This document shows, piece after piece, positions 1 through 64,000 of a stretch of DNA of 64,000 nucleotides. Every line of letters starts with the position of its first letter. The first letter of the stretch is position 1. Under the pieces are notes generated by a model, which was not told the origin of the DNA, did not search any database, and worked only from the letters and a program-made list of their open reading frames with translations. Made by a program: the position numbers and the translations under genes. This stretch comes from Acidobacteriota bacterium (GTDB lineage: Bacteria; Acidobacteriota; UBA6911; JACQSX01). Where the stretch lies: NCBI GenBank assembly GCA_036505615.1, contig DASXTB010000409.1, positions 4,540 to 68,539 on the forward strand, written 5' to 3'.

Positions 1-390
1 AGCTATTCGGCGCGCAAACTGGGGTTAAAGACAACTGCCAGCGCTAATCGCAGAGTCTCAGAAGCACCCAATCCCGGCCCATCCAATTTTTATCTGAGAC
101 CGGGATCTTCCAGTCCGGAAGAGCTAATCGCTTCAGTAAAGAAAGGACTATATATTACCGAACTGATTGGATTCGGCGTCAATATTGTCAATGGAGACTA
201 TAGCCAGGGAGCCATCGGGCTGTGGATTGAAGATGGAGAGTTGAGATATTCAGTCCAGGAAATTACCATCGCCGGGAATCTGGGCGACATGTTGAACTCC
301 GTCGAAGCAGTGGCAAACGATCTGGAATTTCTCAGCCCAGTATCTTCGCCGACGTTTAAAATCTCACACATGACGGTGAGCGGAAAATGA
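1..390 (+). CDS. TldD/PmbA-family metalloprotease, C-terminal fragment (5' end outside window)
   Basis: Frame-1 translation from base 1 ends ...IGLWIEDGELRYSVQEITIAGNLGDMLNSVEAVANDLEFLSPVSSPTFKISHMTVSGK*. The HMTVSG tail is typical of PmbA/TldD C-termini. Stop TGA at 388-390 overlaps the next ATG (ATGA). Confidence 0.65.
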   Translation, partial: SYSARKLGLKTTASANRRVSEAPNPGPSNFYLRPGSSSPEELIASVKKGLYITELIGFGVNIVNGDYSQGAIGLWIEDGELRYSVQEITIAGNLGDMLNSVEAVANDLEFLSPVSSPTFKISHMTVSGK

Positions 391-896
391 ACATACAACT
401 GGAACCGAAGCGGGAGTCAGCCTCGGGAATCAAATTGATTTTGCCAATCGCCCTTTGCGCCGCGATCTTGCTGGGGGCAATCTTGTTTCTGTGGGTACGC
501 TCTGCCGGGACCGCAGGCAGGCAGCCTGAGGTGGAGGGACTGACACGCAAAGGAAGCGCGGATTATGAAAAATATCATCCGCTTCTGGCGACAGTCTCAA
601 AAAAAGCGACAGTGCAGAGAAACTATGCCAGGCAGCGGACAGTTCTGGTCAGCGGCGTCATCCACAATGGCAGCGATCGCTGGCTGGAAGCCCTGGAGAT
701 GCGGATCATCTTGTTCCAGGGTGACCAGCCTGTATTGACGGAAACTCGCCTTCCTCTCTTTCCAGGTTCGCGGGCCAAACCGGTTTCTCCACAGGGCGAT
801 TTCCAATTTTCCTTGATGCTCGAGAAAATTCCTCTCGACTGGACTGGCGGAAGCTTCGACCTTGAGATCACCGGATTTAAACTTGCCGGCAAATGA
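387..896 (+). CDS. Hypothetical single-pass membrane protein, translationally coupled on both sides
   Basis: 169 aa. N-terminal TM segment (LILPIALCAAILLGAILFLWV). ATGA overlap with the upstream TldD-like gene and with the downstream phosphatase gene (893/896). Confidence 0.5.
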   Translation: MNIQLEPKRESASGIKLILPIALCAAILLGAILFLWVRSAGTAGRQPEVEGLTRKGSADYEKYHPLLATVSKKATVQRNYARQRTVLVSGVIHNGSDRWLEALEMRIILFQGDQPVLTETRLPLFPGSRAKPVSPQGDFQFSLMLEKIPLDWTGGSFDLEITGFKLAGK

Positions 897-2947
897 AACT
901 TTTCAATGCGCCGCGGTGGGAGAATGTGAAGGAAAGATTCCGGCCGCAACGGCGTATTGCGCGCGTAACCCTTCTCGGCGCGGTGTTTTATCTTGTCGGA
1001 TCGATCATTGAAAGGTCCTTTCCTGAGTCACTGGCCGCCTTGCTGCAGAATCTCGGCGCGCTGCTGCTGCTGGCTGGCGGCGTGTATTACCTGTTCCGCC
1101 TGTTTCTCTGGCTGAAGCGAAAACTGCTCTGGAAGGTGCGGAACAAACTGATCGTCTCTTACGCATTTGTGGGGGTGGTACCGCTGCTTCTGCTCTGCGT
1201 GATGATTTTCCTCGGCGCCAAGCTCATCTTCGGGCAATTGGGGGCGTACTACGTTAACTCGGAAATAGACAAAATCACCGACGAGCTCGAAGCAATCAAC
1301 ATCAATTTGCATCTGACCGAACTCAGAAGAGGTTGGGGCGATCTGTTCGCTCAGCCCGCCAGCTTCCAAAAACTCATCCCCAAGGAGGTACGCAGCCATT
1401 ATCCGGACCTCAATTTCCACCTTTTTCTGCGAACAAATGACGCTTATGTGTCGACAGATTCTGCCAGCCCTGCTCAGCTTCCCGCGTGGCTTGATTCGCC
1501 GCACTGGAGAGGGGTGGTGCTCGACAACGGCGCCGTTTACTTCAGGAGTCTCTGTTTTGGAGAATCGCCGCAGGGGAAATTCGCAACCGAACTGTCGGTG
1601 CCGCTGACGGATTCCATAATTAAATTGCTGCAGCAGCGAACTGGAATCCAGATCCTTCCTCTACAGCTCCGGCTGCCCGATCCGACCGCTTCCCGCAACC
1701 AGCGTCTCGAGCTGGAGAAGGCCCAATCGGAGCGGACTTCAGCATTTCTCTCCGATACCGGGGGGCAATTGGCCGGCAGAGGAATTGCCTGGACTTCGCT
1801 GCTGCAAACTCTCGACTGGCAGACCGGTGAGCGCCCTCGTCAGGTGAAGGGAGTGGTGGTGTTGAAGTCCTCCTTTTGGAACATCTACAACCACTACTTT
1901 TACGATACGGGGGATTTTGGAAGATTTATTCTTCTCATTCTGGGACTGGTGGGCGGAGTCTGCTTAATAGTCGAAGTGGTGTCGGTTCTGGTCGGATTGC
2001 TGATCGCGCGATCAATCACAGCTTCGGTTCACCACCTCTCTTCGGGAGCCGAGAGCATTCTGAAGGGCGACTTCGATTATCGGATCAAAACCCGAAACCG
2101 GGACCAGCTGGACCATCTGGGCCAAACCTTCAACCAGATGTCTGCCAGCATTCAACAATTGCTTCTGGAGGTTGCGGAGAAAGAGCGCCTGGAAAAAGAG
2201 ATCGAAATCGCGCGCGAAGTTCAAGCGCAGTTATTTCCCCGTTACATTCCCAAAACCCCGGGCCTGGAGCTGAGCTGCACCTGCATTCCTGCCCGCACCG
2301 TCAGCGGGGATTATTACGACTTCCTGGCACATTCAGCGACTATCATTGACATCATCGTCAGCGATATCAGCGGAAAAGGGATTTCGGCAGCGCTGCTGAT
2401 GGCCAACCTCCAGTCGACCATCCGCAGTCAGGCTTCCATCTCAAGGCTGAAAGGTCTCGCGTCGGGTCGCCAGGATGGCCAGGAAGATGTGGCGGCAATA
2501 GTGAAGCTGATCAATCACCACATTTACGAGAATACTTCCGCCGAAAAATACGCCACTCTTTTTTACGGGCGGTATGATGGGGACTCATCCTCGCTGGCCT
2601 TCTGCAATGCGGGCCACAATCCGCCTTTGCTGTTCCGTGACGGCACGGTGACTCGGCTTGAGAAGGGCGGCACGGTGGTAGGATTGTTTGACAGCTCCAC
2701 CTACGAGCAGGGCTATGCAGCTCTGGACAGAGGCAGCCTGCTGGTCTTTTACACCGACGGTCTAACGGAAGCGCAAAATCCACTTGGTGAAGAATTCGGC
2801 GAGAAACGGCTGATCGAGCTGATTTCCTTAGAGCGTTCATTGAGCGCCGATAAATTACGGCAGGTCCTGTCCCAACATGTCGAACAGTGGGTTGCCGGAG
2901 GGGAGCAGCACGACGACATCACAATTGTCGTTGCCAAGGTAAAGTAG
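893..2947 (+). CDS. Membrane sensor phosphatase: periplasmic domain, HAMP and PP2C (SpoIIE/RsbU family)
   Basis: 684 aa. Two TM regions flank a ~250-aa extracytoplasmic segment. HAMP-like linker (LIARSITASVHHLSSGAESILKGDFDYRIKTRNRDQLDHLGQTFNQM). C-terminal PP2C/SpoIIE motifs (GDYYDF, DISGKGISAALLMANL, FYTDGLTEA). Confidence 0.8.
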   Translation: MKLFNAPRWENVKERFRPQRRIARVTLLGAVFYLVGSIIERSFPESLAALLQNLGALLLLAGGVYYLFRLFLWLKRKLLWKVRNKLIVSYAFVGVVPLLLLCVMIFLGAKLIFGQLGAYYVNSEIDKITDELEAININLHLTELRRGWGDLFAQPASFQKLIPKEVRSHYPDLNFHLFLRTNDAYVSTDSASPAQLPAWLDSPHWRGVVLDNGAVYFRSLCFGESPQGKFATELSVPLTDSIIKLLQQRTGIQILPLQLRLPDPTASRNQRLELEKAQSERTSAFLSDTGGQLAGRGIAWTSLLQTLDWQTGERPRQVKGVVVLKSSFWNIYNHYFYDTGDFGRFILLILGLVGGVCLIVEVVSVLVGLLIARSITASVHHLSSGAESILKGDFDYRIKTRNRDQLDHLGQTFNQMSASIQQLLLEVAEKERLEKEIEIAREVQAQLFPRYIPKTPGLELSCTCIPARTVSGDYYDFLAHSATIIDIIVSDISGKGISAALLMANLQSTIRSQASISRLKGLASGRQDGQEDVAAIVKLINHHIYENTSAEKYATLFYGRYDGDSSSLAFCNAGHNPPLLFRDGTVTRLEKGGTVVGLFDSSTYEQGYAALDRGSLLVFYTDGLTEAQNPLGEEFGEKRLIELISLERSLSADKLRQVLSQHVEQWVAGGEQHDDITIVVAKVK

Positions 2948-3505
2948 TACCTAGTGCCCAGTGGTTGTCAGTGGCACTGCAAGCACCCACAGAGCCGCGA
3001 CCGGAAGGGCGCGGCGCGGCAATCTAAGGTATCCGCACGACCCCATAACCGTGAATATCTTGGCAGCTTGCACGCACCGGATTGGGGAAGCCCGGCTATG
3101 CTGTCGCGCCGCCTCCTTCCGGCCGCGGCTCCGTGGCTGCACGCAATGCCGTGTGGTCGGGGGCGGTCGATTTCCCAAATCTGAATTGCCCTGTTCACAC
3201 CAGCGGTTTGGACTCGCTCGCTAAGCGATTTCTGTCTTCCCGCCAAAATTTTGACCAATTTGTGAACTTTACGTTCATCAAGCGGACCTAGTCTCCGTTT
3301 CTCGAGACCAGTTGCAGGTCGCTGGCCTGGCACTAAGAGTTGACCGGGACCTGGCCACTAGCAACTGGCAACTGAGCACTGCGCACTGCGCTCTAAAATT
3401 TCTTTACATTGCCCGCGTTTTTCGCTAGTTTTCACCTGAATTTAAGAACTGACCCGAAATTGGTAATTAGCAACTGCTAACTAAGCATATTTTTAAATAA
3501 AAATC

Positions 3506-4135
3506 ATGACTAAACAAAATGCAATCAACGAATATGTTCGCAAAAAGCTCCGCAAGATTCGCCTGGCTAAAAGCCTCACGCTGACGCAACTGGCGGCCCA
3601 AGCCGGGTTGCCATACAGTTCCTACGCTTGCATGGAGTCAGGTTTTTACAACATTAACCTGGATAATTTGTTTCGTATTCTAGATGTGCTGGGAGCCGAT
3701 ATCAGCGAAGTGTGGCCGACCGAGACGGCGGGGCTTCCGGCCACCGATGTTTCGCTTTACCTGAAAAAGATACAGGAGTTCCGGCTGGGTGAAATTGTTT
3801 CCCTGTGCGCCGCCGAAGGAGGAGCGCTGTTTGCCGTTCGCAACGGCAAGTGCTCGCTGCCTCTGCATCATCGCCTCAGCGACTTCCTGCTGGATCGATT
3901 GGTCCTCTATCTCGAAGACGGCCGGAAATACCCCGAAGGTTTGTGGTTTGAAAAGACGCAAGGCGACACAACATTCCACCTGTTTCTGAAAACCGAGGAT
4001 TGTCCGGCCTATGTAAAAAAGCTGGTAGAGCAATATTTGGTTATCTGGTCCAACCTCTTCTGCGGAGTGCTGATTAAAGAGGCGACGCGGCCTGGAATCG
4101 CAAAAGAGTTATTGCAGCGATCGAAACAGGGCTAG
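3506..4135 (+). CDS. XRE-family HTH transcriptional regulator with a C-terminal uncharacterised domain
   Basis: 209 aa. N-terminal helix-turn-helix (LAKSLTLTQLAAQAGLPYSSYACMESGFYNINLDNLFRILDVLGADISEV). Confidence 0.65.
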   Translation: MTKQNAINEYVRKKLRKIRLAKSLTLTQLAAQAGLPYSSYACMESGFYNINLDNLFRILDVLGADISEVWPTETAGLPATDVSLYLKKIQEFRLGEIVSLCAAEGGALFAVRNGKCSLPLHHRLSDFLLDRLVLYLEDGRKYPEGLWFEKTQGDTTFHLFLKTEDCPAYVKKLVEQYLVIWSNLFCGVLIKEATRPGIAKELLQRSKQG

Positions 4136-4513
4136 CTCTAGACCGGAGAGGAAACGCAGATCATTTCGGCTGCAGAAGAACTTCGCCTTGAGCCTCATCA
4201 GGTAATAGCTGGCAAAGAAGACGCCCACAAAAGCGATCGAACTCATTCTCAGCGCCCGCAGCCGTAGCAGGGTCTTCACATCTCCCATCAGAAAATCGGA
4301 AAACTCCAGAAACAGATTCTGTCGAGATTTAGTGTGCTGCATAAGAAGTCGAACGTCCGGAGCTTCCAAAAGCCGCAAAATATGGGCCAGAGATAGTTCT
4401 ACTTGCTCAAGACTCTTTCGCTCTGGCTCGTCCCACCGCAAGGAACACACCTGCAGGTAGAAGACATAAAGCATCAGCGCCAGCGAAATTGCTGCGATGT
4501 AGTAGTAAATCAT
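4109..4513 (-). CDS. Hypothetical membrane protein
   Basis: The ORF extends to 4615, but the internal ATG at 4513-4511 gives an ATGA overlap with the stop of the upstream membrane-protein gene (4510). Product begins with a TM helix (MIYYYIAAISLALMLYVFYL). Confidence 0.4.
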   Translation of the reverse strand: MIYYYIAAISLALMLYVFYLQVCSLRWDEPERKSLEQVELSLAHILRLLEAPDVRLLMQHTKSRQNLFLEFSDFLMGDVKTLLRLRALRMSSIAFVGVFFASYYLMRLKAKFFCSRNDLRFLSGLELALFRSLQ

Positions 4514-5244
4514 CGGAGGAGCAACGATCTGAGCACCTGCTCCAACTGATCGTTGACCTTTGCAAACTGGTCCTCTGCAAAAGGCTTCAATCGACGCGTC
4601 GGAACATAATCCCAAAGCGCGTAAGCGAAGATAATCAGCGCCATGAGATAAATAAATGGGACAAAAAACCCAAAAATTTGAAATGGCGAAACGGCGAATA
4701 CATAGCGTCCAAAATTAATGCTCTGCAAAGCCACCATGACCGCAATCCCCACCAGAATTCCCTTTGCATTGCGCCCCAGATCCAGTTGGTTATTTGAATA
4801 GACTTTGCGGTACACCAACAGGCACGCCACAACCTGCAGCGGAAGAGTCAGCGCATGGTAGTTCAGGAAGGGATCCCCTCTTTTCATCGAAAATACCTGC
4901 CAAGCAATTGGCGCTGTAGTCACAGCGACGAGACTAGCCCAGCGCGGCAAGTCCTTCCAAGAACTATTGGCATAGCCAACACTTTGACGGTACAAATCCC
5001 AGAGGATCCAGAGTTGCAACAACGGGATCAAAGTGTTCGGAAGGTGAAAGGAATAGTAGTACTGAGGGGACGTGATGCCAAAAAAAAGGACTACAAGAAG
5101 ATTTCCCAGCGAGGTAGTGAGGCAGAAACTGATGTATCCGTAAAAGATTGGATACAGATGCAATATCCCGTTCCTGAAACCTCGAAAGAGAATCAAAAAC
5201 AGCAGGACAATATTGATAGCCCAAATCGCGTAAGCCTGCGTCAT
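4510..5244 (-). CDS. Polytopic integral membrane protein (about 7 TM), function unknown
   Basis: 244 aa, almost entirely hydrophobic helices. No recognisable catalytic motif. Confidence 0.5.
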   Translation of the reverse strand: MTQAYAIWAINIVLLFLILFRGFRNGILHLYPIFYGYISFCLTTSLGNLLVVLFFGITSPQYYYSFHLPNTLIPLLQLWILWDLYRQSVGYANSSWKDLPRWASLVAVTTAPIAWQVFSMKRGDPFLNYHALTLPLQVVACLLVYRKVYSNNQLDLGRNAKGILVGIAVMVALQSINFGRYVFAVSPFQIFGFFVPFIYLMALIIFAYALWDYVPTRRLKPFAEDQFAKVNDQLEQVLRSLLLR

Positions 5245-5428
5245 CCGAATAAACTAAAGATAAATCGGTTTAAGCGCAAGTCATTTTAAGAAAGTCAAGC
5301 ATTATTGGATATACCAACAAAAACGACGATTCTGTGTTGGTTATTCCAATATTGCTATCTCCTTCCGTGCCTGGTCCTCTATCTTGGCGTCAATCTAGAA
5401 TAAAAACCTTATGGTTAGGAGGCACAAC

Positions 5429-5626
5429 ATGTTTTATCGAGCCGCATTCTGTCTGATTCTGTTGGCCCTTTGGGCTGCTCCTCACAATCTATCGAGGGCT
5501 AAATCAAGCGTAGCGCCGGCACCTCACAGCCCGTCTCTTAGAGCGGATGACTGCTGCCCCGAACCGCCGCCACCGCCGCCGCCGCCAGCCGGAGCCGTGC
5601 CGGCAGGAGCCCCGACCGGAACGTAG
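5429..5626 (+). CDS. Small secreted proline-rich peptide (65 aa)
   Basis: Strong SD (AGGAGG) 6 nt before the ATG at 5429. Signal-peptide-like N-terminus (MFYRAAFCLILLALWAAP). C-terminus is DDCCPEPPPPPPPPAGAVPAGAPTGT. Sits in an AT-rich promoter-like region. Confidence 0.35.
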   Translation: MFYRAAFCLILLALWAAPHNLSRAKSSVAPAPHSPSLRADDCCPEPPPPPPPPAGAVPAGAPTGT

Positions 5627-5691
5627 CTGCCGATCCGGAGCGTAAATGAAGGGGTCAGGAACCCGGCGGGGCTTGGCTCCCCTCATTTCCT

Positions 5692-6057
5692 ATGGCCAAA
5701 ATCCTAGTCGTGGATGACGAGCCTGCGATCGTGCGCTTTCTCAAGAGCTTTCTAGAGAAGAGGCATTACGCGGCTGTGACGGCATCCACCGGGCAGGAGG
5801 CGCTCGAAAAGTTCAGGCAAGAAGCCCCCGAAGTAGTCCTGCTCGATATCCGACTGCCCGATAGGAACGGTCTGGAAGTACTCAAGGAAATGAAGAGCAT
5901 CGATCCGCGCGTCAGCGTGATCATAGTTACAGCCGTCACCGATGACGAAATAGGCAAGCGGGCCCTGGAGTTGGGCGCGTTCGATTATCTGATCAAGCCG
6001 TTCGAGCTGGGGCATCTGGAGCAAGTCCTGAGATGGACGGTTAAGTTGATTTCCTGA
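5692..6057 (+). CDS. Single-domain response regulator (CheY-like receiver)
   Basis: 121 aa. VVDDEP, the phospho-acceptor Asp in LLDIRLPD, and conserved Thr/Lys (IIVTAVTD...LIKPF). Confidence 0.85.
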   Translation: MAKILVVDDEPAIVRFLKSFLEKRHYAAVTASTGQEALEKFRQEAPEVVLLDIRLPDRNGLEVLKEMKSIDPRVSVIIVTAVTDDEIGKRALELGAFDYLIKPFELGHLEQVLRWTVKLIS

Positions 6058-6088
6058 AGTATGGAACGAAGTATAGAACATGGATACG

Positions 6089-6245
6089 AGCGGGAGAGTG
6101 GGTGAGCGGGCGAGCGGCTGAGTGGGCGAGTCGGTAATCCCGTGATCCTTCAAACTCTCTATTATACGGTTCTCCAGTGACCGGCTCCCCTACTCCAGCG
6201 CTCTCCACTCCCCCACTCTCCCGCTCACCCACTCATTCCCTCTCC
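6089..6245. repeat. Inverted repeat (GRGAGTGGG-type units) between convergent genes
   Basis: 6089-6138 (gggagagtgggtgagcgggcgagcgg...) is the reverse complement of 6196-6245 (...ctctcccgctcacccactc). Likely a bidirectional terminator hairpin. The same unit family recurs inside a CDS at 58795-58915. Confidence 0.6.
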
Positions 6246-6262
6246 AGCCCGGTGTATCTTCC

Positions 6263-8923
6263 CTAAGGAACTACCTTCGACGCCGGTACCGCCGACAGCA
6301 CGCTGCCGCTTCCCGTGCCGAAAAGTACAATCGCCGACACAGGCTGATCGGATCGCACGCGAATATATCCGCCCGACTGATTTGCCGCAGCGGGAACCAG
6401 TTCTGTAATCAGATTACTCAACTTCTGATTGGCGCTCAGCGTCTGCTGCTTGGTTCCCAAAAGCACGCCGCTGGGAGCATGAGCTTCTATTGTGAGCTGC
6501 GCCGAAACTGGATTCGGATTGTAGATGGCCAGTCCGGTAAAGAAGCCGCTTGCCGTGGCCAACTGTTCAAACAACAGGTCCTTCCCCAAAGTTGCGACCG
6601 ATTCCAGCGGCAGCTCGGAGGCAAAGTTGGGAACAAAGGCGGCGCCATCTCCAAAAAGAATGCTGCCAAAAAGCGAGCCGCCGGAAAGACTCTTTACTGT
6701 GATCGACCCGATAATGGGCGGCCCCGCCGGAAGCAGGCCGAAGGTATCTGCAACCTCGAGCTTCAGAATTGTCTGGGCGCCGACAACCTGCACTTGAGGA
6801 GTTCCAACATCCCTCCCTGAAAGATCCCGGGCGTCGATCTCCACGGAAATCGGCGTATTTCCGGGATTGACCAGGTACAGGCGCGAGAAGAATGTCAATC
6901 CGGCATTCCCCACGGCAAAATGCGGAGTTACCAAAGTCGTCGCAGTCGCGTTGAGATCTTGCGCATTCAGGCTTGCCAGCGAGGAATTCGAGCTGAGCAA
7001 CTCCAGGGCAAACACAGGCTGAGTGCTGTGGAAGGTTATGTAGCCAAGATCGCTGAATATCCCGGGGAATAAATCTGACGCGGTGATTCTTAAATTTCCT
7101 CGGGCAGCAACTGTTTTGGTCGCCGACAATTTTTGCGCCCCCGTAACTGACAACCCGACAAACTGAAATGTCAGCGTGGCCTGCGTGGTGTTGAAATTGG
7201 CCACGTTGATTTCAGTCTGGTAAGTGGCGTTTTGACGGATGTCGGTGAAAACTCCGTCCGTGAGCGGCGAGCTCGGCACATCGCTCCCGTCCAGCTTAGT
7301 GAGCGCGAAATCGCCCGTCAGAAAGAAGGAGTAAACCTGCGGCTGGTCTGCCTGCAGTTCCACCCAGCCACTCTCGTTCTGCACCGCTTGAAAGATCTCC
7401 TGGCTAAGCTTGGCCACCTGGCCGCCGGCCGGAACGGAAAGCATGGCGGGATTCACCATCCCTGGAATCGAGATCAGTTTTCCAGTGGAGTCCAAAAAGA
7501 GAGCCCGTACTACAGTCGATTGACTAGAAAGATTGGTAATACCGATGCCGGTAAAGTCGGTGCTGCTCTGGCGGACGGCGGCGAAACGCTGCAAGGATTG
7601 TGTAATATTCTGCTCGGCGACAATCAAGCCGGCAGTGTAATAAGAGGTTTGCCCGCCCGCAGTCACCTTGACCTGTCTTGCACCCGGAGTAGCGTCCGGC
7701 GCTACCGCAATGTCGGCAAAGACGAACGCCGTTCCGCTTTGGAAGCTGCCCGTGCCGCGTGTCTTGATCGTTATACCGGAACCCTCAATATCCAGCTTCA
7801 AATCAGCCGCGCCCTTGGTAATTCCGTCGCCCACGACGACAAAGGTTATCGGCTGTGCCTGTCCCTCGCCTGGCGCCAGTAGAATTGGGCCAGCGCCAAC
7901 TAGAAAGCTGTTGGCAGAGCCGCTGGCGCCGTTAAAATTGCGCCCCGCTTTTGTGGCGTTCAGCGTGGTATCCCCGGAGGGCACGGAGATGTTGGCACTT
8001 TGAATGTTCTGCCCTACGGCCACCGTCTGAGCGGGGCCATCGGATGTTTTAAATTTGGTGCTGGCGCTGCCGAAAAATGCGTTGATGTTCCCGCTGAAAA
8101 GTGAGCTTAACGTGACAGGACCGTCAAAGGGTTCGGCGTAAATGGAATAATTCCCGGGCGGCACGCTGTCAATCAAGTAAGAACCGTCGCGTAAACTCAC
8201 CCCGCTTATGTAGACATTCTTCGTCGAGTCGTAAGCAACGACATGGGCGCCAAACACCGGAGTCGATCCTGACAGCACCTTACCCGAGATGGAACCGAAC
8301 GGGTGATTGGCCGTGGGATAGGTTGAGGCAACAAAGGCGACGTCGTCGGCATCCAGACTGCGTTGAAAGAATTCTACTTCACCGGAGCTCTGAAACATGG
8401 TGGCTGACTGCACGGCTGTATGATCGGCGGTGATGGAGTGACCCATCTCATGCGTGGCGACTGACTGAACATCGAAGCCTTGAGTGCCTGGAACTACAAA
8501 AAAAGTGACATTTGGATTGAATGCGATGTCGGTATCGTTGACAATCCCGCTGGACGAGCCAAAGGAAATCACGGTTTGGGCCAGCGTGTCGCTATCGCCG
8601 ATGAATTCGCTGTTGTCGGAAAATGTAATCAGATTTATTCCGTCGCTCTGGGCTTTTGTCTGACTGCTGGTGGTAAAGGGCAGGAAGACGACGGCGGATG
8701 TGGAGAGCTGGTTCCATTCCTGACGCGCCGCATTCAGAGCCGCGATCGGGTCTCCCCCCGGGAGAATATTCGGGGCGGTTGCGATCTTGTCGTTCAGCAC
8801 AAACTGCACATTAGTGGAAGGAAGCTTGAGTGGATCTCCCGAATTCGTGCGGATCCGGGAAAAGCCCATGAGCGACAGCGACAGCACGCAACACAGCAGA
8901 ACAGAAAGCAGCAATCTTTTCAT
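6263..8923 (-). CDS. Secreted zinc metalloprotease (HEMGH...H metzincin-like motif) with multiple C-terminal beta-sandwich domains
   Basis: 886 aa. Signal peptide (MKRLLLSVLLCCVLSLSLMG). HExxH plus a third His (VATHEMGHSITADH). Long Ig-like/carboxypeptidase-regulatory-like repeats downstream. Confidence 0.7.
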   Translation of the reverse strand: MKRLLLSVLLCCVLSLSLMGFSRIRTNSGDPLKLPSTNVQFVLNDKIATAPNILPGGDPIAALNAARQEWNQLSTSAVVFLPFTTSSQTKAQSDGINLITFSDNSEFIGDSDTLAQTVISFGSSSGIVNDTDIAFNPNVTFFVVPGTQGFDVQSVATHEMGHSITADHTAVQSATMFQSSGEVEFFQRSLDADDVAFVASTYPTANHPFGSISGKVLSGSTPVFGAHVVAYDSTKNVYISGVSLRDGSYLIDSVPPGNYSIYAEPFDGPVTLSSLFSGNINAFFGSASTKFKTSDGPAQTVAVGQNIQSANISVPSGDTTLNATKAGRNFNGASGSANSFLVGAGPILLAPGEGQAQPITFVVVGDGITKGAADLKLDIEGSGITIKTRGTGSFQSGTAFVFADIAVAPDATPGARQVKVTAGGQTSYYTAGLIVAEQNITQSLQRFAAVRQSSTDFTGIGITNLSSQSTVVRALFLDSTGKLISIPGMVNPAMLSVPAGGQVAKLSQEIFQAVQNESGWVELQADQPQVYSFFLTGDFALTKLDGSDVPSSPLTDGVFTDIRQNATYQTEINVANFNTTQATLTFQFVGLSVTGAQKLSATKTVAARGNLRITASDLFPGIFSDLGYITFHSTQPVFALELLSSNSSLASLNAQDLNATATTLVTPHFAVGNAGLTFFSRLYLVNPGNTPISVEIDARDLSGRDVGTPQVQVVGAQTILKLEVADTFGLLPAGPPIIGSITVKSLSGGSLFGSILFGDGAAFVPNFASELPLESVATLGKDLLFEQLATASGFFTGLAIYNPNPVSAQLTIEAHAPSGVLLGTKQQTLSANQKLSNLITELVPAAANQSGGYIRVRSDQPVSAIVLFGTGSGSVLSAVPASKVVP

Positions 8924-9435
8924 CGCACCACCCTCCGAGAATCACGATCCGCTTGCCGGATTCGCTGCAGAAGTTCTGCCAAAGGAATCTTGTCGGCAGC
9001 GGCGGCCATGGGAACCGCTGGAATAGCGAACCTTTCTCCACGTTCCTGAATCACCGGAAATTTCCCCTGGATCAATCCGGTGGTACGCCATTTGCCCGCA
9101 AGATTCTTCAGGAATAACACCGCTTCTTCGCCCACTTGAAACCGGGCTGTTCCGGGGACGATCATCCCTTTGTCCCCCACCACTCCGCCCAGCTCCGTCA
9201 CTGTGACAAACGGGCCGGCCTGTCCCTTGGCGGCGTCCATCACCTGGATCCTAGTGTCAGTCAACACCCAGCCTCGTTCGGGCATAATATAACTATATGT
9301 GCTTACTACCTTGCCGTAGACGACCAGTTCGGAATGATCCAGCAGTTGATTAAAATCCAATCTTCGGAGGGTCGTTGCCGTTGCGAAAGAGCAAAGCAGC
9401 GTCACCGCGGCAAGTAATCCACAGATCTTCTTCAT
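8920..9435 (-). CDS. Small secreted hypothetical protein, coupled to the metalloprotease gene
   Basis: Start taken at MKKICGLLAAVTLLCSFATA (signal peptide). Its stop overlaps the ATG of the downstream protease gene (ATGA at 8920-8923). Confidence 0.5.
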   Translation of the reverse strand: MKKICGLLAAVTLLCSFATATTLRRLDFNQLLDHSELVVYGKVVSTYSYIMPERGWVLTDTRIQVMDAAKGQAGPFVTVTELGGVVGDKGMIVPGTARFQVGEEAVLFLKNLAGKWRTTGLIQGKFPVIQERGERFAIPAVPMAAAADKIPLAELLQRIRQADRDSRRVVR

Positions 9436-9536
9436 AAGTTCCCCTTTCACCGTCACGTTACAGGGTTCGGCTTTCAAGTTTCAAGCCGGAAACCTTTAAC
9501 CTGGATCATTCAAGAACTGAATGAATCGGCCACAGA

Positions 9537-9662
9537 TTACACGGATTTACACGGATAAGATCGGGGTCCGGGGATGGCCCCAACTGCAGTCTGACGGGCG
9601 AGTCATTCATCGCGCCCATCCCCTGACCCCGAACTTATCCGTGTAATCAGCGTAAATCGGTG
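9537..9662. repeat. Nested imperfect palindrome (CACGGAT family)
   Basis: ttacacggataagatcggggtc ... gaccccgaacttatccgtgtaa, with an inner ggggatgg...ccatcccc hairpin. Confidence 0.55.
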
Positions 9663-9778
9663 GCTGGCTCTTTTAATTCATGCATAATCCCGGTCAAGGT
9701 GTACGAACCACCTCAAATGAACTTGAAACTTGGAACTTGAAACCTGTAACTTCATCTACCTGTAACTCCATGTAAAAG

Positions 9779-10738
9779 ATGCAAAATCTTACAAGAAGTC
9801 TCACGCCATCTGAGTATTCCTGCTCACCGCTGTTATTCATCTTTATTGACGGGGTGGGAATTGGGCGTCCCGACCGCAAAATTAACCCATTGTTTGCCGG
9901 GAACAGCCAGGTTTTGGGCTTTTACGAGGGCCAGCAACCTCAAACGTACCGCGACGGACGCCTGATTCCCACAAACGCCACACTTGGAGTGGAAGGGCGC
10001 CCGCAGAGCGCCACCGGACAAACGGCTCTGTTTACCGGAGTGAACGCTCCGGTCATTTTGGGGAGGCACTTAAACGGATTCCCATCGCCAAGATTAAAAG
10101 AACTATTAAAAGACTCTATTTTTCGGAAAGCCAAAGAGCGTGGTTTGACAGTCAGCTTCGCCAATGCTTATCGCCCTGAATATTTTACCGAGCCGGCGCA
10201 AAGGATCTCGGCCACCACGTCCGCTTTCCAGCAGGCGGGAATTGCTCTTCGCACTTTCGACGATTTGCGCCAAGGGAATGCTCTGTCGCATGAATTTACG
10301 CGCAGCTTGATTCGGTCGCGTGGTTACGACTTCGAACCGATTGAGCCGGAGACAGCAGCCACTCAACTGCTGAATATTTTTCACCAGTGCGATTTGCTCC
10401 TCTATGAGTTTTTCATGACCGACGTTGTCGCCCACACCCAATCGATGCCCGACGCGCTGGCTCTGCTGGGAAAACTGGAGACCTTCCTAAAAACTGTGAT
10501 CGACGGGCTGAACGGCGAGCAAGAGTCGCTGCTGATCACTAGCGACCACGGAAATTTTGAAGATCTCTCCACTCGATCACACACTCTAAACCCCGTGCCG
10601 ACGCTGGTATGGGGGCCCGCAGAAAAATTCTTTAGCGCAGAGACGCCCCGCCGGGGAGTCTCCATGGCATCCGAGAGACAGTTCGCCTTGACTGACGTCG
10701 GCCCTGCCATTCTTCGGTCCCTCGGGGTTTCGGCGTGA
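9779..10738 (+). CDS. Metalloenzyme-superfamily protein resembling cofactor-independent phosphoglycerate mutase (ApgM) / phosphopentomutase
   Basis: 319 aa. N-terminal LLFIFIDGVGIG and C-terminal LLITSDHGNFEDL...HTLNPVP match the metal-binding motifs of the archaeal-type iPGM/alkaline-phosphatase fold. Confidence 0.5.
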   Translation: MQNLTRSLTPSEYSCSPLLFIFIDGVGIGRPDRKINPLFAGNSQVLGFYEGQQPQTYRDGRLIPTNATLGVEGRPQSATGQTALFTGVNAPVILGRHLNGFPSPRLKELLKDSIFRKAKERGLTVSFANAYRPEYFTEPAQRISATTSAFQQAGIALRTFDDLRQGNALSHEFTRSLIRSRGYDFEPIEPETAATQLLNIFHQCDLLLYEFFMTDVVAHTQSMPDALALLGKLETFLKTVIDGLNGEQESLLITSDHGNFEDLSTRSHTLNPVPTLVWGPAEKFFSAETPRRGVSMASERQFALTDVGPAILRSLGVSA

Positions 10739-11343
10739 AAGATCACCTGCTGGTTTCGTTCTGCAAAGCCGGCCTGCGAATTCTTTTTCGCGCTGTTTTC
10801 CGGATTGAGTACCACGGCCTGGACAACATTCCGGAGATGGGCGCGGCTCTGATCGTGCCCAACCATCAAAGTTACCTGGATCCTTTGTTGGTGGGAGCGG
10901 CGGTGCCCCGCTCGGTCCGTTACATGACCATGAAGCAGTTGTTTCGATGGCCGCTTCTGGCCTCCTTCCTCCGATTCTATGGCGCTTTTCCAGTAGCCAC
11001 CCGCAGCGCTGATAAGGCCGCGATCAAGTCAACACTCAAGTTCTTGAAGGCGGGGGAATTGGTAATTATTTTTCCTGAAGGCGGGCGGACAAGAGATGGA
11101 AAGATGATGCCATTTTTCCAGGGCTTTGCGCGCATCGCCTTATTGAGAAATGTATCGATCGTACCAGTAACGGTCACTGGAGCCCATCGCGTCTGGCCGC
11201 CGGCCCGTCGTTTTCCAATACCTCACAAAGTGCGAGTCACGTTTCACCCGCAGATCCATCCGTCTGATTTTCAAATCGAGGACGGCGCAAGGCCGGCGCG
11301 GATCGTGGAAAGAGTCAAGAAAATTATTCGCTCGGCCCTGTGA
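10735..11343 (+). CDS. plsC: 1-acyl-sn-glycerol-3-phosphate acyltransferase (PlsC family)
   Basis: 202 aa. Acyltransferase motifs PNHQSYLDPLL (NHxxxxD) and FPEGGRTRDG. ATGA overlap with the upstream gene. Confidence 0.75.
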   Translation: MKDHLLVSFCKAGLRILFRAVFRIEYHGLDNIPEMGAALIVPNHQSYLDPLLVGAAVPRSVRYMTMKQLFRWPLLASFLRFYGAFPVATRSADKAAIKSTLKFLKAGELVIIFPEGGRTRDGKMMPFFQGFARIALLRNVSIVPVTVTGAHRVWPPARRFPIPHKVRVTFHPQIHPSDFQIEDGARPARIVERVKKIIRSAL

Positions 11344-11349
11344 CAATTG

Positions 11350-11505
11350 CGGGTTGTGGATTTCGGATTGCGGAATTAGAGAAATGCGGGTTGTCAGTGG
11401 TCCGTGGTCCGTTGTTTCTTAAGAAACCTCGTTGTTCAACAACTACGAACCACTGACAACGGACAGACTTAAATCCGCAATCCGAAATCCACAATCCGCA
11501 ATAGC
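11350..11505. repeat. Nested palindrome between convergent genes (CGGATTG outer arms, GTCCGTT inner arms)
   Basis: Outer gcgggttgtggatttcggattgcggaatt / aatccgcaatccgaaatccacaatccgcaat. Inner gttgtcagtggtccgtggtccgttg / caactacgaaccactgacaacggac. Probable bidirectional terminator. Confidence 0.6.
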
Positions 11506-11507
11506 GA

Positions 11508-12614
11508 TCAGGTAATAGTCACCAGCACGCGTTCATCCATATATTTTCCGAGATCGCCCCGCAGCGACGGCATCCAGCTAAACACTTTCCTGTAAACGTC
11601 CTGGCTCTCCATGCAGAGATATACGGTGCTGCCGGGACTGCGCCGGCGGATCCACTCGATCATGCGCGCGTACATTTCGACGCGAATCGGTTTGAAGTAC
11701 TGGAACTTGCCATCGGTTCCGCGGATGATTTCTCCGTAGAGGATTTGACTGCGCGGAAAGCGCCAGCGGATCATGTCGCGCTGGTCTTTGTTGAAGCGGA
11801 GCCCGCCTATGCTGAGCCAGGCGATCTCTTGCGGGGTGAATCGGTCAAATAGTGCGTCGACCAGCGCGTGATAATCCGCCTGCCAGTTCTGGTAGTGCAC
11901 CATCGGATCAAAATGGAATCCGAGGCGATAGCCGTGATCGGCGCAGCGCCTCGCCGCTTCGAGTTTTTCTTCCAGAGTCGCCGTCTTCCATTCCTCATGC
12001 GAGGTGACAAAAGGTGTGTTGATCGACCATGAAACCACAGTGTTGCGGTTGGACTCGATTTGCAGGAGGTTTTCAATGTTGTTTGTCTTGGTCTTCAACT
12101 CCAAAATGGCATTTTTGCGGCCGCCGAAAAACGGAACCATCCACTTGGAAATCCCGGTCAGATGGTCCAACCCCAGCGAGTCGGAGAGTTCACCCGTGCC
12201 GACTCGATATACTCCCTGAGGATTCTGCGAAAAAGCGTCATCCAGTTGCTCCAGCAGCTCAGGCACGTTCACGTAAACTCGCATGAAAGGGTTGTTCAGA
12301 TATGCCTGCAGAATGCAGTAGGTGCACTCAAGGTGGCAGTTGGTCGCATAGGTGACGGTGAAGTAATTGCAACTGACATGGCTGGCCGTGCAGCCAGGGC
12401 ACAGTTTAAGGAATTTTCCCTGTTGGCGCGTCAACACCAGCTGTTTTTTACCGCTGGTGAGCGTGGTATCGCTGGCATAAAGTGCTTCCAGCTCTTCCCG
12501 AGAGCGAAAGTAGACCACCGGCACACCAGCGGCCTGCTGCAGCGTGTAGCGTGTAATCGGCTCTTCGACGACAGCCGGATCAACGTAGATTTTTTCGGGC
12601 TTGTATTGTTTCAT
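11508..12614 (-). CDS. Radical SAM protein, spore-photoproduct-lyase (SplB)-like DNA repair family
   Basis: 368 aa. CxxxCxxC cluster (CHLECTYC) in an SplB-like context. Confidence 0.55.
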   Translation of the reverse strand: MKQYKPEKIYVDPAVVEEPITRYTLQQAAGVPVVYFRSREELEALYASDTTLTSGKKQLVLTRQQGKFLKLCPGCTASHVSCNYFTVTYATNCHLECTYCILQAYLNNPFMRVYVNVPELLEQLDDAFSQNPQGVYRVGTGELSDSLGLDHLTGISKWMVPFFGGRKNAILELKTKTNNIENLLQIESNRNTVVSWSINTPFVTSHEEWKTATLEEKLEAARRCADHGYRLGFHFDPMVHYQNWQADYHALVDALFDRFTPQEIAWLSIGGLRFNKDQRDMIRWRFPRSQILYGEIIRGTDGKFQYFKPIRVEMYARMIEWIRRRSPGSTVYLCMESQDVYRKVFSWMPSLRGDLGKYMDERVLVTIT

Positions 12615-12768
12615 ACACTTCAGTTTCAGTCTGAGGTTTCAAATTTCAGGTATACGGGCCTGTTGCCCAAAACAATGGCCACGCCAGTCTGTAGGGGCGG
12701 TTCGTGAACCGGTCCGTCGGAGCATTTCGATTTCGTTGCAAGACGGCGACAAATTCGGAACTTCAAAC

Positions 12769-13707
12769 TTATATCAATTTCAAAATCGCCTCTAATTCCG
12801 GCATTGCCGCAATCTCAAGCAGTTTGCGCGAATAACGCTCCAGTTCCTCTCGACTCTGAAACGGGAAACTGATCTTATATCGATTCTCCTCAAAATAAGC
12901 AGGAGCCGTCAGCTGGATCTGACCGGGAAGGCGAAAGCGCGCCTTGTTGTCTTCAAACTGCCGCTGCACTTCGGTCAGTCGCGGGAAACGGCGGGCGTTT
13001 AGCCAGTCCTGCCAGGCATCATAAACGTGCAAGGGATTTTCCCGCGAGCGAACTCTTTCCAACTCTTTGATCAGTTCCAATTTCTCTATGCTGCAGATGC
13101 GCGTCACTTCTTCCATTAGATCGAGCAGCTCCCGTTGCTTGTTGGCTCCCAGCTTCAGCGAAATGAACCACTCTCCAATCTGATTCTCGTGCGGTGTCCA
13201 GGCGCAGAGGCGATGGGCTGTGTACAGGTAGATTTGTCCGCGAGCCACGCGCAACTGTATTTCTTCGGGCAGTGTTAGAAGTGCGCTCAACTGCTGCACG
13301 ACCAATTGATTGAACTTGATGCCAAGCAGTGGAAACAGGCTCTGCGCCAACTCCTCTCTTGACCAGCCGTTGAGGGTAAATTTCTCAATGCCGCGGGCAC
13401 GCTCCACGTCATTCAGCGGCCCGTGGCTGAGACGCTCCAGAAACCCTAACAACACCGTCTGCTTGCGGTCGTATCCCCGGCACACCATAGCGGGTACCGC
13501 CGTCGCACCGGCTGTCCGGGCGGTCTGAAGGCGCCGAAAACCGCAGACGATCCGGTATTCTTCTCCCTCAGCATGCAGAAACAACGGCTGCACAATCCCA
13601 AATTCTTTCACCCCTTGGATTGGGTGCGGATCCGGATGGAAGGAGACTCGAAAAAGTTCGTCGGGCAGGATCTTCTGAATGGAGACACTCTCAAGATTTT
13701 GGGTCAC
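12769..13707 (-). CDS. ParB/sulfiredoxin-like nuclease-domain protein with a C-terminal helical domain
   Basis: 312 aa. ParB N-terminal domain signature (ILPDEL...FGIVQPLFLHAEGEEYRIVCGFRRLQTARTAG...VPAMV). Confidence 0.5.
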   Translation of the reverse strand: MTQNLESVSIQKILPDELFRVSFHPDPHPIQGVKEFGIVQPLFLHAEGEEYRIVCGFRRLQTARTAGATAVPAMVCRGYDRKQTVLLGFLERLSHGPLNDVERARGIEKFTLNGWSREELAQSLFPLLGIKFNQLVVQQLSALLTLPEEIQLRVARGQIYLYTAHRLCAWTPHENQIGEWFISLKLGANKQRELLDLMEEVTRICSIEKLELIKELERVRSRENPLHVYDAWQDWLNARRFPRLTEVQRQFEDNKARFRLPGQIQLTAPAYFEENRYKISFPFQSREELERYSRKLLEIAAMPELEAILKLI

Positions 13708-13726
13708 AGCGTCGATTATAGCGCAG

Positions 13727-14050
13727 TACCCAGTTCGTAGTTGCCAGTTGCCAGTTACCAGTTCCCAGTGGTCTATCTTAGTGCCGGATCGGCAACTGAT
13801 GTCCAGTGCCCAGTGTTCTAGAGCCCAGCGTCCCGTTACCAGTGGCCAGTGGCCAGTTGCCAGTTCCTGGTTTCATCCTCTGGTTACTGGTGGACGATCC
13901 GGCAATAAGATCAACGACTAGGAACTGCCAACTAGCCACTGGCAGCCCGGCGCTGGGCTCTGGAACGCTGGGTACTGGACATCAGTGGCCAATCCGGCAC
14001 TAAGATGGGCCACTGGGAACTGGTAACTGGCAACTGGCAACTGGACACTG
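13727..14050. repeat. Inverted duplication of a ~105-bp CCAGTKG heptamer-array element in a divergent promoter region
   Basis: 13727-13831 is ~90% identical to the reverse complement of 13945-14050. The 113-bp centre is itself partly symmetrical. Confidence 0.7.
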
Positions 14051-14151
14051 GGTACTGAGGTTTTAAAGTTGAAAAAAAGATCCAGAGACGCCAAGATCGA
14101 ATCTTGAAAATTTTGAGTCGCAAATTAACGGATTCCCCAGTTGTGTAATTA

Positions 14152-16455
14152 ATGGCAAAGACATCTCTTCTCGAAAACCTGAATCAACGTCAGCGCGAGG
14201 CCGTCGAGCACGTACAAGGACCCCTTTTGATCCTGGCTGGCGCCGGCAGCGGCAAAACCCGCACCATTACCTTCCGGATCGCTTACCTGATTGAACAGGG
14301 TTGCTCACAGCCCGAAAACATCCTTGCCGTCACCTTCACCAACAAGGCTGCATCCGAGATGAAGGCGCGGGTGAGGCAGTTGCTCAGCGAACGGAGCGGT
14401 AATCCCCTGGTCTCCACCTTTCACTCGTTCGCCGTAAGGATTCTGCGGCGGTACATCGATCGCCTCGGATACAGGCGCGACTTTACGATTTATGACGCAG
14501 ACGACTCCAAAGCTGCTGTCAAATCAATCCTGAAAGGACAACGGGTCGATGAAACTTTGCTCTCGCACCGTAAGGTCCATTCCATGATCAGTTATGCGAA
14601 GAATCATTCCATCGGCCCCAAGCAATATCTTGAAAAAGCTTCGAACGGCGAGATGGAGATGGTTGGCAACGCCTATGCTGCCTACCAGGAATCACTTAAA
14701 GAATCCAATGCGGTCGATTTTGACGACTTGATTCTGCTTACGTCGCGCCTCTTGCGGGAGCATCCCGATCTGCTCGAGCACTACAATCGCTGGTACCGCT
14801 TCATGATGGTCGACGAATATCAGGATACCAACCACCCTCAGTACGACCTGATCAAGCTGATGACCACCTACCATGACAACATCTGTGTGGTAGGCGACGA
14901 AGACCAGTCGATTTACCGCTTCCGGGGCGCGGATATTCGTAACATCCTGAGCTTTGAGAAAGACTTTCCTGGAACACGGGTGATCAAGCTGGAACAAAAC
15001 TACCGTTCTACCCAGACGATTTTGGACGCCGCCGGCGCTGTCGTCAGCCAAAACGTCCAGCGTAAGGGCAAGGTCCTTTGGACCGAGAATCCCCCCGGGG
15101 AAAAAATCGAGCTGTTTGAGGCGGACGACGCACAGGAGGAAGCAGAATTCGTAACGCGGGAAATCGAGTACCACCTCGATTCCGATCGAGAGACGCGAGT
15201 GGCCGTTTTATACCGCACTAACTTCCAGTCCCGCCAGTTTGAAGAGGCGCTGCGCCGGCGGGGTTTGAGATACAACATTGTGGGAAGCGTGGGTTTTTAC
15301 GCCAGGGCTGAGATCAAAGACCTGATCGCCTATTTGAAAGTACTGCTGAACCCGAACGACGCGATTATGCTCACGCGCATTATCAATGCTCCCGCCCGAG
15401 GTCTCGGGAAGGCGACAATGGATCGGCTGGGTCAGCTCGCCTTCCAGAACCGTATTTCCATATGGGAAGCTCTACAAAAAGCTCTACAGGAAGATCTATT
15501 CAGCGCTCGTACCCTCGCAGCACTAAACCGTTTCAGCAACTTAATTCAACTTCTGCAGTCAAAAATGGCATCCGCCTCTCTGGGAGATTTACTGGAGATG
15601 ATCGCCGCCCAGAGCGGCTACATCGAAGCGCTGCGGAGTGAAAATACGGATGAAGCGCAGAACCGGATCCTAAATATCATGGAATTGATCAATGCTGCTC
15701 GGGAGGCGCAGCGCGGCGGGCAAACAGTGCAGGAATTTCTGGACCACGCGGCGCTGGTTTCAGATACCGACGACCTGGACAGCCAAGCCCGAATCGTCTT
15801 GCTCACTATGCACAACGCCAAAGGCCTGGAATTCCCCATCGTTTTTGTCGCCGGGTGCGAGGAAGGCCTGTTTCCCCACATCCGGTCTAACGAAACCACC
15901 GAGGACCTGGAAGAGGAACGCCGGCTTTGTTACGTGGCAATGACGCGGGCAAAACGGAAGCTGTACGTAACTTACTCTCGCTTGCGGCGCTTTTATGGTG
16001 GAGATATTCCAGGCATGGTACAAGCCTCACGGTTCATTTCCGAAATACCGCCCCAGTTGCTGGAATTGAGGAGTCCGACCCTTGGCTTGAGCGACAGTAT
16101 TCCGTCTGAACGATTTGCTTCACGGGGCATCTTTCCCAAGTCGGGGGTTACCCGGCCTCGCGAGGTCATGTCGCGTTCGGCTCGAAGTTATGGCGGTCCC
16201 ACGCACAATACGCCGGACGCCGTACGAAAGTTCCTCCAGCAGCGCCAGGCGGCCGTCCCCGCCGGCCCTGAGCCGCAGCGGCCGGCACGCGGGTCCACAA
16301 TGAAACCGGGCACCCAAGTGCGGCATGAAAAGTACGGTGTCGGGGTAGTGGTCGATCGGGAACAAGCGGGCGATGATTTCAAGATCACCGTGAGCTTTGC
16401 CGGTTGGGGAACGAAAAAACTAATGGAGCGTTATGCGAAGTTGAAGAAAGTGTGA
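14152..16455 (+). CDS. uvrD: ATP-dependent DNA helicase UvrD/PcrA
   Basis: 767 aa. Walker A (AGAGSGKTRT), VDEYQDTN, and a C-terminal Tudor-like tail (GTQVRHEKYGVGVVV). Confidence 0.9.
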   Translation: MAKTSLLENLNQRQREAVEHVQGPLLILAGAGSGKTRTITFRIAYLIEQGCSQPENILAVTFTNKAASEMKARVRQLLSERSGNPLVSTFHSFAVRILRRYIDRLGYRRDFTIYDADDSKAAVKSILKGQRVDETLLSHRKVHSMISYAKNHSIGPKQYLEKASNGEMEMVGNAYAAYQESLKESNAVDFDDLILLTSRLLREHPDLLEHYNRWYRFMMVDEYQDTNHPQYDLIKLMTTYHDNICVVGDEDQSIYRFRGADIRNILSFEKDFPGTRVIKLEQNYRSTQTILDAAGAVVSQNVQRKGKVLWTENPPGEKIELFEADDAQEEAEFVTREIEYHLDSDRETRVAVLYRTNFQSRQFEEALRRRGLRYNIVGSVGFYARAEIKDLIAYLKVLLNPNDAIMLTRIINAPARGLGKATMDRLGQLAFQNRISIWEALQKALQEDLFSARTLAALNRFSNLIQLLQSKMASASLGDLLEMIAAQSGYIEALRSENTDEAQNRILNIMELINAAREAQRGGQTVQEFLDHAALVSDTDDLDSQARIVLLTMHNAKGLEFPIVFVAGCEEGLFPHIRSNETTEDLEEERRLCYVAMTRAKRKLYVTYSRLRRFYGGDIPGMVQASRFISEIPPQLLELRSPTLGLSDSIPSERFASRGIFPKSGVTRPREVMSRSARSYGGPTHNTPDAVRKFLQQRQAAVPAGPEPQRPARGSTMKPGTQVRHEKYGVGVVVDREQAGDDFKITVSFAGWGTKKLMERYAKLKKV

Positions 16456-16471
16456 TCGAACTGAAACTGAA

Positions 16472-16660
16472 GGTCGAAAGTCGAAAGTCGAAAGTCGAGG
16501 TCGAAAGTCGAGGTCGAAAGTCGGACGTCGAAAGTCGAATGCTATCGACTCGCTCACCTTTTGAATGGCAAACCTGAAGACCGGCTGACTTGCGACCTGC
16601 GACTTTCGATCTTCGACTTTCAACCTTCGACTTTCGACAGGACCTGCGACTTGCGACCTT
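16472..16660. repeat. GTCGAAA heptamer array (16472-16540) and its reverse-complement array (16589-16660)
   Basis: (ggtcgaaa)n ... (tttcgac)n arms flank a 48-nt loop, ending 15 nt before the permease start codon. Confidence 0.7.
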
Positions 16661-16675
16661 TTAAAAGGACCCTCC

Positions 16676-18565
16676 ATGAAGAACATCCTGTTTAAGAGAA
16701 AGAACCCCGACCAGTTGATCAGCGATTCCGAAATGCCGGAAAGAAGGATGAAGCGATCCCTTTCGGCCTTCGATCTGACTGCTTTGGGTGTGGGAGCTAC
16801 CGTGGGCGCAGGAATCTTCGCACTTACTGGAACGGCGGCAGCGGGAAAGACAACCGTCGGCGCTCCGCCGGCCTTCGTTGATACACCGGTGCTTAACTTT
16901 ATTCTGCAACGGTTCACGGGCGGATCGCTCGAATTGGGCAGGCTGGGCGCTGGACCGGCCATTACGATTTCCTTTCTAGTCGCCGCGCTGGCCTGTGCCC
17001 TGGCAGCGCTCTGCTATGCCGAGCTGGCGGCGATGATCCCCGTCTCGGGCAGCGCCTACACGTACGCCTATGCGACGCTGGGAGAAATGATTGCATGGAT
17101 CATCGGCTGGGATTTGGTTCTCGAGTATGCTGTGGGGAACATCGCGGTGGCCACAAGCTGGTCCGGATTTTTTGTTGAGCTTGCCTACAATACGCTGGGG
17201 GCCAAATTTCCGCTTTGGCTGGTGGCCGATTTCAAGACGGCCGAAGGCAAGCTGGCCGAGGGCGGGTCAAGCCTGCAGATGTTCTCATCTAGTACACTCC
17301 CGGTTGTCTTTGGGCATCATCTGGCCTTCAACATTCCTGCCTTCATCATCGTGGCTCTGCTGACTGCGCTTCTCATCTACGGGATCAAGGAGAGCGCCAC
17401 CGCCAACACCGTCGCAGTGGCGGTAAAAGTCTGCATTGTGATTTTCTTTATCGCGTATGGCGCCTCTTATATTTCCCCGCGAAACTGGATACCGTTTGCA
17501 CCTAACGGTTTTCTGGGAGTGATGGGAGGCGCCGCCATAGTTTTCTTTGCTTTCATTGGCTTTGATGCTGTCTCCACCACGGCCGAGGAGGCACGCAATC
17601 CCCAACGGGACATGCCGATCGGGATGATTGCTTCGCTGGCCATTACCACTGTGCTCTACATTGGCGTTTCTCTGGTCGTCACCGGGATGCTGCACTGGCC
17701 ACAATTGGACGATCCGGCGCCAGTAGCGAAGGCTCTCCGCGAGGCGGGCGGCGCTCGGTGGGCTCAGGCCTTCGTGAGCGCCGGCGCGCTGGCCGGGCTG
17801 ACCTCGGTATTGCTGGTATTCCAGCTGGGGCAGCCACGCATCTTCATGGCCATGGCCCGCGACGGTCTGTTGCCGCGTTATTTTTCCAAAGTCCATCAAC
17901 GATTCCGCACTCCTCATGTCACCACCTTCTGGACCGGAGTTTTTGTCGCTGTTCCGGCTCTGTTCATCGACATCGGTTCGGCAGCCGAATTGACCAATAT
18001 CGGCACACTGTTTGCGTTCATCCTGGTGTGCGCCGGCGTCATCGCGCTGCGCAAGACGGATCCTGGCCGGGTGCGACCTTTCAGGACTCCAATGGTTCCA
18101 TTGATACCGCTGCTTGGAATTCTGATGTGTGTGGTCCTCATGCTCAGCCTGCCGATTTTGACATGGATGCGTTTCTACGGATGGCTGCGGATTGGATTAA
18201 TGATTTATATCGGATTTGGACTAACGCACAGCGTGATGATCGGGGATGAGAAGGACCGGGAGAGGACACGTTGGGCCAGCTCTTCCACTGCGGCGATGCT
18301 GGGGATTGGAGCATTTTGCATCGATGTGCTGGTGGCGATGCTCGTGTCTATCTACCATCCCGAATTCATCCATACTGTGGAATTTCTGGCCTTTGGTTTC
18401 TTGCTGATTTTTTGCAATCTGGTGCACGCCCGGCTGGCCGTGTCGCGTACGCGCGGAGTTCCGGATACCGCTGCAACTGGAGGAAGAAACAGGACCGTCG
18501 GCATTTCTCTGGCTGTTCTTTCTTCTCTCGCCCTGGTGGTGCTTATAGTTCGGTACATACGGTAA
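16676..18565 (+). CDS. APC-family amino acid permease
   Basis: 629 aa. About 12 TM segments. N-terminal consensus SLSAFDLTALGVGATVGAGIFALTG. Confidence 0.85.
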   Translation: MKNILFKRKNPDQLISDSEMPERRMKRSLSAFDLTALGVGATVGAGIFALTGTAAAGKTTVGAPPAFVDTPVLNFILQRFTGGSLELGRLGAGPAITISFLVAALACALAALCYAELAAMIPVSGSAYTYAYATLGEMIAWIIGWDLVLEYAVGNIAVATSWSGFFVELAYNTLGAKFPLWLVADFKTAEGKLAEGGSSLQMFSSSTLPVVFGHHLAFNIPAFIIVALLTALLIYGIKESATANTVAVAVKVCIVIFFIAYGASYISPRNWIPFAPNGFLGVMGGAAIVFFAFIGFDAVSTTAEEARNPQRDMPIGMIASLAITTVLYIGVSLVVTGMLHWPQLDDPAPVAKALREAGGARWAQAFVSAGALAGLTSVLLVFQLGQPRIFMAMARDGLLPRYFSKVHQRFRTPHVTTFWTGVFVAVPALFIDIGSAAELTNIGTLFAFILVCAGVIALRKTDPGRVRPFRTPMVPLIPLLGILMCVVLMLSLPILTWMRFYGWLRIGLMIYIGFGLTHSVMIGDEKDRERTRWASSSTAAMLGIGAFCIDVLVAMLVSIYHPEFIHTVEFLAFGFLLIFCNLVHARLAVSRTRGVPDTAATGGRNRTVGISLAVLSSLALVVLIVRYIR

Positions 18566-18566
18566 T

Positions 18567-18903
18567 AAGCCAGCTATCAGCCATCAGTCATCGGTCATCG
18601 GTCATCGGTAGTCAGTCATTGGTAGTCCTCTCATCGGTCATTAGCTTCCGTGAGCAACTGGACCAGGGATCTGATTTATTTTCAAAAATTGCTTCGCAAA
18701 TTTTCAGCTGGAGGAGTTATGTAAAGCGGAGACTTGGCAAATTAGACCAGGAATTGCGTATGTTTCTCCGCTTGATCAACGGCTACGTCCGATCGATAGG
18801 AGACCGATGACTGATGACCGATGACCGATGACTGATAACCGATGACTGATGGCTGATGGCCGATGACCAATGACCGATTAACGATGACTGATGACCGACG
18901 ACG
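18567..18903. repeat. CATCGGT heptamer array (18567-18644) and inverted ACCGATG array (18806-18903) flanking a 160-bp unique core
   Basis: Direct read of tandem catcggt/catcagt units on the left and accgatg/actgatg units on the right. The core has SD-ATG-TAA at 18710-18724. Confidence 0.7.
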
Positions 18904-19900
18904 CAGAATCGGTCTGCAGGCGTTCCAGTATGGAAATGGTTCTGGACCCGCGGTTACAGACAAAAACGTAGGCGTTGTCGCGGCTCACATGCACTGCAGC
19001 TGGTTTGACGCCGACTGCAACTTGCTCCAGCTCGGTAAATGACTCCAGGTCGAAGATTGCAACTTTGCCTTCCAGACCGTTTGTCACGTACAGATACTTG
19101 CCGTCGCCGCTAATCTCCATTGCAGTCGGGCCACTTCCGGTCGAGATGTGTTTGGTTTCTTTCTCTTCGTCCAGGGAAATCCGCACTACACTGTTGCGAG
19201 GTCCAAGCGCGAACAACCAGCGCTCCTGAGGATCGACAACCAGCGGTGTGTCCCTTGCCGTAACAACATTGAACGTACGGATCACCTTTTTTAGCGTCAT
19301 ATCAACGACGGCTATCTGTTGCATACCCACCGCAACGTAAGCTTGACCTCTCTGCGTCGCTACGGCCAAGCCCGCGATTGGAGAGTTAAACTCTACTTCC
19401 TTGATGGGACGGTATGTAAAGGGGCTGAGAAAGGCGAGCTTCTGATGACGGGCCAGAAGCACCAAGACCTCACGCTGGTATTGTCCGAAAAAGGTCGGTC
19501 CCCCGCCCAGTGGGATGCTGCGGGTAAAGCGGTTTCCATAAAGATCGATCAAGGAGATTTTGCGGCCGCTCCAGTGTCCGATCAGAGCAAGCTTGTCTCC
19601 CGGCAACACGTGAATAAACAGCAGTGAACCATCCAGCCGAAGACGGCTTGTCACCCTGCCCAACCTCAAGTCGTAAAATAGTACTTGATCATCTCCTGTA
19701 GTAATAACCAACTTCCGGTTATCGGGCGTCACCCAGCTGGCAATCGGAACTGATTCCAACTTTACTGTCGTGAAAAGACGATGAGTCTGCTGCGCGTTGG
19801 CAATGGACCAAAGTGCGAAGCTGGCAAGAAAGAATGAGGCTGGACCGTTGAATTTCGGTTTTCTGCGCAAGTCTTTCCCCTGGCAATCGTCGTCAGTCAT
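18878..19900 (-). CDS. Secreted YVTN-family beta-propeller protein
   Basis: Start taken at MTDDD...FFLASFALWSIANA (signal peptide). Repeats contain YVTNGLEGKVAIFDL and YVFVCNRGSRTISILE. Confidence 0.6.
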   Translation of the reverse strand: MTDDDCQGKDLRRKPKFNGPASFFLASFALWSIANAQQTHRLFTTVKLESVPIASWVTPDNRKLVITTGDDQVLFYDLRLGRVTSRLRLDGSLLFIHVLPGDKLALIGHWSGRKISLIDLYGNRFTRSIPLGGGPTFFGQYQREVLVLLARHQKLAFLSPFTYRPIKEVEFNSPIAGLAVATQRGQAYVAVGMQQIAVVDMTLKKVIRTFNVVTARDTPLVVDPQERWLFALGPRNSVVRISLDEEKETKHISTGSGPTAMEISGDGKYLYVTNGLEGKVAIFDLESFTELEQVAVGVKPAAVHVSRDNAYVFVCNRGSRTISILERLQTDSASSVISHR

Positions 19901-19929
19901 TCGGCATTGGCCGGATAAAAGCCGATCAC

Positions 19930-20025
19930 GACCACGTTCACGAGCAGGTCCACGCCTACGCGGACGAAAATACACAATCGCTCACGATTCGACTGGTCGT
20001 AGTCGTGGACGTTGACGTGTTAGCG
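19930..20025. repeat. Dispersed ~100-bp CACGNN-hexamer palindromic element, copy 1 (copy 2 inverted at 26397-26513)
   Basis: gtccacgcctacgcggacgaaaatacacaatcgctcacgattcgactggtc here matches the reverse complement of 26440-26490 with 2-3 differences. Confidence 0.7.
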
Positions 20026-20087
20026 GGCCGGCAAATCTGGTTTTTTTACCACATTTTCCCGGCGTATCGCCCCCGCACAGGTCCTCC

Positions 20088-20377
20088 AAAACCCGAAGGG
20101 TTTACAGAGTAAAGCCGGCGGCAAAGCCCGCGCCTTTTGCGGGCGACGCCGCCGGTTGGCCATCCATCCAAGACGATCCGCCCTGAAAGCGCCTAAGAAT
20201 TTTTCGCAAATTTGAAACCAAGCCCATTTAGTTCTTCGACCCGCTATATCTGTGGCGCTCAGGCTCTGCGACGCCTTCAGCGTCAGATAGTTTATGGAAA
20301 CGGTTAACCGGCGGCGACGCCCCGCAAAAACCGCGGGCTCTGCCGCCGGCTATACTCTCTAAACCCTTCGGGTTTTA
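20088..20377. repeat. Pair of ~75-bp inverted repeats flanking a 140-bp core (MITE-like or structured element)
   Basis: 20088-20160 (aaaacccgaagggtttacagagtaaagccggcggcaaagcccgcgccttttgcgggcgacgccgccggtt) is ~90% identical to the reverse complement of 20301-20377. Each arm contains three short hairpins. Confidence 0.65.
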
Positions 20378-20416
20378 CCGGCGGCCTCTTACATCCTTAG
20401 CTGCGGTTTGCGAACG

Positions 20417-21592
20417 TCACCGATAGAAAACTACCCGATCGCCACTCTCGCACTTTCGAAATCGGTCTATCCATTCAACGCACTGCTCCGCGTTGGCCGC
20501 CTGACGCACATCTATATGATTCGTGCCGTCCAGGTTTTGGCGAATAAAAGATTGCAGGACATGCGTTTCCCACCGCTCCTCCAAAGTTAGGTCCGAGAAA
20601 TACACTCTCCCGATGTCAGCAATAAGTTTCTTTCGTTGGTCGCTTCGACCGCTGTACCGAAAATCGCCGCCAAATTTGCCGCCTCGCATGAAAAACAGTC
20701 GCACTGCGTTCTTCTTCTCTGATGGAAGCACCAGAATTAAGTCGGACGCGCGGTAATACTCGGCTTGGCGCTCCCGCACTTCGAGCTGGAAGTTGACTTC
20801 AGGTCGCCACCTTTCGATGGCGCGGGCTTCTTCCAGAAATGCCTCCAATTCGCTGCCCAGAGACTGAAAATCCAATGAGTAGAGCCGCTGATGGATGCGC
20901 TGCAATTTTTCATCCCACAATTCACAAGAAACGAAATAGCTGCGAATGCGCCTGTTCAGGTTCTTACTTTTTCCTACGTAGAAGACCCTTCCCCTCTGGT
21001 CGCTCATCCAGTAAATTCCCGGGGTCTCGGGAATTGCCGCCAGCCATTCGGCCGAGAACCCGAAGCGACTGAAATCAATCTCACTGCGGCCGTCAACCAG
21101 CGTTTGCACTCGCTTCAAACCGCAGTTGTCGTCCAAAAACTGTACCGCATCACCCAGGAGGGCAGCGATTTGGTCCGTATTGGCTGGTTCCCGGAAGGTG
21201 CTACCCAGGCGCGCGGCAACTTCGGCCAGAGTTACTCGCCGCGCTGCTTTGCTGCGATTTGGAAACGCCGCGCGCCACAGTTCCTGAAACTCCCAGGCGC
21301 GGCAGTCCGCATCAGGCAGCCAGCCGGCTAACCGGCTCAGCAGATCGAGTGCAACACGCAGATTGGGCCAGCATATGACGCAAGACTGCAGACAACGATG
21401 AAACTGGACCGGGCCGTCCGACGCGCCGGGCTGCCCGCCAGGAGCGCTGCGCCTATCAGGGTTGGAGACGAGCGAAAATGGAGAGTCATCCCAGTCCTGT
21501 GCGGAAAGACACAAGCCTTCGGGAACCACCAACCGGCATGCAGCATGGCAGACGGTTCCTCCAATCCAGAGTCGCGCCAGCAGTTCTTCCAT
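20417..21592 (-). CDS. GIY-YIG nuclease-domain protein with uncharacterised N- and C-terminal regions
   Basis: Central GIYWMSDQRGRVFYVGKSKNLNRRIRSY (GIY...YVG...R motif). Start taken at the internal MEELLARL (21592) to avoid overlapping the divergent transporter gene. The ORF could extend to 21673. Confidence 0.5.
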   Translation of the reverse strand: MEELLARLWIGGTVCHAACRLVVPEGLCLSAQDWDDSPFSLVSNPDRRSAPGGQPGASDGPVQFHRCLQSCVICWPNLRVALDLLSRLAGWLPDADCRAWEFQELWRAAFPNRSKAARRVTLAEVAARLGSTFREPANTDQIAALLGDAVQFLDDNCGLKRVQTLVDGRSEIDFSRFGFSAEWLAAIPETPGIYWMSDQRGRVFYVGKSKNLNRRIRSYFVSCELWDEKLQRIHQRLYSLDFQSLGSELEAFLEEARAIERWRPEVNFQLEVRERQAEYYRASDLILVLPSEKKNAVRLFFMRGGKFGGDFRYSGRSDQRKKLIADIGRVYFSDLTLEERWETHVLQSFIRQNLDGTNHIDVRQAANAEQCVEWIDRFRKCESGDRVVFYR

Positions 21593-21635
21593 AAATTGCC
21601 GTGTTCCAGGTATTTGTCGGCGCGTGGCCACAACG

Positions 21636-22622
21636 ATGCTAAAATTCGCGGTTTGTTTTATGAAAGAATCCACCGATTACCCTGATTTCTCGAATGAGAC
21701 AACTAATGCAGCTTCCGCGCTCCGGCGTAGGCGGCAACACTGGTTGGCTGACGGATGTTTTCTGCTTATCACATTCATCTGGGGCTTTTCCTTTGTAGTC
21801 GTCAAAAATGCTCTGCGCGAAGTGCCGATGTTCTATTTCAATGCGCTCCGCTTCGGCGTTGCTACTGTGATTCTGATTCCTTTTACATTCAGGCAATGGA
21901 GAGCCTGGAAGCCATCTATTCTTCCTGGATCGATTCTGGCAATGTTTCTTTATGTTGGGTTTGCATTCCAGACGGCGGGACTGAAGTACACCACGCCTTC
22001 TAAGTCAGCCTTCATTACTTCTTCCGCAGCCATCGCAGTCCCCATCTTTCTTTTTCTCTTCTTCAGGAAGAAGTCCGATCTTTCCGCGCTTCTAGGAGTT
22101 CTGGTCGCGTTCGCCGGTCTTTACCTTTTGAGTGTTCCCTCAAACAATTTTAATCTCAACCATGGAGATACTTTGACCGCAATATGCGCCGCGGCCTGGT
22201 CGTTTCATATCATCTTCACGGGCCGTTTTTCTCCGTTTTATCCGTTGGCCGCGCTCGCCACTTTTCAGATTGTCTTGGCCGGAATTGGTTTTTGGCTGAC
22301 GGCGCTCGGCTCGAGTCAAATCGGGCCAGTACCTAGAACCGCCGTGCCGGCAATACTTTACGGTGGCATACTGGCCACCGCTCTCTGCTTCGGGCTGCAG
22401 CTCTGGGCTCAGCGCCACACGTCGCCCACACGCGCCGGCCTGCTGCTGACAACCGAGCCGCTTTTTGCATCTGCCACCTCCTACTTCTGGACGGGAGAAC
22501 GTCTCACCGGTCGCGAGGCCATCGGAGGAGCGCTGATCCTGGTCGCCGTCATTCTGGCCGAAGTTGGATATCAATGGCGCTTCCAGCATGGACGCTTCGC
22601 CGGCCAGGCAATCGATCTATGA
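21636..22622 (+). CDS. EamA/DMT-family transporter
   Basis: About 10 TM helices with duplicated EamA-like halves. The start could be 21636 or 21660. Confidence 0.7.
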   Translation: MLKFAVCFMKESTDYPDFSNETTNAASALRRRRQHWLADGCFLLITFIWGFSFVVVKNALREVPMFYFNALRFGVATVILIPFTFRQWRAWKPSILPGSILAMFLYVGFAFQTAGLKYTTPSKSAFITSSAAIAVPIFLFLFFRKKSDLSALLGVLVAFAGLYLLSVPSNNFNLNHGDTLTAICAAAWSFHIIFTGRFSPFYPLAALATFQIVLAGIGFWLTALGSSQIGPVPRTAVPAILYGGILATALCFGLQLWAQRHTSPTRAGLLLTTEPLFASATSYFWTGERLTGREAIGGALILVAVILAEVGYQWRFQHGRFAGQAIDL

Positions 22623-22717
22623 TAAAATTGTTTTGTTCCATACTGGTGGCCGCACTTTTTTTAGACAACGTTTTCGCGGCCCCACGCGTATAAATTATAA
22701 ATGGAAAATCTAAGCTT

Positions 22718-24352
22718 TTGGAGGAATCGATGAATACGAAGACTTGGGGCGATATCATTCGGGAGCGCCGGGGCTTGGCCTTTTTGATGCTCCTGCTTAC
22801 CCTGGCAATCGGTATCGCTATCGGAACTATTATCCAGCACGGCGCCAGCGCAAAGACGTTGCGCGACGTCCAGCAATTGAAGATTTCGGGAGAAGGCCAG
22901 CCTCTGGCGCTGGACAACCCCGTTTCTTTGCAAGAAGGTTTTTCCCGGGTGGCGCAAACCGTCGGCCCGGCTGTTGTCAATATCAGCACCAAACAGGTGA
23001 TCAAAGGCTCGACGCAGCGCAGGCGAAGTCCCAGGGGTGAAGCCCCTGACTTCTTTGGCGACGATCTATTTGACCGTTTCTTCGGTGCCATCCCCGACAT
23101 GGACCGGGTCCAACACGGCCTCGGTTCGGGCGTGATTGTAGACAGTAGCGGCTACATTCTCACCAACCATCATGTCATTGCCAAAGTCGATAAGATCACA
23201 GTGAAGCTGAAGGATAGTGAAGAATTCAGCGCCCGTGTGATCGGGGACGATCCGGATGCGGACTTGGCAATACTGAAGATTGATGCCAAAAAAACACTCC
23301 CCTTTGCCAAGGTGGGAGACGCCGACAAGTTGAAGGTCGGAGATTGGGTGCTTGCCATCGGAAGTCCCTTCGCCCTTGATCAAACAGTCACGGCGGGGAT
23401 CATTAGCGCCACTCACCGAACCATAGAGAGCGGAGGGGTGAATCCCTTTGGCGACTATCTCCAGACGGACGCGGCAATTAATCCCGGTAACAGCGGAGGG
23501 CCGCTGGTTAACATGCGCGGCGAAGTTGTCGGCATCAACTCTTTCATCACCAGCGGCAGCGGCGGCAACCTGGGCGTTGGTTTTGCCATCCCCAGCACTG
23601 TCTTTGTAAACAGTTACAACCAGCTTGTTACCAGAGGAAAGATGGAGCGCGGCTGGCTGGGAGTCACTATGAACGTGGCGCCCTTCACTCCGGAAATGGC
23701 AAAGTTCTTTGGACTTTCCGCCCGCCCTGATGGCGGATACGGAGTTCTGATCACTCAACTGGTAGATGAGCAGGGAAAGCCATCCAAGACGGCTGGCCCG
23801 GCTTCCAAGGCTGGAATCAAGGAAGAAGACGTGATTGTCGAGTTTGATGGAAAACCGATCAAGAATTCCTTCGACCTCAGGTCTGCTGTCGCCAACACGC
23901 CTCCCGGCAAGACCGTTCAGGTTAAGGTAATCCGCTTCGGTCAGACAAAAACCTTCAACGTAAAATTGGAAGAGCGCGTTCTGAGACGGTCAGATCAGGA
24001 AGAGTCCATTTCGACCGATGAGCGTCAGGAACTGCCGCGCGACAAGGAGATTGGGCTGCAGATACGCGACCTGACTCCCTCTCAGGCGCAGCAGCTTAAT
24101 ATTGAAGATGGCGGCGGGGCGCTAATTGAGGACGTAAGGCCTGGAAGTCTAGCTGATGATGCCGGTCTTGCAGCCAACTTTGCGATCGTGAAAGCCAATG
24201 GCAAACCGATTAAGTCGGCTCTTCAATTGAAAAACCTACTGAGTGGTTTGAGATCGGGTGAACCGGTAGTATTGAAAGTGGTTACTCCTCCTCCGCCGGG
24301 GCAGAGAGATGGCGCTCCGGGAGTTTTCTACACTTCTTTTGTGAAGCCTTAA
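22718..24352 (+). CDS. htrA: Periplasmic serine endoprotease DegP/HtrA (trypsin domain plus two PDZ)
   Basis: 544 aa. TNHHV (His), D in GDDPDADLAILKI, GNSGGPLVN (Ser). Two PDZ-like regions. SD GGAGG before the ATG. Confidence 0.9.
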   Translation: MEESMNTKTWGDIIRERRGLAFLMLLLTLAIGIAIGTIIQHGASAKTLRDVQQLKISGEGQPLALDNPVSLQEGFSRVAQTVGPAVVNISTKQVIKGSTQRRRSPRGEAPDFFGDDLFDRFFGAIPDMDRVQHGLGSGVIVDSSGYILTNHHVIAKVDKITVKLKDSEEFSARVIGDDPDADLAILKIDAKKTLPFAKVGDADKLKVGDWVLAIGSPFALDQTVTAGIISATHRTIESGGVNPFGDYLQTDAAINPGNSGGPLVNMRGEVVGINSFITSGSGGNLGVGFAIPSTVFVNSYNQLVTRGKMERGWLGVTMNVAPFTPEMAKFFGLSARPDGGYGVLITQLVDEQGKPSKTAGPASKAGIKEEDVIVEFDGKPIKNSFDLRSAVANTPPGKTVQVKVIRFGQTKTFNVKLEERVLRRSDQEESISTDERQELPRDKEIGLQIRDLTPSQAQQLNIEDGGGALIEDVRPGSLADDAGLAANFAIVKANGKPIKSALQLKNLLSGLRSGEPVVLKVVTPPPPGQRDGAPGVFYTSFVKP

Positions 24353-24381
24353 AAGACTTTCACACCAGGAGCGGATTAAAA

Positions 24382-24405
24382 GGGCGGGATCCCCCGCCCT
24401 TTTTT
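24382..24405 (+). terminator. Rho-independent terminator after htrA
   Basis: gggcggg-atcc-cccgccc followed by tttttt. Confidence 0.65.
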
Positions 24406-24534
24406 AGATTCTCCCGCGCTCGCTCACGCTCGCGGTACCGATTCTTCCTCACGTTCCAGGCCGAGCGGCGTCCCGTGCAAAAGAAATGCCATGGCGGGTC
24501 TCTGATCCTGTGAAACGGCGTGACAGAGGTCTGT

Positions 24535-24700
24535 GGCGCAAGATCCTCGGATAACTTGGAGAGTGTCTCAAGACAATGAACCACGGGGGACACTGGGAAC
24601 ACGGGGAGTTTAATGATTCCTTTAGCAATAAGATTTAGTGCTAATTTCGAAAGCCGTTGTGGTCCCCGTGTTCCCAGTGTCCCCCGTGGTTCATTGTCTT
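24535..24700. repeat. Giant near-perfect palindrome (~45-bp stem, ~55-nt loop)
   Basis: tgtctcaagacaatgaaccacgggggacactgggaacacgggga ... tccccgtgttcccagtgtcccccgtggttcattgtcttgagaca. Confidence 0.7.
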
Positions 24701-24781
24701 GAGACAGCCTCCTTGCCTCTTCCTCGATGACCCCTTAGACTGGTCGTTTCCAAGTAGTTTCTTGTTTCTGACTGAGAATCG

Positions 24782-26284
24782 ATGACCAGAGTACGTGCAT
24801 TTAAAAACTTCATCGATGGGGAATGGATTGCCTGTCGTTCCGGTCAAACCTTCGAAAACCGCAACCCGGCTGACCAGGACGATCTTCTGGGCCTGTTTCC
24901 GGATTCCTCAGCCGAAGACATCAACGACGCCGTCGAGGCGGCTGCTCAAGCTTACAGAAAGTGGCGGCTCTACCCCGCCCCCAAGCGCGCTGAGATTCTG
25001 TTCCGGGCGGCGGAAATTCTCGTCAAAAGGAAGGAAGAGTTCGCCCACGATATGACTCGCGAGATGGGGAAAATACTGAACGAAACTCGGGGCGACGTTC
25101 AGGAAGCCATCGATATGAGTTATTTCATCGCTGGCGAGGGGCGGCGCATGCAGGGCCATACTGTGCCTTCCGAACTGCCCAACAAATTCGCCATGTCGGT
25201 GCGCATGCCTCTGGGTGTCTGCGGGTTGATCACTCCGTGGAATTTCCCGATGGCAATCCCTTCCTGGAAAATGATTCCCGCCCTGGTATGCGGCAACACA
25301 GTCGTGATCAAACCTGCTGAGGACACTCCGCTGTCCGCTGTGAATTTTTGCCAGGCTCTTGCCGACGCCGGTATGCCCAAGGGTGTGGTAAACCTGGTTA
25401 CCGGGCTTGGCCCTTCAGCAGGAGCTCCATTAGTGTGTCATCCCGCCACAGCGATGATTTCTTTTACCGGATCCACTGAGGTTGGACGCTCGGTGGCCGA
25501 GGCGTGCGCCCCTCATAACAAACCCCATCACCTGGAGATGGGCGGCAAGAACATCATTCTGATTATGGAAGATGCCGATATTGATTTGGCGGTGGAAGGC
25601 GCCCTCTGGGGAGGATTTGGCACCACCGGTCAGCGCTGCACGGCGGCCAGCAGGCTCGCCGTCCACAAGATAGTGTACAAGGAATTCACCAGGAAATTTG
25701 CGGATCGCGCCAGAAAGCTTCGCGTCGGCGACGGCCTGGATGAAGAGGTGGAGATGGGTCCGCTTATCAACGCTGCCCAACTGAAGACCGTGCAAGACTA
25801 CGTTCGAGTAGGAAGAGACGAGGGCGCACGATTAATTTGCGGCGGCAGTGTGCTGCAAAAGGGACGTTTCAAGAAGGGCTTCTTTCATGAGGCCACCATC
25901 TTCGGGGACGCCGACCCGAAAATGCGCATTGCCCGCGAAGAGATTTTTGGACCTGTCGTGACGGTCTTGCCCATCAACAGCCTGGAGGAAGCTATCGAGA
26001 TAGGAAATTCGGTCGAGTATGGCCTTTCTGCCTCTATTTACACGCAGGATGTGACTAAGGCTTTCATCGCCATGAGAGATATGTTCACTGGCATTTTCTA
26101 CGTGAACGCTTCGACCATCGGCGCTGAAGTACATCTTCCATTCGGTGGAACGAAGGCCACGGGTAATGGGCATAGAGAAGCGGGTCACGCGGCGCTGGAC
26201 GTATTCTCCGAATGGAAATCTATTTATGTGGATTTCAGCGGGAAGCTGCAGAAAGCCCAAATCGATCAGATAGGGGAAATTTAG
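24782..26284 (+). CDS. NAD(P)-dependent aldehyde dehydrogenase
   Basis: 500 aa. [17 protein letters not shown] (catalytic Glu), [10 protein letters not shown] (catalytic Cys). Confidence 0.9.
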
Positions 26285-26396
26285 AGCGTGTAGCAGAGAA
26301 ATTTGTAGCAATTAAATAGGAGGCGGATTACACAGAAACAACTACTATTTGGTGAAATCTTGTGCTCTCGGCAAAATTTGGCGCTGAACAGCCGAC

Positions 26397-26513
26397 CACG
26401 TTCACGTTCACGAGCACGTCAACGTCCACGACTACGACCAATCGAATCGTGAGCGATTGTGTATTTTTCGTCCGCGTAGGCGTGGACGTGTTCGTGAACG
26501 TGAACGTGGTCGT
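26397..26513. repeat. CACGNN-hexamer palindromic element, copy 2 (inverted relative to 19930-20025)
   Basis: cgaccacgttcacgttcacgagcacgtcaacgtccacgactacgacc ... ggcgtggacgtgttcgtgaacgtgaacgtggtcg. The core matches copy 1. Confidence 0.7.
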
Positions 26514-26635
26514 TATCGGCTTTTATTGGTTTGCTGCTTTACCGCGCTAGGTCCCTTGGTGGTGAAGCTTTTTTCAGGCGACAAAGGACACGAAGGATAC
26601 AAAGGCGCACCAAGGGTCCGCCCCGGTTGCGAGCC

Positions 26636-29095
26636 CTACTTCAGTTTTTTCTTCAAAAGTTTCTCCTGGCGTTTTTGCTCGTCGATGATCTCCTTGCGGG
26701 TGCGTTCCTCGATTCGCTTGTCCTGGCTCTGTTCCTTATCATTGACGAAATCATAGGCCCGCTTAAGGGCGCGACGGAACTCGCTGCTTACCGAGTCCGA
26801 CTGCGGCACCGAGCCGACCACATGAGGGGTAATGAGAATAATCAATTCGCTGCGGCGATGCTTCTTTTCTGTCGTTCCGAACAGCGCCCCCAGAATCGGC
26901 AAGTCACCGAGCAAGGGAACCCGGCTTCGGTCCAGCGTGTCGCTGTCGCTGATGATGCCTCCGATGGCAATGGTATGGCCATCCCGAACGACCAGCGAGG
27001 TCTCTACGTAATTGCGATTAATGGTTGGTGTCAGAGTCGATCCGACGGCGGAGCTGACTTCAATTGAGAGATCCATGGTTACCATTCCGGAAGCGCTGAT
27101 ACGCGGATTGAGCACCAAGGTGGTACCGGTGGGCCGAAATTGGATCTGATTCAGAAACGCGGCTGGATTGCCGCTGATCGCCGGATCTCCGAACGAAGAG
27201 GTCGTGACCGGAACATCCGCGCCGATATTGATGTTGGCCTGCTGCCCGTCGAGCGCCAGCAGGCGGGGCGCTTCCAGAATCCGGACGTTGGTCTTGGTGC
27301 GCAGCGCGTTCAAAGTCGCCTCGATTTCCCGCGATTCGCCGATGATAAATCGAGTTGCCGCGTTGAGCGCGCCCGAAGGAGTCTTTTTGTCACCCACCGA
27401 CGCGGTCGTAGCAAGCGCCTGCTGCCGCTGCTCCAGGAAGGCGGCAATCCCGAAGGAGAGCTCATCGCGCAACTCGACGGAGTAAACCTTGGCTTCAATC
27501 AGGACCTGCCGGGGCAGCACGTCCAGTTGCTTGATGGTGCGCTCGATGTACTGATAGTCGGCTTCAGTGGACTGGATGATCAGGGAATTGTTGAATTCAT
27601 TGACGATGATTTTTACATTTCCGCCCAAGAGTGAACCGCCGCCGGCCTGAGAGCGCTGCGAGATGGGGCGCCCCTCCAGATTCGGCGCCAGCGAGGACGT
27701 CAGTCCTCGCCGCGCTCCCATGCTCTCCTGGGGGCGGATCGAGGACGGCCGCTGCTGCTGCGGGTATTGCTGCTGTTGGAGCTGGCCCTCGGCGGTCGCG
27801 GCCGACGGCAGCCCTGAACCGTCGCTGTACAACTGGGACAGAATGTCGGCGATGTTTCCCGCGGTGGAGTTTTCGACCTGATAGACGAACGTTTGCACGT
27901 TCATTCCGCTCGAGGGCGAGTCAAGCTTTTCCAGCCACTTGTGTACTTCGTCCAGAACATGCTGCGAATGCGCGATCACCAGAATTGAATTCAGCCGCTC
28001 GATGGGGATTAAATTTACACCGCTGCTGTCACTTCCGGCTCCAAATACGGCATTCAAATCCTTGGCCACATCGGCGGCTCGGTTGTAGCGCACCGGAATA
28101 AGCTCGGTGGTGTTGATATCGAACAGTCTTGAATCGAGGAGCTCGATGATTTTCTTGACCTTCTCAATGTTCGGCTTGAAGTCGGTGACGATCAGAATGT
28201 TCTTGGGATCATAGGAAAGGAGCGTCGCTCCTCCGGACATAAACTGCTGGATGATCGGATTCATTTCCGACGTGGGGATGAACTCAAGCGGAATGATGAC
28301 GGTCACCAATCCCTTTTCGTCCCCCAGGCTTGTAGGCCCCTGTACGGAGAGAACGCGTGGTTCTGCGGGAGCGGAAGCTGCGCTGCTCGGCGGCGGCGTT
28401 GTTCCCGAAGCAGGCTTTGGGGGAGGGGTGACAACCTCCGTCTTCTTCTTCAAATCGAGCAGGATTTCGTGGGGAGTCTTTATTCCCTCGGCAATGGGCA
28501 CGATCAGATAAATGTCGCCCGACTTAACGACGGCGGCGTTGTTCAGTTTCAGGATCAGTTCCAGCGTTGAAAAGAGATCCTCACGTTTGATGGGCTTTGA
28601 TGTCTGGATGTTGACCGTTCCATTGACCCCCGGATCAACCATGTAGCTGTAGCCCAGTTCTTTCATAATGACGTCGATGACTGTCGTCAGGGGGGCGTTG
28701 GAGAAGAGGAGGTTGACGCCTGCGGCCGAAGGCTGGACCTGGGTGATCACCGGACCGGTTGGCCTTGGCTGCTGCTGCTGTGGTTGCTGCGGCACGGACT
28801 GTTGAACCTGGCCCGGTGGCGGAAGCTGTACCGGCGCCCGCGAAGATTTAATACCGCCGATGATCCCTTCCAGGCCCTCGGTATTGATGGGCGTCTGCCG
28901 AGGGTCAGCAGCCGGCACGATTACGGTCCGGTTCTGGCGCGTCGTGGTTTTCTGTTGCTGGGCCAGCATTTCGGGAAGCGCCTCCGCTTGCGCCGCCGGA
29001 GCCAGGAGAAATGCGGCTGCAGCCACCAGCATCAAGGCGGATGTCTTCGCAGCATTCCAGGTTTTGGATCTCGAAGAAAGATTGTCCAGGATCAC
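26636..29095 (-). CDS. Secretin (GspD/PilQ family) with a long Pro/Gln-rich N-terminal region
   Basis: 819 aa. Signal peptide. C-terminal secretin domain (NVRILEAPRLLALDGQQANINIGADVPV...VVRDGHTIAIGGIISD...VPLLGDLPILGALFG...SELIILITPHVV). Confidence 0.85.
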   Translation of the reverse strand: MILDNLSSRSKTWNAAKTSALMLVAAAAFLLAPAAQAEALPEMLAQQQKTTTRQNRTVIVPAADPRQTPINTEGLEGIIGGIKSSRAPVQLPPPGQVQQSVPQQPQQQQPRPTGPVITQVQPSAAGVNLLFSNAPLTTVIDVIMKELGYSYMVDPGVNGTVNIQTSKPIKREDLFSTLELILKLNNAAVVKSGDIYLIVPIAEGIKTPHEILLDLKKKTEVVTPPPKPASGTTPPPSSAASAPAEPRVLSVQGPTSLGDEKGLVTVIIPLEFIPTSEMNPIIQQFMSGGATLLSYDPKNILIVTDFKPNIEKVKKIIELLDSRLFDINTTELIPVRYNRAADVAKDLNAVFGAGSDSSGVNLIPIERLNSILVIAHSQHVLDEVHKWLEKLDSPSSGMNVQTFVYQVENSTAGNIADILSQLYSDGSGLPSAATAEGQLQQQQYPQQQRPSSIRPQESMGARRGLTSSLAPNLEGRPISQRSQAGGGSLLGGNVKIIVNEFNNSLIIQSTEADYQYIERTIKQLDVLPRQVLIEAKVYSVELRDELSFGIAAFLEQRQQALATTASVGDKKTPSGALNAATRFIIGESREIEATLNALRTKTNVRILEAPRLLALDGQQANINIGADVPVTTSSFGDPAISGNPAAFLNQIQFRPTGTTLVLNPRISASGMVTMDLSIEVSSAVGSTLTPTINRNYVETSLVVRDGHTIAIGGIISDSDTLDRSRVPLLGDLPILGALFGTTEKKHRRSELIILITPHVVGSVPQSDSVSSEFRRALKRAYDFVNDKEQSQDKRIEERTRKEIIDEQKRQEKLLKKKLK

Positions 29096-29239
29096 TTTTG
29101 AGCTCCTACTGTGCGTTCACTCTTGTTGCCGGTGTTCATTCTCTGAACGGATACAACGCGTCCCCCGCGAGCCCCGATGTTTTCAGCGCAAGCCTGCCGA
29201 CACAATGTGAATTGCGCCTTCGAAATTTGACATTTTCCT

Positions 29240-30079
29240 TTAGTTTCGCCTCGGTCGCTGGATGCGGCCAAATGGAGTGTCCATGTAACCCGGTTGCTGT
29301 GGAGAGGTCGGTTGTCGCAGACCGGGGTTAGTGGCCGAATTTCCCATCGTATTGCTGCCGGCAGCGCCGGTGCGCGCCGCTGCGGCTGTGCGTCCTGCTC
29401 CGGCGGCGCCTCCGACGGTTCCAATCTGAACGGACGGAGCGGCTCCGGGCGCAGGCATGCCGCCGGGTTGCGTGGCTGCGATTGCGGCCACTTTCTTGGC
29501 CCCTTTTCCGCCTATGGAAACAACGTTGGTCTGCAGTACCTGTGCCACGGCAACTTTGGTTCTGGGCGAAGCCTCGCTGCCCATTTCTATCGTCTCGGTG
29601 ACGCCTCCCGGCCAGGTGAACACGAGCGCATCCGGACGAATATCGGTCACCTTGCCGTGGATCATCAGCGTATCGCCTACCTGCACGGTGCGGCTCTGAG
29701 GCGCTGCTCCCTGCTGCGGCTCCTGGATGAAGGCAATCTTCTTATCCAAAATCATTGTCACTCCCACCAGTATCGGTTTGCCGGGCATCAGCGGAGGCGG
29801 AGGCGGCGCTTGGACGTTGGAGACAGGCATAGTTTCGGTGCGATTAGGGCAGAAAAGATTGCGCTCGAAGACAACGTTGTAGACTCCGGCCTGCGGAAGT
29901 GGAAGCGACGCATTGATGGGCTGCTGCGTGCTCGCGGGAAGTTTGCCGGCCTTGCCCGGCCTGATTTTGGTTACGTCGTTGGTCCGGCGATAGGTGTGCC
30001 ACTCTGACCTCACCACAGTGACGACCACAACGACCAGCAGCAGCAATATTATGTTTATCAATATTAGCTTGCGCTTCAT
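29240..30079 (-). CDS. GspC/PilP-like inner-membrane pilot/connector protein
   Basis: 279 aa. N-terminal TM (LILINIILLLLVVVVVTVV), a Pro-rich linker, and a C-terminal beta domain. Position between the PilO-like and secretin genes. Confidence 0.45.
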   Translation of the reverse strand: MKRKLILINIILLLLVVVVVTVVRSEWHTYRRTNDVTKIRPGKAGKLPASTQQPINASLPLPQAGVYNVVFERNLFCPNRTETMPVSNVQAPPPPPLMPGKPILVGVTMILDKKIAFIQEPQQGAAPQSRTVQVGDTLMIHGKVTDIRPDALVFTWPGGVTETIEMGSEASPRTKVAVAQVLQTNVVSIGGKGAKKVAAIAATQPGGMPAPGAAPSVQIGTVGGAAGAGRTAAAARTGAAGSNTMGNSATNPGLRQPTSPQQPGYMDTPFGRIQRPRRN

Positions 30080-30085
30080 TACCGT

Positions 30086-30640
30086 TTATCCTTTGCGCAC
30101 CAGCGCCGCCAGGGTGATTCGCGGCTGCATAACAACCTGATCCTTATTCATCCACGCGTTAATCTGGAGCTGGCGCACCTCCAGGAAGTAGGGATTACTG
30201 TTCAAACCGTAGAGAAAGCGAGTAAGAGGCCCGATGTCGGCAGTGACGTTGAAATCGATAGCGATCTTGCGGTAATTATCTTTTAGCTTTTCTTCCTGCA
30301 GAATATTGGTGCGGGTAATCGTCACTCCATTGGCCTGAGCGTACTGGTTCAGAGTGTCGCGCAACTTCGCCTCGGCCTCGCTGGGGTCATTGGCGACCAG
30401 AATCTGGCTTTGCAGCTTGGCTTTTTGCGCCTGCAGCGTTTTCAGTTCCTTAAGCAGGTCATCCCTGCGCTGCAGCCGTGCCTGATAACTCTCCAGCTTC
30501 TTCTTTTTCTGGTCGATGCTGGCAATTATGTCCGCCTTGGATTCCATGAAGGGAAACACTACCCAGTAGACCAAGCCAATAACTATGGCGGCCAGCACTC
30601 CGACGGCTAAAACGATGCGCTCCCGTTTATTGATCTTCAT
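30086..30640 (-). CDS. GspM/PilO-like assembly-platform protein
   Basis: 184 aa. N-terminal TM plus coiled coil (KKKLESYQARLQRRDDLLKELKTLQAQKAKLQSQ). ATGA overlap with the upstream gene. Confidence 0.6.
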   Translation of the reverse strand: MKINKRERIVLAVGVLAAIVIGLVYWVVFPFMESKADIIASIDQKKKKLESYQARLQRRDDLLKELKTLQAQKAKLQSQILVANDPSEAEAKLRDTLNQYAQANGVTITRTNILQEEKLKDNYRKIAIDFNVTADIGPLTRFLYGLNSNPYFLEVRQLQINAWMNKDQVVMQPRITLAALVRKG

Positions 30641-32034
30641 TGCCTTATGTCCGCCCGGAAATTAAACCTTTCCTTCTTTACGCGCGCATCGAAGGTAGTG
30701 TACTTATTTTCCACCTTCTGCAGGCGCCCCGACTTTAGCAGCACATTCTGAATCGCCGTCGGATTGTCAGAATAGCCGGTGATGTCGACGTACTTTGCTC
30801 CCGTGTCGATGGTCAGCATTTGCAGGTATGCCTCCTGAGGGATCTTTTCGGTCAGCTCTTTCAACACGTCCAGCATGGAGGTGCGTCCACGCGTGATTTC
30901 CTCCAGGTATCCGATGTCTGCTTTGGTCTTGTCTATTTCAGCGCGAGTTTTTTCCAGTTCCTTCACCTTCGGCTCCAGAGCGTGGACGCGCTCGTCCAAC
31001 TGGTCTGCAAATTCTTGACCCTGAAAGTATTCCCGTCCAGCCCACGCAACAAGGCCCGCAACCATCAACAAGGCCAGGATGACGGTAGGCAGATAACTGA
31101 GTTTTCTCACCGACCGGCGGCGCTCCGGCGGCAGCAGATTCAGAGCCACCGGGGATTGTTTCTTCCGGCGAAATGGAGCCAGCGCGAAGCCGACAGATTT
31201 ATTCAGCTTGGCTTCATCTTTCAGTTTCAGGCTCCCTTTCAGAGCATTGGCCAAAAGCTCTGTCTCCGGAAATCGTTGTTTGAATGCGCCGAAAAGCCCT
31301 TCGGCCGCCGTCCCGGAAAAATAGAAGCGGTCGATGGCGCCGTCTTCAATCTTTACCTGTGACAGAAGGAACTGCAGCTGGTCGAGCATTTGATCTACGG
31401 TCAATGCGCCGGCATCCGTGTAGACCTCCCGAGAAAAAATCTGCTCTTTTCCCTTGAGCACCACGATCTCTGAGGTTCGCTCGTTGACGTCAAAAACGAC
31501 CACCAGGTTTTTGCCCGCCAGCAGCTCCTTTTTCAGAGTGACCAGATTGAAAATCGCTGACGTGCTGATCTCGACGCGGCTGGGAGGGAACTTGTTGGCC
31601 CAGAGCCGCTCAATATAGGGGTCGAGCCACACCTTGCGGACCATAGCCACCAGCAAAACCAGCTTCTTTCGTTCCTCATCGCGCTTAAGAACCAGGTGAT
31701 CAAAATAGGAGGCGCCATCCTCGCTGGGCTGGTAGTACTCGACCTGGTACTTGAGCAACTGATCCAGGTTTTCGGCGGCCTCCATCGGCAGCTCCAGCTG
31801 CCTCAGGATTACCTGGCCGCGGGGCAGACCGAGAATGATGTTCTCCCGATTGAACCCGTTCTGCTTTCGGATCTGCTGCAGTTGCTGCCGGAGTTGCGCT
31901 TTGTCCAGTTGCAGGAAGTTCTCGATGACGTGGCTGCGGCCTACGCCGAATCCATTGACCATCCTCTTTACTACGGTCAAGACCACATCCTCACCTCGAA
32001 TCTCAATGCCGAGACTGGAATTAATGCCAACCAT
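30637..32034 (-). CDS. GspL-like protein (PilM actin-like ATPase fold fused to a PilN-like TM/coiled-coil domain)
   Basis: 465 aa. PilM-type N-terminus (VGINSSLGIEIRGEDVVLTVV). TM at about residue 330 followed by a coiled coil. Confidence 0.7.
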   Translation of the reverse strand: MVGINSSLGIEIRGEDVVLTVVKRMVNGFGVGRSHVIENFLQLDKAQLRQQLQQIRKQNGFNRENIILGLPRGQVILRQLELPMEAAENLDQLLKYQVEYYQPSEDGASYFDHLVLKRDEERKKLVLLVAMVRKVWLDPYIERLWANKFPPSRVEISTSAIFNLVTLKKELLAGKNLVVVFDVNERTSEIVVLKGKEQIFSREVYTDAGALTVDQMLDQLQFLLSQVKIEDGAIDRFYFSGTAAEGLFGAFKQRFPETELLANALKGSLKLKDEAKLNKSVGFALAPFRRKKQSPVALNLLPPERRRSVRKLSYLPTVILALLMVAGLVAWAGREYFQGQEFADQLDERVHALEPKVKELEKTRAEIDKTKADIGYLEEITRGRTSMLDVLKELTEKIPQEAYLQMLTIDTGAKYVDITGYSDNPTAIQNVLLKSGRLQKVENKYTTFDARVKKERFNFRADIRQ

Positions 32035-32131
32035 CTTTCTTTTTCACCCGTGAGCAAAGGCGCTGAGGCTTGCTAGCGCTGACTCTTTATTCTAAGGATG
32101 CGGGAGCTTTCCAACAGTTGTTGATCCCGCG

Positions 32132-33229
32132 CTACAGCTCTAAGTTATTTTCATTCCAATAAATGATCCGATATCCGGTCGAAGAAGCGTGGTCCACCGA
32201 AAAGGTGCAACGTATCACGGAAATGATCTTTCGCCCGTTCAGTTGGCCCACCGATCGCAGTGAAAACACAAGGGATGGCTGCGCGCTTAAAAATCCCAAG
32301 GCGTTCATATCCGCCTGTCCCACCACCTCCCCGACGTCCGTGGGGCTGGAAAAAGGCTTGGTGGCGCGACGGCTGATGATTGCCTGAGCCTTCTGGCGAT
32401 CCATCCCCGGTATAGATGCAAGAACCTCGAGTGGGGCCGAATTTATGTTAATGCGATTGAAAGAGCTGTAAGTCGTCAGAAAATTGACCAAGCCGCCCCG
32501 CGTCAGCTCCGCCCCGGATTCATCCTTGAACTTCTGGCCGTAAAAAATCTCCGGCGTGATGCCCTTTACCAGCAACAGCTCCTCGGTATTGTCCAGAGGA
32601 CCGTCCTTGCAGTGATAAGGCTCCGGCAGCGACATGTAGTAGCTGTCCTCGGCGCCGTTTAGATGAACGTCCTGGTCCTGATCGATCCAGTCGATCAGGC
32701 TGTCGACAATTCCATCTCCCACGTCTTGAGACAAGCCGATTTCCCTCATCAGCTTCCTTAACATCAGGTCACTGGCAAAATTGACGTTGATTTTTCCTGT
32801 TTCGTCCGTGACGGTGATTTCCGCCGATCCGTTGGCCATTTCGAAATGGAGCTGCCCTCGTGCCAGATCTTCTTCCTCGGCCTGCTGGGTGGCCGGGTCG
32901 CCGGTAGTGGGACGAAGGGCGCGCAGCAACGCACGGTTGATGCCGTAATAGATTCCCGAGCGGGCAATGTAATAAGACTGCTTTAGGTCCACCTCGTTGA
33001 CGGTGGCCTTCACTTCCATGCGCACCGAGCGGCTGAAAGAGAGCGCAATTAGCGACAGTGCCACCAGCACCCACGACAGGAGCACCATCAGAGAACCGCG
33101 CTCGTCGCGCGGCCGGCCCAATGAATACCTGTTTCGCCCAATTGATCTTTTTTCTGCCCACACGCCTGCTGCGGCAAATCTTTCGCGTGGCGGTATTTGT
33201 GCCCCTTTGAACTCTTCGCGTGGACTCAT
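32132..33229 (-). CDS. GspK-like minor pseudopilin
   Basis: The TGKINVNFA / ININSAPLEVL region is typical of GspK. Start chosen at 33229 (ATGA overlap with the gspJ-like stop). An alternative start at 33088 sits directly on the TM helix. Confidence 0.6.
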   Translation of the reverse strand: MSPREEFKGAQIPPRERFAAAGVWAEKRSIGRNRYSLGRPRDERGSLMVLLSWVLVALSLIALSFSRSVRMEVKATVNEVDLKQSYYIARSGIYYGINRALLRALRPTTGDPATQQAEEEDLARGQLHFEMANGSAEITVTDETGKINVNFASDLMLRKLMREIGLSQDVGDGIVDSLIDWIDQDQDVHLNGAEDSYYMSLPEPYHCKDGPLDNTEELLLVKGITPEIFYGQKFKDESGAELTRGGLVNFLTTYSSFNRININSAPLEVLASIPGMDRQKAQAIISRRATKPFSSPTDVGEVVGQADMNALGFLSAQPSLVFSLRSVGQLNGRKIISVIRCTFSVDHASSTGYRIIYWNENNLEL

Positions 33230-34002
33230 GGCGTCACCTGGCTTCCGATGATCCCCCGAAGCTGCGGAGGCAATGCGGGTGCACCACCCGCGATCGCCCG
33301 AGAATCGGCGTTGATGATGCCTACGATTCTCAATTTTTGCTGGTTCTTTTTGACCAGGGTGATACGAATCGCCAACGGCAGCCTTCCGATTGTCTCGGCG
33401 TCCCAGGGACCATCCCATGAGTAATCGCCCTGCCCTCTGTCGCCGAAATACTCAAATTTCCCGTTCTCCAGGCCCGAAAAAAATACCGTGGATTTCTGCG
33501 CGCCGGCGCCCATGTTCAAATAAGTCTGCCCGCCTCGGTACTGGCTCTCTGCTTCAAGAAAATCCAGGCTCCCCTGCGTTCCCGGAGCCAGAGAATAAGA
33601 GATCATCGACATGCCGGCGTTCTTCTTGAAGAACAGCGGAGCAAAGCTGGCAAAGAGCACATGCTGGTCGTCGCCTTTAAACAGCGGCGGAATCTGCTGC
33701 CGCATCGCAACCAGTCGCTCAAAGAATCCCTGGGGATTCAGTTCCGGCTGTTCGCCCTGCCGCTGCGCGCGGATTGGCTCGTAGAATTTCCCTTTCGGCC
33801 GAACCGGGAATGAAGATCCAATCTGCGTCTTGACCAGCTCGATGATTACTTTCTCGCGCTGGGAGCTTTCTATCCGCTCGTTCCCTTTTCTGTAGGCATT
33901 CAGAGAGACTCGCAGCGCCAGAAACACGATCACAGACAGAACCGACACCAGCGTCAGCGTGATCAGCAATTCAAGCAGTGTAAAACCTCGTTGGCCTCTC
34001 AT
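33226..34002 (-). CDS. GspJ-like pseudopilin
   Basis: Prepilin N-terminus MRGQRGFTLLELLITLTLVSVL. Start at 34002 overlaps the stop of the upstream gene (ATGA). Confidence 0.55.
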   Translation of the reverse strand: MRGQRGFTLLELLITLTLVSVLSVIVFLALRVSLNAYRKGNERIESSQREKVIIELVKTQIGSSFPVRPKGKFYEPIRAQRQGEQPELNPQGFFERLVAMRQQIPPLFKGDDQHVLFASFAPLFFKKNAGMSMISYSLAPGTQGSLDFLEAESQYRGGQTYLNMGAGAQKSTVFFSGLENGKFEYFGDRGQGDYSWDGPWDAETIGRLPLAIRITLVKKNQQKLRIVGIINADSRAIAGGAPALPPQLRGIIGSQVTP

Positions 34003-34772
34003 TGGAAATTCCTGAACGGGTTGTTGGGCTGAGCTATGGGCGGGCGAGGCGCGTTGGGGGGCGCGCTGAAAGCACCGGGAGTGTTCAAGGCCGGCTGCTC
34101 GCGCAAGCCCACCGGTTTCAGGCAAACCAGGCGATACAGCTTTCCATTTTTGTCATTCTTGTAGATCACATCCACACGGACGCTCAACAGTTTCATGGGA
34201 AATTGGGTGCGTCCGTCCCATCGGGCTTGTTCTGGAATCTCAAAGTCTTGAACCATCGCCTCCCACCGGAAATTGTCGTCCAGATCATCGTGTCTAGTTA
34301 TCGGGCCCTTGATGGTCTCATCGGAGAGAATTTCATTCATGACGTTCTCCGCGTAATTCATCGCCTGGCCGGCCAGGTCCATCTTGCGCACATTCTTCAG
34401 CGCTCCTGAAAAGAGTTGCAGAGCTACAGTGATGCCTATGCTGACGATCGCCAGCGCCACGACCACTTCCAGTAAGCTGAAACCCCTCCTGGAATGCCGA
34501 ATGCCGAGTGCGGAATGCGGAATGCTTTCTGAATGCGGAATGTCTTTTGAACGCGGAAGGCGAAATGCGGAATGCGGAATGCTCCTTGAATGCGGAATGG
34601 GGATTGCGGAATGCGGAATGTCTCCTGATTGGGGAACGTCCAACGCGGAACAGAGAGTGAAAGACGGCAGCCGATTAACAGTTTGAAATCCCCATTCCGC
34701 ACTCTGCATTCCGCATTCCGCATTCGATACCCCGCATTCCGCATTCGAAATTCCGCATTCGAAATTCCGCAT
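33999..34772 (-). CDS. GspI-like pseudopilin; 5' end undefined because the ORF runs into a GCGGAAT repeat array
   Basis: Prepilin motif SRRGFSLLEVVVALAIVSIGITVAL at ORF residues 95-120. No ATG/GTG lies near the motif; the nearest in-frame candidates are ATT (34502) or TTG. The upstream 90 codons are translated repeat. Confidence 0.5.
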   Translation of the reverse strand: MRNFECGISNAECGVSNAECGMQSAEWGFQTVNRLPSFTLCSALDVPQSGDIPHSAIPIPHSRSIPHSAFRLPRSKDIPHSESIPHSALGIRHSRRGFSLLEVVVALAIVSIGITVALQLFSGALKNVRKMDLAGQAMNYAENVMNEILSDETIKGPITRHDDLDDNFRWEAMVQDFEIPEQARWDGRTQFPMKLLSVRVDVIYKNDKNGKLYRLVCLKPVGLREQPALNTPGAFSAPPNAPRPPIAQPNNPFRNFQ

Positions 34773-34800
34773 TACCCACGCTCCTTCGGGATGGTCAACT
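34490..34800. repeat. GCGGAATGC heptamer/nonamer arrays in inverted orientation within the pseudopilin operon
   Basis: (gcggaatgc)n at 34490-34640 and (gcattccgc)n at 34690-34790. Confidence 0.7.
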
Positions 34801-35428
34801 TAGCCGATCCGGTAATCACGTCGGTTTTCACAATCACCTTCCGGCCGCGGTCGTTTTCCAATACCAACTCCGCATCATCGGCTCGGCCGTTCGGGTAAAA
34901 GCTGATGTAGACGGCCGGATCCCGACTTTCCTCTCCTTCAAACTTTACGGAACTCACTTTGATCTCGTCGCTAAGCCCAAAGTCGTGGACCTTGTCGTGA
35001 TAGGCGTCCGCCAGAAAGATGATGTTGCGGTCCCTTTGGACTGCGATCCGATAAACCCGCTGCTCCCCGACGGCCAAAGTCCGGGCGGTGCGGCACAATG
35101 TAACGAAGTCTCGCCCTTTGGCCTCCAGTCTCATGCCCGCAAGGCCCGTGCGCATCGACGGCATCACAACCGCCATGGCGACGGCTATTATCACCAACAC
35201 GATCACGACCTCGATGAGGGTGAAACCTCTTCGGGATTGCGGAATGCGGAATGCGGAATGGCTCAATTGCGGAATGCGGATTGCGGACTGCGGATTACTC
35301 GATTTCGGATTTCGGATTGCGGATTGCGAATTGCGGATAGTACGTTCCAATCTGTCAATCCGCAATCCGCAATCCGCAATCCGAAATTGGATAACCTGAT
35401 GCTCCAAAATACAGCCATCAAAGTGCAC
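34772..35428 (-). CDS. GspH-like pseudopilin; 5' end undefined (repeat array upstream)
   Basis: Prepilin motif QSRRGFTLIEVVIVLVIIAVAMAVV. No nearby ATG; a TTG at 35266 would give a 14-aa leader. Confidence 0.5.
   Translation of the reverse strand: MHFDGCILEHQVIQFRIADCGLRIDRLERTIRNSQSAIRNPKSSNPQSAIRIPQLSHSAFRIPQSRRGFTLIEVVIVLVIIAVAMAVVMPSMRTGLAGMRLEAKGRDFVTLCRTARTLAVGEQRVYRIAVQRDRNIIFLADAYHDKVHDFGLSDEIKVSSVKFEGEESRDPAVYISFYPNGRADDAELVLENDRGRKVIVKTDVITGSAKLTIPKERG
35235..35400. repeat. CGGAATG/CGGATTG arrays with an inverted CAATCCG partner
   Basis: cgggattgcggaatgcggaatgcggaatgg...gcggattgcggattgcgaattgcgg / caatccgcaatccgcaatccgcaatccg. Confidence 0.65.
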
Positions 35429-35865
35429 TAGTTACTCTCCCACGAAGTGATGTCGGCATTTTGGCCTTGGCCACCCTCTTGGCCGTCTGGGCCAAAAGAG
35501 TAAAGATCGAACTCACCGTGCTGGCCGGGGCAGCGATAGATGAATTCACGCTTCCAGGCATCTTTGGGCACGAAGTTCTTCTGCAGGTATGGACCATTCC
35601 AGTTGGCGATGTTTCCCGGATTTACTAACAAGGCGTGCAGCCCCTCTTCTGTTGCCGGATAACGACCCACATCAACCTTGAATGAGTCCAGCGCCGTCTC
35701 CAACAAGCTGATCTGCCTCTTGGTAATCGTTATTCGGGCCTTTATCAGGTGATCCATGATTGCTGGAGTCACCAGCCCGGCCAGCAGACCCAAAATGACA
35801 AGAACTACAATCAGTTCGATCAGAGAAAACCCTCTCTGCCTTTCTTCACTTCTGTCCGTTGCCAT
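35428..35865 (-). CDS. gspG: Major pseudopilin GspG
   Basis: MATDRSEERQRGFSLIELIVVLVILGLLAGLV. GspG hallmark C-terminus (YSFGPDGQEGGQGQNADITSW). Confidence 0.8.
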   Translation of the reverse strand: MATDRSEERQRGFSLIELIVVLVILGLLAGLVTPAIMDHLIKARITITKRQISLLETALDSFKVDVGRYPATEEGLHALLVNPGNIANWNGPYLQKNFVPKDAWKREFIYRCPGQHGEFDLYSFGPDGQEGGQGQNADITSWESN

Positions 35866-35958
35866 AAGACCTCCGATCCGTATGGATCCCGCTGGGACTA
35901 ATTCCGCATTCCGCAATCCGCATTCCGCATTTGAGCGAATCCGCATTCCGCAATCGCA

Positions 35959-36399
35959 TCACCGCTTGTCCACCCACGAGGTAATATCCGCGTTTTCGCC
36001 GTCTCCTCCCTCCTGGCCGTCGGCGCCCAGCGAATAGAGGTCGTATTCACCGTGCTGCCCGGGAGCGCGATAGACGTAGTCATGACCCCAGGGGTCTTTC
36101 GGTACCGCGTTCTTCTTCAAGTAGGGCCCGCTCCAATTGGCGATATTTCCCGAGTTTTGAATCAGCGATTCCAGCCCCTCCTGGGTTGTGGGATAACGGC
36201 CCACATCGAAGTTGAACAAATCCAGCGACTCCTCAAACTGCGAGATCTGGACCTTGGCTATCTGCGCGCGGCTGCCTTTCAACTTGGACATCACCTTGGG
36301 ACCTACCACCGCGGCCAGCAGGCCTAAAATGACCAGTACCACGATCAGTTCGATAAGCGAAAATCCTTCATCTTTCCGTTTGCGTTCGACCTTGAACAT
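35959..36399 (-). CDS. gspG: Major pseudopilin GspG, second paralog
   Basis: MFKVERKRKDEGFSLIELIVVLVILGLLAAVV ... YSLGADGQEGGDGENADITSW. Confidence 0.8.
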   Translation of the reverse strand: MFKVERKRKDEGFSLIELIVVLVILGLLAAVVGPKVMSKLKGSRAQIAKVQISQFEESLDLFNFDVGRYPTTQEGLESLIQNSGNIANWSGPYLKKNAVPKDPWGHDYVYRAPGQHGEYDLYSLGADGQEGGDGENADITSWVDKR

Positions 36400-36404
36400 A
36401 CAGT

Positions 36405-36520
36405 TCCTCGTTTAGTCCGTTGTCGGTTGTCCCTAGTCCGTTGTCCGTAGTCGGTTGTCCATTGTTTGGTCAAATCGTATCTTTAAGGCACCTGACTACT
36501 GACAACGGACCACTGACTAA
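36405..36520. repeat. GTCCGTT heptamer array with an inverted partner (same family as the inner arms at 11395-11480)
   Basis: tagtccgttgtcggttgtccctagtccgttgtccgtagtcggttgtcc ... ctgacaacggaccactgac. Confidence 0.65.
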
Positions 36521-36525
36521 CGATC

Positions 36526-37746
36526 CTACAAAGGTACGTCATTGATGCTAAAAATGGCCATCAACATCGAAACAACCATGGTTCCGATAATCAAACCCAT
36601 AACCAGAATAATCGCCGGCTCAAAGAATGAGACCAAGCGCTTCAAAGCATTGCGCACTTCCTTGTCGTAAGTGTCGGCGACCTGCAGCATCATCTTGTCC
36701 AGGTTTCCGGTCTCCTCCCCTACCTCGACCAAATGCAGCGCGAAAGGAGGAAATATATTCGCTTCCCGAATAGGGACTGAGATTCCCTCGCCTTTCTTTA
36801 TTCCGGATTTGATCGAGTCCATGCGCGAGGCAATGGCCTGGTTGTTGACGATCTCTTTGACGATCGTCATAGCGTTGAGCAGCGGCACCGAACTGCGCAG
36901 CAATGTTCCCAGAGTTCGACTGAATCGGGAAACTTCCATCTTGTGAACGACCGGGCCCACCAAAGGAAGACGCAGCATTCTGCGGTCCCAGTTGAGGCGC
37001 CCTTCCTCGGTGGCAAGGTAGCGCCGCAAGCCAAAGAAGATGGACCCGGCCACCAGCAGCAACAGCCACCACCAGCCCCGCAGAAAATTGCTGATCCCCA
37101 GCATGATCCTCATGGGAAGCGGCATGGGAGCGCCGGCATTTTCAAAGATCACCGTAAACTGGGGAATGACGAACAAAACCAGGATGATAATCGAGCTGAC
37201 GCCCACCAGAGTCAGCAGCGCCGGATAGATGAGTGACGAGATAAAGTAGCTTTTCAAATCCTGCGCGCTTTCCAGGTATTCGCCCAGCCGCTCCAGGATA
37301 TTGTCCAGCACTCCGCCTGCCTCGCCGGCACGGATCATGTTGACATAAATCTTTGGAAACACGCGGGGGTGTTTTGCCAGGGCGTCTGCAAGCGACTTGC
37401 CGCCGCGCACCTCATCCAGCACGTCACGGATTACTTCACGAAAGTGCTGGTTTTCCGTAAGCGCGGTAAGAATGGACAGAGAGCGATCCAGCGGAAGGCC
37501 GGCCTTTACGAGCGTCCCCAGCTCCTGTGTAAAGACCAGCAGCTCTTTGGTACTGACTCTTTTCCGGCCAAACGGAAGCGAAAAAGCACGGCGGAAGAGA
37601 GAGCCCTCCTCCTCGCTCGCTACCCGGATGGGAAGATACCCCTGATCGCGCAGCTTGCTGATGACACTTCTGTCATCCAGCGCGTCGAGGGTCCCCTCGA
37701 CCACTCTTCCATCCAGCGTCATCGCCTTATAACTAAAAGAAGCCAT
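36526..37746 (-). CDS. gspF: Type II secretion / type IV pilus inner-membrane platform protein GspF/PilC
   Basis: 406 aa. Two GspF-type repeats, each with three TM helices. Confidence 0.85.
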   Translation of the reverse strand: MASFSYKAMTLDGRVVEGTLDALDDRSVISKLRDQGYLPIRVASEEEGSLFRRAFSLPFGRKRVSTKELLVFTQELGTLVKAGLPLDRSLSILTALTENQHFREVIRDVLDEVRGGKSLADALAKHPRVFPKIYVNMIRAGEAGGVLDNILERLGEYLESAQDLKSYFISSLIYPALLTLVGVSSIIILVLFVIPQFTVIFENAGAPMPLPMRIMLGISNFLRGWWWLLLLVAGSIFFGLRRYLATEEGRLNWDRRMLRLPLVGPVVHKMEVSRFSRTLGTLLRSSVPLLNAMTIVKEIVNNQAIASRMDSIKSGIKKGEGISVPIREANIFPPFALHLVEVGEETGNLDKMMLQVADTYDKEVRNALKRLVSFFEPAIILVMGLIIGTMVVSMLMAIFSINDVPL

Positions 37747-37917
37747 TTTTTAATTTCGGATTGCGGATTGCGGATTTCGGATTGCAGATTTCGGATTGCG
37801 GATTGGGAATTGACAGCTAAGCGAGTTGCTCACAATGCGCAAACCCGCCATCCGCGAATCCCCAATCCGCAATCCGAAATCAGCAGTCCGAAATCCGAAA
37901 TCCGCAATCCGCATTCC
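37747..37917. repeat. CGGATTG heptamer arrays in inverted orientation between gspF and gspE
   Basis: tttcggattgcggattgcggatttcggattgcagatttcggattgcggattgg ... aatccgcaatccgaaatcagcagtccgaaatccgaaatccgcaatccgc. Confidence 0.7.
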
Positions 37918-39642
37918 TCACACTTCCTGCGTTACTCTTAACACTTCCGAAACCGTGGTCAGTCCCGCTCGCACTTTGTTCCAGCCGTCCTCGCGCAATC
38001 CCAGCATTCCATTTTGAACCGCCAGCTTGCGCAGCGTGTTGCTGTCGGCATCGGTGATGGTCAGATGGCGAATGTCATCATCCATCAGCATCAGTTCGAA
38101 AATGCCGATGCGTCCCATATAACCGGTCCCGGCGCACTCCTTGCAACCGCCGCCCTGATGCGTGATGTTAGACTCGCCGTTTCGGTTCATCCCGATTTCC
38201 TTCAGGAATGCGGGGTCATTTTCCACTTTAACCTTGCAATGACTGCAAATCACCCGCACCAGCCGCTGGGCCAGAATCCCCAGAATGGATGAAGCCAGCA
38301 AGTAATCCTCCGCGCCCATATCTACCAGCCGCGCGATGGCGCTGGGCGCGTCGTTAGTGTGCAGTGTGCTAAAAACCAGATGGCCCGTCAGCGCCGCCCG
38401 GATGGCAATCTCGGCCGTTTCCAGATCGCGGATCTCTCCCACCATAATCACGTCCGGATCCTGACGGACGATAGACCGCAGGCCCGCCGCAAATGTCAGG
38501 CCAATCTGCGGATTCACATGAATCTGATTGATCCCGTTGATCTGGTATTCGATGGGGTCTTCGATGGTGATGATCTTCTTGTCCGGCAGATTTATCTTGG
38601 TGAGCGCGCCATAGAGAGTAGTGGTCTTTCCCGATCCGGTAGGCCCGGTCACCAGAATAATCCCGTGCGGCCGCGTGATCAGGCCCTCAAACATGGCGAA
38701 GGTATCGGTGGCGAATCCGAGCTTATTGAGATCATAGATCTGCGTGTTGCTCTTATCCAGGATGCGCATCACTACGCTTTCGCCGTACAAGGTGGGGAGC
38801 GTGGAGACTCGAAGATCGATTTCGCGTCCCATCACTTTCATTTTGATACGCCCGTCCTGAGGCATACGGCGCTCGGCGATGTTTAATTTCGCCATGATCT
38901 TGATGCGCGAAATTACCGCCGATTTGAGCTTCTTGGGAGGCGATTCCACGTCGTGCAGAATGCCATCGATGCGATAACGCACCTTCAGGTCTTTCTCGAA
39001 AGGCTCGATGTGGATGTCGCTGGCTCGGCTCTCAATGGCTTTGCTGATCAGCAGGTTGACCAGGCGAATGACGGGAGCTTCGGACGCAAGATCCTTAAGG
39101 TGCTCGATGTCGTCGATCTCTTCGGCCAGCGCCTCCATGTCGCCTTCTTCGAATCCTTCCACGATGCGGCCAAGCGTGGTGCTCTGATTGCCGTAGAATT
39201 TTTCGATCAGGTCCTGAACTTCGGTATCGGTAGCCAACGTCACCTGGAGCTTCTGGTGGCCGGTGTACAAGCGGATCGAGTCCAGCGTAGCATAGTCAAG
39301 TGGATCGTTCATGGCCACCACCAGCGTGCCGTCCTCGAGCAGATTGATGGGGACAAACTTATTTTGGCGCATGAACTTGGTGCTGAACGTGTTTTCCAAA
39401 ATGGGCACTTTGGGCCAGTCTTCTTCCCTCATCACGGGGACGCCGAGATAGGGGCCGAGCGCCTGGATCAGGTCCTTGTCGGATAATGCGCCCAAATCGA
39501 CCAGGATCTTGCCGATCTTGTCGTGCGATGTCTTTTGCACGTTCAGAGCGGTTTTCACCTCGTCTTCCGACACCAAGCCCCGATCCATCAGTTCCTGGCC
39601 GAATAATTTTCTTTGTCTCAGTTCAGCGATTCGGATTGCCAT
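37918..39642 (-). CDS. gspE: Type II secretion / type IV pilus assembly ATPase GspE/PilB
   Basis: 574 aa. Walker A (GPTGSGKTTTLY), Asp/His boxes, and a C-terminal tetracysteine (CSHC...CKEC). Confidence 0.9.
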   Translation of the reverse strand: MAIRIAELRQRKLFGQELMDRGLVSEDEVKTALNVQKTSHDKIGKILVDLGALSDKDLIQALGPYLGVPVMREEDWPKVPILENTFSTKFMRQNKFVPINLLEDGTLVVAMNDPLDYATLDSIRLYTGHQKLQVTLATDTEVQDLIEKFYGNQSTTLGRIVEGFEEGDMEALAEEIDDIEHLKDLASEAPVIRLVNLLISKAIESRASDIHIEPFEKDLKVRYRIDGILHDVESPPKKLKSAVISRIKIMAKLNIAERRMPQDGRIKMKVMGREIDLRVSTLPTLYGESVVMRILDKSNTQIYDLNKLGFATDTFAMFEGLITRPHGIILVTGPTGSGKTTTLYGALTKINLPDKKIITIEDPIEYQINGINQIHVNPQIGLTFAAGLRSIVRQDPDVIMVGEIRDLETAEIAIRAALTGHLVFSTLHTNDAPSAIARLVDMGAEDYLLASSILGILAQRLVRVICSHCKVKVENDPAFLKEIGMNRNGESNITHQGGGCKECAGTGYMGRIGIFELMLMDDDIRHLTITDADSNTLRKLAVQNGMLGLREDGWNKVRAGLTTVSEVLRVTQEV

Positions 39643-39730
39643 ACATCTATTGGAACAGATTCATTAGTGCCCTGCACTCTCCAGGCTCTTGGCGGCTGAT
39701 CGCTCCGCTCTTGCCGCAGCTCCTGGGCGC

Positions 39731-40285
39731 TTAATACTCAATCACTTCTACCTTGTCTCGGAATTGTCGGAAGTCGATCTTGCGAACGCTGTAGTCGGAC
39801 AGCGTCTTTTTGGTGACGCGAAAGACCAGCACGGCCTCACGCTGGCTGGGAACGAGCGCAGTCCGGTCTTCAAGATGAGCTGAAACGGCGAAGCTTTCCT
39901 CGCTGCTCAACTGCGTCAGAGCGTTGCCAAATTCTCCCAGTAATTTCAAAATCATATCCCGCACCAGGCGCATTTTCTCGGCGCGGGTGCGCGTGCTGGG
40001 AGACAGCCGCTTTATGCCGAAGGGGGTGATTATTTCATCGCGGTTGATGTTGAGCAGGAAACTGAAATTTACGCCGTAGCCGGGGAGATAGGATCCTTTC
40101 GGCTCATTGACCAGCGCTAGCGGGTGGTTAAACTCACTTTTCAGAGCCGTCTGCAGAATGTTCTCGAACATCTGAATTTCATTCCGCATCTGGCGATAAT
40201 CGATCGAATTCCGGGCAAGCAGCGAAGCAGGAAGGCACAGTGCTAATCCAAAAAGGGCAGTGCATGTTAGAAATTTTCTTTGCAT
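39731..40285 (-). CDS. Hypothetical secreted protein
   Basis: Start at MQRKFLTCTALFGLALCLPASLLA (signal peptide). No recognisable domain. Confidence 0.4.
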   Translation of the reverse strand: MQRKFLTCTALFGLALCLPASLLARNSIDYRQMRNEIQMFENILQTALKSEFNHPLALVNEPKGSYLPGYGVNFSFLLNINRDEIITPFGIKRLSPSTRTRAEKMRLVRDMILKLLGEFGNALTQLSSEESFAVSAHLEDRTALVPSQREAVLVFRVTKKTLSDYSVRKIDFRQFRDKVEVIEY

Positions 40286-40363
40286 AGCTTCCTGACTATC
40301 CTGTCCGCTCTCATCATAAACGGCCCAAGCTTCCAAAAAAATTGAAGCTCGCAGGGCAATTAT

Positions 40364-41002
40364 CTACTGTGTAGTTCGCCGAAACTGCTCCCAGCGATCC
40401 TGGTTCTGTTTTTGAAGAGCCTGAAATCCGGTCTGCAGCTCGTTGTGCTCGTAGGTGTCTTTAACCTTGAGATCCTCCCACACCTGGTAGAGCGCGGTGC
40501 TGAACTGCTTATTCTGTCGCTGCTCGCTTGCCGCGATCATTCGATCTACCGCCTCCAAAAGCTCCTGCTGGCTCAGATTAGAATTGGAACCGGCAGTCGC
40601 ACCGCTCTTCCATAGGCGGGCTTGCACTGTAACACCGTGGTCGTTCCAAGTGACTGCGCTCTGCGTTACCGTCAGAGCGGCGATCAGAATCAGGGCAGCA
40701 ATGAGCGCCCCCCGAAATCCGGGCAAGACTGGTCGCAGCCAGCCGATCGAGGGGATCGAGCGCTGCAAGCGCAACGCCCAGCTTCGTTTTGCCTGTGCCT
40801 CCGGCCGAACGCGGAGAATCCAGGTGGGTTCTTCATCGGTCCACTCCTGCAGAAAGGCTCTCGACTCGAGCAGTTCTGTGTACTGTTCATGGCAGAACGG
40901 ACAATTGTCCACGTGGTCCAGCAGTTCCAGCTTTCGGCGCGGCCGGATTCCTTCTTCGTAAACCAGCTCCAGTAACTGTTCCTTACACTCTTGGCATTGC
41001 AT
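40364..41002 (-). CDS. Zinc-finger (zf-HC2-like) anti-sigma factor with TM and periplasmic domain
   Basis: N-terminus CQECKEQ...HVDNCPFCHEQ. TM segment (ALIAALILIAALTV). Lies directly downstream of the ECF sigma gene. Confidence 0.6.
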   Translation of the reverse strand: MQCQECKEQLLELVYEEGIRPRRKLELLDHVDNCPFCHEQYTELLESRAFLQEWTDEEPTWILRVRPEAQAKRSWALRLQRSIPSIGWLRPVLPGFRGALIAALILIAALTVTQSAVTWNDHGVTVQARLWKSGATAGSNSNLSQQELLEAVDRMIAASEQRQNKQFSTALYQVWEDLKVKDTYEHNELQTGFQALQKQNQDRWEQFRRTTQ

Positions 41003-41012
41003 GGACCAACTC

Positions 41013-41600
41013 CTATGTCTGAGTAAACTCTCTTTGGACCAAAAGGCGTCTCAGCGTCTTCAGGCCGAGATACATGCGCGACTTGACAGTGCTCAAGGGA
41101 ATGTCGAGGATCTCGGCGATTTGATGAAATTTGAGGTTTTCATATTCCTTCATGACGATCACCAAGCGCTGTTCTTCGGGGATCAACTGGATTACGTCGC
41201 GCAGACGATCTACGCTCTCTTTCCTGCGCAGGCTCTCTTCGGGATTGTCTTCCTCCTCGGTCATCACTCGACGAAGTTCGCTTTCCTGGGATTCGGAGGA
41301 GTGGTAAATCTCAAGCGGTATTTTTTGTTTCCCCTTGGCACGACGAAAAGTCATGCGGCATTCGTTTAGCGCGATCTTGTACAGCCACGACGAAAACCTG
41401 CCCGGGTCATCCAGTTCCCTGACCTTCACAAACGCCTTGGCAAAAGTATTTTGCGTTAAGTCCCTCGCTTCCTCGTAATCTCCTATGTTCCGGTAAATGA
41501 AGTTGAAGATCCGTTTTTGCCAGCGCTCGATGAGAATGTTGAACTGGCTCAGGTCCCCGTCTAAGTACTTGCGAACCAAGTACTCATCGCTGAACTCCAT
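41013..41600 (-). CDS. ECF (sigma-24 family) RNA polymerase sigma factor
   Basis: 195 aa. Region 2 (FNFIYRNIGDYEEARDLTQNTFAKAF) and region 4 (EQRLVIVMKEYENLKFHQIAEILDIPLSTVKSR). Confidence 0.85.
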   Translation of the reverse strand: MEFSDEYLVRKYLDGDLSQFNILIERWQKRIFNFIYRNIGDYEEARDLTQNTFAKAFVKVRELDDPGRFSSWLYKIALNECRMTFRRAKGKQKIPLEIYHSSESQESELRRVMTEEEDNPEESLRRKESVDRLRDVIQLIPEEQRLVIVMKEYENLKFHQIAEILDIPLSTVKSRMYLGLKTLRRLLVQREFTQT

Positions 41601-41821
41601 CCGGTCTCCCCAACAGACTTTACGATGCGATTTCGCAAAGAAAGTCTAAAGTTTCAATTGGTTACGCCTCTGTGGCGATTAATCCAAAGAGATCAATTAC
41701 TTACGCTATTATCGCAAAGAGTGGCCGGGATTGGAAGCTGCATCCGCCTCGGCGGGCCGGGCGGCAACCTAAAGCTCAGGGACACGGGAACAGGGAGACA
41801 CGGGGACCTCGGACGGCTGGC

Positions 41822-42012
41822 GCCTCCGCCGGGCTTGTCCCGGCGGAGCGCAAGATTCTCGCAACTTGCGGCGAACGGGAACATTACTACCCGCAAAAGG
41901 TAGTGAACAATCTTGGCTCCACCGGCACAAGGCCGGTGGAGGCCATGAGTGTTTGATCGATCCGGCTCTAGTAAAAAATCTTTGCTCCGCCGGGACAAGC
42001 CCGGCGGAGCCG
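41822..42012. repeat. Cluster of GC-rich hairpins with a conserved ACAAG/CTTGT pentaloop
   Basis: ccgccgggCTTGTcccggcgg (41826-41846), ccaccggcACAAGgccggtgg (~41918-41938) and ccgccgggACAAGcccggcgg (41988-42008). The first and third are exact reverse complements. Confidence 0.6.
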
Positions 42013-42119
42013 ATTTGGTTGCTTATGGATTTGGGCATCATGCGAATGGCCAGCCGGGATTCATCAGGGCTGACCAAAACTTCACCGATTTGTGAGATGA
42101 GGACGAGGCGTTTTGAGCT

Positions 42120-42752
42120 TCACTGGCCACTTTTCTTTTTGGGGGTTGTTTGGCGACTCCTTAGCTGCGGTTTTAGAAACTTTTCATAACACTCCGGACA
42201 GATGCCGTGGCTGAACTCTGCATCCGAGTGTTTTGTAATGTAGTTTTCCACCTGATCCCAGTAGTTTTCATCATTCCTTATTTTCTTGCAGTAGGAACAC
42301 ATGGGTAAAAGGCCGCGAAGCTGTTTTACGTGGGATAGAGCCGCTTCCAGTTCCGTCACGCGCTCGGCCAGCTTGTTCTGCAGATCAGTCACGCGCGCTC
42401 CTACTTGAAGACGCGCTTCCAGTTCCGCCGGGTCAAAGGGCTTAGTAATGTAGTCGTCTGCTCCCGCCTGAAGGCCTTCTACAACATGCTCCCGTCCTTT
42501 TACGGTGAGAAGAATAATGTAGATGACCTTCAGCCCGGTAGCGTTGCGGACTCTTCTGCAGACCTCGACACCATCCATTCCCGGCATCATCCAGTCCAGG
42601 ATGGCAAGCGATGGAGCATTTGTGTCTTGCAGCACCCGCCAGGCCTCCAAACCGTCGCCCGCAGTCACCACCTCATACCCTTTTGAGGCCAGCGTAGCTT
42701 CCAGGAGACGTCGCGATACGGGTTCATCGTCGGCTACTAAAACCTTCATCAC
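42120..42752 (-). CDS. Response regulator with a C-terminal CxxC...CxxC putative zinc-ribbon domain
   Basis: Receiver (VLVADDEP ... LDWMMPGMDG ... YITKPF). C-terminal PMCSYCKKIRNDENYWDQVENYITKHSDAEFSHGICPECYEK. Confidence 0.8.
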   Translation of the reverse strand: MMKVLVADDEPVSRRLLEATLASKGYEVVTAGDGLEAWRVLQDTNAPSLAILDWMMPGMDGVEVCRRVRNATGLKVIYIILLTVKGREHVVEGLQAGADDYITKPFDPAELEARLQVGARVTDLQNKLAERVTELEAALSHVKQLRGLLPMCSYCKKIRNDENYWDQVENYITKHSDAEFSHGICPECYEKFLKPQLRSRQTTPKKKSGQ

Positions 42753-43123
42753 TCCGCACTCCCGCCATCAGACGGCAGACCTGCCTTCGACCGGCGTCGC
42801 GAAGAGAGGCGTTGCCGGACGCGCTCAAATTCATTCTCGAGTTTGGACAGAAGGACCTCGCTCCCTTCCAACGAACCTGCGGAGCAAGCGCTTTCAAACA
42901 TGGTGCAAAGCTCGATAAGGCAGTCAGCTTCCACAAACGAATTTCCGCCGGCTACGCTGCTTGCGACCCGATCAAGTGTTGCGCTGGCGCCTCTCAGGTT
43001 GTGCGCAAGACGCCTGATCTCCTCGGCATCGCCTCCTTGTACGGCGGCTCGAAGTTCTAGAAGACGAGCGGGCGCCGTATCGAGGAAACAATCAATTAGC
43101 TCATCCAAAATTTCTTCCATTGA
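42749..43123 (-). CDS. Hpt (histidine phosphotransfer) domain protein
   Basis: Hpt signature RRLAHNLRGASATL. Start at MEEILDELIDCFLD. ATGA overlap with the downstream response-regulator gene. Confidence 0.6.
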   Translation of the reverse strand, partial: SMEEILDELIDCFLDTAPARLLELRAAVQGGDAEEIRRLAHNLRGASATLDRVASSVAGGNSFVEADCLIELCTMFESACSAGSLEGSEVLLSKLENEFERVRQRLSSRRRSKAGLPSDGGSAE

Positions 43124-43298
43124 GTCATCCGTCCGGATCCTGACCGCAATAATTGTCGCAAAATTTAGGGCGGCGCAGTTAGGTCTTTTATGAGGTAGGC
43201 GTACCAGTTGCAGCAACAAGAAGCCTAAGCCATTCGGAATACGCCTCTTTGGCCGGCACGGTGCGTGTTATGCTGTCTACAATCAAGGTTGCGCCATC

Positions 43299-43847
43299 AT
43301 GGCTAAGAAAATTGTCCCGTTTACCTACGACGATTACGCCTCGCTGCCCCAGGACCGATTCATCCACCAGATCATCGACGGCGAGCATTTCATGAACCCT
43401 TCCCCGATTCCCTACCACCAGGATATCTCCCGCAACCTTCAGAGAATTCTTGTGGAGTTTGTGGAAAGGAACGATCTGGGTAAGATCTATGACGCGCCTA
43501 TAGATGTGGTGTTATCAGACACCAACGTCGTGGTTCCAGATCTGATTTTCATTTCCCGGGCGCGCACTTCGATCATCCTGGAAAAATATATCGCGGGCCC
43601 GCCCGACCTGGTAGTTGAGATTCTTTCGCCTGGTACACGCAAGCTCGACTTGGATTTGAAACTGAAACTGTACGCGCGCTTTCGGGTTCCGGAGTACTGG
43701 ATAATCGATCCTAAACAGAAAACGGTCCGACTCTATCGTCTCGGCAAAGCAGCTCAGGAAGAGAAGTTGTTCCATGAAGACGAAGTACTGACCAGCCCCA
43801 GCTTGCCGGGCCTGCGCATCCCCCTGGCCGAAGTGTTCAGAAGCTGA
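43299..43847 (+). CDS. Uma2-family (DUF820) putative restriction-type endonuclease
   Basis: 182 aa. IDGEH...NPSP...HQ, PDLVVEILSPGTRKLDLDLKLKLYARFRVPEYWIIDP. Confidence 0.8.
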   Translation: MAKKIVPFTYDDYASLPQDRFIHQIIDGEHFMNPSPIPYHQDISRNLQRILVEFVERNDLGKIYDAPIDVVLSDTNVVVPDLIFISRARTSIILEKYIAGPPDLVVEILSPGTRKLDLDLKLKLYARFRVPEYWIIDPKQKTVRLYRLGKAAQEEKLFHEDEVLTSPSLPGLRIPLAEVFRS

Positions 43848-43864
43848 TCCAGATTATTTTCAAA

Positions 43865-44899
43865 TCAGGAGACAGTGCCCACCTCAATGCGGTTTCTTCC
43901 TCCCTCCTTTGCTCGATACAGCGCCATGTCTGCAGTGTGGATGAGTTTGTCGGCCTCAGTTTCAACGGCAATCGACGTCAATCCCAGGCTGATGGTGGCC
44001 GAGATTCTCCGGTCCGACGTTTCGATCTGGTCGCCGGCCACCCGCGTTCGGGCGCGCTCGGCAATGTTCAGGCCCGTCTCCGGATTGCAGTTGCCAAGCA
44101 CCAACAGGAATTCCTCGCCGCCGTAGCGGCCAATGGCGTCGTAAGGACGGACGCTGGAGCGCATCCGCTTGACAACCTCGACGAGAACGGCGTCGCCCGC
44201 CATGTGGCCATAGGTGTCGTTAATCTTCTTGAAGTGATCTACATCGGCCATGATCACGCTTACCGGTCCTTCGTTCCGCTGCACGCGGGCCAGTTCGCGA
44301 TGAAGCACGTCCATTATCGCGGACCGGTTCCAGAGGCGGGTCAGCGAATCGATCATCGCCTTGCGCCGAAGATCATCGCATTCGGAAATCAAAGCGATTT
44401 GCGCCTTGCTGAGCGCCGTCACCTTCAGCTCATTCTCAGCCCATGCGGCCAGGTCGCGCAGCTTCTCCAGGTCGGCGCCGCTCATCTGTCTCGGTCTCCG
44501 GTCCATGATACAAAACGTTCCCAGCTTGCTGCTGTCGGCTGCTCTCAGCGGGTGACCCGCGTAAAACCGCACGTACGGCTCTCCAGTTACCAGCGGGCTG
44601 TCGTTAAAGCGAGGGTCCAGCAGAGTATCGGGCACCAGCATGGTGTCATCCATCAGAATGGCATGTGCGCAAAACGAGATGGTTCGTGCCGTCTCAGAGA
44701 CCGGCATTCCCTGCGACGATTTGAACCACTGGCATTGCGCATCAACCAGGGAGATAAGGGCTATGGGAACATCCAGTAACTGGCGGGCGAGCCTTGTGAT
44801 CCGATCGAAGCGTTCCTCGGCAGGTGTGTAGAGAACCCACAGTCCCTGAAGTGCGCTGAGGCGCGTGGGCTCGTCGGGCGGCAATGGTGCTGGAATCAT
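43865..44899 (-). CDS. GAF-domain diguanylate cyclase (GGDEF)
   Basis: 344 aa. N-terminal GAF. RYGGEEFLLVL (GGEEF). C-terminal LYRAKEGGRNR. Confidence 0.85.
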   Translation of the reverse strand: MIPAPLPPDEPTRLSALQGLWVLYTPAEERFDRITRLARQLLDVPIALISLVDAQCQWFKSSQGMPVSETARTISFCAHAILMDDTMLVPDTLLDPRFNDSPLVTGEPYVRFYAGHPLRAADSSKLGTFCIMDRRPRQMSGADLEKLRDLAAWAENELKVTALSKAQIALISECDDLRRKAMIDSLTRLWNRSAIMDVLHRELARVQRNEGPVSVIMADVDHFKKINDTYGHMAGDAVLVEVVKRMRSSVRPYDAIGRYGGEEFLLVLGNCNPETGLNIAERARTRVAGDQIETSDRRISATISLGLTSIAVETEADKLIHTADMALYRAKEGGRNRIEVGTVS

Positions 44900-45047
44900 T
44901 TATGACACTCCTGATAGTTCCTTTCTACAAATGGGACGCATGCCGTGCGCCCCTACCAATATAGAAGGCAGAATTTTCATCGATCATACGACGACAATTC
45001 GCCCATAGTCATTTGAAATTCGCCATTGGAAACCCGGAATTGGCGAC

Positions 45048-45947
45048 TCATCTGGCCTTGGGGTGCGCCTTGCGGTAGACGGTCTGAAGCTGCTCGATGG
45101 AAACATGCGTGTACTTCTGCGTGGTGGACAAACTGGCATGGCCAAGCAGTTCCTGAATCATGCGCAAATCGGCGCCCGCGTTCAGGAGATGGGTGGCTGC
45201 CGAGTGGCGCAGCGTATGCGGCGAGATTTTTAACTTCAGCGCCGCCTCTCTGACGTATTTCTTTATCAGGCGCCCCACCGAGCGGGAGGTCAAGCGTGTT
45301 CCGTTCTTGTTTACAAACAGCGCTTCCGGCTGCAGACGGCCTCGGGCGATCTGTTCCCGTACCTGGAGATAGTCTCGAATCCTAGCCTCAGCTTTGGTGC
45401 CGAATGGAATGATTCGCTCTTTGCGTCCCTTTCCCAGAACGCGCACAAAGCGCTGGCTGAGATCAACGTCATCCCGGTCCAGAGCCGTCAGCTCTGATAC
45501 TCGCATTCCTGTAGCGTAGAGCAGCTCGAGAATGGCGCGATCTCTCACTGCCAGTGGAGAATCTCCTCGAGGAGCCGTCACCAGGCCGGCCGCTTCGTCG
45601 ACGTGGAGAACACGGGGAATCCGCTTCTCTTTGCGGGGCGTGGCGACGAGTTTGGCCGGATTCGACTCAATAAAGCGTTCCCGGTGCAAGAACTTGAAGA
45701 ACGAGCGAAGCGTCGCAATCTTCCGTCCCGCGGTTGACGGTTTGCGTTCCCTGGAATGAAGCGATGACAGAAAATCCCGAATCGCAATATGGTCCACTCT
45801 TGACGGCTCGATCTCCTTCACGCTCCATTGGGCGCAAAGGAAATCGTGAAATTGCGCCAGATCGCTTCTGTAGGCGCGCAGCGTCTGCGGCGAATACCCT
45901 TTCTCGCTCTCCAGGTATTTCAAGAACAGGCGGGTTAGGGCTTTCAT
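45048..45947 (-). CDS. Tyrosine site-specific recombinase XerC/XerD
   Basis: 299 aa. R...HTLRHSAATHLLNAGADLRMIQELLGHASLSTTQKYTHV (catalytic Tyr). Confidence 0.85.
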   Translation of the reverse strand: MKALTRLFLKYLESEKGYSPQTLRAYRSDLAQFHDFLCAQWSVKEIEPSRVDHIAIRDFLSSLHSRERKPSTAGRKIATLRSFFKFLHRERFIESNPAKLVATPRKEKRIPRVLHVDEAAGLVTAPRGDSPLAVRDRAILELLYATGMRVSELTALDRDDVDLSQRFVRVLGKGRKERIIPFGTKAEARIRDYLQVREQIARGRLQPEALFVNKNGTRLTSRSVGRLIKKYVREAALKLKISPHTLRHSAATHLLNAGADLRMIQELLGHASLSTTQKYTHVSIEQLQTVYRKAHPKAR

Positions 45948-45960
45948 CTTAAGTTAGGTC

Positions 45961-46150
45961 GCAAGTCGCAGGTCGCAGGTCGAATCCTCAAGTCGCAGGT
46001 CGCAGGTCGCACGTCGAAATCCTCAAGTCGCAGGTCGCAAGTCGCAGGTCGCAGGTCGAAAGCGAAAACCCAGACTTTTAAAGTTCCTCTTAAAAATGAA
46101 AAAGGGGTCATGGACTCGGAACCTGCGACGTGCGACCTGCGACTTGTAAC
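45961..46150. repeat. GTCGCAG heptamer arrays in inverted orientation
   Basis: (gtcgcaggtcgcaag)n at 45961-46060; cctgcgacgtgcgacctgcgac at 46120-46145. Overlaps the last ~13 codons of trmFO. Confidence 0.65.
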
Positions 46151-47547
46151 CTTTGTTTACAGAATTCTTCCATCGCCTGGCGCGCCAGCGCAATTTGACC
46201 AGCCCGGCGCACTTCTTTTTTCCCCCGCATTTCGACAGGCGGCAGCAACCCAAAGTTTATGTTCATCGGCTGAAAGCTCGCCGAATCTGCCTGGGTGATG
46301 TAATGCAGAAGGCTCCCAATTGCGGTCTCTCGAGGAAACTCGAGCGGGTTGCCTCCTGAAGCCACTCGCATGGCATTCCATCCGGCAACCAGTCCGGTGG
46401 CCATTGATTCGACATACCCCTCCACTCCGCAGATCTGGCCCGCGAAATAGATCTCCGGCCGAAACTTCAACTGAAGCGCCCGGTTTAGCAGCCGGGGAGC
46501 GTTAATAAACGTGTTTCGATGAATCTGGCCCAGCCGGATAAATTCGGCGCGCTCCAGGCCCGGGATCAGCCGGAAGACTCGCTGCTGTTCCCCGTAGCGA
46601 AGGTGATTTTGAAAACCTACCATGTTATACGCGTCGGCCACCAGGTTTTCCTGGCGCAGTTGTACCACTGCATATGGCTGCAGGCCAGTTCGAGGGTCGC
46701 GCAGGCCAACAGGCTTCATAGGGCCAAATCGGAGTGTGTCAAGCCCGCGGCGGGCCAGCTCCTCGATTGGAAGACAGGCCTCAAAGAACATCGCCTTTTC
46801 GAATTCCTTAACAGCGACCGACTCCGCATGCAGAAGAGCGTCGTAGAAGCGCTCGTACTGATCGCGTGCCATCGGGCAATTCACATAATCGCCGTCAGCG
46901 TGCTGTTGGACTTCCGCTTGTTTACAGGCAGCGTGCTGCGTTTCAGTGGAATGACCGGTTTCCTGTGGAGACTCAGCCCGCCGCTTCTCTTCCAAAATTC
47001 GATGATCGTATCGCGAGCGCCGAAAAACCTTGTCCCAATCAATCGAGTCGGATTCCACGATGGGACTGATGGCATCGTAAAAATAGAGCGCCGCTTCACC
47101 GGTCATCTCCTTAATGAAGCGCGAAAGTCCCGGTGAGGTGAGCGGCCCGGTGGCGATGATGGCAATTTGGCCCGCGGGAATCTCGACCACTTCGGACCTT
47201 TCTACGCGGATTGAGGGATGGTTTTGCAGGGTCTGTGAAATCGTCTGGCTGAACTTTTCCCGATCCACGGCAAGAGCCGCTCCGGCCGGAACTTTGACCC
47301 GGTCGGCAATGGAGATTAGCAGAGAGCCGCACCGCCGCAGTTCCCATTTCAGCTGGTGTGGCGCGCTCCCCTCGAGGTCGGACTTGAACGAATTGCTGCA
47401 CACCAGCTCGCCCAGCCAGTCGGTTTGATGAGCCGCGGTCTTGACCGCAGGCCGCATTTCAAACAGGCAAACCTTGCCGCCCTGCTGCGCAATCTGCCAC
47501 GCAGCCTCTGACCCTGCCAGTCCACCACCGATGACCCAGATCTCCAT
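46108..47547 (-). CDS. trmFO: Methylenetetrahydrofolate--tRNA-(uracil54-C5)-methyltransferase TrmFO (Gid)
   Basis: Start at MEIWVIGGGLAGSEAAW (FAD GxGxxG). FAGQICGVEGYVESMATGLVAG. C-terminal ~13 aa are repeat-encoded. Confidence 0.85.
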   Translation of the reverse strand: MEIWVIGGGLAGSEAAWQIAQQGGKVCLFEMRPAVKTAAHQTDWLGELVCSNSFKSDLEGSAPHQLKWELRRCGSLLISIADRVKVPAGAALAVDREKFSQTISQTLQNHPSIRVERSEVVEIPAGQIAIIATGPLTSPGLSRFIKEMTGEAALYFYDAISPIVESDSIDWDKVFRRSRYDHRILEEKRRAESPQETGHSTETQHAACKQAEVQQHADGDYVNCPMARDQYERFYDALLHAESVAVKEFEKAMFFEACLPIEELARRGLDTLRFGPMKPVGLRDPRTGLQPYAVVQLRQENLVADAYNMVGFQNHLRYGEQQRVFRLIPGLERAEFIRLGQIHRNTFINAPRLLNRALQLKFRPEIYFAGQICGVEGYVESMATGLVAGWNAMRVASGGNPLEFPRETAIGSLLHYITQADSASFQPMNINFGLLPPVEMRGKKEVRRAGQIALARQAMEEFCKQRLQVAGRTSQVPSP

Positions 47548-47552
47548 GGTAT

Positions 47553-47700
47553 TAAATGGGACACGGATGAACACGGAATACACGGATGAAGCCCCCGTCG
47601 CGGCCGGTCAAGAGACCGGTTCAGTATGTGGTTGGTCGGCCGCGACGGGGGCTTCATCCGTGTATTCCGTGTTCATCCGTGTCCTGATAAAACGGCAAGA
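47553..47700. repeat. Giant perfect palindrome (48-bp stem, 30-nt loop), CACGGAT family
   Basis: ggacacggatgaacacggaatacacggatgaagcccccgtcgcggccg ... cggccgcgacgggggcttcatccgtgtattccgtgttcatccgtgtcc. Confidence 0.75.
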
Positions 47701-49053
47701 TCAAAAATCCAAATCATACATCTTCAACTTCTTATATAAATTGCTGCGCTCCACCTTGATCGCTTCCGCGGTCTTACTGACGTTTCCCTGATGCTCGATC
47801 AGCTTCCTCAGAATGAATTCCTTTTCGAATTGCTCTCTTGCTTCATGCAGCGAGGCGTTGTCGTAAGGGCTGGACGCCAGCGCCGTGGATTCCAGAATAT
47901 TGGTGGGCAGCGCGTAAACATCGATTCGCGGGCCAGGAACCATGATGACCAGCCGCTCAATTACGTTTTTCAACTCGCGGATGTTCCCCGGCCAGGAATA
48001 GCTCTGGAATTTTTCCATCACATCCGGCGTGATTTCTTTAGGCGTCTTTCCATAGCTAACAGAGAATCGCGCCACAAAATAATCCACCAGAGCGGGGATG
48101 TCTTCCTTGCGCTCGCGCAACGGAGGCACCTGGAAAGGAATAACATTCAATCGGTAATAAAGATCTTCGCGGAAATTTCCCCGCTCAATTTCCGCCTCCA
48201 GATTCTTGTTAGTAGCCGCGACAACTCTTACGTCGATTTCCACTTCATCGTTGCTTCCCACCATGTGAAAGCGCTGTTCTTCGAGCACTCGTAGTACCTT
48301 CGATTGCGTGCGGGGGCTCATGTCTCCCACCTCGTCCAGAAAAAGAGTTCCTCCGTCGGCGAGCTGAAGCTTCCCCTTCTTGCTCTCGGTAGCGCCGGTG
48401 TAGGCTCCTTTCACGTGGCCGAAAAGCTCGCTTTCGATTAAATCCTCAGGAATGGCGGCGCAGTTGACCTCCACATAAGGGTGGCTCCAGCGCAGGCTCT
48501 GCCGGTGAATATGTTTGGCGACCAGCTCTTTTCCGGTGCCATTTTCACCGTAAATGAGAATGCGACCGTTGGTGGGAGCGGCGTAGGCAATCTGCTGGCG
48601 CAGCGCTTTCATCGGAACGGAATTGCCGATCATCACGGCTTCGGCGAAAAGCTGATTGCGGAGGGTCTCGTTTTCCTCTTCAAGTTTTTTCTGTTTGAGC
48701 GCGTTATTGACCACCAACAGTGTCTTATCGATCGAGAGAGGCTTCTCAATGAAATCGAACGCGCCCAGTTTGGTAGCCCGTACCGCCGTCTCAATGGTGC
48801 CGTGCCCCGAGATGATCACTACGGCGCAATTTTTCTTGAAACTTTGTATTGCTTCCAGTGTCTGCAGGCCGTCTATTTGCGGGAGCCACACGTCCAGCAG
48901 TATGAGATCGAAGTCTTTCTCCGCCAGGCGATCCAGGCACTCCTCGCCGCTGCCGACCGTCTCCACGCGAAACCCTTCATCTTCCAGAATGGCGCGCAGT
49001 GACGTTTGGACGCCCATCTCGTCATCCACTACCAGAATTCTTCCTTTGGACAT
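47701..49053 (-). CDS. Sigma-54-dependent response regulator (NtrC family)
   Basis: 450 aa. Receiver (ILVVDDE..D), AAA+ sigma-54 activator (GENGTGKELVAKHIH, ESELFGH), C-terminal Fis-type HTH. Confidence 0.9.
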   Translation of the reverse strand: MSKGRILVVDDEMGVQTSLRAILEDEGFRVETVGSGEECLDRLAEKDFDLILLDVWLPQIDGLQTLEAIQSFKKNCAVVIISGHGTIETAVRATKLGAFDFIEKPLSIDKTLLVVNNALKQKKLEEENETLRNQLFAEAVMIGNSVPMKALRQQIAYAAPTNGRILIYGENGTGKELVAKHIHRQSLRWSHPYVEVNCAAIPEDLIESELFGHVKGAYTGATESKKGKLQLADGGTLFLDEVGDMSPRTQSKVLRVLEEQRFHMVGSNDEVEIDVRVVAATNKNLEAEIERGNFREDLYYRLNVIPFQVPPLRERKEDIPALVDYFVARFSVSYGKTPKEITPDVMEKFQSYSWPGNIRELKNVIERLVIMVPGPRIDVYALPTNILESTALASSPYDNASLHEAREQFEKEFILRKLIEHQGNVSKTAEAIKVERSNLYKKLKMYDLDF

Positions 49054-49175
49054 GGTCCTACCAATGACTAACAGGACACTGAAAAACTCACCGCGAAGGC
49101 GCGAAGAACGCGAACGCTGGGTGTTGACGCGGAACCCCTAGTTGTTGGCGTATCCATCGCACAGTCATCCAATAA

Positions 49176-51410
49176 TTAAACGGAAATCTTTGCCTCACTG
49201 CGATTCTGTGCCGCCGAGACTGGGAGCTCGATCACAAAACGCGAGCCCCTCGGCAGATTCGCCTCCGCCCGAATATTGCCATGATGTTCGGAAACTATCT
49301 GCCGCACAATGGCCAGCCCCAGGCCGGTGCCCTGCTTCTTGGTAGAGAAGTAGGGGAGAAAAAGTTTTTCATAATCCTCCGCGGCAATTCCGGGACCATT
49401 GTCGGTCACCTCGATGCGCACCAATTCGCGGTCCTTTTGCATGCGGGTCCGGATCTCAATTCGCTTTTCGAACCCCGAGCCGTGCATCGCTTCCACAGCG
49501 TTGTCGATAAGATTCACAAAAACCCGTTTCATCTGCTCGGGATCGGCCGCCGTCTCGGGCATCACTTTGTCATAGTCTTTGTTGATTTGAAGATCGCCGA
49601 AGCGGCCATCATACAAGTCCAGCGTTTCGTCGATAATCTGATGGATGTTCAGCAGCACGGGCTTGCTTAGCGGCAACCTGGCAAAGCGCGAGAACTCATC
49701 GACCATTTCCTTCAGTACCTGGCTTTCGTGCTGAATAGTGCGGGTGGAATCTTCCAGAATTCCGGCAAATTCTGCGCCCGCCCGTTCCCTGGATGGGCCT
49801 TCCTGCTCGCGCATTTTCCTGAACTTCTTGAGCAGGCGCTCGGCGGTGAGCTGAATAGGCGTGAGCGGATTCTTAATTTCGTGAGCCAGTCGCCGCGCTA
49901 CTTCCTGCCAGGCTGCAAACTTCTCGGCTCGAATGAATTCCGTCAGGTCATCCAGCACCAGCAAGTAACTCATCTTGCCGGAGGCGGGATCCAAGTGCGA
50001 AGTAGCGGTAACGGCTACGTGGACTGGAGAAAGGTGATGGGAAAAAATCAATTCCCTCCGATGGGCCCCGAAAAGCCGGGCGCGGCGGAGCAGAGCTTCT
50101 ACCGGGCGGTTCTCGTCGCCGGGAATAAGATCGGCCAGGCGTTTTCCCAGTAATTGGCGCTCGTCGCGGTTAAAAATTTTACCGGCCGCGACGTTGGCGG
50201 TCTGGATGGTGAATTCTTCGTCCAGAGACAGGACGGCAGTGCCGATGTTTTGCAGGATCGTCTCGATGATATTTCTGCGCCGCTCTAATTCAGCATTGGC
50301 GACCCGCAAAGATTCGCTGGAGCGTTCGATCTCTTTCCTATTGGACTCAAGCTGGGAGGTCATCTCATTGAAGGAATTCACCAGCTCTTCGAGTTCATCG
50401 GTGGCCGGGCAATGGATCCGGTAACCCAGATCGCCGGCGGCCACTCTGCGCGAACCTTCCGCCAACGCCTCGATTGGGACGGTGATTTTCTTTGCCGTGT
50501 AAAGTCCAAACCAGGTAAAACCGAACATGACAGTCAGGGTGGTCAGGCCAAGCAAGATGAAGTAGTTCTGCTTCAAGGCTCGAAGCTTGCCGCCAGTCTC
50601 CTGCGAAATGGTTTGCGCCACGGTCTCGGCTTTCCGAATCTCAGCGGCGTGGTAGGCCACAGAAATAGGAATGGTGGAGAGGGCGGCGGCGACGCCGTTG
50701 CGGATGGGCAAGACAGTGATTAAATCTTCACGAGTGGATTTTTCCGGCTCGCCAAAATGCGCGCTCATAGGCTGGGCGCTCAGCAGCGACCGGTGCCAAG
50801 AACTGCGGTTCGTTACGCCCCCAAGCGAACCGGCCGAGAATGTTTGATCGCCTTGCCTCCAGTAAACGTAGTCGAAATTGCCCGCCGCAAGCGTTTCGCG
50901 CAGCACTCGCATGGGGTGATCGGTCTCCTTCTCCATCCGGTCTCGCAGCCGTTCCAGCAGAAGCATGTCAGTTGAGCCGATCGCCCGGTAGTAGCTCTCG
51001 GCTATTGCCTCGGAATGTGAGAGCACTTGCTTGGCCGGAGCGTTAAACCACTGAGTAAGGGTGGTGTTGATCAAGGCAAAGGCGATCAAAAGCAGCGACA
51101 GTGATGGAAGCAGGGAAAGCACGATCAGCACGGTGACCAGTTTTACCTTGATCTTCGACCCAATACGTTCGTGCCGATATTCGAAGAAGAGCTTGATCAG
51201 ATTTCGAAGCAGAAAAAAACTGAGAGCGAGAACCACCAGGAAATTGATGGCAAAGACGGCGGCCCAGAGATTCAGATTTTCAAGAAACCGGGCATTGCCT
51301 ACGGACGAAGGATTCAAAAAGAACTGGCTGATGAGAAACAACAGCAGGAAAAACACTAGAGCCCCACCCAGCCAATAGATCTGCCTTTGGATCGACTTTT
51401 TTTCGCTCAT
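49176..51410 (-). CDS. Sensor histidine kinase (TM, HAMP, PAS, HisKA, HATPase_c), partner of the NtrC-like regulator
   Basis: Start taken at MSEKKSIQRQIYWLG (the ORF extends to 51548). H-box LAHEIKNPLTPI. G-boxes DNGPGI...GTGLGLAIV. Confidence 0.8.
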   Translation of the reverse strand: MSEKKSIQRQIYWLGGALVFFLLLFLISQFFLNPSSVGNARFLENLNLWAAVFAINFLVVLALSFFLLRNLIKLFFEYRHERIGSKIKVKLVTVLIVLSLLPSLSLLLIAFALINTTLTQWFNAPAKQVLSHSEAIAESYYRAIGSTDMLLLERLRDRMEKETDHPMRVLRETLAAGNFDYVYWRQGDQTFSAGSLGGVTNRSSWHRSLLSAQPMSAHFGEPEKSTREDLITVLPIRNGVAAALSTIPISVAYHAAEIRKAETVAQTISQETGGKLRALKQNYFILLGLTTLTVMFGFTWFGLYTAKKITVPIEALAEGSRRVAAGDLGYRIHCPATDELEELVNSFNEMTSQLESNRKEIERSSESLRVANAELERRRNIIETILQNIGTAVLSLDEEFTIQTANVAAGKIFNRDERQLLGKRLADLIPGDENRPVEALLRRARLFGAHRRELIFSHHLSPVHVAVTATSHLDPASGKMSYLLVLDDLTEFIRAEKFAAWQEVARRLAHEIKNPLTPIQLTAERLLKKFRKMREQEGPSRERAGAEFAGILEDSTRTIQHESQVLKEMVDEFSRFARLPLSKPVLLNIHQIIDETLDLYDGRFGDLQINKDYDKVMPETAADPEQMKRVFVNLIDNAVEAMHGSGFEKRIEIRTRMQKDRELVRIEVTDNGPGIAAEDYEKLFLPYFSTKKQGTGLGLAIVRQIVSEHHGNIRAEANLPRGSRFVIELPVSAAQNRSEAKISV

Positions 51411-51574
51411 CTGAGCCGCCGGATCTATTTTAGCCCGACATCGCCTACGAGGCTCGGTGTTTCGGCGTCTGGAGCAAAAACGTTCAACCGCGAAGGGCGG
51501 TGAATGTTTTTGAAAATCCGGGCAAGGCGCCGGTTTTGAGCTAGGCAACGGAATTGCGCTAGAATGCCCACGAC

Positions 51575-52039
51575 ATGTCGCCGACTGGCAAGAGACAACG
51601 CCAGACCCTGATTCGCAGGATTATCGCTGAAGAGGAAATCTTCAGCCAGGAAGAATTGCGAAATGAACTGCTGAAGCGCTCGGTGAATGTTACGCAGGCC
51701 ACTCTTTCCCGCGACATCGCCGAGCTGGGCCTGGTAAAACAGTCCTCCACGGGAACCTACACGCTTCCTGAAAACGTGACTGAACATACAGAGGCTCACG
51801 CCATTTTGGCCCGCATGCGCCAACTGGTTCAGGAGATCGATTTCTCAGGCAACCTGGTGCTGGTCAAGACCGCGCCAGGCGACGCGCAAGCAGCGGGACT
51901 TGCCATGGACCACCTTCAATTCAAGGAAGTGGTGGGAACCATCGCCGGCGACGATACCCTGCTCGTGGTGATACGGGCAAAATACAAAGCATCGGGCTTT
52001 GCCAGAAAACTGGAGAAAATGCTGGCAGGAGAAGGCTAG
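51575..52039 (+). CDS. argR: Arginine repressor ArgR
   Basis: 154 aa. N-terminal winged helix (FSQEELRNELLKRSVNVTQATLSRDIAELGLVK). C-terminal GTIAGDDTLLVV. No SD; a TAGAAT -10-like hexamer lies 9 nt upstream, so the transcript may be leaderless. Confidence 0.85.
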   Translation: MSPTGKRQRQTLIRRIIAEEEIFSQEELRNELLKRSVNVTQATLSRDIAELGLVKQSSTGTYTLPENVTEHTEAHAILARMRQLVQEIDFSGNLVLVKTAPGDAQAAGLAMDHLQFKEVVGTIAGDDTLLVVIRAKYKASGFARKLEKMLAGEG

Positions 52040-52450
52040 GAGGCAGGAAGCAGGAGGCAGGAAGCAAACGGCAGGAAGCAGGAAGCAGGAAGCAGGAGGC
52101 AGGAGCCAGGAGGCAGGAGGCAGGAGGCAGACGGCAGAAGGCGGAGGCAGAAAGCGGAAGGCCGAAGGCGGAAAGCGGAAGGCAGTAGACAGAAAGCGGA
52201 AGGCGGAAAGTGGAATGCAGCAGGCGATGGCTTACAAGGCGTCATCTGTCATTCGTCATTTGTTACCCACAACGACAGACGACGATTTGATACGTGAACT
52301 GTCTTCTGCCTTCCGCTTTCTGCCTGCTGCTTTCTGCCTGCTGCTTTCTGCCTTCTGCTTTCTGCCTCCTGCTTTCTGCCTTCCGCCTTCCGCTTTCTGC
52401 CTACAGCCTTCCGCTTTCTGCCTACAGCCTTCCGCTTTCCGCCTTCCGCC
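52031..52450. repeat. GCAGGAA heptamer array (52031-52230) and inverted TTCCTGC array (52300-52450) between argR and argF
   Basis: ggaggcaggaagcaggaggcaggaagc... versus ...ctgccttccgctttctgcctgctgctttctgcc. Confidence 0.75.
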
Positions 52451-53416
52451 TTAAACGAACTCCCGGTGCAGCGCTTTCAGCAGCAGGGCCTTGTGCACGT
52501 GCAGGCGGTTTTCGGCCTGGTCGTAGACGATGGAGCGCGGTCCATCGATAACTGAATCAGAGACTTCTTCACCCCGGTGCGCGGGAAGGCAGTGCATGAA
52601 GAACGCCTTCTTGCCGGCGCGGGTCATCAGTTGTGGAGTCACCTTGTATTGTGCAAAGTCCCGCAACTTCCTTTCTGCATCCCTCTCCTGGCCCATACTG
52701 ACCCAGGTGTCTGTGTAAACGGCATCCGCTCCAAAAAGATGGCCCAGATCGTGGCTGAATTCCACGATGCTGCCGCTCTCCCCGGCAAATTGTGCCGCGC
52801 GCCGGCAGCAGAGTGCGTCCGCCTCATAACCGGGAGGCGAGATCAGAGTGAAGTGCATTCCCAGCAGAGCGCAAATCTGCATCAGCGAGTTACTGACGTT
52901 GTTGGGGTCTCCCACGTAAACCAGCTTGCGATGCTTCACCTCACCCCAGCGCTGCTGCAACGTCAGGACGTCGGCCAGCACCTGGCAGGGATGTTCAAAA
53001 TCGCTGAGCGCATTAATCACCGGGATGGATGAATTTCGAGCCAATTCCTCCAGCGTCGATTGGGAGAATGTTCGAGCAATCACAATGGAGCACCAGCGCT
53101 CCAGATTCCTTCCTGTGTCCTTGATCGATTCCCGTTCACCAATCTTCTGCTGCTGGCAATCCAGAAAACTGGCCGTACCTCCCATGCTGTGCATTCCAAT
53201 TTCAAAAGTGAGACGGGTGCGGAGAGAAGGCTTTTCAAACAGCAACACGGCGTGACAGCCGGAGAGCGAATTCTGATGCGTCTCGGGCGCATTCTTCACC
53301 AGACACGCCAGTTGCAGCAGGTCGTGGATGCGTTCCACGCTGAGATCGGAGATCGCAAGCAGATGTTTCGGCCAGTCCCCCGCTGGATTCGTCTTAGGCT
53401 TCTTCAAGTTCTTCAT
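52451..53416 (-). CDS. argF: Ornithine carbamoyltransferase
   Basis: FEKPSLRTRLTFE (STRTR-type carbamoyl-phosphate site), HCLPAHRGEE. Start taken at MKNLKK (the ORF extends to 53524). Confidence 0.85.
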   Translation of the reverse strand: MKNLKKPKTNPAGDWPKHLLAISDLSVERIHDLLQLACLVKNAPETHQNSLSGCHAVLLFEKPSLRTRLTFEIGMHSMGGTASFLDCQQQKIGERESIKDTGRNLERWCSIVIARTFSQSTLEELARNSSIPVINALSDFEHPCQVLADVLTLQQRWGEVKHRKLVYVGDPNNVSNSLMQICALLGMHFTLISPPGYEADALCCRRAAQFAGESGSIVEFSHDLGHLFGADAVYTDTWVSMGQERDAERKLRDFAQYKVTPQLMTRAGKKAFFMHCLPAHRGEEVSDSVIDGPRSIVYDQAENRLHVHKALLLKALHREFV

Positions 53417-54797
53417 CAAGCTCCTGAATTTTCTTTTGAATGAAGTCAGGGTTAGGGCTTCCCAGCGTCTTTTTGCGTCGCAGCGAAGCGCCGGGCGCAA
53501 AATTATCAAAAATGTCTTCTTCAAAAACGGGATGGTGCTGCTGGAATTCCTGCAGCGTCCAATGGCGCCAGTTCTTGCGTGTCTTCAGGTATTCCTGGAC
53601 CATGCGGCCCACTACCGCGTGAGCTTCGCGGAAGGCGACGCCGTGAGAGACCAAGTATTCGGCAAGATCGGTGGCCATCAGCAACGGATCGGAGGCAGCG
53701 GCGTTGACGCTCTCTTCGTTGACGCCGATGCCATGGATGACGCGCTCCAGCACCGGCAACACGGCAAGCACCGTTTCAGCCGCCTGGAAGAGGAACAGCT
53801 TGTCCTCTTGCATGTCGCGGCTGTAGCCGCTGGGGAGGCCTTTCATCAGTGTCAGCGCGCTCATCAGATTTCCCACCACACTGGCGGTTTTCCCCCGCAT
53901 CAGCTCCAGCGCGTCGGGATTTTTTTTGTGCGGCATCAAGCTCGAGCCGGTGCAGAGGGAGTCCTCCAGCCGAATGAAATCAAATTCGGAGGAACACCAC
54001 AGAATCAGGTCTTCGCACAAGCGGCTCACATGTGTCATCAGAATGGCCGCATCACTGAGGAATTCCAGCAGCCAGTCGCGATCGCCCACCGTGTCGATAC
54101 TGTTGGCCGTGGGCCCCCGAAATCCCAGCACCCGGGCGGTAAATTTACGGTCAATCGGCAGGGTGCTGCCCGCGATGGCGCCCGAACCAAGCGGCGAGAA
54201 CTGGAGGCGCTCCTCCAAATCCTTAAGCCGCGCGCGATCGCGCTGGAACATTTCATACAGCGCCAGCCAGTAATGTGCCAGGCTTACCAACTGTGCCCGC
54301 TGCAAGTGAGTGTAAGCCGGGATGGTGACGGTCAGATCACGCTTGGCTGACTTGAGAAGCGCGCGCTGAACGTCGCGCAGGCGCCAGTCGATCAAACGCA
54401 ATTGGTCGCGCAAATAGAGCATCGAGTCGACGGCAACCTGGTCGTTGCGGCTGCGGCCGGTGTGAAGCTTGTCGGCGGCCTGGCCATACATCTCCTTGAG
54501 CTTGAATTCAACGAAGCTATGAATGTCCTCGTGCTTCTCGACTTCTTTCCAGTCGTTCTCAGCCTCGCATTGAACCAGTTTCTTGTGCAGGACGCTGATA
54601 CCGTTGAGCAGCTGTTCGGCCTCGCTCTGCGTCAGCAGTCCCTGCTGTTCCAGCATCAGCACGTGGGCGCAGCTTCCCTGCAGGTCGTAGCGCCACAATT
54701 TCCGGTCAAACCAGGACGAGCGGGTGAAATTGTCGATGATTTCTTCCAGCGGGCTCTGGAATCGATTCGCCCAAAGTTTTTGTGTAGTCATTGACAC
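53394..54797 (-). CDS. argH: Argininosuccinate lyase
   Basis: 467 aa. Fumarate-lyase signature [12 protein letters not shown]. Confidence 0.9.
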
Positions 54798-54826
54798 CCT
54801 GGTTCAGGTCCTTTCCGGTGAATTTA

Positions 54827-56176
54827 TCAAGCCCGCTTCCCCAAAGGTTGAGATTGATGCTTTTCGTCTTCCTGCCGACTGCCTTCTGCCTCCTGCCTTC
54901 CGCCTTCTGCTTTCTGCCTTCTGCCTTCCGCTTTTTGCCCTCCGCCGTCTGCTTCCTGCCTGCTGAGCGGAGAGGGTCGCAGCAGCGCGTTCACACGCAG
55001 GCGCGTCGCCTGCAGGCGGATGAATCCTTCGGCGTCCTTCTGCCGGTAAACGTCGTCCTTTTCAAATGTCGCCAACTCCTCTGAGTAGAGAGACCGGGCC
55101 GCACGCCGTCCCAGCACGCTGCAGTTTCCCTTGTACAAACGCAGCTTGACTTCACCGGTCACGTTCTCCTGGCTTTCACGGACAGTTTTCTGCAGCAGCC
55201 GCATTTCCGGCGAAAACCAGAAGCCGTAATAGGTCCACTCAGCAAACTTCAGGCTCAACTCTTCTTTCCAGTGCTGGACTTCGCGATCCAGTGTGATCGA
55301 TTCCAGAGCCCGGTGCGCGTGCCACAGCAAAGTGGCGCCCGGCGTTTCGTACACTCCGCGAGATTTCATCCCTACGAAGCGATTTTCCACCAGATCGACG
55401 CGGCCCACGCCATGAACTCCACCCAGCTTATTGGCCTCCTCCAGAAGTTCCACCGGGCCAAGCGGCCGGCCATTGATGGCGACAGGAATTCCTTTTTCAA
55501 AGCTGAAAACAACCGTCTCTGGACGCTCCGGGGCAGTGACCGGGTTGGCCGTCAGGATGTATATATCCTCCGGAGCCTCGGCCCAAGGATCCTCAAGGAT
55601 TCCTCCCTCGTGGCTGCAGTGCATCAGATTACGGTCGGTGCTGTAGGGCTTTTCCAGAGTGGCCGTCACCGGCAGCGAATGCTTCCTGCAATACGCGATC
55701 AGATCGGAGCGGGACTGCATCTCCCAGTCGCGCCAGGGAGCGATTACCTGAATATCAGGAGAAAGTGCGTAGAAGGTGAGTTCAAAGCGAACCTGATCGT
55801 TGCCCTTGCCGGTGGCGCCGTGCGCGACGCAGAAAGCCCCCTCCTTTCGCGCTACTTCCAACTGATGCTTGGCGATGACGGGGCGAGCCAGCGAGGTGCC
55901 CAGAAGATAATAACCCTCGTAAAGGGCGTTTGCCTGAATTGCCGGGAACACGTAGTCACGGACGAATTCTTCGCGCAGGTCCAGAATGAGGCTCTTGGAA
56001 GCGCCCAAGGATTTGGCCTTCTCTTGCAACCCGTCCAGCTCTTCGGCCTGGCCTACGTCGGCGGTAAAGGTGACGACCTCGTATCCTTTTTGATGCTTCA
56101 GCCAATGAAGCATCACTGTCGTGTCCAGCCCGCCGGAGTAAGCCAGCACGACCCGCTTTAAATTCTTCTCCTGCAT
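54827..56176 (-). CDS. argG: Argininosuccinate synthase with a repeat-encoded low-complexity C-terminal tail
   Basis: 449 aa. [10 protein letters not shown] (PP-loop). The last ~45 aa ([37 protein letters not shown]) are translated from the GCAGGAA-family array at 54845-54965. Confidence 0.9.
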
Positions 56177-56254
56177 AAGGAGTTTACGATACGGTCAAAG
56201 GCCCGGGGTGTCAATGTATTTTTATGCATCCTAGTGAATAATTATGCATCCTCC

Positions 56255-59200
56255 TCACGGGATGGGCGCGCGAATTCCGCGAATGCGGTAGTTGCCTGTA
56301 TCGGCGAAGAGAAGATTGCCGGCAGGGTCGAAATCCAGAAACGACGGCAGCTTCAGAGCGGTGTTGGTGGCCTGAGTGTTGTCACCCGTGAAGCCGCTTA
56401 TCCCGTTGCCGGCCACCGTAGTGATGACACCTGTCTTTGCTGCCACCCTTCGAATCCTTGTCTCTTCCGAAACGAAAAGATTGCCGGCGGCGTCGAACTT
56501 AACGCCCACTGGATGGTTCAGGCCCGCAGCCGTAGCAGGCCCGTTATCACCGGAGGAACTGGCCTGGCCGTTGCCGGCCACCGTCGTGATAATGCCCGTA
56601 GCGGCGTCCACCCGGCGCACCCGATTGTTCCCACTGTCTGCGATTACTAAATTTCCGGCACTGTCAACGGCAATACCTGTCGGCGAATTCAAAGCGGCAT
56701 CGGTCGCAGGGCCGTTGTCGCCAAGACGATCGGATGGGCTTCCTCCTCCCACGGCCGTGGTAATGATGCCGCTTCTCAGATCCACCCTACGAATCCGGTT
56801 GTGGTTTGTGTCTGCGACGTAAAGCACCCCCGCGCGGTCGATGGCGATTCCTTGCGGCAAATTGAGGCTGGCGGCGGTGGCCGGTCCGTTATCCCCTGAG
56901 AAATCCGACTGACCGTTTCCCGCCACGGTTGTGATGACGCCGGCGCCGTCCACTTTTCGAATTCTGTTGTTTAGCGAGTCGGAAATGAAAAGATTTCCAC
57001 TCCCGTCGATGGCCACGCCAGTTGGAGAGCTTAATGGACTCGAGGCGGCTGGAACATTGTCTCCAAGAAAACCGGCAATTCCGGTTCCGGCGACAGTGGT
57101 GATAATCCCGGTGCTTGCGGTAACTTTTCGGATCCGTTGGTTTCCGAAATCTGCAATAAAAAAGTTTCCCGCAGCATCCACCGCGATTCCTTGCGGCGAA
57201 AGCAAATTGGCTGCCGTTGCCGGTCCGCCATCCCCCAGGAAACTTTGTTGGCCGTTGCCTGCCACTGTGGTAATCGTTCCCGCCGAGACCCTTCGAATCC
57301 GGCTATTTCCCTGATCCACGATCAAAAGATTGCCGGCGCCATCTGTCGCCACTCCGTAGGGTGATGACAAGGCAGCCTGCGTCGCAGGGCCGCCGTCTCC
57401 AGAGAAACCCTGCACCCCAGTTCCAGCTACAGTGGTGATGATTCGCGTGGAGGCGTCGACCCGCCGAACACGGTGGTTGGCTGTGTCGCCAATGAAAAGG
57501 TTACCAGCGACGTCCACGGTAATACCGGCGGGAGAATTCAGCATCGCGCTGGTTGCACTCTGCAAGTCGCCGGAAAAGCCGGCCTGCCCGTTTCCCGCGA
57601 CCGTGGTAATCACTTTCGAAGCGGCATCGATTCTTCGAATCCGTTGATTGACCGTGTCGGCAACGAAGACATTACCGGAAGCATCCAGCGCAATTCCTTG
57701 GGGGGATCTGAGGGCCGCGGCCGTGGCCGGCCCGTTGTCGCCGCCAAAGTCTGGATCCGTTCCTGCAATCGTAGTGATGATTCCGGTCTTTGCATCGACT
57801 TTGCGAATACGGTGATTCGAAGTGTCGGCGATAAGCAAATTGCCTGCTCCATCGATCGCCACTGCGCGTGGGGCATTCAACGTTGCCTGAGTGGCCGGCC
57901 CCCCATCCCCGGCGAAGGGCCCCAGCCCGCGTCCCGCAACGGTTGTGATAGTTCCAGTCGCCGCGACGATTTTTCGGACCCGGCTGTTTGCTGTGTCCGC
58001 GACGTATAGATTCCCCGCACTATCGATGGCGATTCCTCGTGGGAAAGCCAGCGAAGCGGCGATAGCCGGCCCGCCGTCGCCGGAAAAGCCGATCTGGCCG
58101 TTGCCCGCCACGGCAGTAATAATTCCGGTCGCCGCGTTGATCTTTCGGATGCGATTATTATTTGCGTCTGTAAAGAAAATATTTCCCGCAGGGTCGACGG
58201 CCATTTGCTGCGGGCTGAAAAGAGTAGCTTCAGTGGCCGGACCTCCGTCGCCCGTAAAAGTCGTCCCTCCGGCGACCGTGGTGATCTGTCCGGGAAGCAA
58301 ATCACTTAGAGGAATCGGATCGACGAGCAAGGGTTTCTGCGCCACGCCGCCGCGGTTCTGCACTGTCAGAGTCAGGCGGCCGCTGGGAAGCGGAGGCGCG
58401 ATAACAGTCAGCGTCTGCGTGTCCAAGACCTGCGGGTTTGCCACGACCCCTCCCACGATCACCACTGTCTCAGGCGCAAAATTCCTTCCGCTGATTGTGA
58501 CCAGCGCGCCGCCTTTGTTGCTGACTCGGCCGGGATTGATGCTGGAGATCGACGGCTCGCCGTAGGTGATTTCGCCGTTGGAGCGGCTGCTGTCGGCCAC
58601 CAGAACCTTTCCGCTGCGCGTGATGGCGATTCCTCTGGGAGTGGCGAACGTATTGGCTTGAGCGGCGGCGGCGATATCTCCGTTTCGCAGCAGGGCAGTT
58701 ATCTGACCTGAATTTGCCTCCGTCACATAGATGTTACCGAAAGGATCTACCGCTACGCCGGTGGGGGATTTGAATTTCAACGGGGAGACTGCGAAAGGGC
58801 GAGTGAGGGAGGAGGAGAGCGGGGGAGTGGGAGAGGGGGGGAGTGAGAGAGTGTGGGAACGGGGGAGTGGGCGAGTGGGAGAGTGGGTGAGCGGGAGAGT
58901 GGGAGATGTCGGAAATGTAACTCGCCCGACATTCCTCTTGGCTGCAATGGCGCCGATGGTTTCCACTGTGCCGTCTTCTTTAACCCGGCGCAGCAGGCCG
59001 TTTCCGGTGTCGGCGACGATGACACTGACCGGCGGCGGAGGATCTCCCGTTGCTTCGCGCGCCAGTTGCTGGCCGAGCGACTCGGTCTCAACTGCGATCC
59101 CGGCAGGGAAGTTGAAGCTGGCAGCGGAGCCGACTCCATCCGCTGCGCCGGCCACACCCGCTCTTCCAGCAACGGTCTCCACCGTCTTTGCCTTGCTCGG

Positions 59201-61468
59201 ATCCAGGCTGATTCTGCGGATGGTGTGGTTATTCGAATCGGCAATCCAAAGGTTGCCGCGATCGTCCAGCGCCATCCCCTGCGGATTGTTGAAGGTGGCT
59301 GCGTTGACCGGGCCATCCAGGCTCCCGGCTTGGCGCGTTCCGGCCAGCGTGTCCGCGCGGCCGCTGGGGCCCGGCCGCACCTGGCGAATGACATTGTTGT
59401 CGCTGTCGCTGACGTATAAACTGCCGTCGAATTGATTGAGCACCAGAAACGACGGCCTCTGAAACAAGGCCTTCAGTCTTTCATCTTCGCGGAAGCCGGG
59501 AGTCTGACTGACTCCTGCATACAACGCCGGAGTGGATTCAAGGTCGGGCGCAAGCAGGATGGTGTGATCGCTGGAATCTGCCAGATAAACTCTTCCGCCC
59601 AGATCCTGCGCAATTCCCGTGATTACAAAGCCCGCTTCTGCAAATTTGTCGCGCTTTCTCTGCACTACGGCGCCGGAAGTAACTTTGACCACTGTAATGG
59701 TGGCTCGGATCTCCGTTCCCCCACCCGAAACTTTCAGTGTGGCAAAGCCACGAAGCTTGCCCTGGATTTTTCCCAGATCATCCACAAAGGCGACATCGGG
59801 GCTGAGACTGCTCTGCGCCAGCGTGATTTCGTCGCGTATGTTGCCGTCGCTATCGAGCGCCCGCGCGCGGAGTTGAGCGATGTTCCCTTCGTTGACGATG
59901 ACTTCCTTGGCCGAGGGATTAAAAGGGTCCAGGGCAATGCGCGCTACGGCAACAAGTTGTCCCGGCGTCAATTGGACTCCACCGCCCGGAAGGATCCGGT
60001 ATGGAAACCGGCTGTCGGTTTGAACTCCCAGGGGAAGGGTCAGTCCGTTGCCGTCGTCGCGGAAAAAGCTTACTGACCCGGTCGAGGCTCTAATCTTGTC
60101 CGTGCCGATGAAGATCAAGCTTGTGGAATATCCGGCGCCGAAGCCGATCTGAGGAAAAACGAGAGAAGTAGCGGTGACGGGCCTTGTCAAGTCGGCGATG
60201 GGAAGAGTTGTCAGGATGGGATGATTTCTCTGATTGATGCTCAGCTTCAAGGTAACCGGCGCTACCGGCACAGGACTGCTGATTTCCATCAGGCCGGTGA
60301 AATTGGACGGCGCATCCGGAAATAGTTCATCGACGAAGATGGGGAGATGCCCTCGCGGAGGCAGTACCCGAGTTGTTCGTTGAATCAGGTCTCCGCTGCG
60401 GCCCATCAGGTCGAAGGTCACCGTGGTTTGGGGATTGTCGGGGCTGGCAATGGCAATGCCGGTGCGGGTGGCCCTGTTGTCTACAAAGACGCGCGCATCG
60501 GTTGTGGGCGCCACCGCAGCCACTCCTGCTTCGCTCACGACGCGGTTGTTCGATGTGAACTGGAAAATAGCGCTGCCAGCCGGAGCCGCGCTTCCTTGAA
60601 GTAGAGTCACCACGGCATAACCCACCGCAGTACCCGAGGAGCTGTTGAGTTGTGCGCGATATACGCCATCGGCCTCGATCTGATAGGGGAATTCCGAGGA
60701 GACAGCCGCGGATGCTTCTCCCAATGACGCGGATGAGGGACAGCACGCTATTTCTCTATCGGAAACCTTCGTGAGCTGAAATTGCAGGGGCATCCCGTCC
60801 GATCCGATCAACTGAATCATGCCGCCGATCCGCTGAGAGCTGCGATTAATCAGGACCAGTTGAGTTGATAAATTACTTCCGGCGCCGATCTGAGGGAAAA
60901 CAATTGATCCGGTTGCCGGCGTCGCTGACATGTCCACCACCGGAAGCGTGGCATAAATCGGCTCGTCCAAGACGTTTCTGCTTTCGCGCAGAGTGATGGC
61001 CGCCAGCTTTTGATCGCTTTCAAAACTGAGGCTGCCCATAAAAGAGAGAGGCAGATTGGTAAAAAGTTCATCGACGAACAAGGCCAGATGCTGGCGAGGC
61101 GCGAGCGTTTGATTTTTTCGATCCACTTCTTTACCCGAAGCATCTCGCAGAACCAGTGTCAGGATCGCCTTTTGGTCGGATGGATTGACGATGGCAACGG
61201 CGGTGCGTCTCCCTTGTTGGTCGACAAAGATTCTTCCCGAGCGGATCGGTTCTGCGGCGCCCACACCGGCCTGCCAAATCATCACACCGTTGGTATTTGT
61301 GAACGTGAACAAAGCTGTGCCCACGGGCGTGGCGCTTCCGCTGTCGGCGGTGATCACAGCGTATCCCACCTGTAATGAAGTTTGGGAATAGACAAAGCAG
61401 AAGAGAGCAACCGCGAAGAGCGCCACGAGCGTGAAGCGTCCGAGCCGCAGCCAAAAGTCATCAGTCAT
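56255..61468 (-). CDS. Giant secreted NHL-repeat beta-propeller protein (1737 aa) with IPT/Ig-like domains
   Basis: N-terminal hydrophobic anchor/signal. More than 20 NHL-type repeats (GDGGPAT..L..P.GIA.D..GN.Y.AD..N.RIRKV). IPT-like segment (RVSNKGGALVTISGRNF). An internal in-frame heptamer-repeat linker at 58795-58915. Confidence 0.75.
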   Translation of the reverse strand: MTDDFWLRLGRFTLVALFAVALFCFVYSQTSLQVGYAVITADSGSATPVGTALFTFTNTNGVMIWQAGVGAAEPIRSGRIFVDQQGRRTAVAIVNPSDQKAILTLVLRDASGKEVDRKNQTLAPRQHLALFVDELFTNLPLSFMGSLSFESDQKLAAITLRESRNVLDEPIYATLPVVDMSATPATGSIVFPQIGAGSNLSTQLVLINRSSQRIGGMIQLIGSDGMPLQFQLTKVSDREIACCPSSASLGEASAAVSSEFPYQIEADGVYRAQLNSSSGTAVGYAVVTLLQGSAAPAGSAIFQFTSNNRVVSEAGVAAVAPTTDARVFVDNRATRTGIAIASPDNPQTTVTFDLMGRSGDLIQRTTRVLPPRGHLPIFVDELFPDAPSNFTGLMEISSPVPVAPVTLKLSINQRNHPILTTLPIADLTRPVTATSLVFPQIGFGAGYSTSLIFIGTDKIRASTGSVSFFRDDGNGLTLPLGVQTDSRFPYRILPGGGVQLTPGQLVAVARIALDPFNPSAKEVIVNEGNIAQLRARALDSDGNIRDEITLAQSSLSPDVAFVDDLGKIQGKLRGFATLKVSGGGTEIRATITVVKVTSGAVVQRKRDKFAEAGFVITGIAQDLGGRVYLADSSDHTILLAPDLESTPALYAGVSQTPGFREDERLKALFQRPSFLVLNQFDGSLYVSDSDNNVIRQVRPGPSGRADTLAGTRQAGSLDGPVNAATFNNPQGMALDDRGNLWIADSNNHTIRRISLDPSKAKTVETVAGRAGVAGAADGVGSAASFNFPAGIAVETESLGQQLAREATGDPPPPVSVIVADTGNGLLRRVKEDGTVETIGAIAAKRNVGRVTFPTSPTLPLTHSPTRPLPRSHTLSLPPSPTPPLSSSLTRPFAVSPLKFKSPTGVAVDPFGNIYVTEANSGQITALLRNGDIAAAAQANTFATPRGIAITRSGKVLVADSSRSNGEITYGEPSISSINPGRVSNKGGALVTISGRNFAPETVVIVGGVVANPQVLDTQTLTVIAPPLPSGRLTLTVQNRGGVAQKPLLVDPIPLSDLLPGQITTVAGGTTFTGDGGPATEATLFSPQQMAVDPAGNIFFTDANNNRIRKINAATGIITAVAGNGQIGFSGDGGPAIAASLAFPRGIAIDSAGNLYVADTANSRVRKIVAATGTITTVAGRGLGPFAGDGGPATQATLNAPRAVAIDGAGNLLIADTSNHRIRKVDAKTGIITTIAGTDPDFGGDNGPATAAALRSPQGIALDASGNVFVADTVNQRIRRIDAASKVITTVAGNGQAGFSGDLQSATSAMLNSPAGITVDVAGNLFIGDTANHRVRRVDASTRIITTVAGTGVQGFSGDGGPATQAALSSPYGVATDGAGNLLIVDQGNSRIRRVSAGTITTVAGNGQQSFLGDGGPATAANLLSPQGIAVDAAGNFFIADFGNQRIRKVTASTGIITTVAGTGIAGFLGDNVPAASSPLSSPTGVAIDGSGNLFISDSLNNRIRKVDGAGVITTVAGNGQSDFSGDNGPATAASLNLPQGIAIDRAGVLYVADTNHNRIRRVDLRSGIITTAVGGGSPSDRLGDNGPATDAALNSPTGIAVDSAGNLVIADSGNNRVRRVDAATGIITTVAGNGQASSSGDNGPATAAGLNHPVGVKFDAAGNLFVSEETRIRRVAAKTGVITTVAGNGISGFTGDNTQATNTALKLPSFLDFDPAGNLLFADTGNYRIRGIRAPIP
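58795..58915. repeat. GRGAGTGGG heptamer array embedded in-frame in the NHL-protein CDS
   Basis: gggagtgggagagggggggagtgagagagtgtgggaacgggggagtgggcgagtgggagagtgggtgagcgggagagtgggag. Translated on the minus strand as PTLPLTHSPTRPLPRSHTLSLPPSPTPPLSS. Confidence 0.7.
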
Positions 61469-61499
61469 CGGTCACCATTGTAGCGCCGGTCTCCAGGCC

Positions 61500-61700
61500 G
61501 GCCTTCGAACGAATCTGGGCAGAAGGAAATGCCGGCCGGAGGCCGGCGCCTCAGGTTTGGACACCTTGGAGAGACGGCCTGAGGGCCGTCTCCTGCGCAA
61601 TCTTGCATCGTGCAAGAGACGCCCCACGGGGCGTCTCTCCAATAGCGCCGCTTCGCGGCGCCAATGCCGGCCGGAGGCCGGCGCTACAGTTTTTTCTCAC
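61500..61700. repeat. Run of six short perfect GC-rich hairpins between the two NHL paralogs
   Basis: gccggccggaggccggc (twice), gagacggcctgagggccgtctc, cttgcatcgtgcaag, gagacgccccacggggcgtctc, gcgccgcttcgcggcgc. Confidence 0.6.
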
Positions 61701-61713
61701 AGTGTTGAGCGCC

Positions 61714-64000
61714 TCACGGCTGTCGGCGGCCGGTTCTTCCGGATGCATGAACAGCGCGGATGCGATGATTGTTTGTGTCCGCGATAAAAAGGTTGCCCGC
61801 CGGATCAAAGGCGATGCCTGTCGGACTATCGAAAGTGGCCAAGGTTGCAGGCCCGCTGTCGCCGGAAAAACCACTATCGCAGTTGCCTGCCACGGTGGCA
61901 ACACTCCCCCTGGAATCGATTCTCAAGATCCGGTGGCTGTTCGGCTCCGAGACAAAAATGTTACCGGCGTTGTCTATGGCGATGCCCGCCGGAAAACCCA
62001 AGGATATTGCGGAAGCTAGTTGGCTGGCGTCGCAAAAACCTTCTTGCCCGGTGCCAATTACCGTCGTAATAATTCCCTTGCTGTCCAGCTTGCGGATCCT
62101 GAAATTTGCACCGTCCGCGATCAGCACATTGCCGGCCCGATCTATGGCAACCGCGAAGGGAGATTTCAGCAACGCGGATGTCCCGGGCCCATTGTCGCCC
62201 GAGAAACCGCCGCCGGCCGAACCGATATCTCCACTTCCGGCCACGGTTGTGATGATCCCGCTCTTTGCGTCTACGCGGCGGATCCGGTGATTCTCCGTGT
62301 CGGCAATGAAGAGGTTGCCCGCGCCATCGATGGCGACTCCTCTGGGGTAATTGAGAAGAGCCTTAGTGGCCAGGTCTCCGTCGCCGGAGAAACCCGGCTG
62401 GAAGCTGGGTTGGCTGTTGCCTGCGACGGTGGTAATGATTCCCTTGGTATCAATTTTGCGGATACGCTGGTTTGAGGTGTCTGCAATAAAGAGATTCCCG
62501 GCTGCGTCCATCGCCACTCCGTCGGGCGCGCTGAGATCGGCGGCGCTGGCGGGACCTCCATCGCCCGAAAAGCTAAACAGATTATTTCCCGCCACAGTGG
62601 TGATGACTCCGCTTGCGGCATCAACTTTTCGAATTCGCGAGTTCCCCGTGTCGGCAATGAAAAGATTCCCAGCCGCGTCAAAGACAACTCCCCTGGGATA
62701 ATTTAGCGCAGATGCCGTAGCTGGTGCGTTTTCGTCCGGAATGCGCGCCAGGCCGTTGCCTCCCATGGTGCTTATGGTTCCCGTCTTAGCATCGACCCTG
62801 CGGACGCGGTAATTCAAGCTGTCGGTTATGAAAATATTTCCACCGGCGTCCACAGCAACCGCGTTGGGAGCGTTCAGAGAAGCCGCTGTTGCCAGGCCGC
62901 CGTCGCCACCAAAGCCGCTCTCTCCATTTCCCGCCATCGTGGTAATAATTTTTGTAGCCGCATCGACTTTGCGAATCCGATTATTGCCCGCGTCGGCAAT
63001 GATCAGGTTGCCTGCAGCATCCACTGCAAATCCCAGCGGGGCGATTTGCGCTGCGGTTGCAGGACCATTGTCACCTACGTCGCCGGAATCGAACATTCCG
63101 TTGCCTGCCACGGTGGTGATAAATCCCGTGCCGGCGCTGACCTTTCGAATTCGTCTATTCCCAGCGTCCGAAATGAAGATGTTCCCGCCAGCGTCGACGG
63201 CGACCGCAATCGGATTATTCAAGGTTGCCGAGGTAGCCGGCCCATTGTCTCCGGAGAAACCGCCCATGCCGTCTCCCGTCGGACCGCTGCCGGCCACCGT
63301 GCTAATAATGCCCGTCGCGGCATTGACCTTGCGAATCCTGTGATTGAACGTGTCTGCGATGAAAAGGTTCCCGTTGGTGTCAACAGCTATTCCGTTAGGG
63401 TTGTTGAAGCAGGCCCGCAGGGTGTCTCCTCCATCGCCGCAGAAACCGTACTCGCCTCCCGCCACCGTTGTGATAATTCCGGTGGCTGCGTCGATTTTCC
63501 GAATTCGTCCTCCATCGGTGACGAAGAAATTTCCGGCAGTGTCGGATGCAAGGCCGACCAGAAAATTGCTACTGCTGGGTCCCGGAGGCGACAGGCCCGC
63601 AATGATGGCCAGCCCGCCATCTCCGGAGGAAACAGAAGTCCCGTTGCCCGCCACCGTAGTGATAATCCCACTGGCCGGAGCAATCCTTCGAACCCCATTT
63701 TTCAGGCTATCGACAAAGAGTAGATTTCCGCCGGCGTCAACGGTGATACCAACTGGAAAGATCGGAGTCGCAGTTGCCGCCGAACCATCCCCGCTGAACG
63801 TCGACCCTCCGGCAACCGTGGTGACGTATCCTTGAGGAAGCTGGTTCAATGGGACTGCGTTGACCAGCAGCGGTTTTTGAGCCACTCCGCCCCGGTTCTG
63901 CACAGTCAGAGTGGTCAACCCGCTGGGAAGCATCGGCGCGTTAAAGGAGAGAGTCTGCGTGTCGATGATTCTTACTTCTGAAATTACCACTCCGGCTGCA
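61714..64000 (-). CDS. NHL-repeat beta-propeller protein, paralog of the upstream gene (5' end beyond window)
   Basis: More than 12 NHL repeats. The segment TQTLSFNAPMLPSGLTTLTVQNRGGVAQKPLLVNAVPL is nearly identical to residues in the upstream paralog. The ORF is open to the window edge. Confidence 0.7.
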   Translation of the reverse strand, partial: AAGVVISEVRIIDTQTLSFNAPMLPSGLTTLTVQNRGGVAQKPLLVNAVPLNQLPQGYVTTVAGGSTFSGDGSAATATPIFPVGITVDAGGNLLFVDSLKNGVRRIAPASGIITTVAGNGTSVSSGDGGLAIIAGLSPPGPSSSNFLVGLASDTAGNFFVTDGGRIRKIDAATGIITTVAGGEYGFCGDGGDTLRACFNNPNGIAVDTNGNLFIADTFNHRIRKVNAATGIISTVAGSGPTGDGMGGFSGDNGPATSATLNNPIAVAVDAGGNIFISDAGNRRIRKVSAGTGFITTVAGNGMFDSGDVGDNGPATAAQIAPLGFAVDAAGNLIIADAGNNRIRKVDAATKIITTMAGNGESGFGGDGGLATAASLNAPNAVAVDAGGNIFITDSLNYRVRRVDAKTGTISTMGGNGLARIPDENAPATASALNYPRGVVFDAAGNLFIADTGNSRIRKVDAASGVITTVAGNNLFSFSGDGGPASAADLSAPDGVAMDAAGNLFIADTSNQRIRKIDTKGIITTVAGNSQPSFQPGFSGDGDLATKALLNYPRGVAIDGAGNLFIADTENHRIRRVDAKSGIITTVAGSGDIGSAGGGFSGDNGPGTSALLKSPFAVAIDRAGNVLIADGANFRIRKLDSKGIITTVIGTGQEGFCDASQLASAISLGFPAGIAIDNAGNIFVSEPNSHRILRIDSRGSVATVAGNCDSGFSGDSGPATLATFDSPTGIAFDPAGNLFIADTNNHRIRAVHASGRTGRRQP

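Follow-up and report, generated by a model that had tools for sequence, protein, structure and literature searches.

How translation is initiated at two adjacent pseudopilin genes is the question raised by this locus from an uncultured Acidobacteriota. The window, i.e., the whole 64,000-nt stretch that was analyzed and whose numbering is used throughout, is part of contig DASXTB010000409.1 (GCA_036505615.1) from an Acidobacteriota bacterium, and the genes studied, which encode GspH-like and GspI-like minor pseudopilins of a secretion operon, lie on its minus strand. Public annotation holds three start calls for the pair: the NCBI ATG at 34709 for gspI, an NCBI TTG 42 codons before the gspH cleavage site, and the JGI GTG at 35428. 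A relative (L003) has been annotated from an internal start that drops the cleavage motif altogether. The coordinates of the features discussed are collected in Table 1.

Table 1. Features of the gspG2-gspH-gspI region, in window numbering; a slash marks the prepilin peptidase cleavage site.
Feature	Position	Strand	Evidence or remark
gspG2, second major-pseudopilin paralogue	35428..35865	-	TIGR01710, 161.5 bits (cut-off 88.85)
Shine-Dalgarno-like GGGAGAG inside the gspG2 3' end	35435..35441	-	upstream of GTG 35428
GTG overlapping the gspG2 stop (TAGTG 35430-35426), proposed gspH start	35426..35428	-	in frame; JGI gspH call, 218 aa
Proposed 68-aa gspH leader, terminal G at 35227-35225	35225..35428	-	translation
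G2-H spacer heptamer arrays	35234..35387	-	Tandem Repeats Finder, RNA fold
TTG candidate start, 14-aa leader LSHSAFRIPQSRRG/FTLIE	35264..35266	-	translation; not conserved in L002
Mature GspH-like minor pseudopilin, F+1 at 35224, TAA stop 34774-34772	34772..35224	-	profile matches, dN/dS
Shine-Dalgarno AAGGAG in conserved P-K-E codons at the gspH 3' end	34781..34786	-	8 nt before ATG 34772
ATG overlapping the gspH stop (TAATG 34774-34770), proposed gspI start	34770..34772	-	in hairpin base, in frame
Proposed 97-aa gspI leader, terminal G at 34484-34482	34482..34772	-	translation, no in-frame stop
H-I hairpin 5' arm, (GCGGAAU)n-type mRNA units	34689..34773	-	Tandem Repeats Finder, RNA fold
Internal ATG, 76-aa leader	34707..34709	-	within the 5' arm; picked by NCBI and JGI calls (236 aa)
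H-I hairpin 3' arm, (AUUCCGC)n-type mRNA units, ends at RR codons	34491..34620	-	Tandem Repeats Finder, RNA fold
ATT candidate start, 7-aa leader IRHSRRG/FSLLE	34500..34502	-	translation
Mature GspI-like minor pseudopilin, TGA stop 34001-33999	33999..34481	-	profile matches, dN/dS

Identity and integrity of the two genes

The gene order fits that of a gspE-F-G-H-I-J-K-(L)-M-...-D operon, with gspH directly 3' of gspG and gspI between gspH and gspJ; GspG, GspK, a GspM-type protein, a PilM-type protein, and the secretin were identified. The preliminary description of this locus gave the neighboring genes normal ATG starts, which was borne out for gspG1, gspG2, and gspJ, each at a normal distance from its motif, whereas gspK was judged only by its gene call (JGI, L001 2298-3395), which overlaps the gspJ stop by 4 nt. 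The gspG2 ATG is preceded by GGAGG 4 nt upstream and opens a 12-aa leader, MATDRSEERQRG/FSLIE; the gene ends with TAG (35430-35428). The gspI stop overlaps the gspJ ATG (34002-34000), giving ATGA at 34002-33999, and this arrangement is common to every locus with gspJ (gap of 11 nt) in the sub-clade of the window, the relatives whose gspH ends in P-[KR]-E or similar. Promoter-like and terminator-like sites were looked for on the minus strand from 33900 to 36600 and none were found.

Both ORFs scored above the cut-offs of the general prepilin models, with 35.5 and 33.1 bits against PF07963 (cut-off 21.2) and 31.0 and 29.0 bits against TIGR02532 (cut-off 16.3). The cleavage motifs, RRG/FTLIEVVIVLVIIAVAMAVV and RRG/FSLLEVVVALAIVSIGITVAL, have G at -1, F at +1, E at +5, and a hydrophobic stretch of ~20 residues, so the prepilin motifs RRG/FTLIE and RRG/FSLLE originally reported are upheld by the translation and by both models. 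The more specific models fell short: the first protein scored 37.8 bits with the GspH equivalog TIGR01708 (cut-off 80) and 36.8 bits with the XpsH model NF047827 (cut-off 160), though 139 of 145 positions of the latter aligned, and the second scored 25.8 bits with the GspI equivalog TIGR01707 (cut-off 44.35) and 51.3 bits with the XpsI model NF047828 (cut-off 150; 118 of 132 positions aligned). We call them GspH-like and GspI-like; two homologues of gspI carry the JGI name "general secretion pathway protein I."

Selection was measured against L002, a relative that is 87-90% identical and has the same architecture. The mature part of gspH gave a dN/dS of 0.042 at a dS of 1.38, and that of gspI a dN/dS of 0.090 at a dS of 0.73; neither mature part contains a frameshift or stop. 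Because purifying selection on the mature parts is strong, the genes are not pseudogenes, and because L002 shares the repeat-filled 5' ends, function has tolerated the arrangement since the common ancestor. The suggestion that these were incipient pseudogenes is therefore rejected.

Heptamer arrays and candidate start codons

Tandem Repeats Finder placed 7-nt arrays at 34491-34620, 34689-34773, 35234-35338, and 35356-35387, confirming that repeats occupy the 5' ends of both genes; they extend right to the RRG codons. In the G2-H mRNA, (GGAUUGC)n and the complementary (GCAAUCC)n that comes after it make up a hairpin, beyond which AAUCCGC and AUUCCGC units continue up to the RRG codons. Units are degenerate, with 65-80% matches and at most two to three perfect units in a row. 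Similar hairpin-forming arrays fill most intergenic spacers of the genome, including those between convergent genes. The predicted fold of the H-I spacer is -148.6 kcal/mol (z = -8.7, none of 100 shuffles being as good) and that of the G2-H spacer -87.5 kcal/mol (z = -5.3); by these predictions, the arrays are not due to chance. The gspI AUG would lie in the stem, at the base of the predicted H-I hairpin, and the fold places the gspH stop close to the 3' end of the arrays.

The last 60 nt of the H-I 3' arm are identical to L002 at 53 of 60 positions, without indels, and the arrays change more slowly than four-fold degenerate sites (38 of 60 identical). Every difference between the window and L002 in the last 15 gspI leader codons alters the amino acid; array sequence is thus kept at the nucleotide level and not at the peptide level. 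A JGI contig (L001) is identical over window positions 35512-30965 and differs elsewhere, which supports the array lengths; no length difference was seen between these two assemblies covering the stretch.

Close to the motifs, the preliminary description had noted only ATT 34502 and TTG 35266 as candidates, and there is indeed no ATG or GTG within 14 codons. It also placed in-frame ATGs 75-95 codons upstream. This holds for gspI, where the only two are 34709 and 34772, but gspH in the window has no in-frame ATG at all; its in-frame TTGs would give leaders of 14, 42, 47, and 61 aa and ATT 35245 one of 7 aa, and a further in-frame TTG in gspI would give one of 54 aa. ATG 34709 has no Shine-Dalgarno motif, and ATT 34502 is a piece of the repeat unit GCATTCC.

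The claim that the two genes have no canonical start codon does not stand, however, because ATG 34772 and GTG 35428 each overlap the upstream stop codon and each have a Shine-Dalgarno motif 8 nt upstream. For gspH, the 8 nt are counted from the GGAG core of GGGAGAG, the distance from the motif end being 6 nt, and its GTG-CAC (M-H) corresponds to ATG-CAT in L002 and ATG-CAC in L042. For gspI, sub-clade relatives whose leaders are short carry the AAGGAG-type motif at the matching position before the overlapped start. The reading frames from both codons to the motifs are free of stops, but this openness is weak evidence because the repeat units lack stops in all frames; the gspG1-gspG2 spacer, which is non-coding, likewise has an open frame. 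Translation most likely starts at ATG 34772 in gspI and at GTG 35428 in gspH.

The comparison set consisted of about 40 related Acidobacteriota loci (31 genome loci plus loci fetched via individual homologues). Among them, gspI usually begins on the stop of gspH (NTGA) and commonly has a leader of 5-14 aa, and within the sub-clade of the window a Shine-Dalgarno-like motif is found in the last codons of gspH. Leaders counted from the overlapped gspI start form a series of 5 (five times), 8, 9, 10, 10, 11, 14, and 14 aa, the long end of which is 25, 36, 44, 45, 61, 70, and 97 aa. Since chance alone turns three of four N-TGA overlaps into an A/G/T+TG start, the frame is the only informative feature. 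In seven of nine sub-clade loci, the interval between the gspH stop and the Gly codon is 2 modulo 3, which puts the overlapped start in frame; the binomial chance of at least seven is ~0.008, with relatedness ignored, and the loci are few, related, and from short-read assemblies, where repeat counts can err. All five loci lacking a proximal start that bears a Shine-Dalgarno motif (window, L002, L004/L008, L039, and L041) are in frame, and the two exceptions, L038 and L042, each have their own Shine-Dalgarno motif and ATG. Alternative in-frame starts exist in L002 (ATG at 31 and 37 codons), L004 (GTG at 10), and L039 (GTG at 24).

In L038 and L042, canonical starts occur only upstream of such arrays. 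In the gspI of L042, an in-frame stop comes first and is followed by GAGGTGA and an ATG located in the spacer loop; a 49-aa leader would run from this ATG through ACGGACA and AATCCGC arrays. The only ATGs of the L038 gspH are 22 and 25 codons upstream. In L002, L003, and L042, the sole in-frame ATG of gspH is upstream of the arrays, L042 having in addition two in-array TTGs without a Shine-Dalgarno motif. Length differences between sister lineages in the proposed translated parts are multiples of 21 nt, i.e., three units or seven codons (287 vs 203 nt, 57 vs 78 nt), whereas those in non-coding spacers are 59, 128, and 5 nt. Four gspH lineages share one array phase with respect to the Gly codon, and differences near the junction amount to whole codons.

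Proposed long leaders and the alternatives

The explanation that we favor, with moderate confidence and from sequence comparison, combines coupled canonical starts with very long, repeat-encoded leaders that would be removed by prepilin peptidase. The two genes would encode functional minor pseudopilins each translated from a start that overlaps the stop of its upstream neighbor, and the arrays would have grown in the only dispensable part of each gene, the leader segment that separates the start from the Gly-Phe cleavage site. A ribosome could read through the arrays, as all their frames on this strand are free of stop codons, and the hydrophilic leaders would remain in the cytoplasm and be cut off by prepilin peptidase to yield a normal mature protein. 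GspH and GspI thus probably carry leaders of 68 and 97 residues, respectively, which are then cut off. Initiation of gspI should depend on a ribosome finishing gspH because the start lies in the base of a stable hairpin, and the predicted hairpin with the ATG in its base fits strict translational coupling. Coupling had been among the earlier proposals, and it is supported through the overlapped ATG and GTG, though not as re-initiation at the ATT or TTG. Nor had an orthologous ATG been mutated in this genome, since the orthologous start, the ATG on the gspH stop, is still present, with the repeats downstream of it.

The proposed gspH leader, encoded mostly by GGATTGC, AATCCGC, and ATTCCGC arrays, has a mean hydropathy of -0.55, and the 67 residues preceding the Gly contain 11 K+R against 5 D+E. 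The gspI leader has a mean hydropathy of -0.39 and barely more basic than acidic residues (9 vs 8). Neither has a hydrophobic segment, the highest 19-residue window in gspI being 0.51; peptides derived from them would include DIPHSESIPHSALGIR and IPQLSHSAFR. A hydrophilic leader without a hydrophobic segment is what a class III signal peptide requires (PMC4471445). As counterpoints, translation would require the ribosome to open a hairpin of about -149 kcal/mol, and 68-97 aa far exceeds the 6-26 aa described for leaders of this class.

Proximal initiation at a non-canonical codon (ATT 34502 in gspI, TTG 35266 or ATT 35245 in gspH), the arrays being untranslated spacer, would give leaders of normal length, and ribosomes released at the upstream stop might cross the folded hairpin, which brings the gspH stop near the array 3' end. 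The identity of the start codon is also relaxed in the family, as the distant relatives L026 and L037 use TTG and GTG overlapped starts. We nevertheless consider this unlikely. No Shine-Dalgarno-like motif precedes either codon, a purine-rich ribosome-binding site having been sought within the 16-20 nt upstream of ATT 34502 and TTG 35266 and not found, and AUU supports initiation at ~1% or less of the efficiency of AUG in E. coli reporter assays. An ATT at -7 is shared by gspI in the window, L002, and L042, and by gspH in the window and L002, but its presence means little because any CATTCCG array supplies an in-frame ATT once per 21 nt. The gspH candidate is not conserved, shifting from ATT at -7 to TTG at -4 (L042, L039) or ATC at -6 (L003), and in L038 the nearest 12 codons include no near-cognate start. 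The RR codons create an AGGAGG that is followed by no start at a usable spacing and that is AGGCAG in L002. Rare proximal starts, one of the preliminary proposals, are thus poorly supported, and they leave unexplained both the in-frame overlapped start in all five loci and the multiples of 21 nt. The conserved frame is equally unaccounted for if RNase III or a similar enzyme cut the duplexes, which are long and nearly perfect, and parted the gspH and gspI messages, with initiation near the new 5' end. The very long predicted duplex, the paired arrays in many spacers, which suggest a general role at the RNA or DNA level, and the slow evolution of the arrays all agree with such processing, but there is no canonical start near a processed 5' end and no mark of a cleavage site in the sequence, and we give this account very little weight.

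Two further ideas are compatible with, or extend, the long-leader explanation. Slippage by one unit would shift the frame and turn GspH and GspI on or off, the window representing the ON state; this contingency switch would add a function to the long leaders. A 7-nt unit is not divisible by three, the proposed leader-coding segments contain the arrays, array length varies among relatives, and there are precedents in opa (PMC3745409) and in heptamer phase variation in Haemophilus (PMC12721329). However, such degenerate units are a poor substrate for frequent slippage, the arrays are not gene-specific, the window and L001 do not differ in array length, and every lineage examined is in the ON frame, making the switch quite improbable. 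A broader version, in which the arrays form a hairpin gate passing only ribosomes from the upstream gene and also a slippage-prone frame setter that switches the tip pseudopilins on and off, is in our opinion doubtful; if true, an opa-like contingency mechanism would have been built from genome-wide repeats in an environmental member of the Acidobacteriota, and class III signal peptides would reach 97 residues, several times longer than described. The account to which we assign the lowest probability is that the genes are decaying, their native starts destroyed and their expression lost, or that the repeat counts are mis-assembled. Tandem and inverted repeats are hard for short-read assembly, no proximal canonical start exists, and the public start calls differ, but the dN/dS of 0.04-0.09 at a dS of 0.7-1.4 was obtained against a relative with the same 5' ends, the mature parts are intact, L001 is identical across the whole region, and the same architecture recurs in assemblies made independently from other samples (L002, L042, L039, L003, and L038).

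Comparison with known systems

Initiation at AUU is exemplified by infC. Both genes here have an in-frame ATT seven codons before the cleavage site, but it lacks a Shine-Dalgarno motif and is conserved no further than the repeat unit itself dictates. Abundant intergenic heptanucleotide repeats include the STRR heptamers of cyanobacteria. TAACTGA repeats are likewise abundant and intergenic in marine Beggiatoaceae and cyanobacteria (PMC4679880), and the present arrays resemble them in being tandem 7-nt repeats that are concentrated between genes and often stop just a few bases short of a start codon, and in 7-nt length steps among relatives. They differ in that each spacer has its own unit, the reverse complement of an array usually comes next to it and makes a long hairpin (only 1 of 170 sets is inverted in the Beggiatoaceae genome), and the gspH and gspI arrays lie inside a reading frame. 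The paired arrays of this lineage are a dense population, apparently undescribed, that fills most spacers, is conserved beyond neutral expectation, and is located exactly between stop and start codons.

The CTCTT repeats of Neisseria opa lie within the leader-peptide coding sequence (PMC3745409). Both cases involve a non-triplet unit in a part that is removed, or would be, and whose amino acid sequence is free to vary. Those of opa are perfect, however, and switch frame about once in 1000 per generation, whereas here the units are degenerate, form inverted pairs, belong to a genome-wide intergenic population, and show no length polymorphism between two assemblies. Overlapping stop-start pairs with termination-reinitiation (ATGA/TGATG; Huber et al. 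2019, PMC6728339) share the co-directional genes, the 1-nt overlap (TAATG for gspH/gspI, TAGTG for gspG2/gspH), and a Shine-Dalgarno motif inside the upstream gene, here 8 nt before the start; the differences are that a predicted hairpin of -149 kcal/mol encloses the gspI start in its base and that ~200-290 nt of repeat-derived coding sequence would precede the functional protein. For annotation, comparative placement of a coupled start provides a principled answer to conflicting start calls.

The class III signal peptides of type IV pilins and pseudopilins, whose leaders PilD/GspO-type peptidases cleave, are matched in Gly -1, Phe +1, Glu +5, the hydrophobic N-terminal helix of ~20 residues, the hydrophilic leader, and the basic residues beside the cleavage site (RRG here); the leaders here are most likely 68 and 97 aa, from translated 7-nt arrays, and relatives cover every length in between. 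If such leaders are real, the range of class III signal peptides would extend from about 26 to about 100 residues, and the leader would be an evolutionary free zone in which arrays can expand without harming the protein. No new translation mechanism is required by the finding.

Start codons of the gspH- and gspI-like genes

A type II secretion-like operon of this uncultured Acidobacteriota genome occupies the minus strand between 30 and 40 kb of the window. Two of its ORFs carry prepilin motifs on translation, ...IRHSRRG|FSLLE in the gspI-like and ...LSHSAFRIPQSRRG|FTLIE in the gspH-like gene, the bar marking cleavage after Gly. Both pass the prepilin N-terminal models of Pfam and NCBIfam; because neither reaches the cut-off of the GspH or GspI equivalog model, they are called "GspH-like" and "GspI-like", as their operon position and a weak full-length similarity to XpsH and XpsI tentatively suggest. 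The tandem gspG paralogues (35428-36399) are respectively 95% and 73% identical to those of L002, a relative with the same architecture, and some relatives (L004/L008) have a single gspG.

Secretion operon genes of the window and positions of arrays in its spacers
Feature	Position	Strand	Remark
gspE	39642-37918	minus	operon member
gspF	37746-36526	minus	operon member
gspG paralogue 1	36399-35959	minus	operon member
gspG paralogue 2 (gspG2)	35865-35428	minus	operon member
GspH-like and GspI-like genes	between gspG2 and gspJ	minus	operon members
gspJ	34002-33226	minus	operon member
gspK, PilM-type gene, GspM-type gene, secretin	after gspJ	minus	further operon members
Array-bearing spacer	3351-3391		
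Array-bearing spacer	6056-6235		
Array-bearing spacer	9720-9752		
Array-bearing spacer	11346-11502		
Array-bearing spacer	13739-14051		
Array-bearing spacer	16469-16659		
Array-bearing spacer	18571-18902		
Array-bearing spacer	24582-24688		
Array-bearing spacer	26396-26605		
Array-bearing spacer	36415-36465		
Array-bearing spacer	37753-37917		
Array-bearing spacer	45958-46152		
Array-bearing spacer	47561-47682		
Array-bearing spacer	52030-52452		

The preliminary description held that neither gene has a canonical start codon. The observation behind this is real: a start-codon scan found no ATG or GTG within 14 codons of either cleavage site, and the nearest candidates are indeed ATT 34502 for gspI (a leader, counted from start codon to Gly, of 7 aa) and TTG 35266 for gspH (14 aa), neither with a purine-rich motif upstream. 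The headline, however, is wrong. For gspI, no stop interrupts the 97 codons from ATG 34772-34770 to the Gly; this ATG overlaps the gspH TAA stop (TAATG) and has AAGGAG 8 nt upstream. For gspH, the same is true of the 68 codons from GTG 35428-35426, which overlaps the gspG2 TAG stop (TAGTG) and has GGGAGAG 8 nt upstream. Public annotations place the gspI start at an internal ATG, 34709 (both NCBI and JGI), and disagree on gspH, for which NCBI uses a TTG 42 codons before the cleavage site and JGI uses GTG 35428.

Several other candidate signals were rejected. The AGGAGG in the RR codons of gspI could serve as a ribosome-binding site only for a start within the mature part (the next in-frame CTG and GTG are 12 and 18 nt away), which would remove the cleavage motif, and L002 reads AGGCAG there. 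An AGGAG in the loop of the H-I spacer (between gspH and gspI) is only 2 nt from the ATT that it precedes (46-aa leader). A gspH-gspI readthrough fusion is impossible because the frames differ (gap 2 mod 3). The open frame across the spacer was dropped as proof of translation, since no frame of the repeat units contains a stop and the G1-G2 spacer, which is non-coding, is open too; the mere presence of an N-TGA overlapped start was likewise dropped, its chance being 3/4 given a TGA stop. Overlapped starts were judged on frame relation only.

Heptamer arrays and predicted folds

Arrays of 7-nt units extend directly to the RRG codons of both gspH and gspI. In mRNA sense, the two spacers each hold an array followed by its own reverse complement: GCGGAAU units, then AUUCCGC, in the H-I spacer, and GGAUUGC units, then GCAAUCC, in the G2-H spacer (between gspG2 and gspH). 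The predicted fold of the H-I spacer is a single long hairpin of -148.6 kcal/mol (z = -8.7), with the gspI AUG in its base in the minimum-energy and centroid folds alike; the corresponding value for the G2-H spacer is -87.5 kcal/mol (z = -5.3).

Such arrays are not peculiar to these two genes: they occur in 16 of the 28 window spacers of at least 40 nt, with units of 6-10 nt (mostly 7 nt) that differ from spacer to spacer and are mostly arranged as inverted pairs, allowing a long hairpin. The flanking genes may be convergent, divergent or tandem, and the span from stop codon to ribosome-binding site is often wholly array. What is really exceptional about gspH and gspI is the array-to-start layout; elsewhere in the window, the array ends 8-17 nt ahead of a normal ATG, for example at gspF (37746) and at two genes with starts at 16676 and 45947. 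An Rfam search of the whole window, arrays included, gave no match, and nothing specific on paired heptamer arrays in Acidobacteria was found in the literature searched. A promoter and terminator scan of 33900-36600 found none on the minus strand, so nothing points to a promoter inside the spacer loops or to transcription ending beyond the hairpins. Arrays at 18802-18902 and 54868-54965 reach into the 3' ends of two ORFs, 18878-19975 and 54827-56176, and a 16-nt/8-nt array (GGGAGAGTGGGGGAGT) at 58797-58906 lies within a 1737-aa ORF (56255-61468); repeat translation may also occur at further gene ends, or the limits of these three ORFs are wrong.

Related loci and the coding status of the arrays

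The loci compared comprised 31 from species-representative genomes, 14 reached via individual homologues, and 1 from metagenomes, the latter being the sole yield of a metagenome scan for orthologous loci. Across the wider family, a gspI start placed on the gspH stop is common (ATGA, at times GTGA or TTGA), with leaders 5-14 residues long. Within the sub-clade to which the window belongs, the last codons of gspH encode P-[KR]-E-x-x or similar and contain a Shine-Dalgarno (SD) motif, and short-leader members L045, L046, and L047 read SD-N5-ATGA, with leaders of 11, 10, and 14 aa, respectively. The gspH-end motif and the overlapped ATG are both retained in the window. Measured from the overlapped start, leaders across loci are 5, 5, 5, 5, 5, 8, 9, 10, 10, 11, 14, 14, 25, 36, 44, 45, 61, 70, and 97 aa, a continuum of predicted lengths with the window at its extreme.

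Of the nine sub-clade loci that have a spacer, seven keep the overlapped start in frame with the mature part, including all five that lack a proximal start plus ribosome-binding site; by our own arithmetic, which ignores relatedness, the binomial chance of at least 7/9 is ~0.008. The two exceptions each have a start of their own: L038 has GGGAG-N5-ATG and a 17-aa leader, and in L042 an in-frame stop is followed, within the loop between arrays, by GAGGTGA-N6-ATG, giving a 49-aa leader that reads through ACGGACA and AATCCGC arrays. In gspH, in-frame ATGs lie exclusively upstream of AATCCGC/ATTCCGC arrays in L002 (33 aa), L042 (42), L003 (18), and L038 (22-25). Two TTGs without an SD motif also lie inside the L042 array, at 4 and 14 codons upstream, and no near-cognate start was found within 12 codons in L038. 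In relatives, then, the predicted leader reads through such arrays. An M-H N-terminus is common to gspH of the window (GTG-CAC), L002 (ATG-CAT), and L042 (ATG-CAC); start-to-Gly length differences among these three (105, 78, and 27 nt) include only one multiple of 21 and were not used as evidence.

Start-codon identity seems relaxed at the coupled gspH-gspI junction, as in the distant relatives L026 (~2836), L037 (~3995), and L033/L034/L036 (~3992) gspI apparently begins at a TTG or GTG on the gspH stop (TTGA, GTGA), its leader then measuring 5-8 aa. Gene callers are misled by such 5' ends in L003 (6001-6480, NCBI protein P0006), where gspI is annotated from an internal codon (MEIVV...) and the cleavage motif is lost; an ATG for a 17-aa leader, common to L038, is available.

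Array length, array phase and leader composition offer hints, from small samples, that the arrays are coding. The H-I spacers of sister lineages (287 vs 203 nt) and the G2-H spacers of L003 and L038 (57 vs 78 nt) differ by multiples of 21 nt; clearly non-coding spacers differ by 59, 128, and 5 nt. Array phase relative to the Gly codon is equal in four gspH lineages, junction differences being whole codons. A cytoplasmic class III leader must be hydrophilic, without a hydrophobic segment, and have K+R over D+E (PMC4471445). Both predicted leaders are hydrophilic and lack a hydrophobic segment, and K+R exceeds D+E clearly in gspH (11 vs 5) and barely in gspI (9 vs 8). Their predicted tryptic peptides are NFECGISNAECGVSNAECGMQSAEWGFQTVNR, SIPHSAFR, and DIPHSESIPHSALGIR for gspI and IADCGLR, NSQSAIR, SSNPQSAIR, and IPQLSHSAFR for gspH.

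Between the window and L002, 53/60 of the last nucleotides before the gspI Gly codon are identical vs 38/60 four-fold degenerate sites in the mature part, and the gspH array core is almost entirely identical, the differences that occur changing the amino acid. Because the arrays outconserve four-fold sites and yet their differences change amino acids, the constraint appears to be on the nucleotide repeat (RNA/DNA structure or homogenization), not on the peptide. Orthologous gsp spacers of L002 (4832-6208), L003 (4665-5989), L038 (2301-2380), L039 (1-39), and L042 (642-1560) share unit families (ACGGACA/ACGGACC, AATCCGC/ATTCCGC, and AGGCAGG) at a synonymous divergence of the genomes of 0.7-1.4, which suggests selection on the repeat itself or homogenization. 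In L042, a composite (ACGGACA)n-AGCTTTC-(AATCCGC)n lies ahead of both gspH and gspI (700-795 and 1470-1560) and looks like a duplication or gene conversion involving these two leader regions.

Explanations for the repeat-filled 5' ends

Incipient pseudogenes, an option in the preliminary description, were rejected because purifying selection on the mature parts is evident: in the comparison with L002 (87-90% protein identity), whose 5' ends are likewise filled with repeats, dN/dS is as low as 0.042 (gspH, dS 1.38) and 0.090 (gspI, dS 0.73), values resembling those of gspG1, gspG2, and gspJ. The architecture has persisted since the common ancestor of the window genome and L002. The JGI contig L001 is identical to the window over 35512-30965, though differing elsewhere, which speaks against an obvious assembly error in the array lengths. 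Contradicted by these comparisons and by the independent relatives, gene decay or mis-assembly is highly improbable. Collinearity between L001 and the window runs from 35512 to ~26385, and after 30965 just 10 single bases differ; L001 then departs into entirely different sequence (L001 ~9140). As this break is inside an array-bearing spacer (26285-26635), it reflects either a rearrangement or a join made at the repeats during assembly.

Initiation at the proximal ATT and TTG would yield leaders of normal length, but these codons are neither served by a ribosome-binding site nor conserved, and their use would leave the frame and length patterns unexplained; we regard it as unlikely. An opa-like frame switch (PMC3745409) would suit the 7-nt unit and its location, but the arrays are built of degenerate units and show no polymorphism between the window and L001, making it improbable. 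RNase III-type processing of the duplex, which would leave no usable start, is a model we think quite improbable.

We infer that gspH and gspI probably have canonical, coupled starts at the ancestral position, the repeats having expanded within the part that encodes the leader. On completing gspG2 and gspH, ribosomes would start anew at the overlapped GTG and ATG; such termination-reinitiation, aided by an intragenic Shine-Dalgarno motif, is established at overlaps of this type (PMC6728339). Free ribosomes would be excluded from the gspI AUG in the hairpin base, tying gspI expression to gspH translation, and the re-initiated ribosome would unwind, then read, the arrays in this organism. The long leader would remain cytoplasmic and be removed at Gly-Phe.

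What makes the case valuable is chiefly the possibility of record-length leaders, together with the paired-array repeat system that it exposes. No new mechanism is needed, the known kinds combined here being class III signal peptides, overlapped coupled genes, and intergenic heptamer repeats; the predicted leaders would be 3-4 times longer than any described class III signal peptide (6-26 aa, PMC4471445).

Follow-up and report, generated by a model that had tools for sequence, protein, structure and literature searches.

In Xanthomonas, GGGAATC heptamer arrays occupy 70-75 inverted paired sites per genome (Rehm et al. 2015, PMC4692102); they are transcribed and have no known function. The 7-bp STRR repeats of cyanobacteria form intergenic hairpins, for example in the hupS-hupL and nif regions, according to the account of Jackman & Mulligan (1995) given in PMC2670836. 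Direct TAACTGA heptamer repeats, lineage-restricted and also of unknown function, are found in Beggiatoaceae, cyanobacteria and Bacteroidetes (PMC4679880). Another group of intergenic palindromes, the REPs, is a conserved high-copy family; its members measure 20-40 nt, bear GTAG/CGTC heads and are moved by RAYT transposases (PMC3733652, PMC3333891). Here we analysed a 64-kb stretch of DNA from a metagenome-assembled genome of Acidobacteriota (hereafter the window), in which a preliminary description had pointed out a 48-bp palindrome. Our analysis revealed that this focal palindrome is genuine and single-copy. It belongs to a lineage-specific class of elements, long interrupted palindromes that occupy about half of the intergenic spacers. 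We found no description of such a class in the literature on heptamer, tandem or inverted repeats of Acidobacteria, and a large survey of perfect inverted repeats does not mention this phylum.

The palindrome between the ntrC-like gene and trmFO

As first described, the palindrome is perfect: positions 47559-47606 are the exact reverse complement of 47637-47684. The 48-mer and its reverse complement each occur once, and with the 30-nt spacer the whole structure measures 126 nt. When two mismatches were permitted, the arms reached 53 nt at 96%. The features of the locus are as follows.

47559-47606, no strand: left arm, outer 33 nt plus inner 15 nt, period about 10, 3.1 copies
47607-47636, no strand: spacer of 30 nt, non-palindromic, forming the loop
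47637-47684, no strand: right arm, exact reverse complement of the left arm
46108-47547, minus strand: trmFO (GIDA family), downstream of the hairpin
47701-49053, minus strand: ntrC-like gene (sigma-54 activator) with Response_reg, Sigma54_activat and HTH_8, from its translation and from Pfam matches on the identical gene of contig L007

The outer 33 nt of the left arm consists of three imperfect units of about 10 nt, ACACGGATGA, ACACGGAATA and CACGGATGAAG, and the inner 15 nt is a unique GC-rich sequence, CCCCCGTCGCGGCCG. Folding gave an uninterrupted 48-bp stem, with -113.5 kcal/mol as RNA and -72.1 as DNA; the RNA fold had a z-score of -15.7, and none of 200 shuffles folded as well. The local hairpin-alignment score was 96; the maxima of three dinucleotide-shuffled versions of the window were 28-31. 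Within the 153-nt gap between the two genes, the hairpin begins 16 nt past the stop codon of the ntrC-like gene and ends 11 nt ahead of the trmFO ATG, and the final ~13 codons of trmFO lie in the next heptamer array. An Rfam scan gave no match at gathering thresholds. The only matches at E <= 0.5 were to eukaryotic miRNA-precursor models, on both strands of the long hairpins; we rejected them as generic 'long hairpin' matches. Readings as CRISPR, riboswitch, tRNA or sRNA were rejected, with no tRNAs, no Rfam family and no unique-spacer periodicity. Metagenome scans with the TrmFO protein and a 26-nt fragment from the focal arm returned no match and no further population variants of the locus.

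Two further palindromes had been described together with the focal one.

24564-24706, no strand: second palindrome, 44-nt perfect arms at 24564-24607 and 24663-24706, spacer 55 nt
9457-9750, no strand: third element, a layered quasi-palindrome (~290 nt) that fills a divergent spacer and folds as one hairpin

The 24.5-kb palindrome is perfect as claimed, at coordinates slightly shifted from the range first given (24535-24700), whereas the 9.5-kb one is imperfect, its longest perfect run being 12 nt. The 24.5-kb element, located between htrA (22718-24352, plus strand) and an aldehyde dehydrogenase gene (24782-26284, plus strand), also has a longer version of 50 nt at 96%. Its arms hold three CACGGGGNA-type units of about 9 nt (2.9 copies). 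It scored 90 against the same shuffle maximum of 28-31, and its RNA fold reached -116.8 kcal/mol (z = -15.0, 0 of 200 shuffles as good). In the third element, outer arms of AACTTGA/TCAAGTT heptamers (9457-9485 and 9722-9750) enclose inner arms of ACACGGATTT decamers with a GC-rich core (9547-9577 and 9616-9646, 31 nt at 94%). The three had also been linked by a related CACGG-rich sequence. This applies to two of them: the decamer pattern ACACGGATNNNCACGGA is common to the sites at 47561 and 9539 (3 matches against 0.35 expected), but the 24.5-kb element, built of CACGGGG/CACTGGG nonamers, has only CACGG in common with it. CACGGA as such showed no excess in the window (31 copies, 35 expected). 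We also rejected a repeat family comprising the 9.5-kb and 47.5-kb elements, whose alignment score beyond the common decamer only equals the best of 200 shuffles.

Mirrored arrays across the window

That the three elements belong to a window-wide class had been missed. Of the 33 intergenic spacers that measure 60 nt or more, 18 contained a long hairpin, with scores of 36-177 compared with a shuffle maximum of 31; all 18 fall in intergenic DNA, which makes up ~14% of the window. The typical member is a tandem array of short units, overwhelmingly of 7 nt, followed by a spacer of 12-240 nt and then by the reverse-complement array. The arms span 30-141 nt and are typically 80-96% complementary, the two perfect palindromes being the extremes, and fold z-scores range from -7.9 to -15.7. 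Further members are listed below.

13724-14057, no strand: largest member, 141-nt arms at 85%, GCCAGTT-type heptamers, between a divergent ParB-like gene and uvrD
52030-52452, no strand: argR|argF hairpin, mirrored GGCAGRA/CTGCCTT (~25 + 22 units), the whole convergent spacer from stop to stop
45958-46152, no strand: trmFO|xerC hairpin, mirrored GTCGCAR/ACCTGCG heptamers, right arm entering the 3' end of trmFO
37753-37917, no strand: gspE|gspF hairpin, mirrored CGGATTG/CAATCCG heptamers, 55-nt arms, 93%, filling a junction in a type II secretion operon
34491-34779 and 35233-35388, no strand: two gsp hairpins, mirrored CGGAATG/CGGATTG, between pseudopilin genes (gspG2|gspH|gspI-like)
16469-16659, no strand: uvrD|amino-acid permease hairpin, mirrored GAAAGTC/GACTTTC heptamers, tandem genes
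18571-18902, no strand: mirrored CATCGGT/GACCGAT heptamers filling a convergent spacer
11346-11502, no strand: mirrored ATTGCGG/AATCCGC with inner GTCCGTG units, convergent spacer, stop to stop
26393-26512, no strand: aldh|gspD hairpin, mirrored hexamers CACGTT/AACGTG, convergent spacer
6088-6244, no strand: mirrored 8/16-mer CGAGCGGG / CCACTCAC, convergent spacer

Period 7 accounts for 38 arrays in the window, period 6 for six, period 8 for one, and periods 9 and 10 for none; super-periods of 21 nt, about two turns of B-DNA, are frequent. In five genomes, a reverse-complement partner was present no more than 450 nt away for 68 of 85 heptamer arrays. About 8-10 heptamer families, most of them lacking G-runs, recur at many loci and across genomes, including CGGAWTG, GTCCGTK, GGCAGRA, CATCRGT and GTCGMAR, and the related contig L001 bears a GGGGATT array. 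Compared with these, the focal element is atypical: its ~10-nt unit is present just three times, and its inner stem is GC-rich and free of repeats.

Arrays start 0-10 nt past stop codons and end 6-16 nt ahead of the next ATG, and some extend into the 3' ends of ORFs. All gene orientations are represented: hairpins were found in 7 of 12 divergent spacers (window and the related L003 and L004), and in 16 of 27 tandem or convergent spacers of the window. Five of the six convergent spacers were occupied, in several cases from stop to stop. Within the gspE-F-G-G'-H-I type II secretion operon, at least three junctions (gspE|F, gspG'|H, gspH|I) carry hairpins, and two further junctions have unpaired or weaker arrays. 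We also considered the inverted repeat at 20088-20376 as a relative of one in L003 (11531-11779); both have CCCGAAGGG hairpins, and their similarity was not significant.

Turnover in related genomes

We compared the window with an independent JGI metagenome contig, L007, which is 99.9% identical to window positions 36108-52393. The focal palindrome is unchanged in it, and the nine SNPs and one 7-nt indel that distinguish the two sequences all lie elsewhere. This sole indel is exactly one heptamer within the argR|argF array (~52131), evidence of slippage. Hairpins of the sister genome are identical across three separate assemblies, and NCBI, JGI and Logan assemblies together show the same architecture in five or more genomes.

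The relatives group as ((window,L003),L004),L009,L008. The ntrC-like|trmFO junction is occupied by a hairpin in window, L003 and L004, but the window sequence, with its decamers and GC core, is unrelated to theirs, which is built of GTCCGTK heptamers; L004 carries an extra nested hairpin with 86-nt arms. Even a relative with a 96% identical NtrC-like protein has a wholly different hairpin sequence there. In the outgroups the two genes overlap (TAATG, L009) or are separated by a 41-nt spacer (L008), which points to an operon junction here. The GC-rich relatives L008 and L002 have none of the mirrored arrays. We rejected descent of the CACGGA-type arms of the window from the GTCCGTK heptamers of L003/L004. 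The motif lies on the 5' arm in the window and on the 3' arm in the relatives, an arrangement that inversion of a palindrome cannot yield, and the difference was treated as replacement.

Hairpin positions are conserved: hairpins are retained at ntrC-like|trmFO, trmFO|xerC and argF|argR in window, L003 and L004. L004 and L003 have the GTCGCAR/ACCTGCG family of the trmFO|xerC hairpin at their orthologous junctions, and argF|argR carries GGCAGRA with inner GTCATTC in three genomes. At the latter junction, a comparison of arm 7-mer spectra for concerted evolution gave 0.32-0.49 within and 0.09-0.55 between genomes. Heptamer families recur, moreover, at non-orthologous loci across genomes with 61-83% TrmFO identity.

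Recent generation, which had been suggested for the palindromes, fits the unrelated orthologous hairpin in a close relative and the 80-96% arms of the class; the data are compatible with recent generation or with re-homogenisation of the arms. The companion suggestion, that such palindromes are unstable under SbcCD and imply a genome lacking or tolerating this surveillance, was overstated. Wild-type E. coli carries hundreds of REP/BIME palindromes. The risk that a palindrome poses is greater the longer and the more alike its arms are, and smaller the longer its spacer is (PMC7999016), and the substrates with which SbcCD cleavage was demonstrated in E. coli were a 246-bp interrupted and a 460-bp perfect palindrome (PMC3315005, PMC4245961), far above 48-bp arms with a 30-nt spacer. 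No sbcCD match was found among the genes of the 64-kb window, and the perfect focal palindrome provides no evidence that SbcCD surveillance is missing.

Origin, possible roles and known systems

Sense-strand mismatches in 22 hairpins between co-oriented genes were of G·U type in 35 cases and of A·C type in 38, rejecting a 2:1 G·U bias (p = 7e-4), with only 73 informative mismatches and with the reservation that single mismatches in stems this long may have practically no selective effect even where the hairpin functions as RNA. The lack of a sense-strand excess of G·U speaks for symmetry maintained at the DNA level. We consider it probable, though by no means assured, that the hairpins are a fast-evolving, DNA-generated class of structural repeats, built by slippage and inverted templating, which transcripts tolerate and which would act at most as leaky terminators or in RNA stability. 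Replication slippage would grow and shrink the arrays by whole units, and intrastrand template switching, fold-back copying or quasi-palindrome correction would copy one arm onto the other, renewing near-perfect arms; we infer the latter step from the pattern of the repeats. The focal and 24.5-kb elements would be examples that were recently generated or recently corrected, which would account for their perfect arms.

Since it lies between co-oriented genes, the focal element would be transcribed within the ntrC-like-trmFO mRNA. There it is predicted to fold very stably, the base of the hairpin setting the upstream stop beside the downstream start, and this geometry probably explains why inserts are tolerated even inside operons. 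Any function would be secondary and REP-like, for instance as a leaky attenuator, a barrier to 3' exonucleases or a substrate of RNase III. Against this explanation, the focal element is atypical for the class, and unit families persist at orthologous junctions and recur across genomes; the latter could reflect a sequence-specific constraint, such as a binding protein, instead of neutral dynamics. A bolder version, which we regard as rather doubtful, is that this uncultured Acidobacteriota clade possesses self-renewing 'mirrored microsatellite' hairpins, born in situ even between translationally coupled genes, with active homogenisation of the arms at the DNA level, for example by template switching or hairpin-directed correction, and tolerated or exploited because an RNA loop-out keeps stop and start adjacent. 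If true, this would be a general, previously undescribed route by which operon junctions grow structured spacers. On this view a dedicated protein might recognise the limited set of heptamers, or RNase III might process the hairpins.

The elements had been said to sit where terminators are expected. The focal one does follow the ntrC-like stop closely, but it directly precedes the trmFO ATG at an operon junction; the 24.5-kb element begins as far as 205 nt past the htrA stop, and the 9.5-kb element lies between divergent genes. None of the three has a U-tract: the focal stem is followed by CATTTAATACCATG on the sense (minus) strand and TGATAAAACGG on the plus strand, and the 24.5-kb stem by CTTGAGACAGCC. 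A terminator consensus scan called none of these sites. With its 48-bp stem and 30-nt loop, the focal palindrome is not a conventional, and presumably not an efficient, intrinsic terminator. A broader reading, that the hairpins are RNA-selected, factor-independent and often bidirectional terminators, or 3'-end-defining or stabilising hairpins, of a lineage whose terminators lack U-tracts, appears unlikely to us, although it is backed by array starts next to stop codons, by the occupied convergent spacers and by the extreme stability of the RNA stems. Hairpin+T-tract sites are not enriched in the window DNA (21 against 22.8 expected and 23 against 23.3 expected), so that another 3'-end signal would be needed; actinobacterial 3' ends are reported to have long stems without U-rich tails (PMC13613805), and the Xanthomonas and cyanobacterial analogues likewise hug stop codons (PMC4692102, PMC2670836). 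What weighs against this reading is the missing G·U excess (35 against 38), the equal frequency in divergent spacers (7 of 12) and the occupied junctions inside the type II secretion operon, places that are not ends of transcription units. The ntrC-like|trmFO junction, moreover, is overlapping or 41 nt long in relatives, the next start codon follows only 1-11 nt beyond the hairpin end, and loops of 12-240 nt with arms up to 141 nt are far over what termination needs.

We think it improbable that the arrays are binding platforms for a sequence-specific DNA or RNA protein, with the palindromic layout providing symmetric binding by a nucleoid-associated protein, a heptamer-binding protein of cold-shock type or, at the focal site, the adjacent sigma-54 activator. 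Recurrence of a limited heptamer repertoire at non-orthologous loci and across genomes, the strong dominance of period 7 and the frequent 21-nt super-periods would suit such a platform, as would the reported binding of CspB to heptamer repeats, one protein per unit, mentioned in PMC4679880 as a cited result. Yet unit sequences differ widely between loci and are unrelated at the orthologous junction in close relatives, the focal and 24.5-kb elements are single copy and not heptameric, no candidate protein was identified, and 48-bp perfect arms are well above any known activator site. Insertion of a non-autonomous mobile element (MITE or REP/REPIN-like) between the two genes seems very improbable. 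The compact junction of the outgroups does indicate that DNA was gained, the 9539 and 47561 sites have a decamer motif in common, and REPINs and MITEs are palindromic as well. Against this, the unit sequence is particular to every locus, no second copy of the focal or 24.5-kb arms occurs in ~190 kb (the window plus ~125 kb of related loci), and the 9.5-kb and 47.5-kb elements align outside the decamers no better than the best of 200 shuffles. The focal flanks (TTATCAG|...|CCATTTA) contain no direct repeat and thus no target-site duplication, the element has neither conserved termini nor the dispersed copies of a MITE, and neither a transposase nor a RAYT gene is among the scanned window ORFs. 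That the palindrome is an assembly artefact, produced by a chimeric inverted join, is scarcely credible. The source is a metagenome-assembled genome, and the related contig L005 starts exactly at a hairpin centre, which shows that assemblers have trouble at such sites; but L007 carries the identical palindrome while differing elsewhere, unique spacers separate the arms, a 126-nt structure is presumably shorter than a typical short read, and the like architecture recurs in independent assemblies of at least five genomes.

If the pattern extends genome-wide, about half of the intergenic spacers of this lineage hold long, fast-evolving hairpins, including operon junctions and divergent promoter regions. 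Gene and operon prediction would be affected, with spurious ORFs through arrays and real ORFs gaining array-encoded C-terminal tails, as would terminator prediction in phyla without U-tract terminators, and also the assembly of such genomes, because contigs break at hairpin centres. The class offers a clean natural system for following how structured non-coding DNA emerges from the combined action of microsatellite slippage and palindrome-templated mutation.

Among described elements, Rho-independent terminators resemble the class in having a stable stem-loop soon after a stop codon, with dyad symmetry that works both ways in convergent spacers. However, their loops are 3-8 nt and their stems 5-14 bp, compared with 12-240 nt and 30-141 bp here without a U-tract, and the window class is also present inside operons and between divergent genes. 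REP, BIME and REPIN elements of Enterobacteria and Pseudomonas are likewise intergenic and palindromic, often at 3' ends and between operon genes; at the RNA level their hairpins can make the upstream mRNA more stable or attenuate transcription, and they are tolerated in SbcCD-proficient cells. In contrast to this high-copy family, each window locus has its own sequence, with 30-141 nt arms of tandem units; the focal and 24.5-kb arms are single in the window (64 kb of the source genome) and ~125 kb of related loci, and neither a GTAG/CGTC head at the focal arm ends nor a RAYT-like gene among the scanned window ORFs was found. The TAACTGA repeats share the intergenic heptamer arrays, which often end a few nt (modal 1 nt) ahead of a start codon, but they are direct arrays of one unit, with one inverted case in 170 sets, whereas the window class is mirrored and has many units.

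The closest analogues are the paired GGGAATC arrays of Xanthomonas and the cyanobacterial STRR hairpins. STRRs, as described in PMC2670836, have 7-bp units, form hairpins in intergenic regions within operons, are 'highly variable but structured' among close relatives, and have been assigned proposed roles in transcript stability or translational coupling. They differ in that few GGGGAYT arrays of Nostoc/Anabaena are paired (PMC4692102) and in their unit families, although L001 has a GGGGATT array. The Xanthomonas arrays are tandem heptamers that lie overwhelmingly in intergenic DNA, near or overlapping the upstream stop codon; many form plus/minus-strand pairs with stem-loop capacity, and their intergenic positions are held between species while length and sequence vary widely. 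The window class shows these same marks of mirrored heptamer/SSR arrays, namely tandem units, a nearby reverse-complement array, an intergenic site near a stop and a conserved but variable position; the focal (three ~10-nt units) and 24.5-kb (~9-nt units) elements share the tandem short-unit structure only in part. In Xanthomonas, however, one G-rich family is read as G-quadruplex forming, whereas the window class has at least 8-10 unrelated families and no single dominant G-quadruplex-capable unit of the kind that defines the Xanthomonas/Nostoc arrays. Furthermore, only a subset of the Xanthomonas arrays is paired, compared with ~80% mirrored here, and they are under-represented between divergent genes, where the window class is not (7 of 12); the phylum is another one, and the focal element has ~10-nt units and a unique GC core. 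Collectively, our results add a third phylum to the poorly understood heptamer-array phenomenon of Xanthomonas and cyanobacteria, and the arrays found there are more extreme, comprise multiple families and are almost always mirrored.

The palindromes and the hairpin class in the window

The palindrome at 47.5 kb (the focal element) consists of a 48-nt left arm (47559-47606) and its exact reverse complement (47637-47684), each occurring once in the window and separated by 30 nt, just as the preliminary description had it; the arms extend to 53 nt if two mismatches are allowed. Further perfect palindromes had been claimed at 24.5 and 9.5 kb. The former was confirmed, with 44-nt arms (24564-24607 and 24663-24706) around a 55-nt spacer, but the latter proved imperfect: its best arms (9547-9577 and 9616-9646; 31 nt, 94%) form the core of a layered quasi-palindrome of ~290 nt (about 9457-9750), which folds into a single hairpin (-127.8 kcal/mol, z = -7.9). 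The proposed CACGG relatedness of the three loci held only for 47561 and 9539, which both carry ACACGGATNNNCACGGA, whereas CACGGA itself is not enriched in the window. In a local hairpin-alignment scan of the window, the focal and 24.5-kb elements scored 96 and 90, and dinucleotide shuffles of the whole window gave a maximum of 28-31. The focal element folded as RNA at -113.5 kcal/mol (z = -15.7) and as DNA at -72.1 kcal/mol, the 24.5-kb element as RNA at -116.8 kcal/mol (z = -15.0). These shuffle scores and fold z-scores exclude a chance origin of the two perfect palindromes.

Nor is the focal palindrome an assembly artefact. We found a JGI metagenome contig (L007) encoding a TrmFO protein 100% identical to that of the window. 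Over window positions 36108-52393 the two sequences were 99.9% identical, differing by nine SNPs and one 7-nt indel, and none of these differences fell within the focal palindrome. Moreover, hairpins of a sister genome had the same sequence in NCBI, JGI and Logan assemblies. The complete focal structure, 126 nt with a unique spacer, could also be covered by one short read. The differences amount to population-level variation: the sole indel is exactly one heptamer (CTGCCTC) in the argR-argF array (window ~52131, L007 264-270), and a SNP at window 37770 toggles a stem pair, a G·A mismatch in the window and a T:A pair in L007. Assemblies of these genomes do tend to break at palindromes, as shown by the related JGI contig L005, whose position 1 (position 9855 of the related locus L004) lies just beyond the centre of a long hairpin.

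Inverted-repeat, tandem-repeat and separate hairpin-score scans, with a cut-off of at least 36, revealed 18 hairpin loci in the window. All 18 are intergenic, in a window with about 14% intergenic DNA, and of the 33 spacers that reach 60 nt, 18 hold one. Most consist of a tandem short-unit run, a spacer of 12-240 nt and a reverse-complement run. By one common criterion, 38 arrays had a period of 7, six a period of 6, one a period of 8 and none a period of 9-10; when four related genomes were counted along with the window, a reverse-complement partner lay within 450 nt of 68 of the 85 heptamer arrays. Units vary in sequence from locus to locus and group into about 8-10 recurring families (CGGAWTG, GTCCGTK, GGCAGRA, CATCRGT, GTCGMAR, GCCAGTT, AACYTGA and others). 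The two perfect palindromes lie at the edge of this class and are not typical of it: both contain three ~9-10-nt units, to which the focal element adds a 15-nt GC-rich unique inner stem, and the DNA sampled from the window and related loci, about 190 kb, held no second copy of the arms of either.

Layered hairpins, in which the outer arms of one family enclose inner arms of another or a whole nested hairpin, occur at L004 9606-10000 and at window 9457-9750 and 52040-52450, an architecture that suggests stepwise growth. An inverted repeat without tandem units at 20088-20376 (70-nt arms, 91%, 148-nt spacer) strings together small hairpins, AAAACCCGAAGGGTTT for example; the related locus L003 has a similar mirrored build at 11531-11779, with no sequence similarity between the two. 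An 8/16-nt tandem array at 58797-58906 (GGGAGAGTGGGGGAGT x 6.7) lies in a predicted 1737-aa NHL-repeat ORF (56255-61468, minus strand), and its unit resembles GAGCGGGCGAGTGGGT of the intergenic array at 6087-6135.

Genomic placement and the terminator question

Gene assignments rest on ORFs, Pfam and the genes called on L007.

Class elements and their neighbouring genes
47701-49053, minus strand: ntrC-like sigma-54 activator gene, 16 nt ahead of the focal hairpin
46108-47547, minus strand: trmFO, 11 nt beyond the focal hairpin
24.5-kb element: 205 nt past htrA, 69 nt ahead of an aldehyde dehydrogenase gene
9.5-kb element: spacer of divergent genes
11346-11502: convergent spacer, filled stop to stop
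18571-18902: convergent spacer, filled stop to stop
52030-52452: argR/argF convergent spacer, filled stop to stop
13724-14057: divergent promoter region of a ParB-like gene and uvrD, 141-nt arms
gspE-gspF, gspG'-gspH and gspH-gspI: three class hairpins at junctions inside the type II secretion operon
gspG-gspG': unpaired array, same operon
gspF-gspG: weaker array pair below the score threshold, same operon

An array typically starts 0-10 nt past a stop codon and leaves 6-16 nt to the ATG that follows; few starts in the window (11 of 39) have a Shine-Dalgarno motif. Some arrays enter the 3' ends of real ORFs (window 46108-46146 and 54868-54965, L003 11439-11468, and 7322-7356 of the related locus L001) and encode variable, heptad-like C-terminal tails, which may inflate annotated protein lengths. 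TrmFO ends in ...QVAGRTSQVPSP in the window, ...SKVAGRKSQVAG in L003 and ...SHKSQVASRRS in L004, and argG draws its last ~45 codons from (AAGGCAG)n repeats. At window 33999-35946 (minus strand), the longest-ORF calls of the gspG2, gspH and gspI-like pseudopilin genes begin within upstream arrays, placing artificial repeat-encoded N-termini before the genuine prepilin motif, GF(T/S)L(I/L)E. Spurious array-only ORFs also occur, e.g. 51999-52454 (plus strand).

The palindromes had been said to sit where terminators are expected, a reading with weak support. The focal hairpin does lie just past the ntrC-like stop codon, but T-tracts are missing from both flanks of all three reported elements. Canonical hairpin and T-tract sites occur at chance level (21 against 22.8 expected; 23 against 23.3 expected), class hairpins are present within operons, and divergent spacers carry hairpins (7/12: window 2/6, L003 3/4, L004 2/2) as often as the tandem and convergent spacers of the window (16/27). 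For these reasons, an efficient terminator role is unlikely; the most plausible secondary function would be that of a leaky attenuator or a REP-like role in mRNA stabilisation or processing. Only one site in the region strongly resembles a classical terminator: a 26-nt GC-rich self-complementary hairpin (GCTCCGCCGGGACAAGCCCGGCGGAGC) in the spacer between genes for an ECF sigma factor and a response regulator, present in two copies 134 nt apart (41824-41849 and 41984-42009) and followed on the minus strand by a T-rich tail.

Comparison with relatives

The closest relatives of the window in genome collections are Acidobacteriota MAGs.

The ntrC-like/trmFO junction in syntenic loci, by falling TrmFO identity to the window
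Window, 100%: 153 nt; decamer and GC-core hairpin, perfect 48-nt arms
L003, 83%: 190 nt; GTCCGTK heptamer hairpin, 3' arm ending 1 nt before the ATG
L004, 75-77%: 395 nt; GTCCGTK heptamer outer arms and nested hairpin with 86-nt arms
L009, 71%: ntrC-like stop overlaps trmFO start (TAATG)
L008, 67%: 41-nt spacer

L008 had no class hairpins across 19 kb. In L001 (TrmFO identity 61-65%, depending on method) the gene upstream of trmFO differs and the spacer there holds no hairpin scoring at least 36; mirrored heptamer hairpins are found at two other spacers. The tree was ((window,L003),L004),L009,L008,L001, with NtrC-like proteins 91-96% identical in the inner clade. Judged from the overlap or 41-nt spacer in some relatives and hairpin spacers in others, a hairpin was gained at a site most simply read as an operon junction and retained as a hairpin, its sequence being replaced between genomes with a 96%-identical flanking protein. 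This replacement, together with the perfect arms, supports the recent generation proposed in the preliminary description. At trmFO-xerC the GTCGCAR family, and at argF-argR GGCAGRA with inner GTCATTC, were kept between genomes with changed copy number. Among the loci compared, the trait is confined to a ~55% GC sub-clade (window, L003, L004, L009, L001); the syntenic L008 (19.3 kb, GC 63%) and L002 (13.4 kb, GC 66%) have compact junctions essentially without heptamer arrays or long hairpins. The hairpins form a class that is built of mirrored short repeats, evolves fast and extends through the lineage.

Origin of the hairpins and known systems

Purifying selection on structured RNAs normally leaves a clear G·U excess. 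We counted transition-type mismatches in 22 hairpins between co-oriented genes, where the sense strand is known. On that strand, 35 mismatches were of the G·U type and 38 of the A·C type (binomial p = 0.82), which rejects a twofold bias towards G·U (p = 7e-4), on 73 informative sites only and in stems so long that single mismatches may be neutral even in a functional hairpin. The lack of a G·U excess, in arms that are 80-100% complementary, suggests that the match between arms stems from their recent generation or correction at the DNA level and not from selection on individual RNA pairs.

With moderate confidence, we regard the elements as "mirrored microsatellites", made in situ by slippage and arm-to-arm copying and tolerated in transcripts. 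Slippage alters unit number, as the one-unit polymorphism between the window and L007 shows. Four observations point to copying of one arm onto the other: arms are perfect or nearly so, the mismatch spectrum is symmetric, outer and inner arm pairs are layered, and sequence at a fixed position is replaced fast. Such copying may proceed by fold-back copying, intrastrand template switching or quasi-palindrome correction. Transcripts would tolerate the insert because a very stable hairpin loops it out and brings stop and start side by side at its base, as the geometry and the overlapping stop and start of the outgroup suggest. The focal and 24.5-kb elements would be young or freshly corrected members.

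SbcCD-proficient E. coli retains hundreds of REP/BIME palindromes. Palindrome fragility rises with arm length and identity and falls with spacer length (PMC7999016), and the focal 48-bp arms with their 30-nt spacer are far below the classical E. coli substrates, a 246-bp interrupted and a 460-bp perfect palindrome (PMC3315005, PMC4245961). On both grounds, the palindromes do not imply missing SbcCD surveillance, and the paradox first raised was overstated.

On the defining features tested, the class belongs neither to intrinsic terminators nor to REP/REPINs or MITEs, and we found no description of it in Acidobacteria in the literature. Its closest analogues are the Xanthomonas GGGAATC heptamer arrays, paired in inverted orientation at 70-75 sites per genome, hugging stop codons and keeping their positions between species with varying length (PMC4692102), and the cyanobacterial STRR 7-bp hairpins, e.g. 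at hupS-hupL, for which transcript stability or translational coupling was proposed (PMC2670836). At L001 7322-7356, a (GGGGATT)4 array repeats the G-quadruplex-forming heptamer for which high enrichment in Nostoc is reported (PMC4692102). In contrast to the Xanthomonas and STRR systems, the present class has many unit families instead of one G-rich unit, about 80% of its arrays are mirrored, it shows no depletion between divergent genes, and it occurs in a different phylum. It is a new form of an already known but poorly understood kind of repeat.

Follow-up and report, generated by a model that had tools for sequence, protein, structure and literature searches.

The source genome belongs to an uncultured, soil-type Acidobacteriota that is rich in 7–8-base tandem repeats, and the 64-kb stretch of it analyzed here (hereafter, the window) holds ~36 array segments amounting to 2.3 kb in total, the majority of which lie in intergenic spacers and the majority of which form inverted pairs. 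These pairs are found at 16469/16587, 34491/34685, 35234/35356, 37753/37833, 45958/46120, and 52030/52299, with further octamer (6087/6185), 9-mer (24582/24659), and 10-mer (47561/47653) pairs. Three arrays in the window are translated, namely those in the tail of argininosuccinate synthase (ArgG), in a loop of a large NHL-repeat protein, and at the end of TrmFO, and in all three Tandem Repeats Finder confirms short units arranged head to tail. That repeat arrays sit in frame within these three open reading frames, as the original prediction held, is a genuine and non-artefactual property of the locus. The two long in-ORF arrays, in ArgG and the NHL protein, are orphan arms, unpaired and unstructured, and no inverted partner of either is found nearby. 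An Rfam gathering scan and a tRNA scan of the window returned no matches. The features discussed below are collected in Table 1.

Table 1. Genes, repeat arrays, and predicted protein segments in the window
Feature	Position	Strand	Remarks
Inverted octamer pair, GAGTGGGN family	6087..6235	.	Tandem Repeats Finder rows 6087-6135 and 6185-6235; intergenic
Right arm of trmFO-xerC spacer hairpin, ~15 CTGCGAC copies	45958..46062	-	Tandem Repeats Finder
TrmFO	46108..47547	-	479 aa (NCBI HEY3132126.1); Pfam GIDA; 100% match to P0241
Left (short) GTCGCAG arm, coding for the final TrmFO residues	46120..46152	-	Three units, 46121-46143, period 7
argR/argF convergent-spacer hairpin arm, ArgG-array unit family	52030..52220	.	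First units encode the argR end and stop
Opposite argR/argF arm	52299..52452	.	First unit opens with TAA, the argF stop
argH	53394..54791	-	Start ATG 35 nt past the argG stop; Lyase_1 calls in syntenic loci
argG ORF	54827..56176	-	449 aa; NCBI annotates the same 449 aa (HEY3132133.1)
ArgG C-terminal extension, 48 codons and stop	54827..54973	-	Predicted disordered
ArgG orphan heptamer array, 13 GCAGRRR units, 21-nt super-period	54868..54965	-	Tandem Repeats Finder
ArgG canonical core, residues 1-401	54974..56176	-	Pfam, structure alignment, predicted helix
NHL-repeat/TIG-domain protein	56255..61468	-	1737 aa; Pfam NHL, TEN_NHL, SGL, TIG
Disordered inter-blade loop holding the insert, residues about 842-893	58790..58945	-	AlphaFold2
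Orphan octamer array (coding strand: CCCACTCN)	58797..58906	-	Tandem Repeats Finder, period 8/16

The canonical part of ArgG is delimited by three lines of evidence. Pfam recognizes Arginosuc_synth and Arginosuc_syn_C, the C-terminal domain stopping at residue 394; the 400-aa Thermus thermophilus ArgG structure (1J1Z) aligns with residues 8–400; and the final helix predicted by AlphaFold2 spans residues 379–399. The last ~45–48 residues are therefore extra, and residues 405–449 are modeled with pLDDT below 50. The ORF does read through the array (periods 7, with 12.4 copies, and 21), as had been predicted of the tail, but only ~33 of the 48 tail residues (about 405–437) are array-encoded, and after the 13 units the coding strand continues as non-repeat sequence to a TGA. 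The argG stop is separated from the argH start by 34–35 nt in L001 and L090 as well. No in-frame stop lies between residues 401 and 449 in the window, L001, L090, L002, L004, or L089, and programmed stop-codon read-through of argG is rejected, since the canonical end holds no stop to be read through.

Comparison with relatives does not bear out the claim that the array added ~45 residues to an otherwise canonical enzyme. Each of the nine close-clade members (79–100% ArgG identity) carries 28–52 residues past RLRVNA, and these sequences are mutually unrelated. Most of the inspected ~400-aa relatives (~70% identity) end four residues past RLR..A (RFRD), and two have 15–18; among the matches listed in a genome-contig search with ArgG, identity reached at most 69% and no close-clade member appeared. 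The original prediction had named an equally long, unrelated tail in a repeat-free relative as evidence against insertion, and the nearly repeat-free L089 (79% identity) carries just such a tail of 45 residues. There is no tandem repeat at the L089 argG tail, one weak 3.4-copy heptamer lying elsewhere in that locus, and argG there ends in a stop codon that shares bases with the start of argH (ATGA). The argG tails of L004 and P0004 likewise overlap argH, and P0004 is a possible array-free argG site. The array itself is carried only by the window lineage, L090, and L001, and is missing from the argG-argH spacer of L002, L004, and L089, where the operon organization is otherwise identical. Evidently, the close clade lost the canonical argG stop, and the ORF reads into the argG-argH spacer regardless of what the spacer contains. 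Because all close-clade members have unrelated tails, L089 included, the tail was not made by the array and appears to predate it. The boundaries of the putative array insertion are those drawn from protein comparison only.

In TrmFO, an array arm forms the end of the protein, which reads ...RLQVAGRTSQVPSP (more fully, ...KQRLQVAGRTSQVPSP) before the stop, the ORF ending at 46108. Of the 13 repeat-encoded residues originally predicted, recognizable units account for ~7–9. The trmFO-xerC spacer has the same inverted layout, (GTCGCAG)n...(CTGCGAC)n, in the window, in L087 (from the L001 genome), and in L088 (from the L002 genome), and in each the left arm begins at the same codon, directly after EEF(C/L)KQR or EEFLIKE. 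Unit number in this arm is ~3 in the window, 9 in L087, and 7 in L088, and the stops differ: TGA past degenerate units in the window, TGA within GTTGAAG in L087, and TAG within GTCGTAG in L088. The tails that follow A(M/L)xxF measure 17, 23, 19, and 33 residues in the array-bearing P0241, P0242, P0243, and P0247, and 8–12 residues in most array-free orthologs. The last residues of TrmFO and its stop clearly come from the array, whose presence at this position is older than the split of these species (66–83% TrmFO identity).

The NHL-protein array is translated as PTLPLTHSPTRPLPRSHTLSLPPSPTPPLSS, about 36 residues rich in Pro, Ser, Thr, and Leu, in which three octamers make up 24 nt and hence an eight-residue period (PTLPLTHS / PTRPLPRS / HTLSLPPS / PTPPLSSS). 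Its location between propeller blades was correctly predicted: residues 322–373 of the modeled segment have pLDDT below 50, two isolated residues excepted, and on either side of this disordered loop lie propeller strands, for which 10-residue blocks average mostly ~80–95. The interval from VETI.. to F.SPTGVAVDPFGN holds 21–30 poorly conserved residues in homologs, which were available at 46–55% identity only, and 60 in the window; the excess of ~30–39 residues coincides with the array-coded stretch. The insert is ~108 nt long, ~4.5 × 24 and a multiple of three, because survival of the gene demands an in-frame length; this is survivorship, with a prior of one third. A fusion of two genes across the array is rejected, as the array has NHL blades to either side and homologs are unbroken at this point. 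The GAGTGGGN pair of Table 1 is a putative member of the same family as the NHL insert, assigned by eye from the consensus units.

The element family can thus be said to remodel proteins, as originally claimed, in that ArgG has 13 or 7 units, TrmFO tails run from 17 to 33 residues with differing stops, and the NHL loop is lengthened. Unit number differs at orthologous sites for the ArgG and TrmFO arrays, as is characteristic of simple sequence repeats. Copy number varies between species for ArgG and TrmFO and is the same in the window and L006. The latter, an independent JGI assembly, aligns collinearly and without gaps to 8611 nt of the window, differing at 14 positions (99.84% identity); its ArgG and NHL arrays are identical to those of the window, with none of the 14 mismatches inside either, and four of the 14 sit in an array adjoining the L006 contig end. 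No array length polymorphism was seen among near-identical strains (one pair, the window and L006), and two metagenome-contig scans with the unique flank that follows the ArgG array (one exact, one degenerate) yielded no additional strains. The comparisons made here span three array-bearing ArgG lineages and one near-identical strain pair.

A frame preserved over more than 100 nt had been taken to imply selection, and the composition of the repeats argues against this. Because 7 and 3 are coprime, whichever frame is read meets every one of the seven registers within 21 nt, and a perfect heptamer array consequently leaves the three frames of a strand either all open or all closed. At the base composition of the window, 74% of random heptamers are open in the three frames of one strand and 58% on both strands, compared to a probability of 0.17 that a random 46-codon stretch is open; within the window, 38 of 72 array-strand instances are fully open. 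On its coding strand the ArgG array contains a single T in 106 nt, and none of the six frames is closed. The open frame through this array is arithmetic, and selection is unnecessary to explain it. Selection against T in the coding array is also rejected, as non-coding arms of the GGCAGRA family are equally T-poor (0–0.047, versus 0.010–0.073 in coding copies). The NHL array has no stop in any coding-strand frame, and since stops close two of the three frames of its G-rich strand, it is translatable only in the C-rich orientation. The same property affects gene starts: in three pseudopilin ORFs (33999-35946), the N-terminal methylation motif lies 36–93 residues inside the mechanical ORF, which is too long at its 5′ end because the arrays before the true starts lack stops.

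In 11 of the 44 genes in the window, an array starts within −25 to +18 nt of the stop, and in three species argR and argF each stop on the opening triplet of the array's first unit (TAGGCAG or TAAGGCG). The paired arms of trmFO-xerC and argR/argF fold as very long imperfect hairpins; the former are up to 96% complementary (RNA fold of −85.5 kcal/mol, z = −7.2), and the latter reach −227 kcal/mol (z = −12.3). The lone arrays behave otherwise, with the NHL array at z = −0.75 and the ArgG array RNA less structured than its shuffles (z = +2.5). The arrays do not look like intrinsic (Rho-independent) terminators: there is no U-run directly after the 3′ arm of the paired hairpins, where the sequence reads ...GACCUAACUUAAGAUG for trmFO-xerC and ...CUCCUGCCAGCA for argR/argF, and the ArgG and NHL arrays form no hairpin. 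A phase-variable contingency locus does not fit ArgG or TrmFO either, because the arrays follow the last domain residue and a frameshift would alter only the disordered tail. In the NHL protein, where the array is mid-ORF, switching by unit change could in principle occur; the window and L006 showed no variant. Set beside dispersed mobile elements of the REP/BIME or MITE type, which have near-identical copies with defined ends (terminal inverted repeats or target duplications), the arrays show units in tandem, a variant mix particular to each locus, and a few unit families that recur over loci and species. The ArgG array and the argF/argR arms 2.4 kb away belong to one unit family, which is also present at the argF/argR spacer in L001 and L002, and this shared membership suggests local spread.

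The three translated arrays look like a passive by-product of stop-free repeats rather than evidence for selection, and we consider it probable that arrays expanding and contracting without stops are simply read through and tolerated only in dispensable tails and loops. Intergenic spacers are largely filled by short-period arrays (mostly 7 nt, some 6–10 nt), usually as two inverted arms, that gain and lose units, probably via replication slippage, a mechanism we infer, and that normally reach the neighboring stop codon. With most units stop-free in every register, an array in or entering a dispensable translated region would be read through. In ArgG, the 13-unit orphan arm occupies a C-terminal extension already present across the clade, whose argG has no stop at the canonical end; the conserved spacer hairpin beside trmFO gives that protein, through its left arm, the last residues and, in the sister species, the stop too; and in the NHL protein, an octamer array lies within a naturally variable inter-blade loop. 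Selection would act only as a filter, the disordered tail accepting anything and the interior of a gene retaining only in-frame lengths. This passive read-through builds directly on ORF continuity, stop-free composition, comparison of the tails, predicted disorder, and the pattern of divergence described below, and we infer that the repeat-coded peptides are functionless.

Several observations count against passive read-through, and they concern the ArgG array. Its 13 units and the 449-aa length are kept in both the window and L001, although core third positions differ by 33%, and the stop position is common to the window, L001, and L090. The sole length change is a multiple of 21 nt: L090, whose third-position divergence from the window is 0.14, has seven units and a 435-aa ORF, with an array 42 nt shorter (2 × 21) in frame and with the residues after the array and the stop unchanged. 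Units retain GCAG between the window and L001 while positions 5–7 vary, and overall nucleotide divergence of the tail is 0.22, below the 0.33 of core third positions. The low divergence and the kept GCAG hint at some constraint, which would not necessarily be on the protein.

Two bolder possibilities can be named, both of which we regard as doubtful. This acidobacterial clade could regularly draw new, inherited peptide sequence from stop-free short-period arrays, with length changes inside ORFs filtered to 21- or 24-nt steps, in which case array-born segments such as the Pro/Thr-rich NHL linker and the ArgG tail, with its 13 units in two species, would be maintained; or the ArgG array could be a putative cis-acting RNA arm, in which case it would pair with the complementary arm beyond argF and tune the arg operon.

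More generally, the ArgG array may be kept for a role at the level of nucleic acid, with its translation incidental; the purine-rich (AAGGCAG)n of an argGHF transcript could, for example, pair putatively with the (CUGCCUU)n arm downstream of argF, or the array could bind a putative unit-recognizing protein. The unit family shared with the argF/argR arms in the window, L001, and L002, the GCAG core with its variable positions, the stable unit count, the low tail divergence without a codon-position pattern, and the recurrence of a few unit families over loci and species all speak for such a role. We nonetheless think it unlikely, as L002, L004, and L089 have no such array in the corresponding spacer despite their otherwise identical operon organization, the array RNA alone is less structured than shuffled sequence, and within-array homogenization could explain GCAG conservation equally well.

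Selection on the peptides themselves, a charged ArgG tail rich in Gly, Lys, Glu, Arg, and Gln and a flexible Pro/Thr/Ser-rich linker in a secreted NHL protein, would hold the frame, and the 13 units kept in two species, the single in-frame 42-nt change, the conserved post-array residues and stop, and an NHL insert that is in frame and placed in a loop speak for it. The codon-position divergence makes this quite unlikely. Between the window and L001, the ArgG core diverges by 0.047/0.040/0.329 at the three positions and by 7.5% in amino acids, whereas the tail diverges by 0.229/0.167/0.271 and by 37.5%; this flat profile indicates that the tail is under no protein-level purifying selection. Relatives carry tails that are unrelated to the ArgG-array type or lack one, and both the ArgG tail and the NHL loop are predicted to be disordered. 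The post-array ArgG stretch is conserved about as well as, and no better than, the neighboring untranslated spacer upstream of argH, and its conservation may reflect argH initiation signals. As to length, a single in-frame event is expected by chance one time in three. The prediction that units come in multiples of 21 nt is weakly supported, by the one 42-nt difference and by a best-scoring Tandem Repeats Finder period of 21 for the coding arrays of the window and L001, compared to best periods of 14, 21, 28, 35, and 42 for non-coding arrays; a frame filter on the length of in-ORF arrays may be suggested on this basis.

Finally, an upstream argG stop obscured by a sequencing or assembly error is very improbable and effectively refuted: short-period arrays are difficult to assemble, as the mismatches in the contig-end array of L006 may recall, but the array is identical in that independent assembly, the ORF is the same 449 aa in a second species and 435 aa in a third lineage, and the canonical-position stop is absent in all clade members, so that sequencing error as the origin of the arrays is ruled out.

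Several known repeats are comparable to these arrays. The cyanobacterial short tandemly repeated repetitive (STRR) sequences comprise several heptamer families, arranged in tandem in the non-coding DNA of one lineage, with specific units (STRR1-3 and others) in heterocystous cyanobacteria. To our knowledge, paired inverted arms and translated copies fall outside the description of STRR; the likeness to our arrays is one of description, and the hosts differ, being cyanobacterial in one case and Acidobacteriota in the other. Our literature searches turned up no account of heptamer arrays in Acidobacteria, nor of an architecture with inverted arms there.

Among bacterial repeats, heptamers are known to be over-represented (PMC4679880; PMC4692102). 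MacGregor 2015 (PMC4679880) described direct TAACTGA heptamers in marine Beggiatoaceae and some cyanobacteria; most are intergenic, but a minority overlap the end of an ORF or sit within one in the stop-free orientation, encoding a peptide with a seven-residue period (LSVISYQ), and the paper argued that translation of the unit governs where arrays are permitted, at ORF ends or inside. Our arrays resemble this system in being tandem heptamers of which some are translated at ORF ends or within ORFs. They differ in architecture: the TAACTGA system has one dominant unit in 2–6 copies, nearly always direct and typically just upstream of starts (PMC4679880), whereas the window has many unit families, with up to ~25 copies, usually in two inverted arms that form long hairpins and abut stops. 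A gene at 18878..19975 of the window ends in SVISHR, coded by a TCAGTCA/ATCGGTC array related to the TAACTGA type.

Rehm 2015 (PMC4692102), in the portions available, describes G-rich heptamers (GGGAATC in Xanthomonas, GGGGAYT in Nostoc) that are over-represented and intergenic, concentrated within 50 nt of stop codons with some overlapping the stop, preferentially in four units, and read as G-quadruplexes. With its regularly spaced G-tracts, the G-rich strand of the octamer array in the NHL protein is similar to these repeats as far as those portions describe them; neither paired inverted arms nor long translated arrays appear there. Lin and Kussell 2012 (PMC3315296) showed that repeat indels are better tolerated at N- and C-termini and that out-of-frame indels near the 3′ end produce alternative stops and new C-termini. 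The ends of TrmFO and ArgG follow this terminus-tolerant pattern, although that study concerned short simple sequence repeats and within-species polymorphism, whereas the arrays of the window are 30–190 nt long, built of 7–8-nt units, and shared across species. The translated arrays are a fresh example of known repeat behavior at protein termini, embedded in a striking genome-wide system of inverted-arm arrays.

Where a genome abounds in heptamer arrays, an open frame that runs far through the repeats is to be expected by default and is uninformative on selection. A caveat for annotation follows, as arrays shape mechanical ORFs and some annotated termini, both C-terminal tails and the 5′ extensions of pseudopilins. 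The locus offers a clean natural case in which non-coding repeats supply, and keep altering, the last residues and even the stop of housekeeping enzymes, with a bearing on the origin of disordered tails and linkers. The more interesting biology here lies in the locus-specific inverted-arm arrays, which are conserved at orthologous spacers between species.

In the majority of the window's spacers that exceed ~100 nt, a short tandem unit specific to the locus is arrayed in two inverted arms. These arms pair into imperfect hairpins of great length (RNA-fold z against shuffles of -7 to -12), and no U-run follows them. The flanking genes are oriented convergently, co-directionally or divergently. 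We found no description of such inverted-arm spacer arrays in Acidobacteria in the literature.

Inverted-arm arrays and array-embedded stop codons
Feature	Sequence	Coordinates	Unit
Inverted-arm pair	window	6087-6235	8-mers
Inverted-arm pair	window	16469-16659	
Inverted-arm pair	window	24582-24688	9-mers
Inverted-arm pair	window	34491-34773	
Inverted-arm pair	window	35234-35387	
Inverted-arm pair	window	37753-37917	
Inverted-arm pair	window	45958-46152	
Inverted-arm pair	window	47561-47682	10-mers
Inverted-arm pair	window	52030-52452	
argR/argF stops inside array units	window	52030-52042; 52449-52453	
argR/argF stops inside array units	L001	11718-11725; about 11984	
argR/argF stops inside array units	L002	8528-8535; about 8779	

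In one pair, the arms at 37757-37811 and 37857-37911 are 93% complementary across 55 nt, with variant units mirrored in register (GGATTTC opposite GAAATCC). They are thus true palindromic copies rather than arrays grown independently, a pattern suggestive of inverted duplication or of selection on pairing.

In the genome of locus L001, the array hairpin between trmFO and xerC has an extra insert of ~330 nt in its loop (L087, about 3990-4400), composed of nested palindromes such as AGGCTGCTTCAGCAGCC... and CCAGCCGTAAACGGCTGG and absent in the window and in L088, the genome of locus L002. At the site occupied in the window by the ArgG array, the argG-argH spacer of L002 (157 nt, 6040-6195) has a hairpin that is different and not built of tandem units, CACCGCAGAGGCGCAAAGTACGCAGAG ... 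CTCTGCG..GTGCGTACTTTGCGTCTCTGCGGTG.

In three species, the argR and argF stop codons each form the opening triplet of the adjoining array's first unit (TAGGCAG or TAAGGCG), the arrays reaching exactly to the stop codon, stop included. A beta-propeller protein (18878..19975, minus strand) ends in SVISHR and its stop, encoded by an ATCGGTC/TCAGTCA array (18878-18902); this end resembles LSVISYQ, the reverse-orientation peptide of the Beggiatoaceae TAACTGA repeats. In a pseudopilin/GspG-like gene cluster (33999-35959, minus strand), each spacer holds an array; since these arrays are stop-free, mechanical ORFs run through them and gain 36-93 codons ahead of the N-terminal methylation motif. The annotated starts of this cluster should therefore be treated with caution.

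Within the NHL gene, the G-rich plus (template) strand of the octamer array at 58797-58906 has tracts of GGG or longer every 4-8 nt, a spacing compatible with putative G-quadruplex formation. Eight of the 14 mismatches between the window and L006, an independent, near-identical assembly, cluster in an 82-nt stretch inside this gene (59372-59453); either recombination between strains or gene conversion among the NHL repeats may have produced them. Four others fall in the array at 52340-52368, adjoining the L006 contig end.

A few heptamer families (AATGCGG/AATCCGC, AAGGCAG/AGGAGGC, ACCTGCG/AAAGTCG and ACCGATG/ACTGATG/AATGACC) are found repeatedly across loci and species (the window, L001, L002, L004, L087 and L088), and this recurrence hints at a common origin or a sequence-specific factor.
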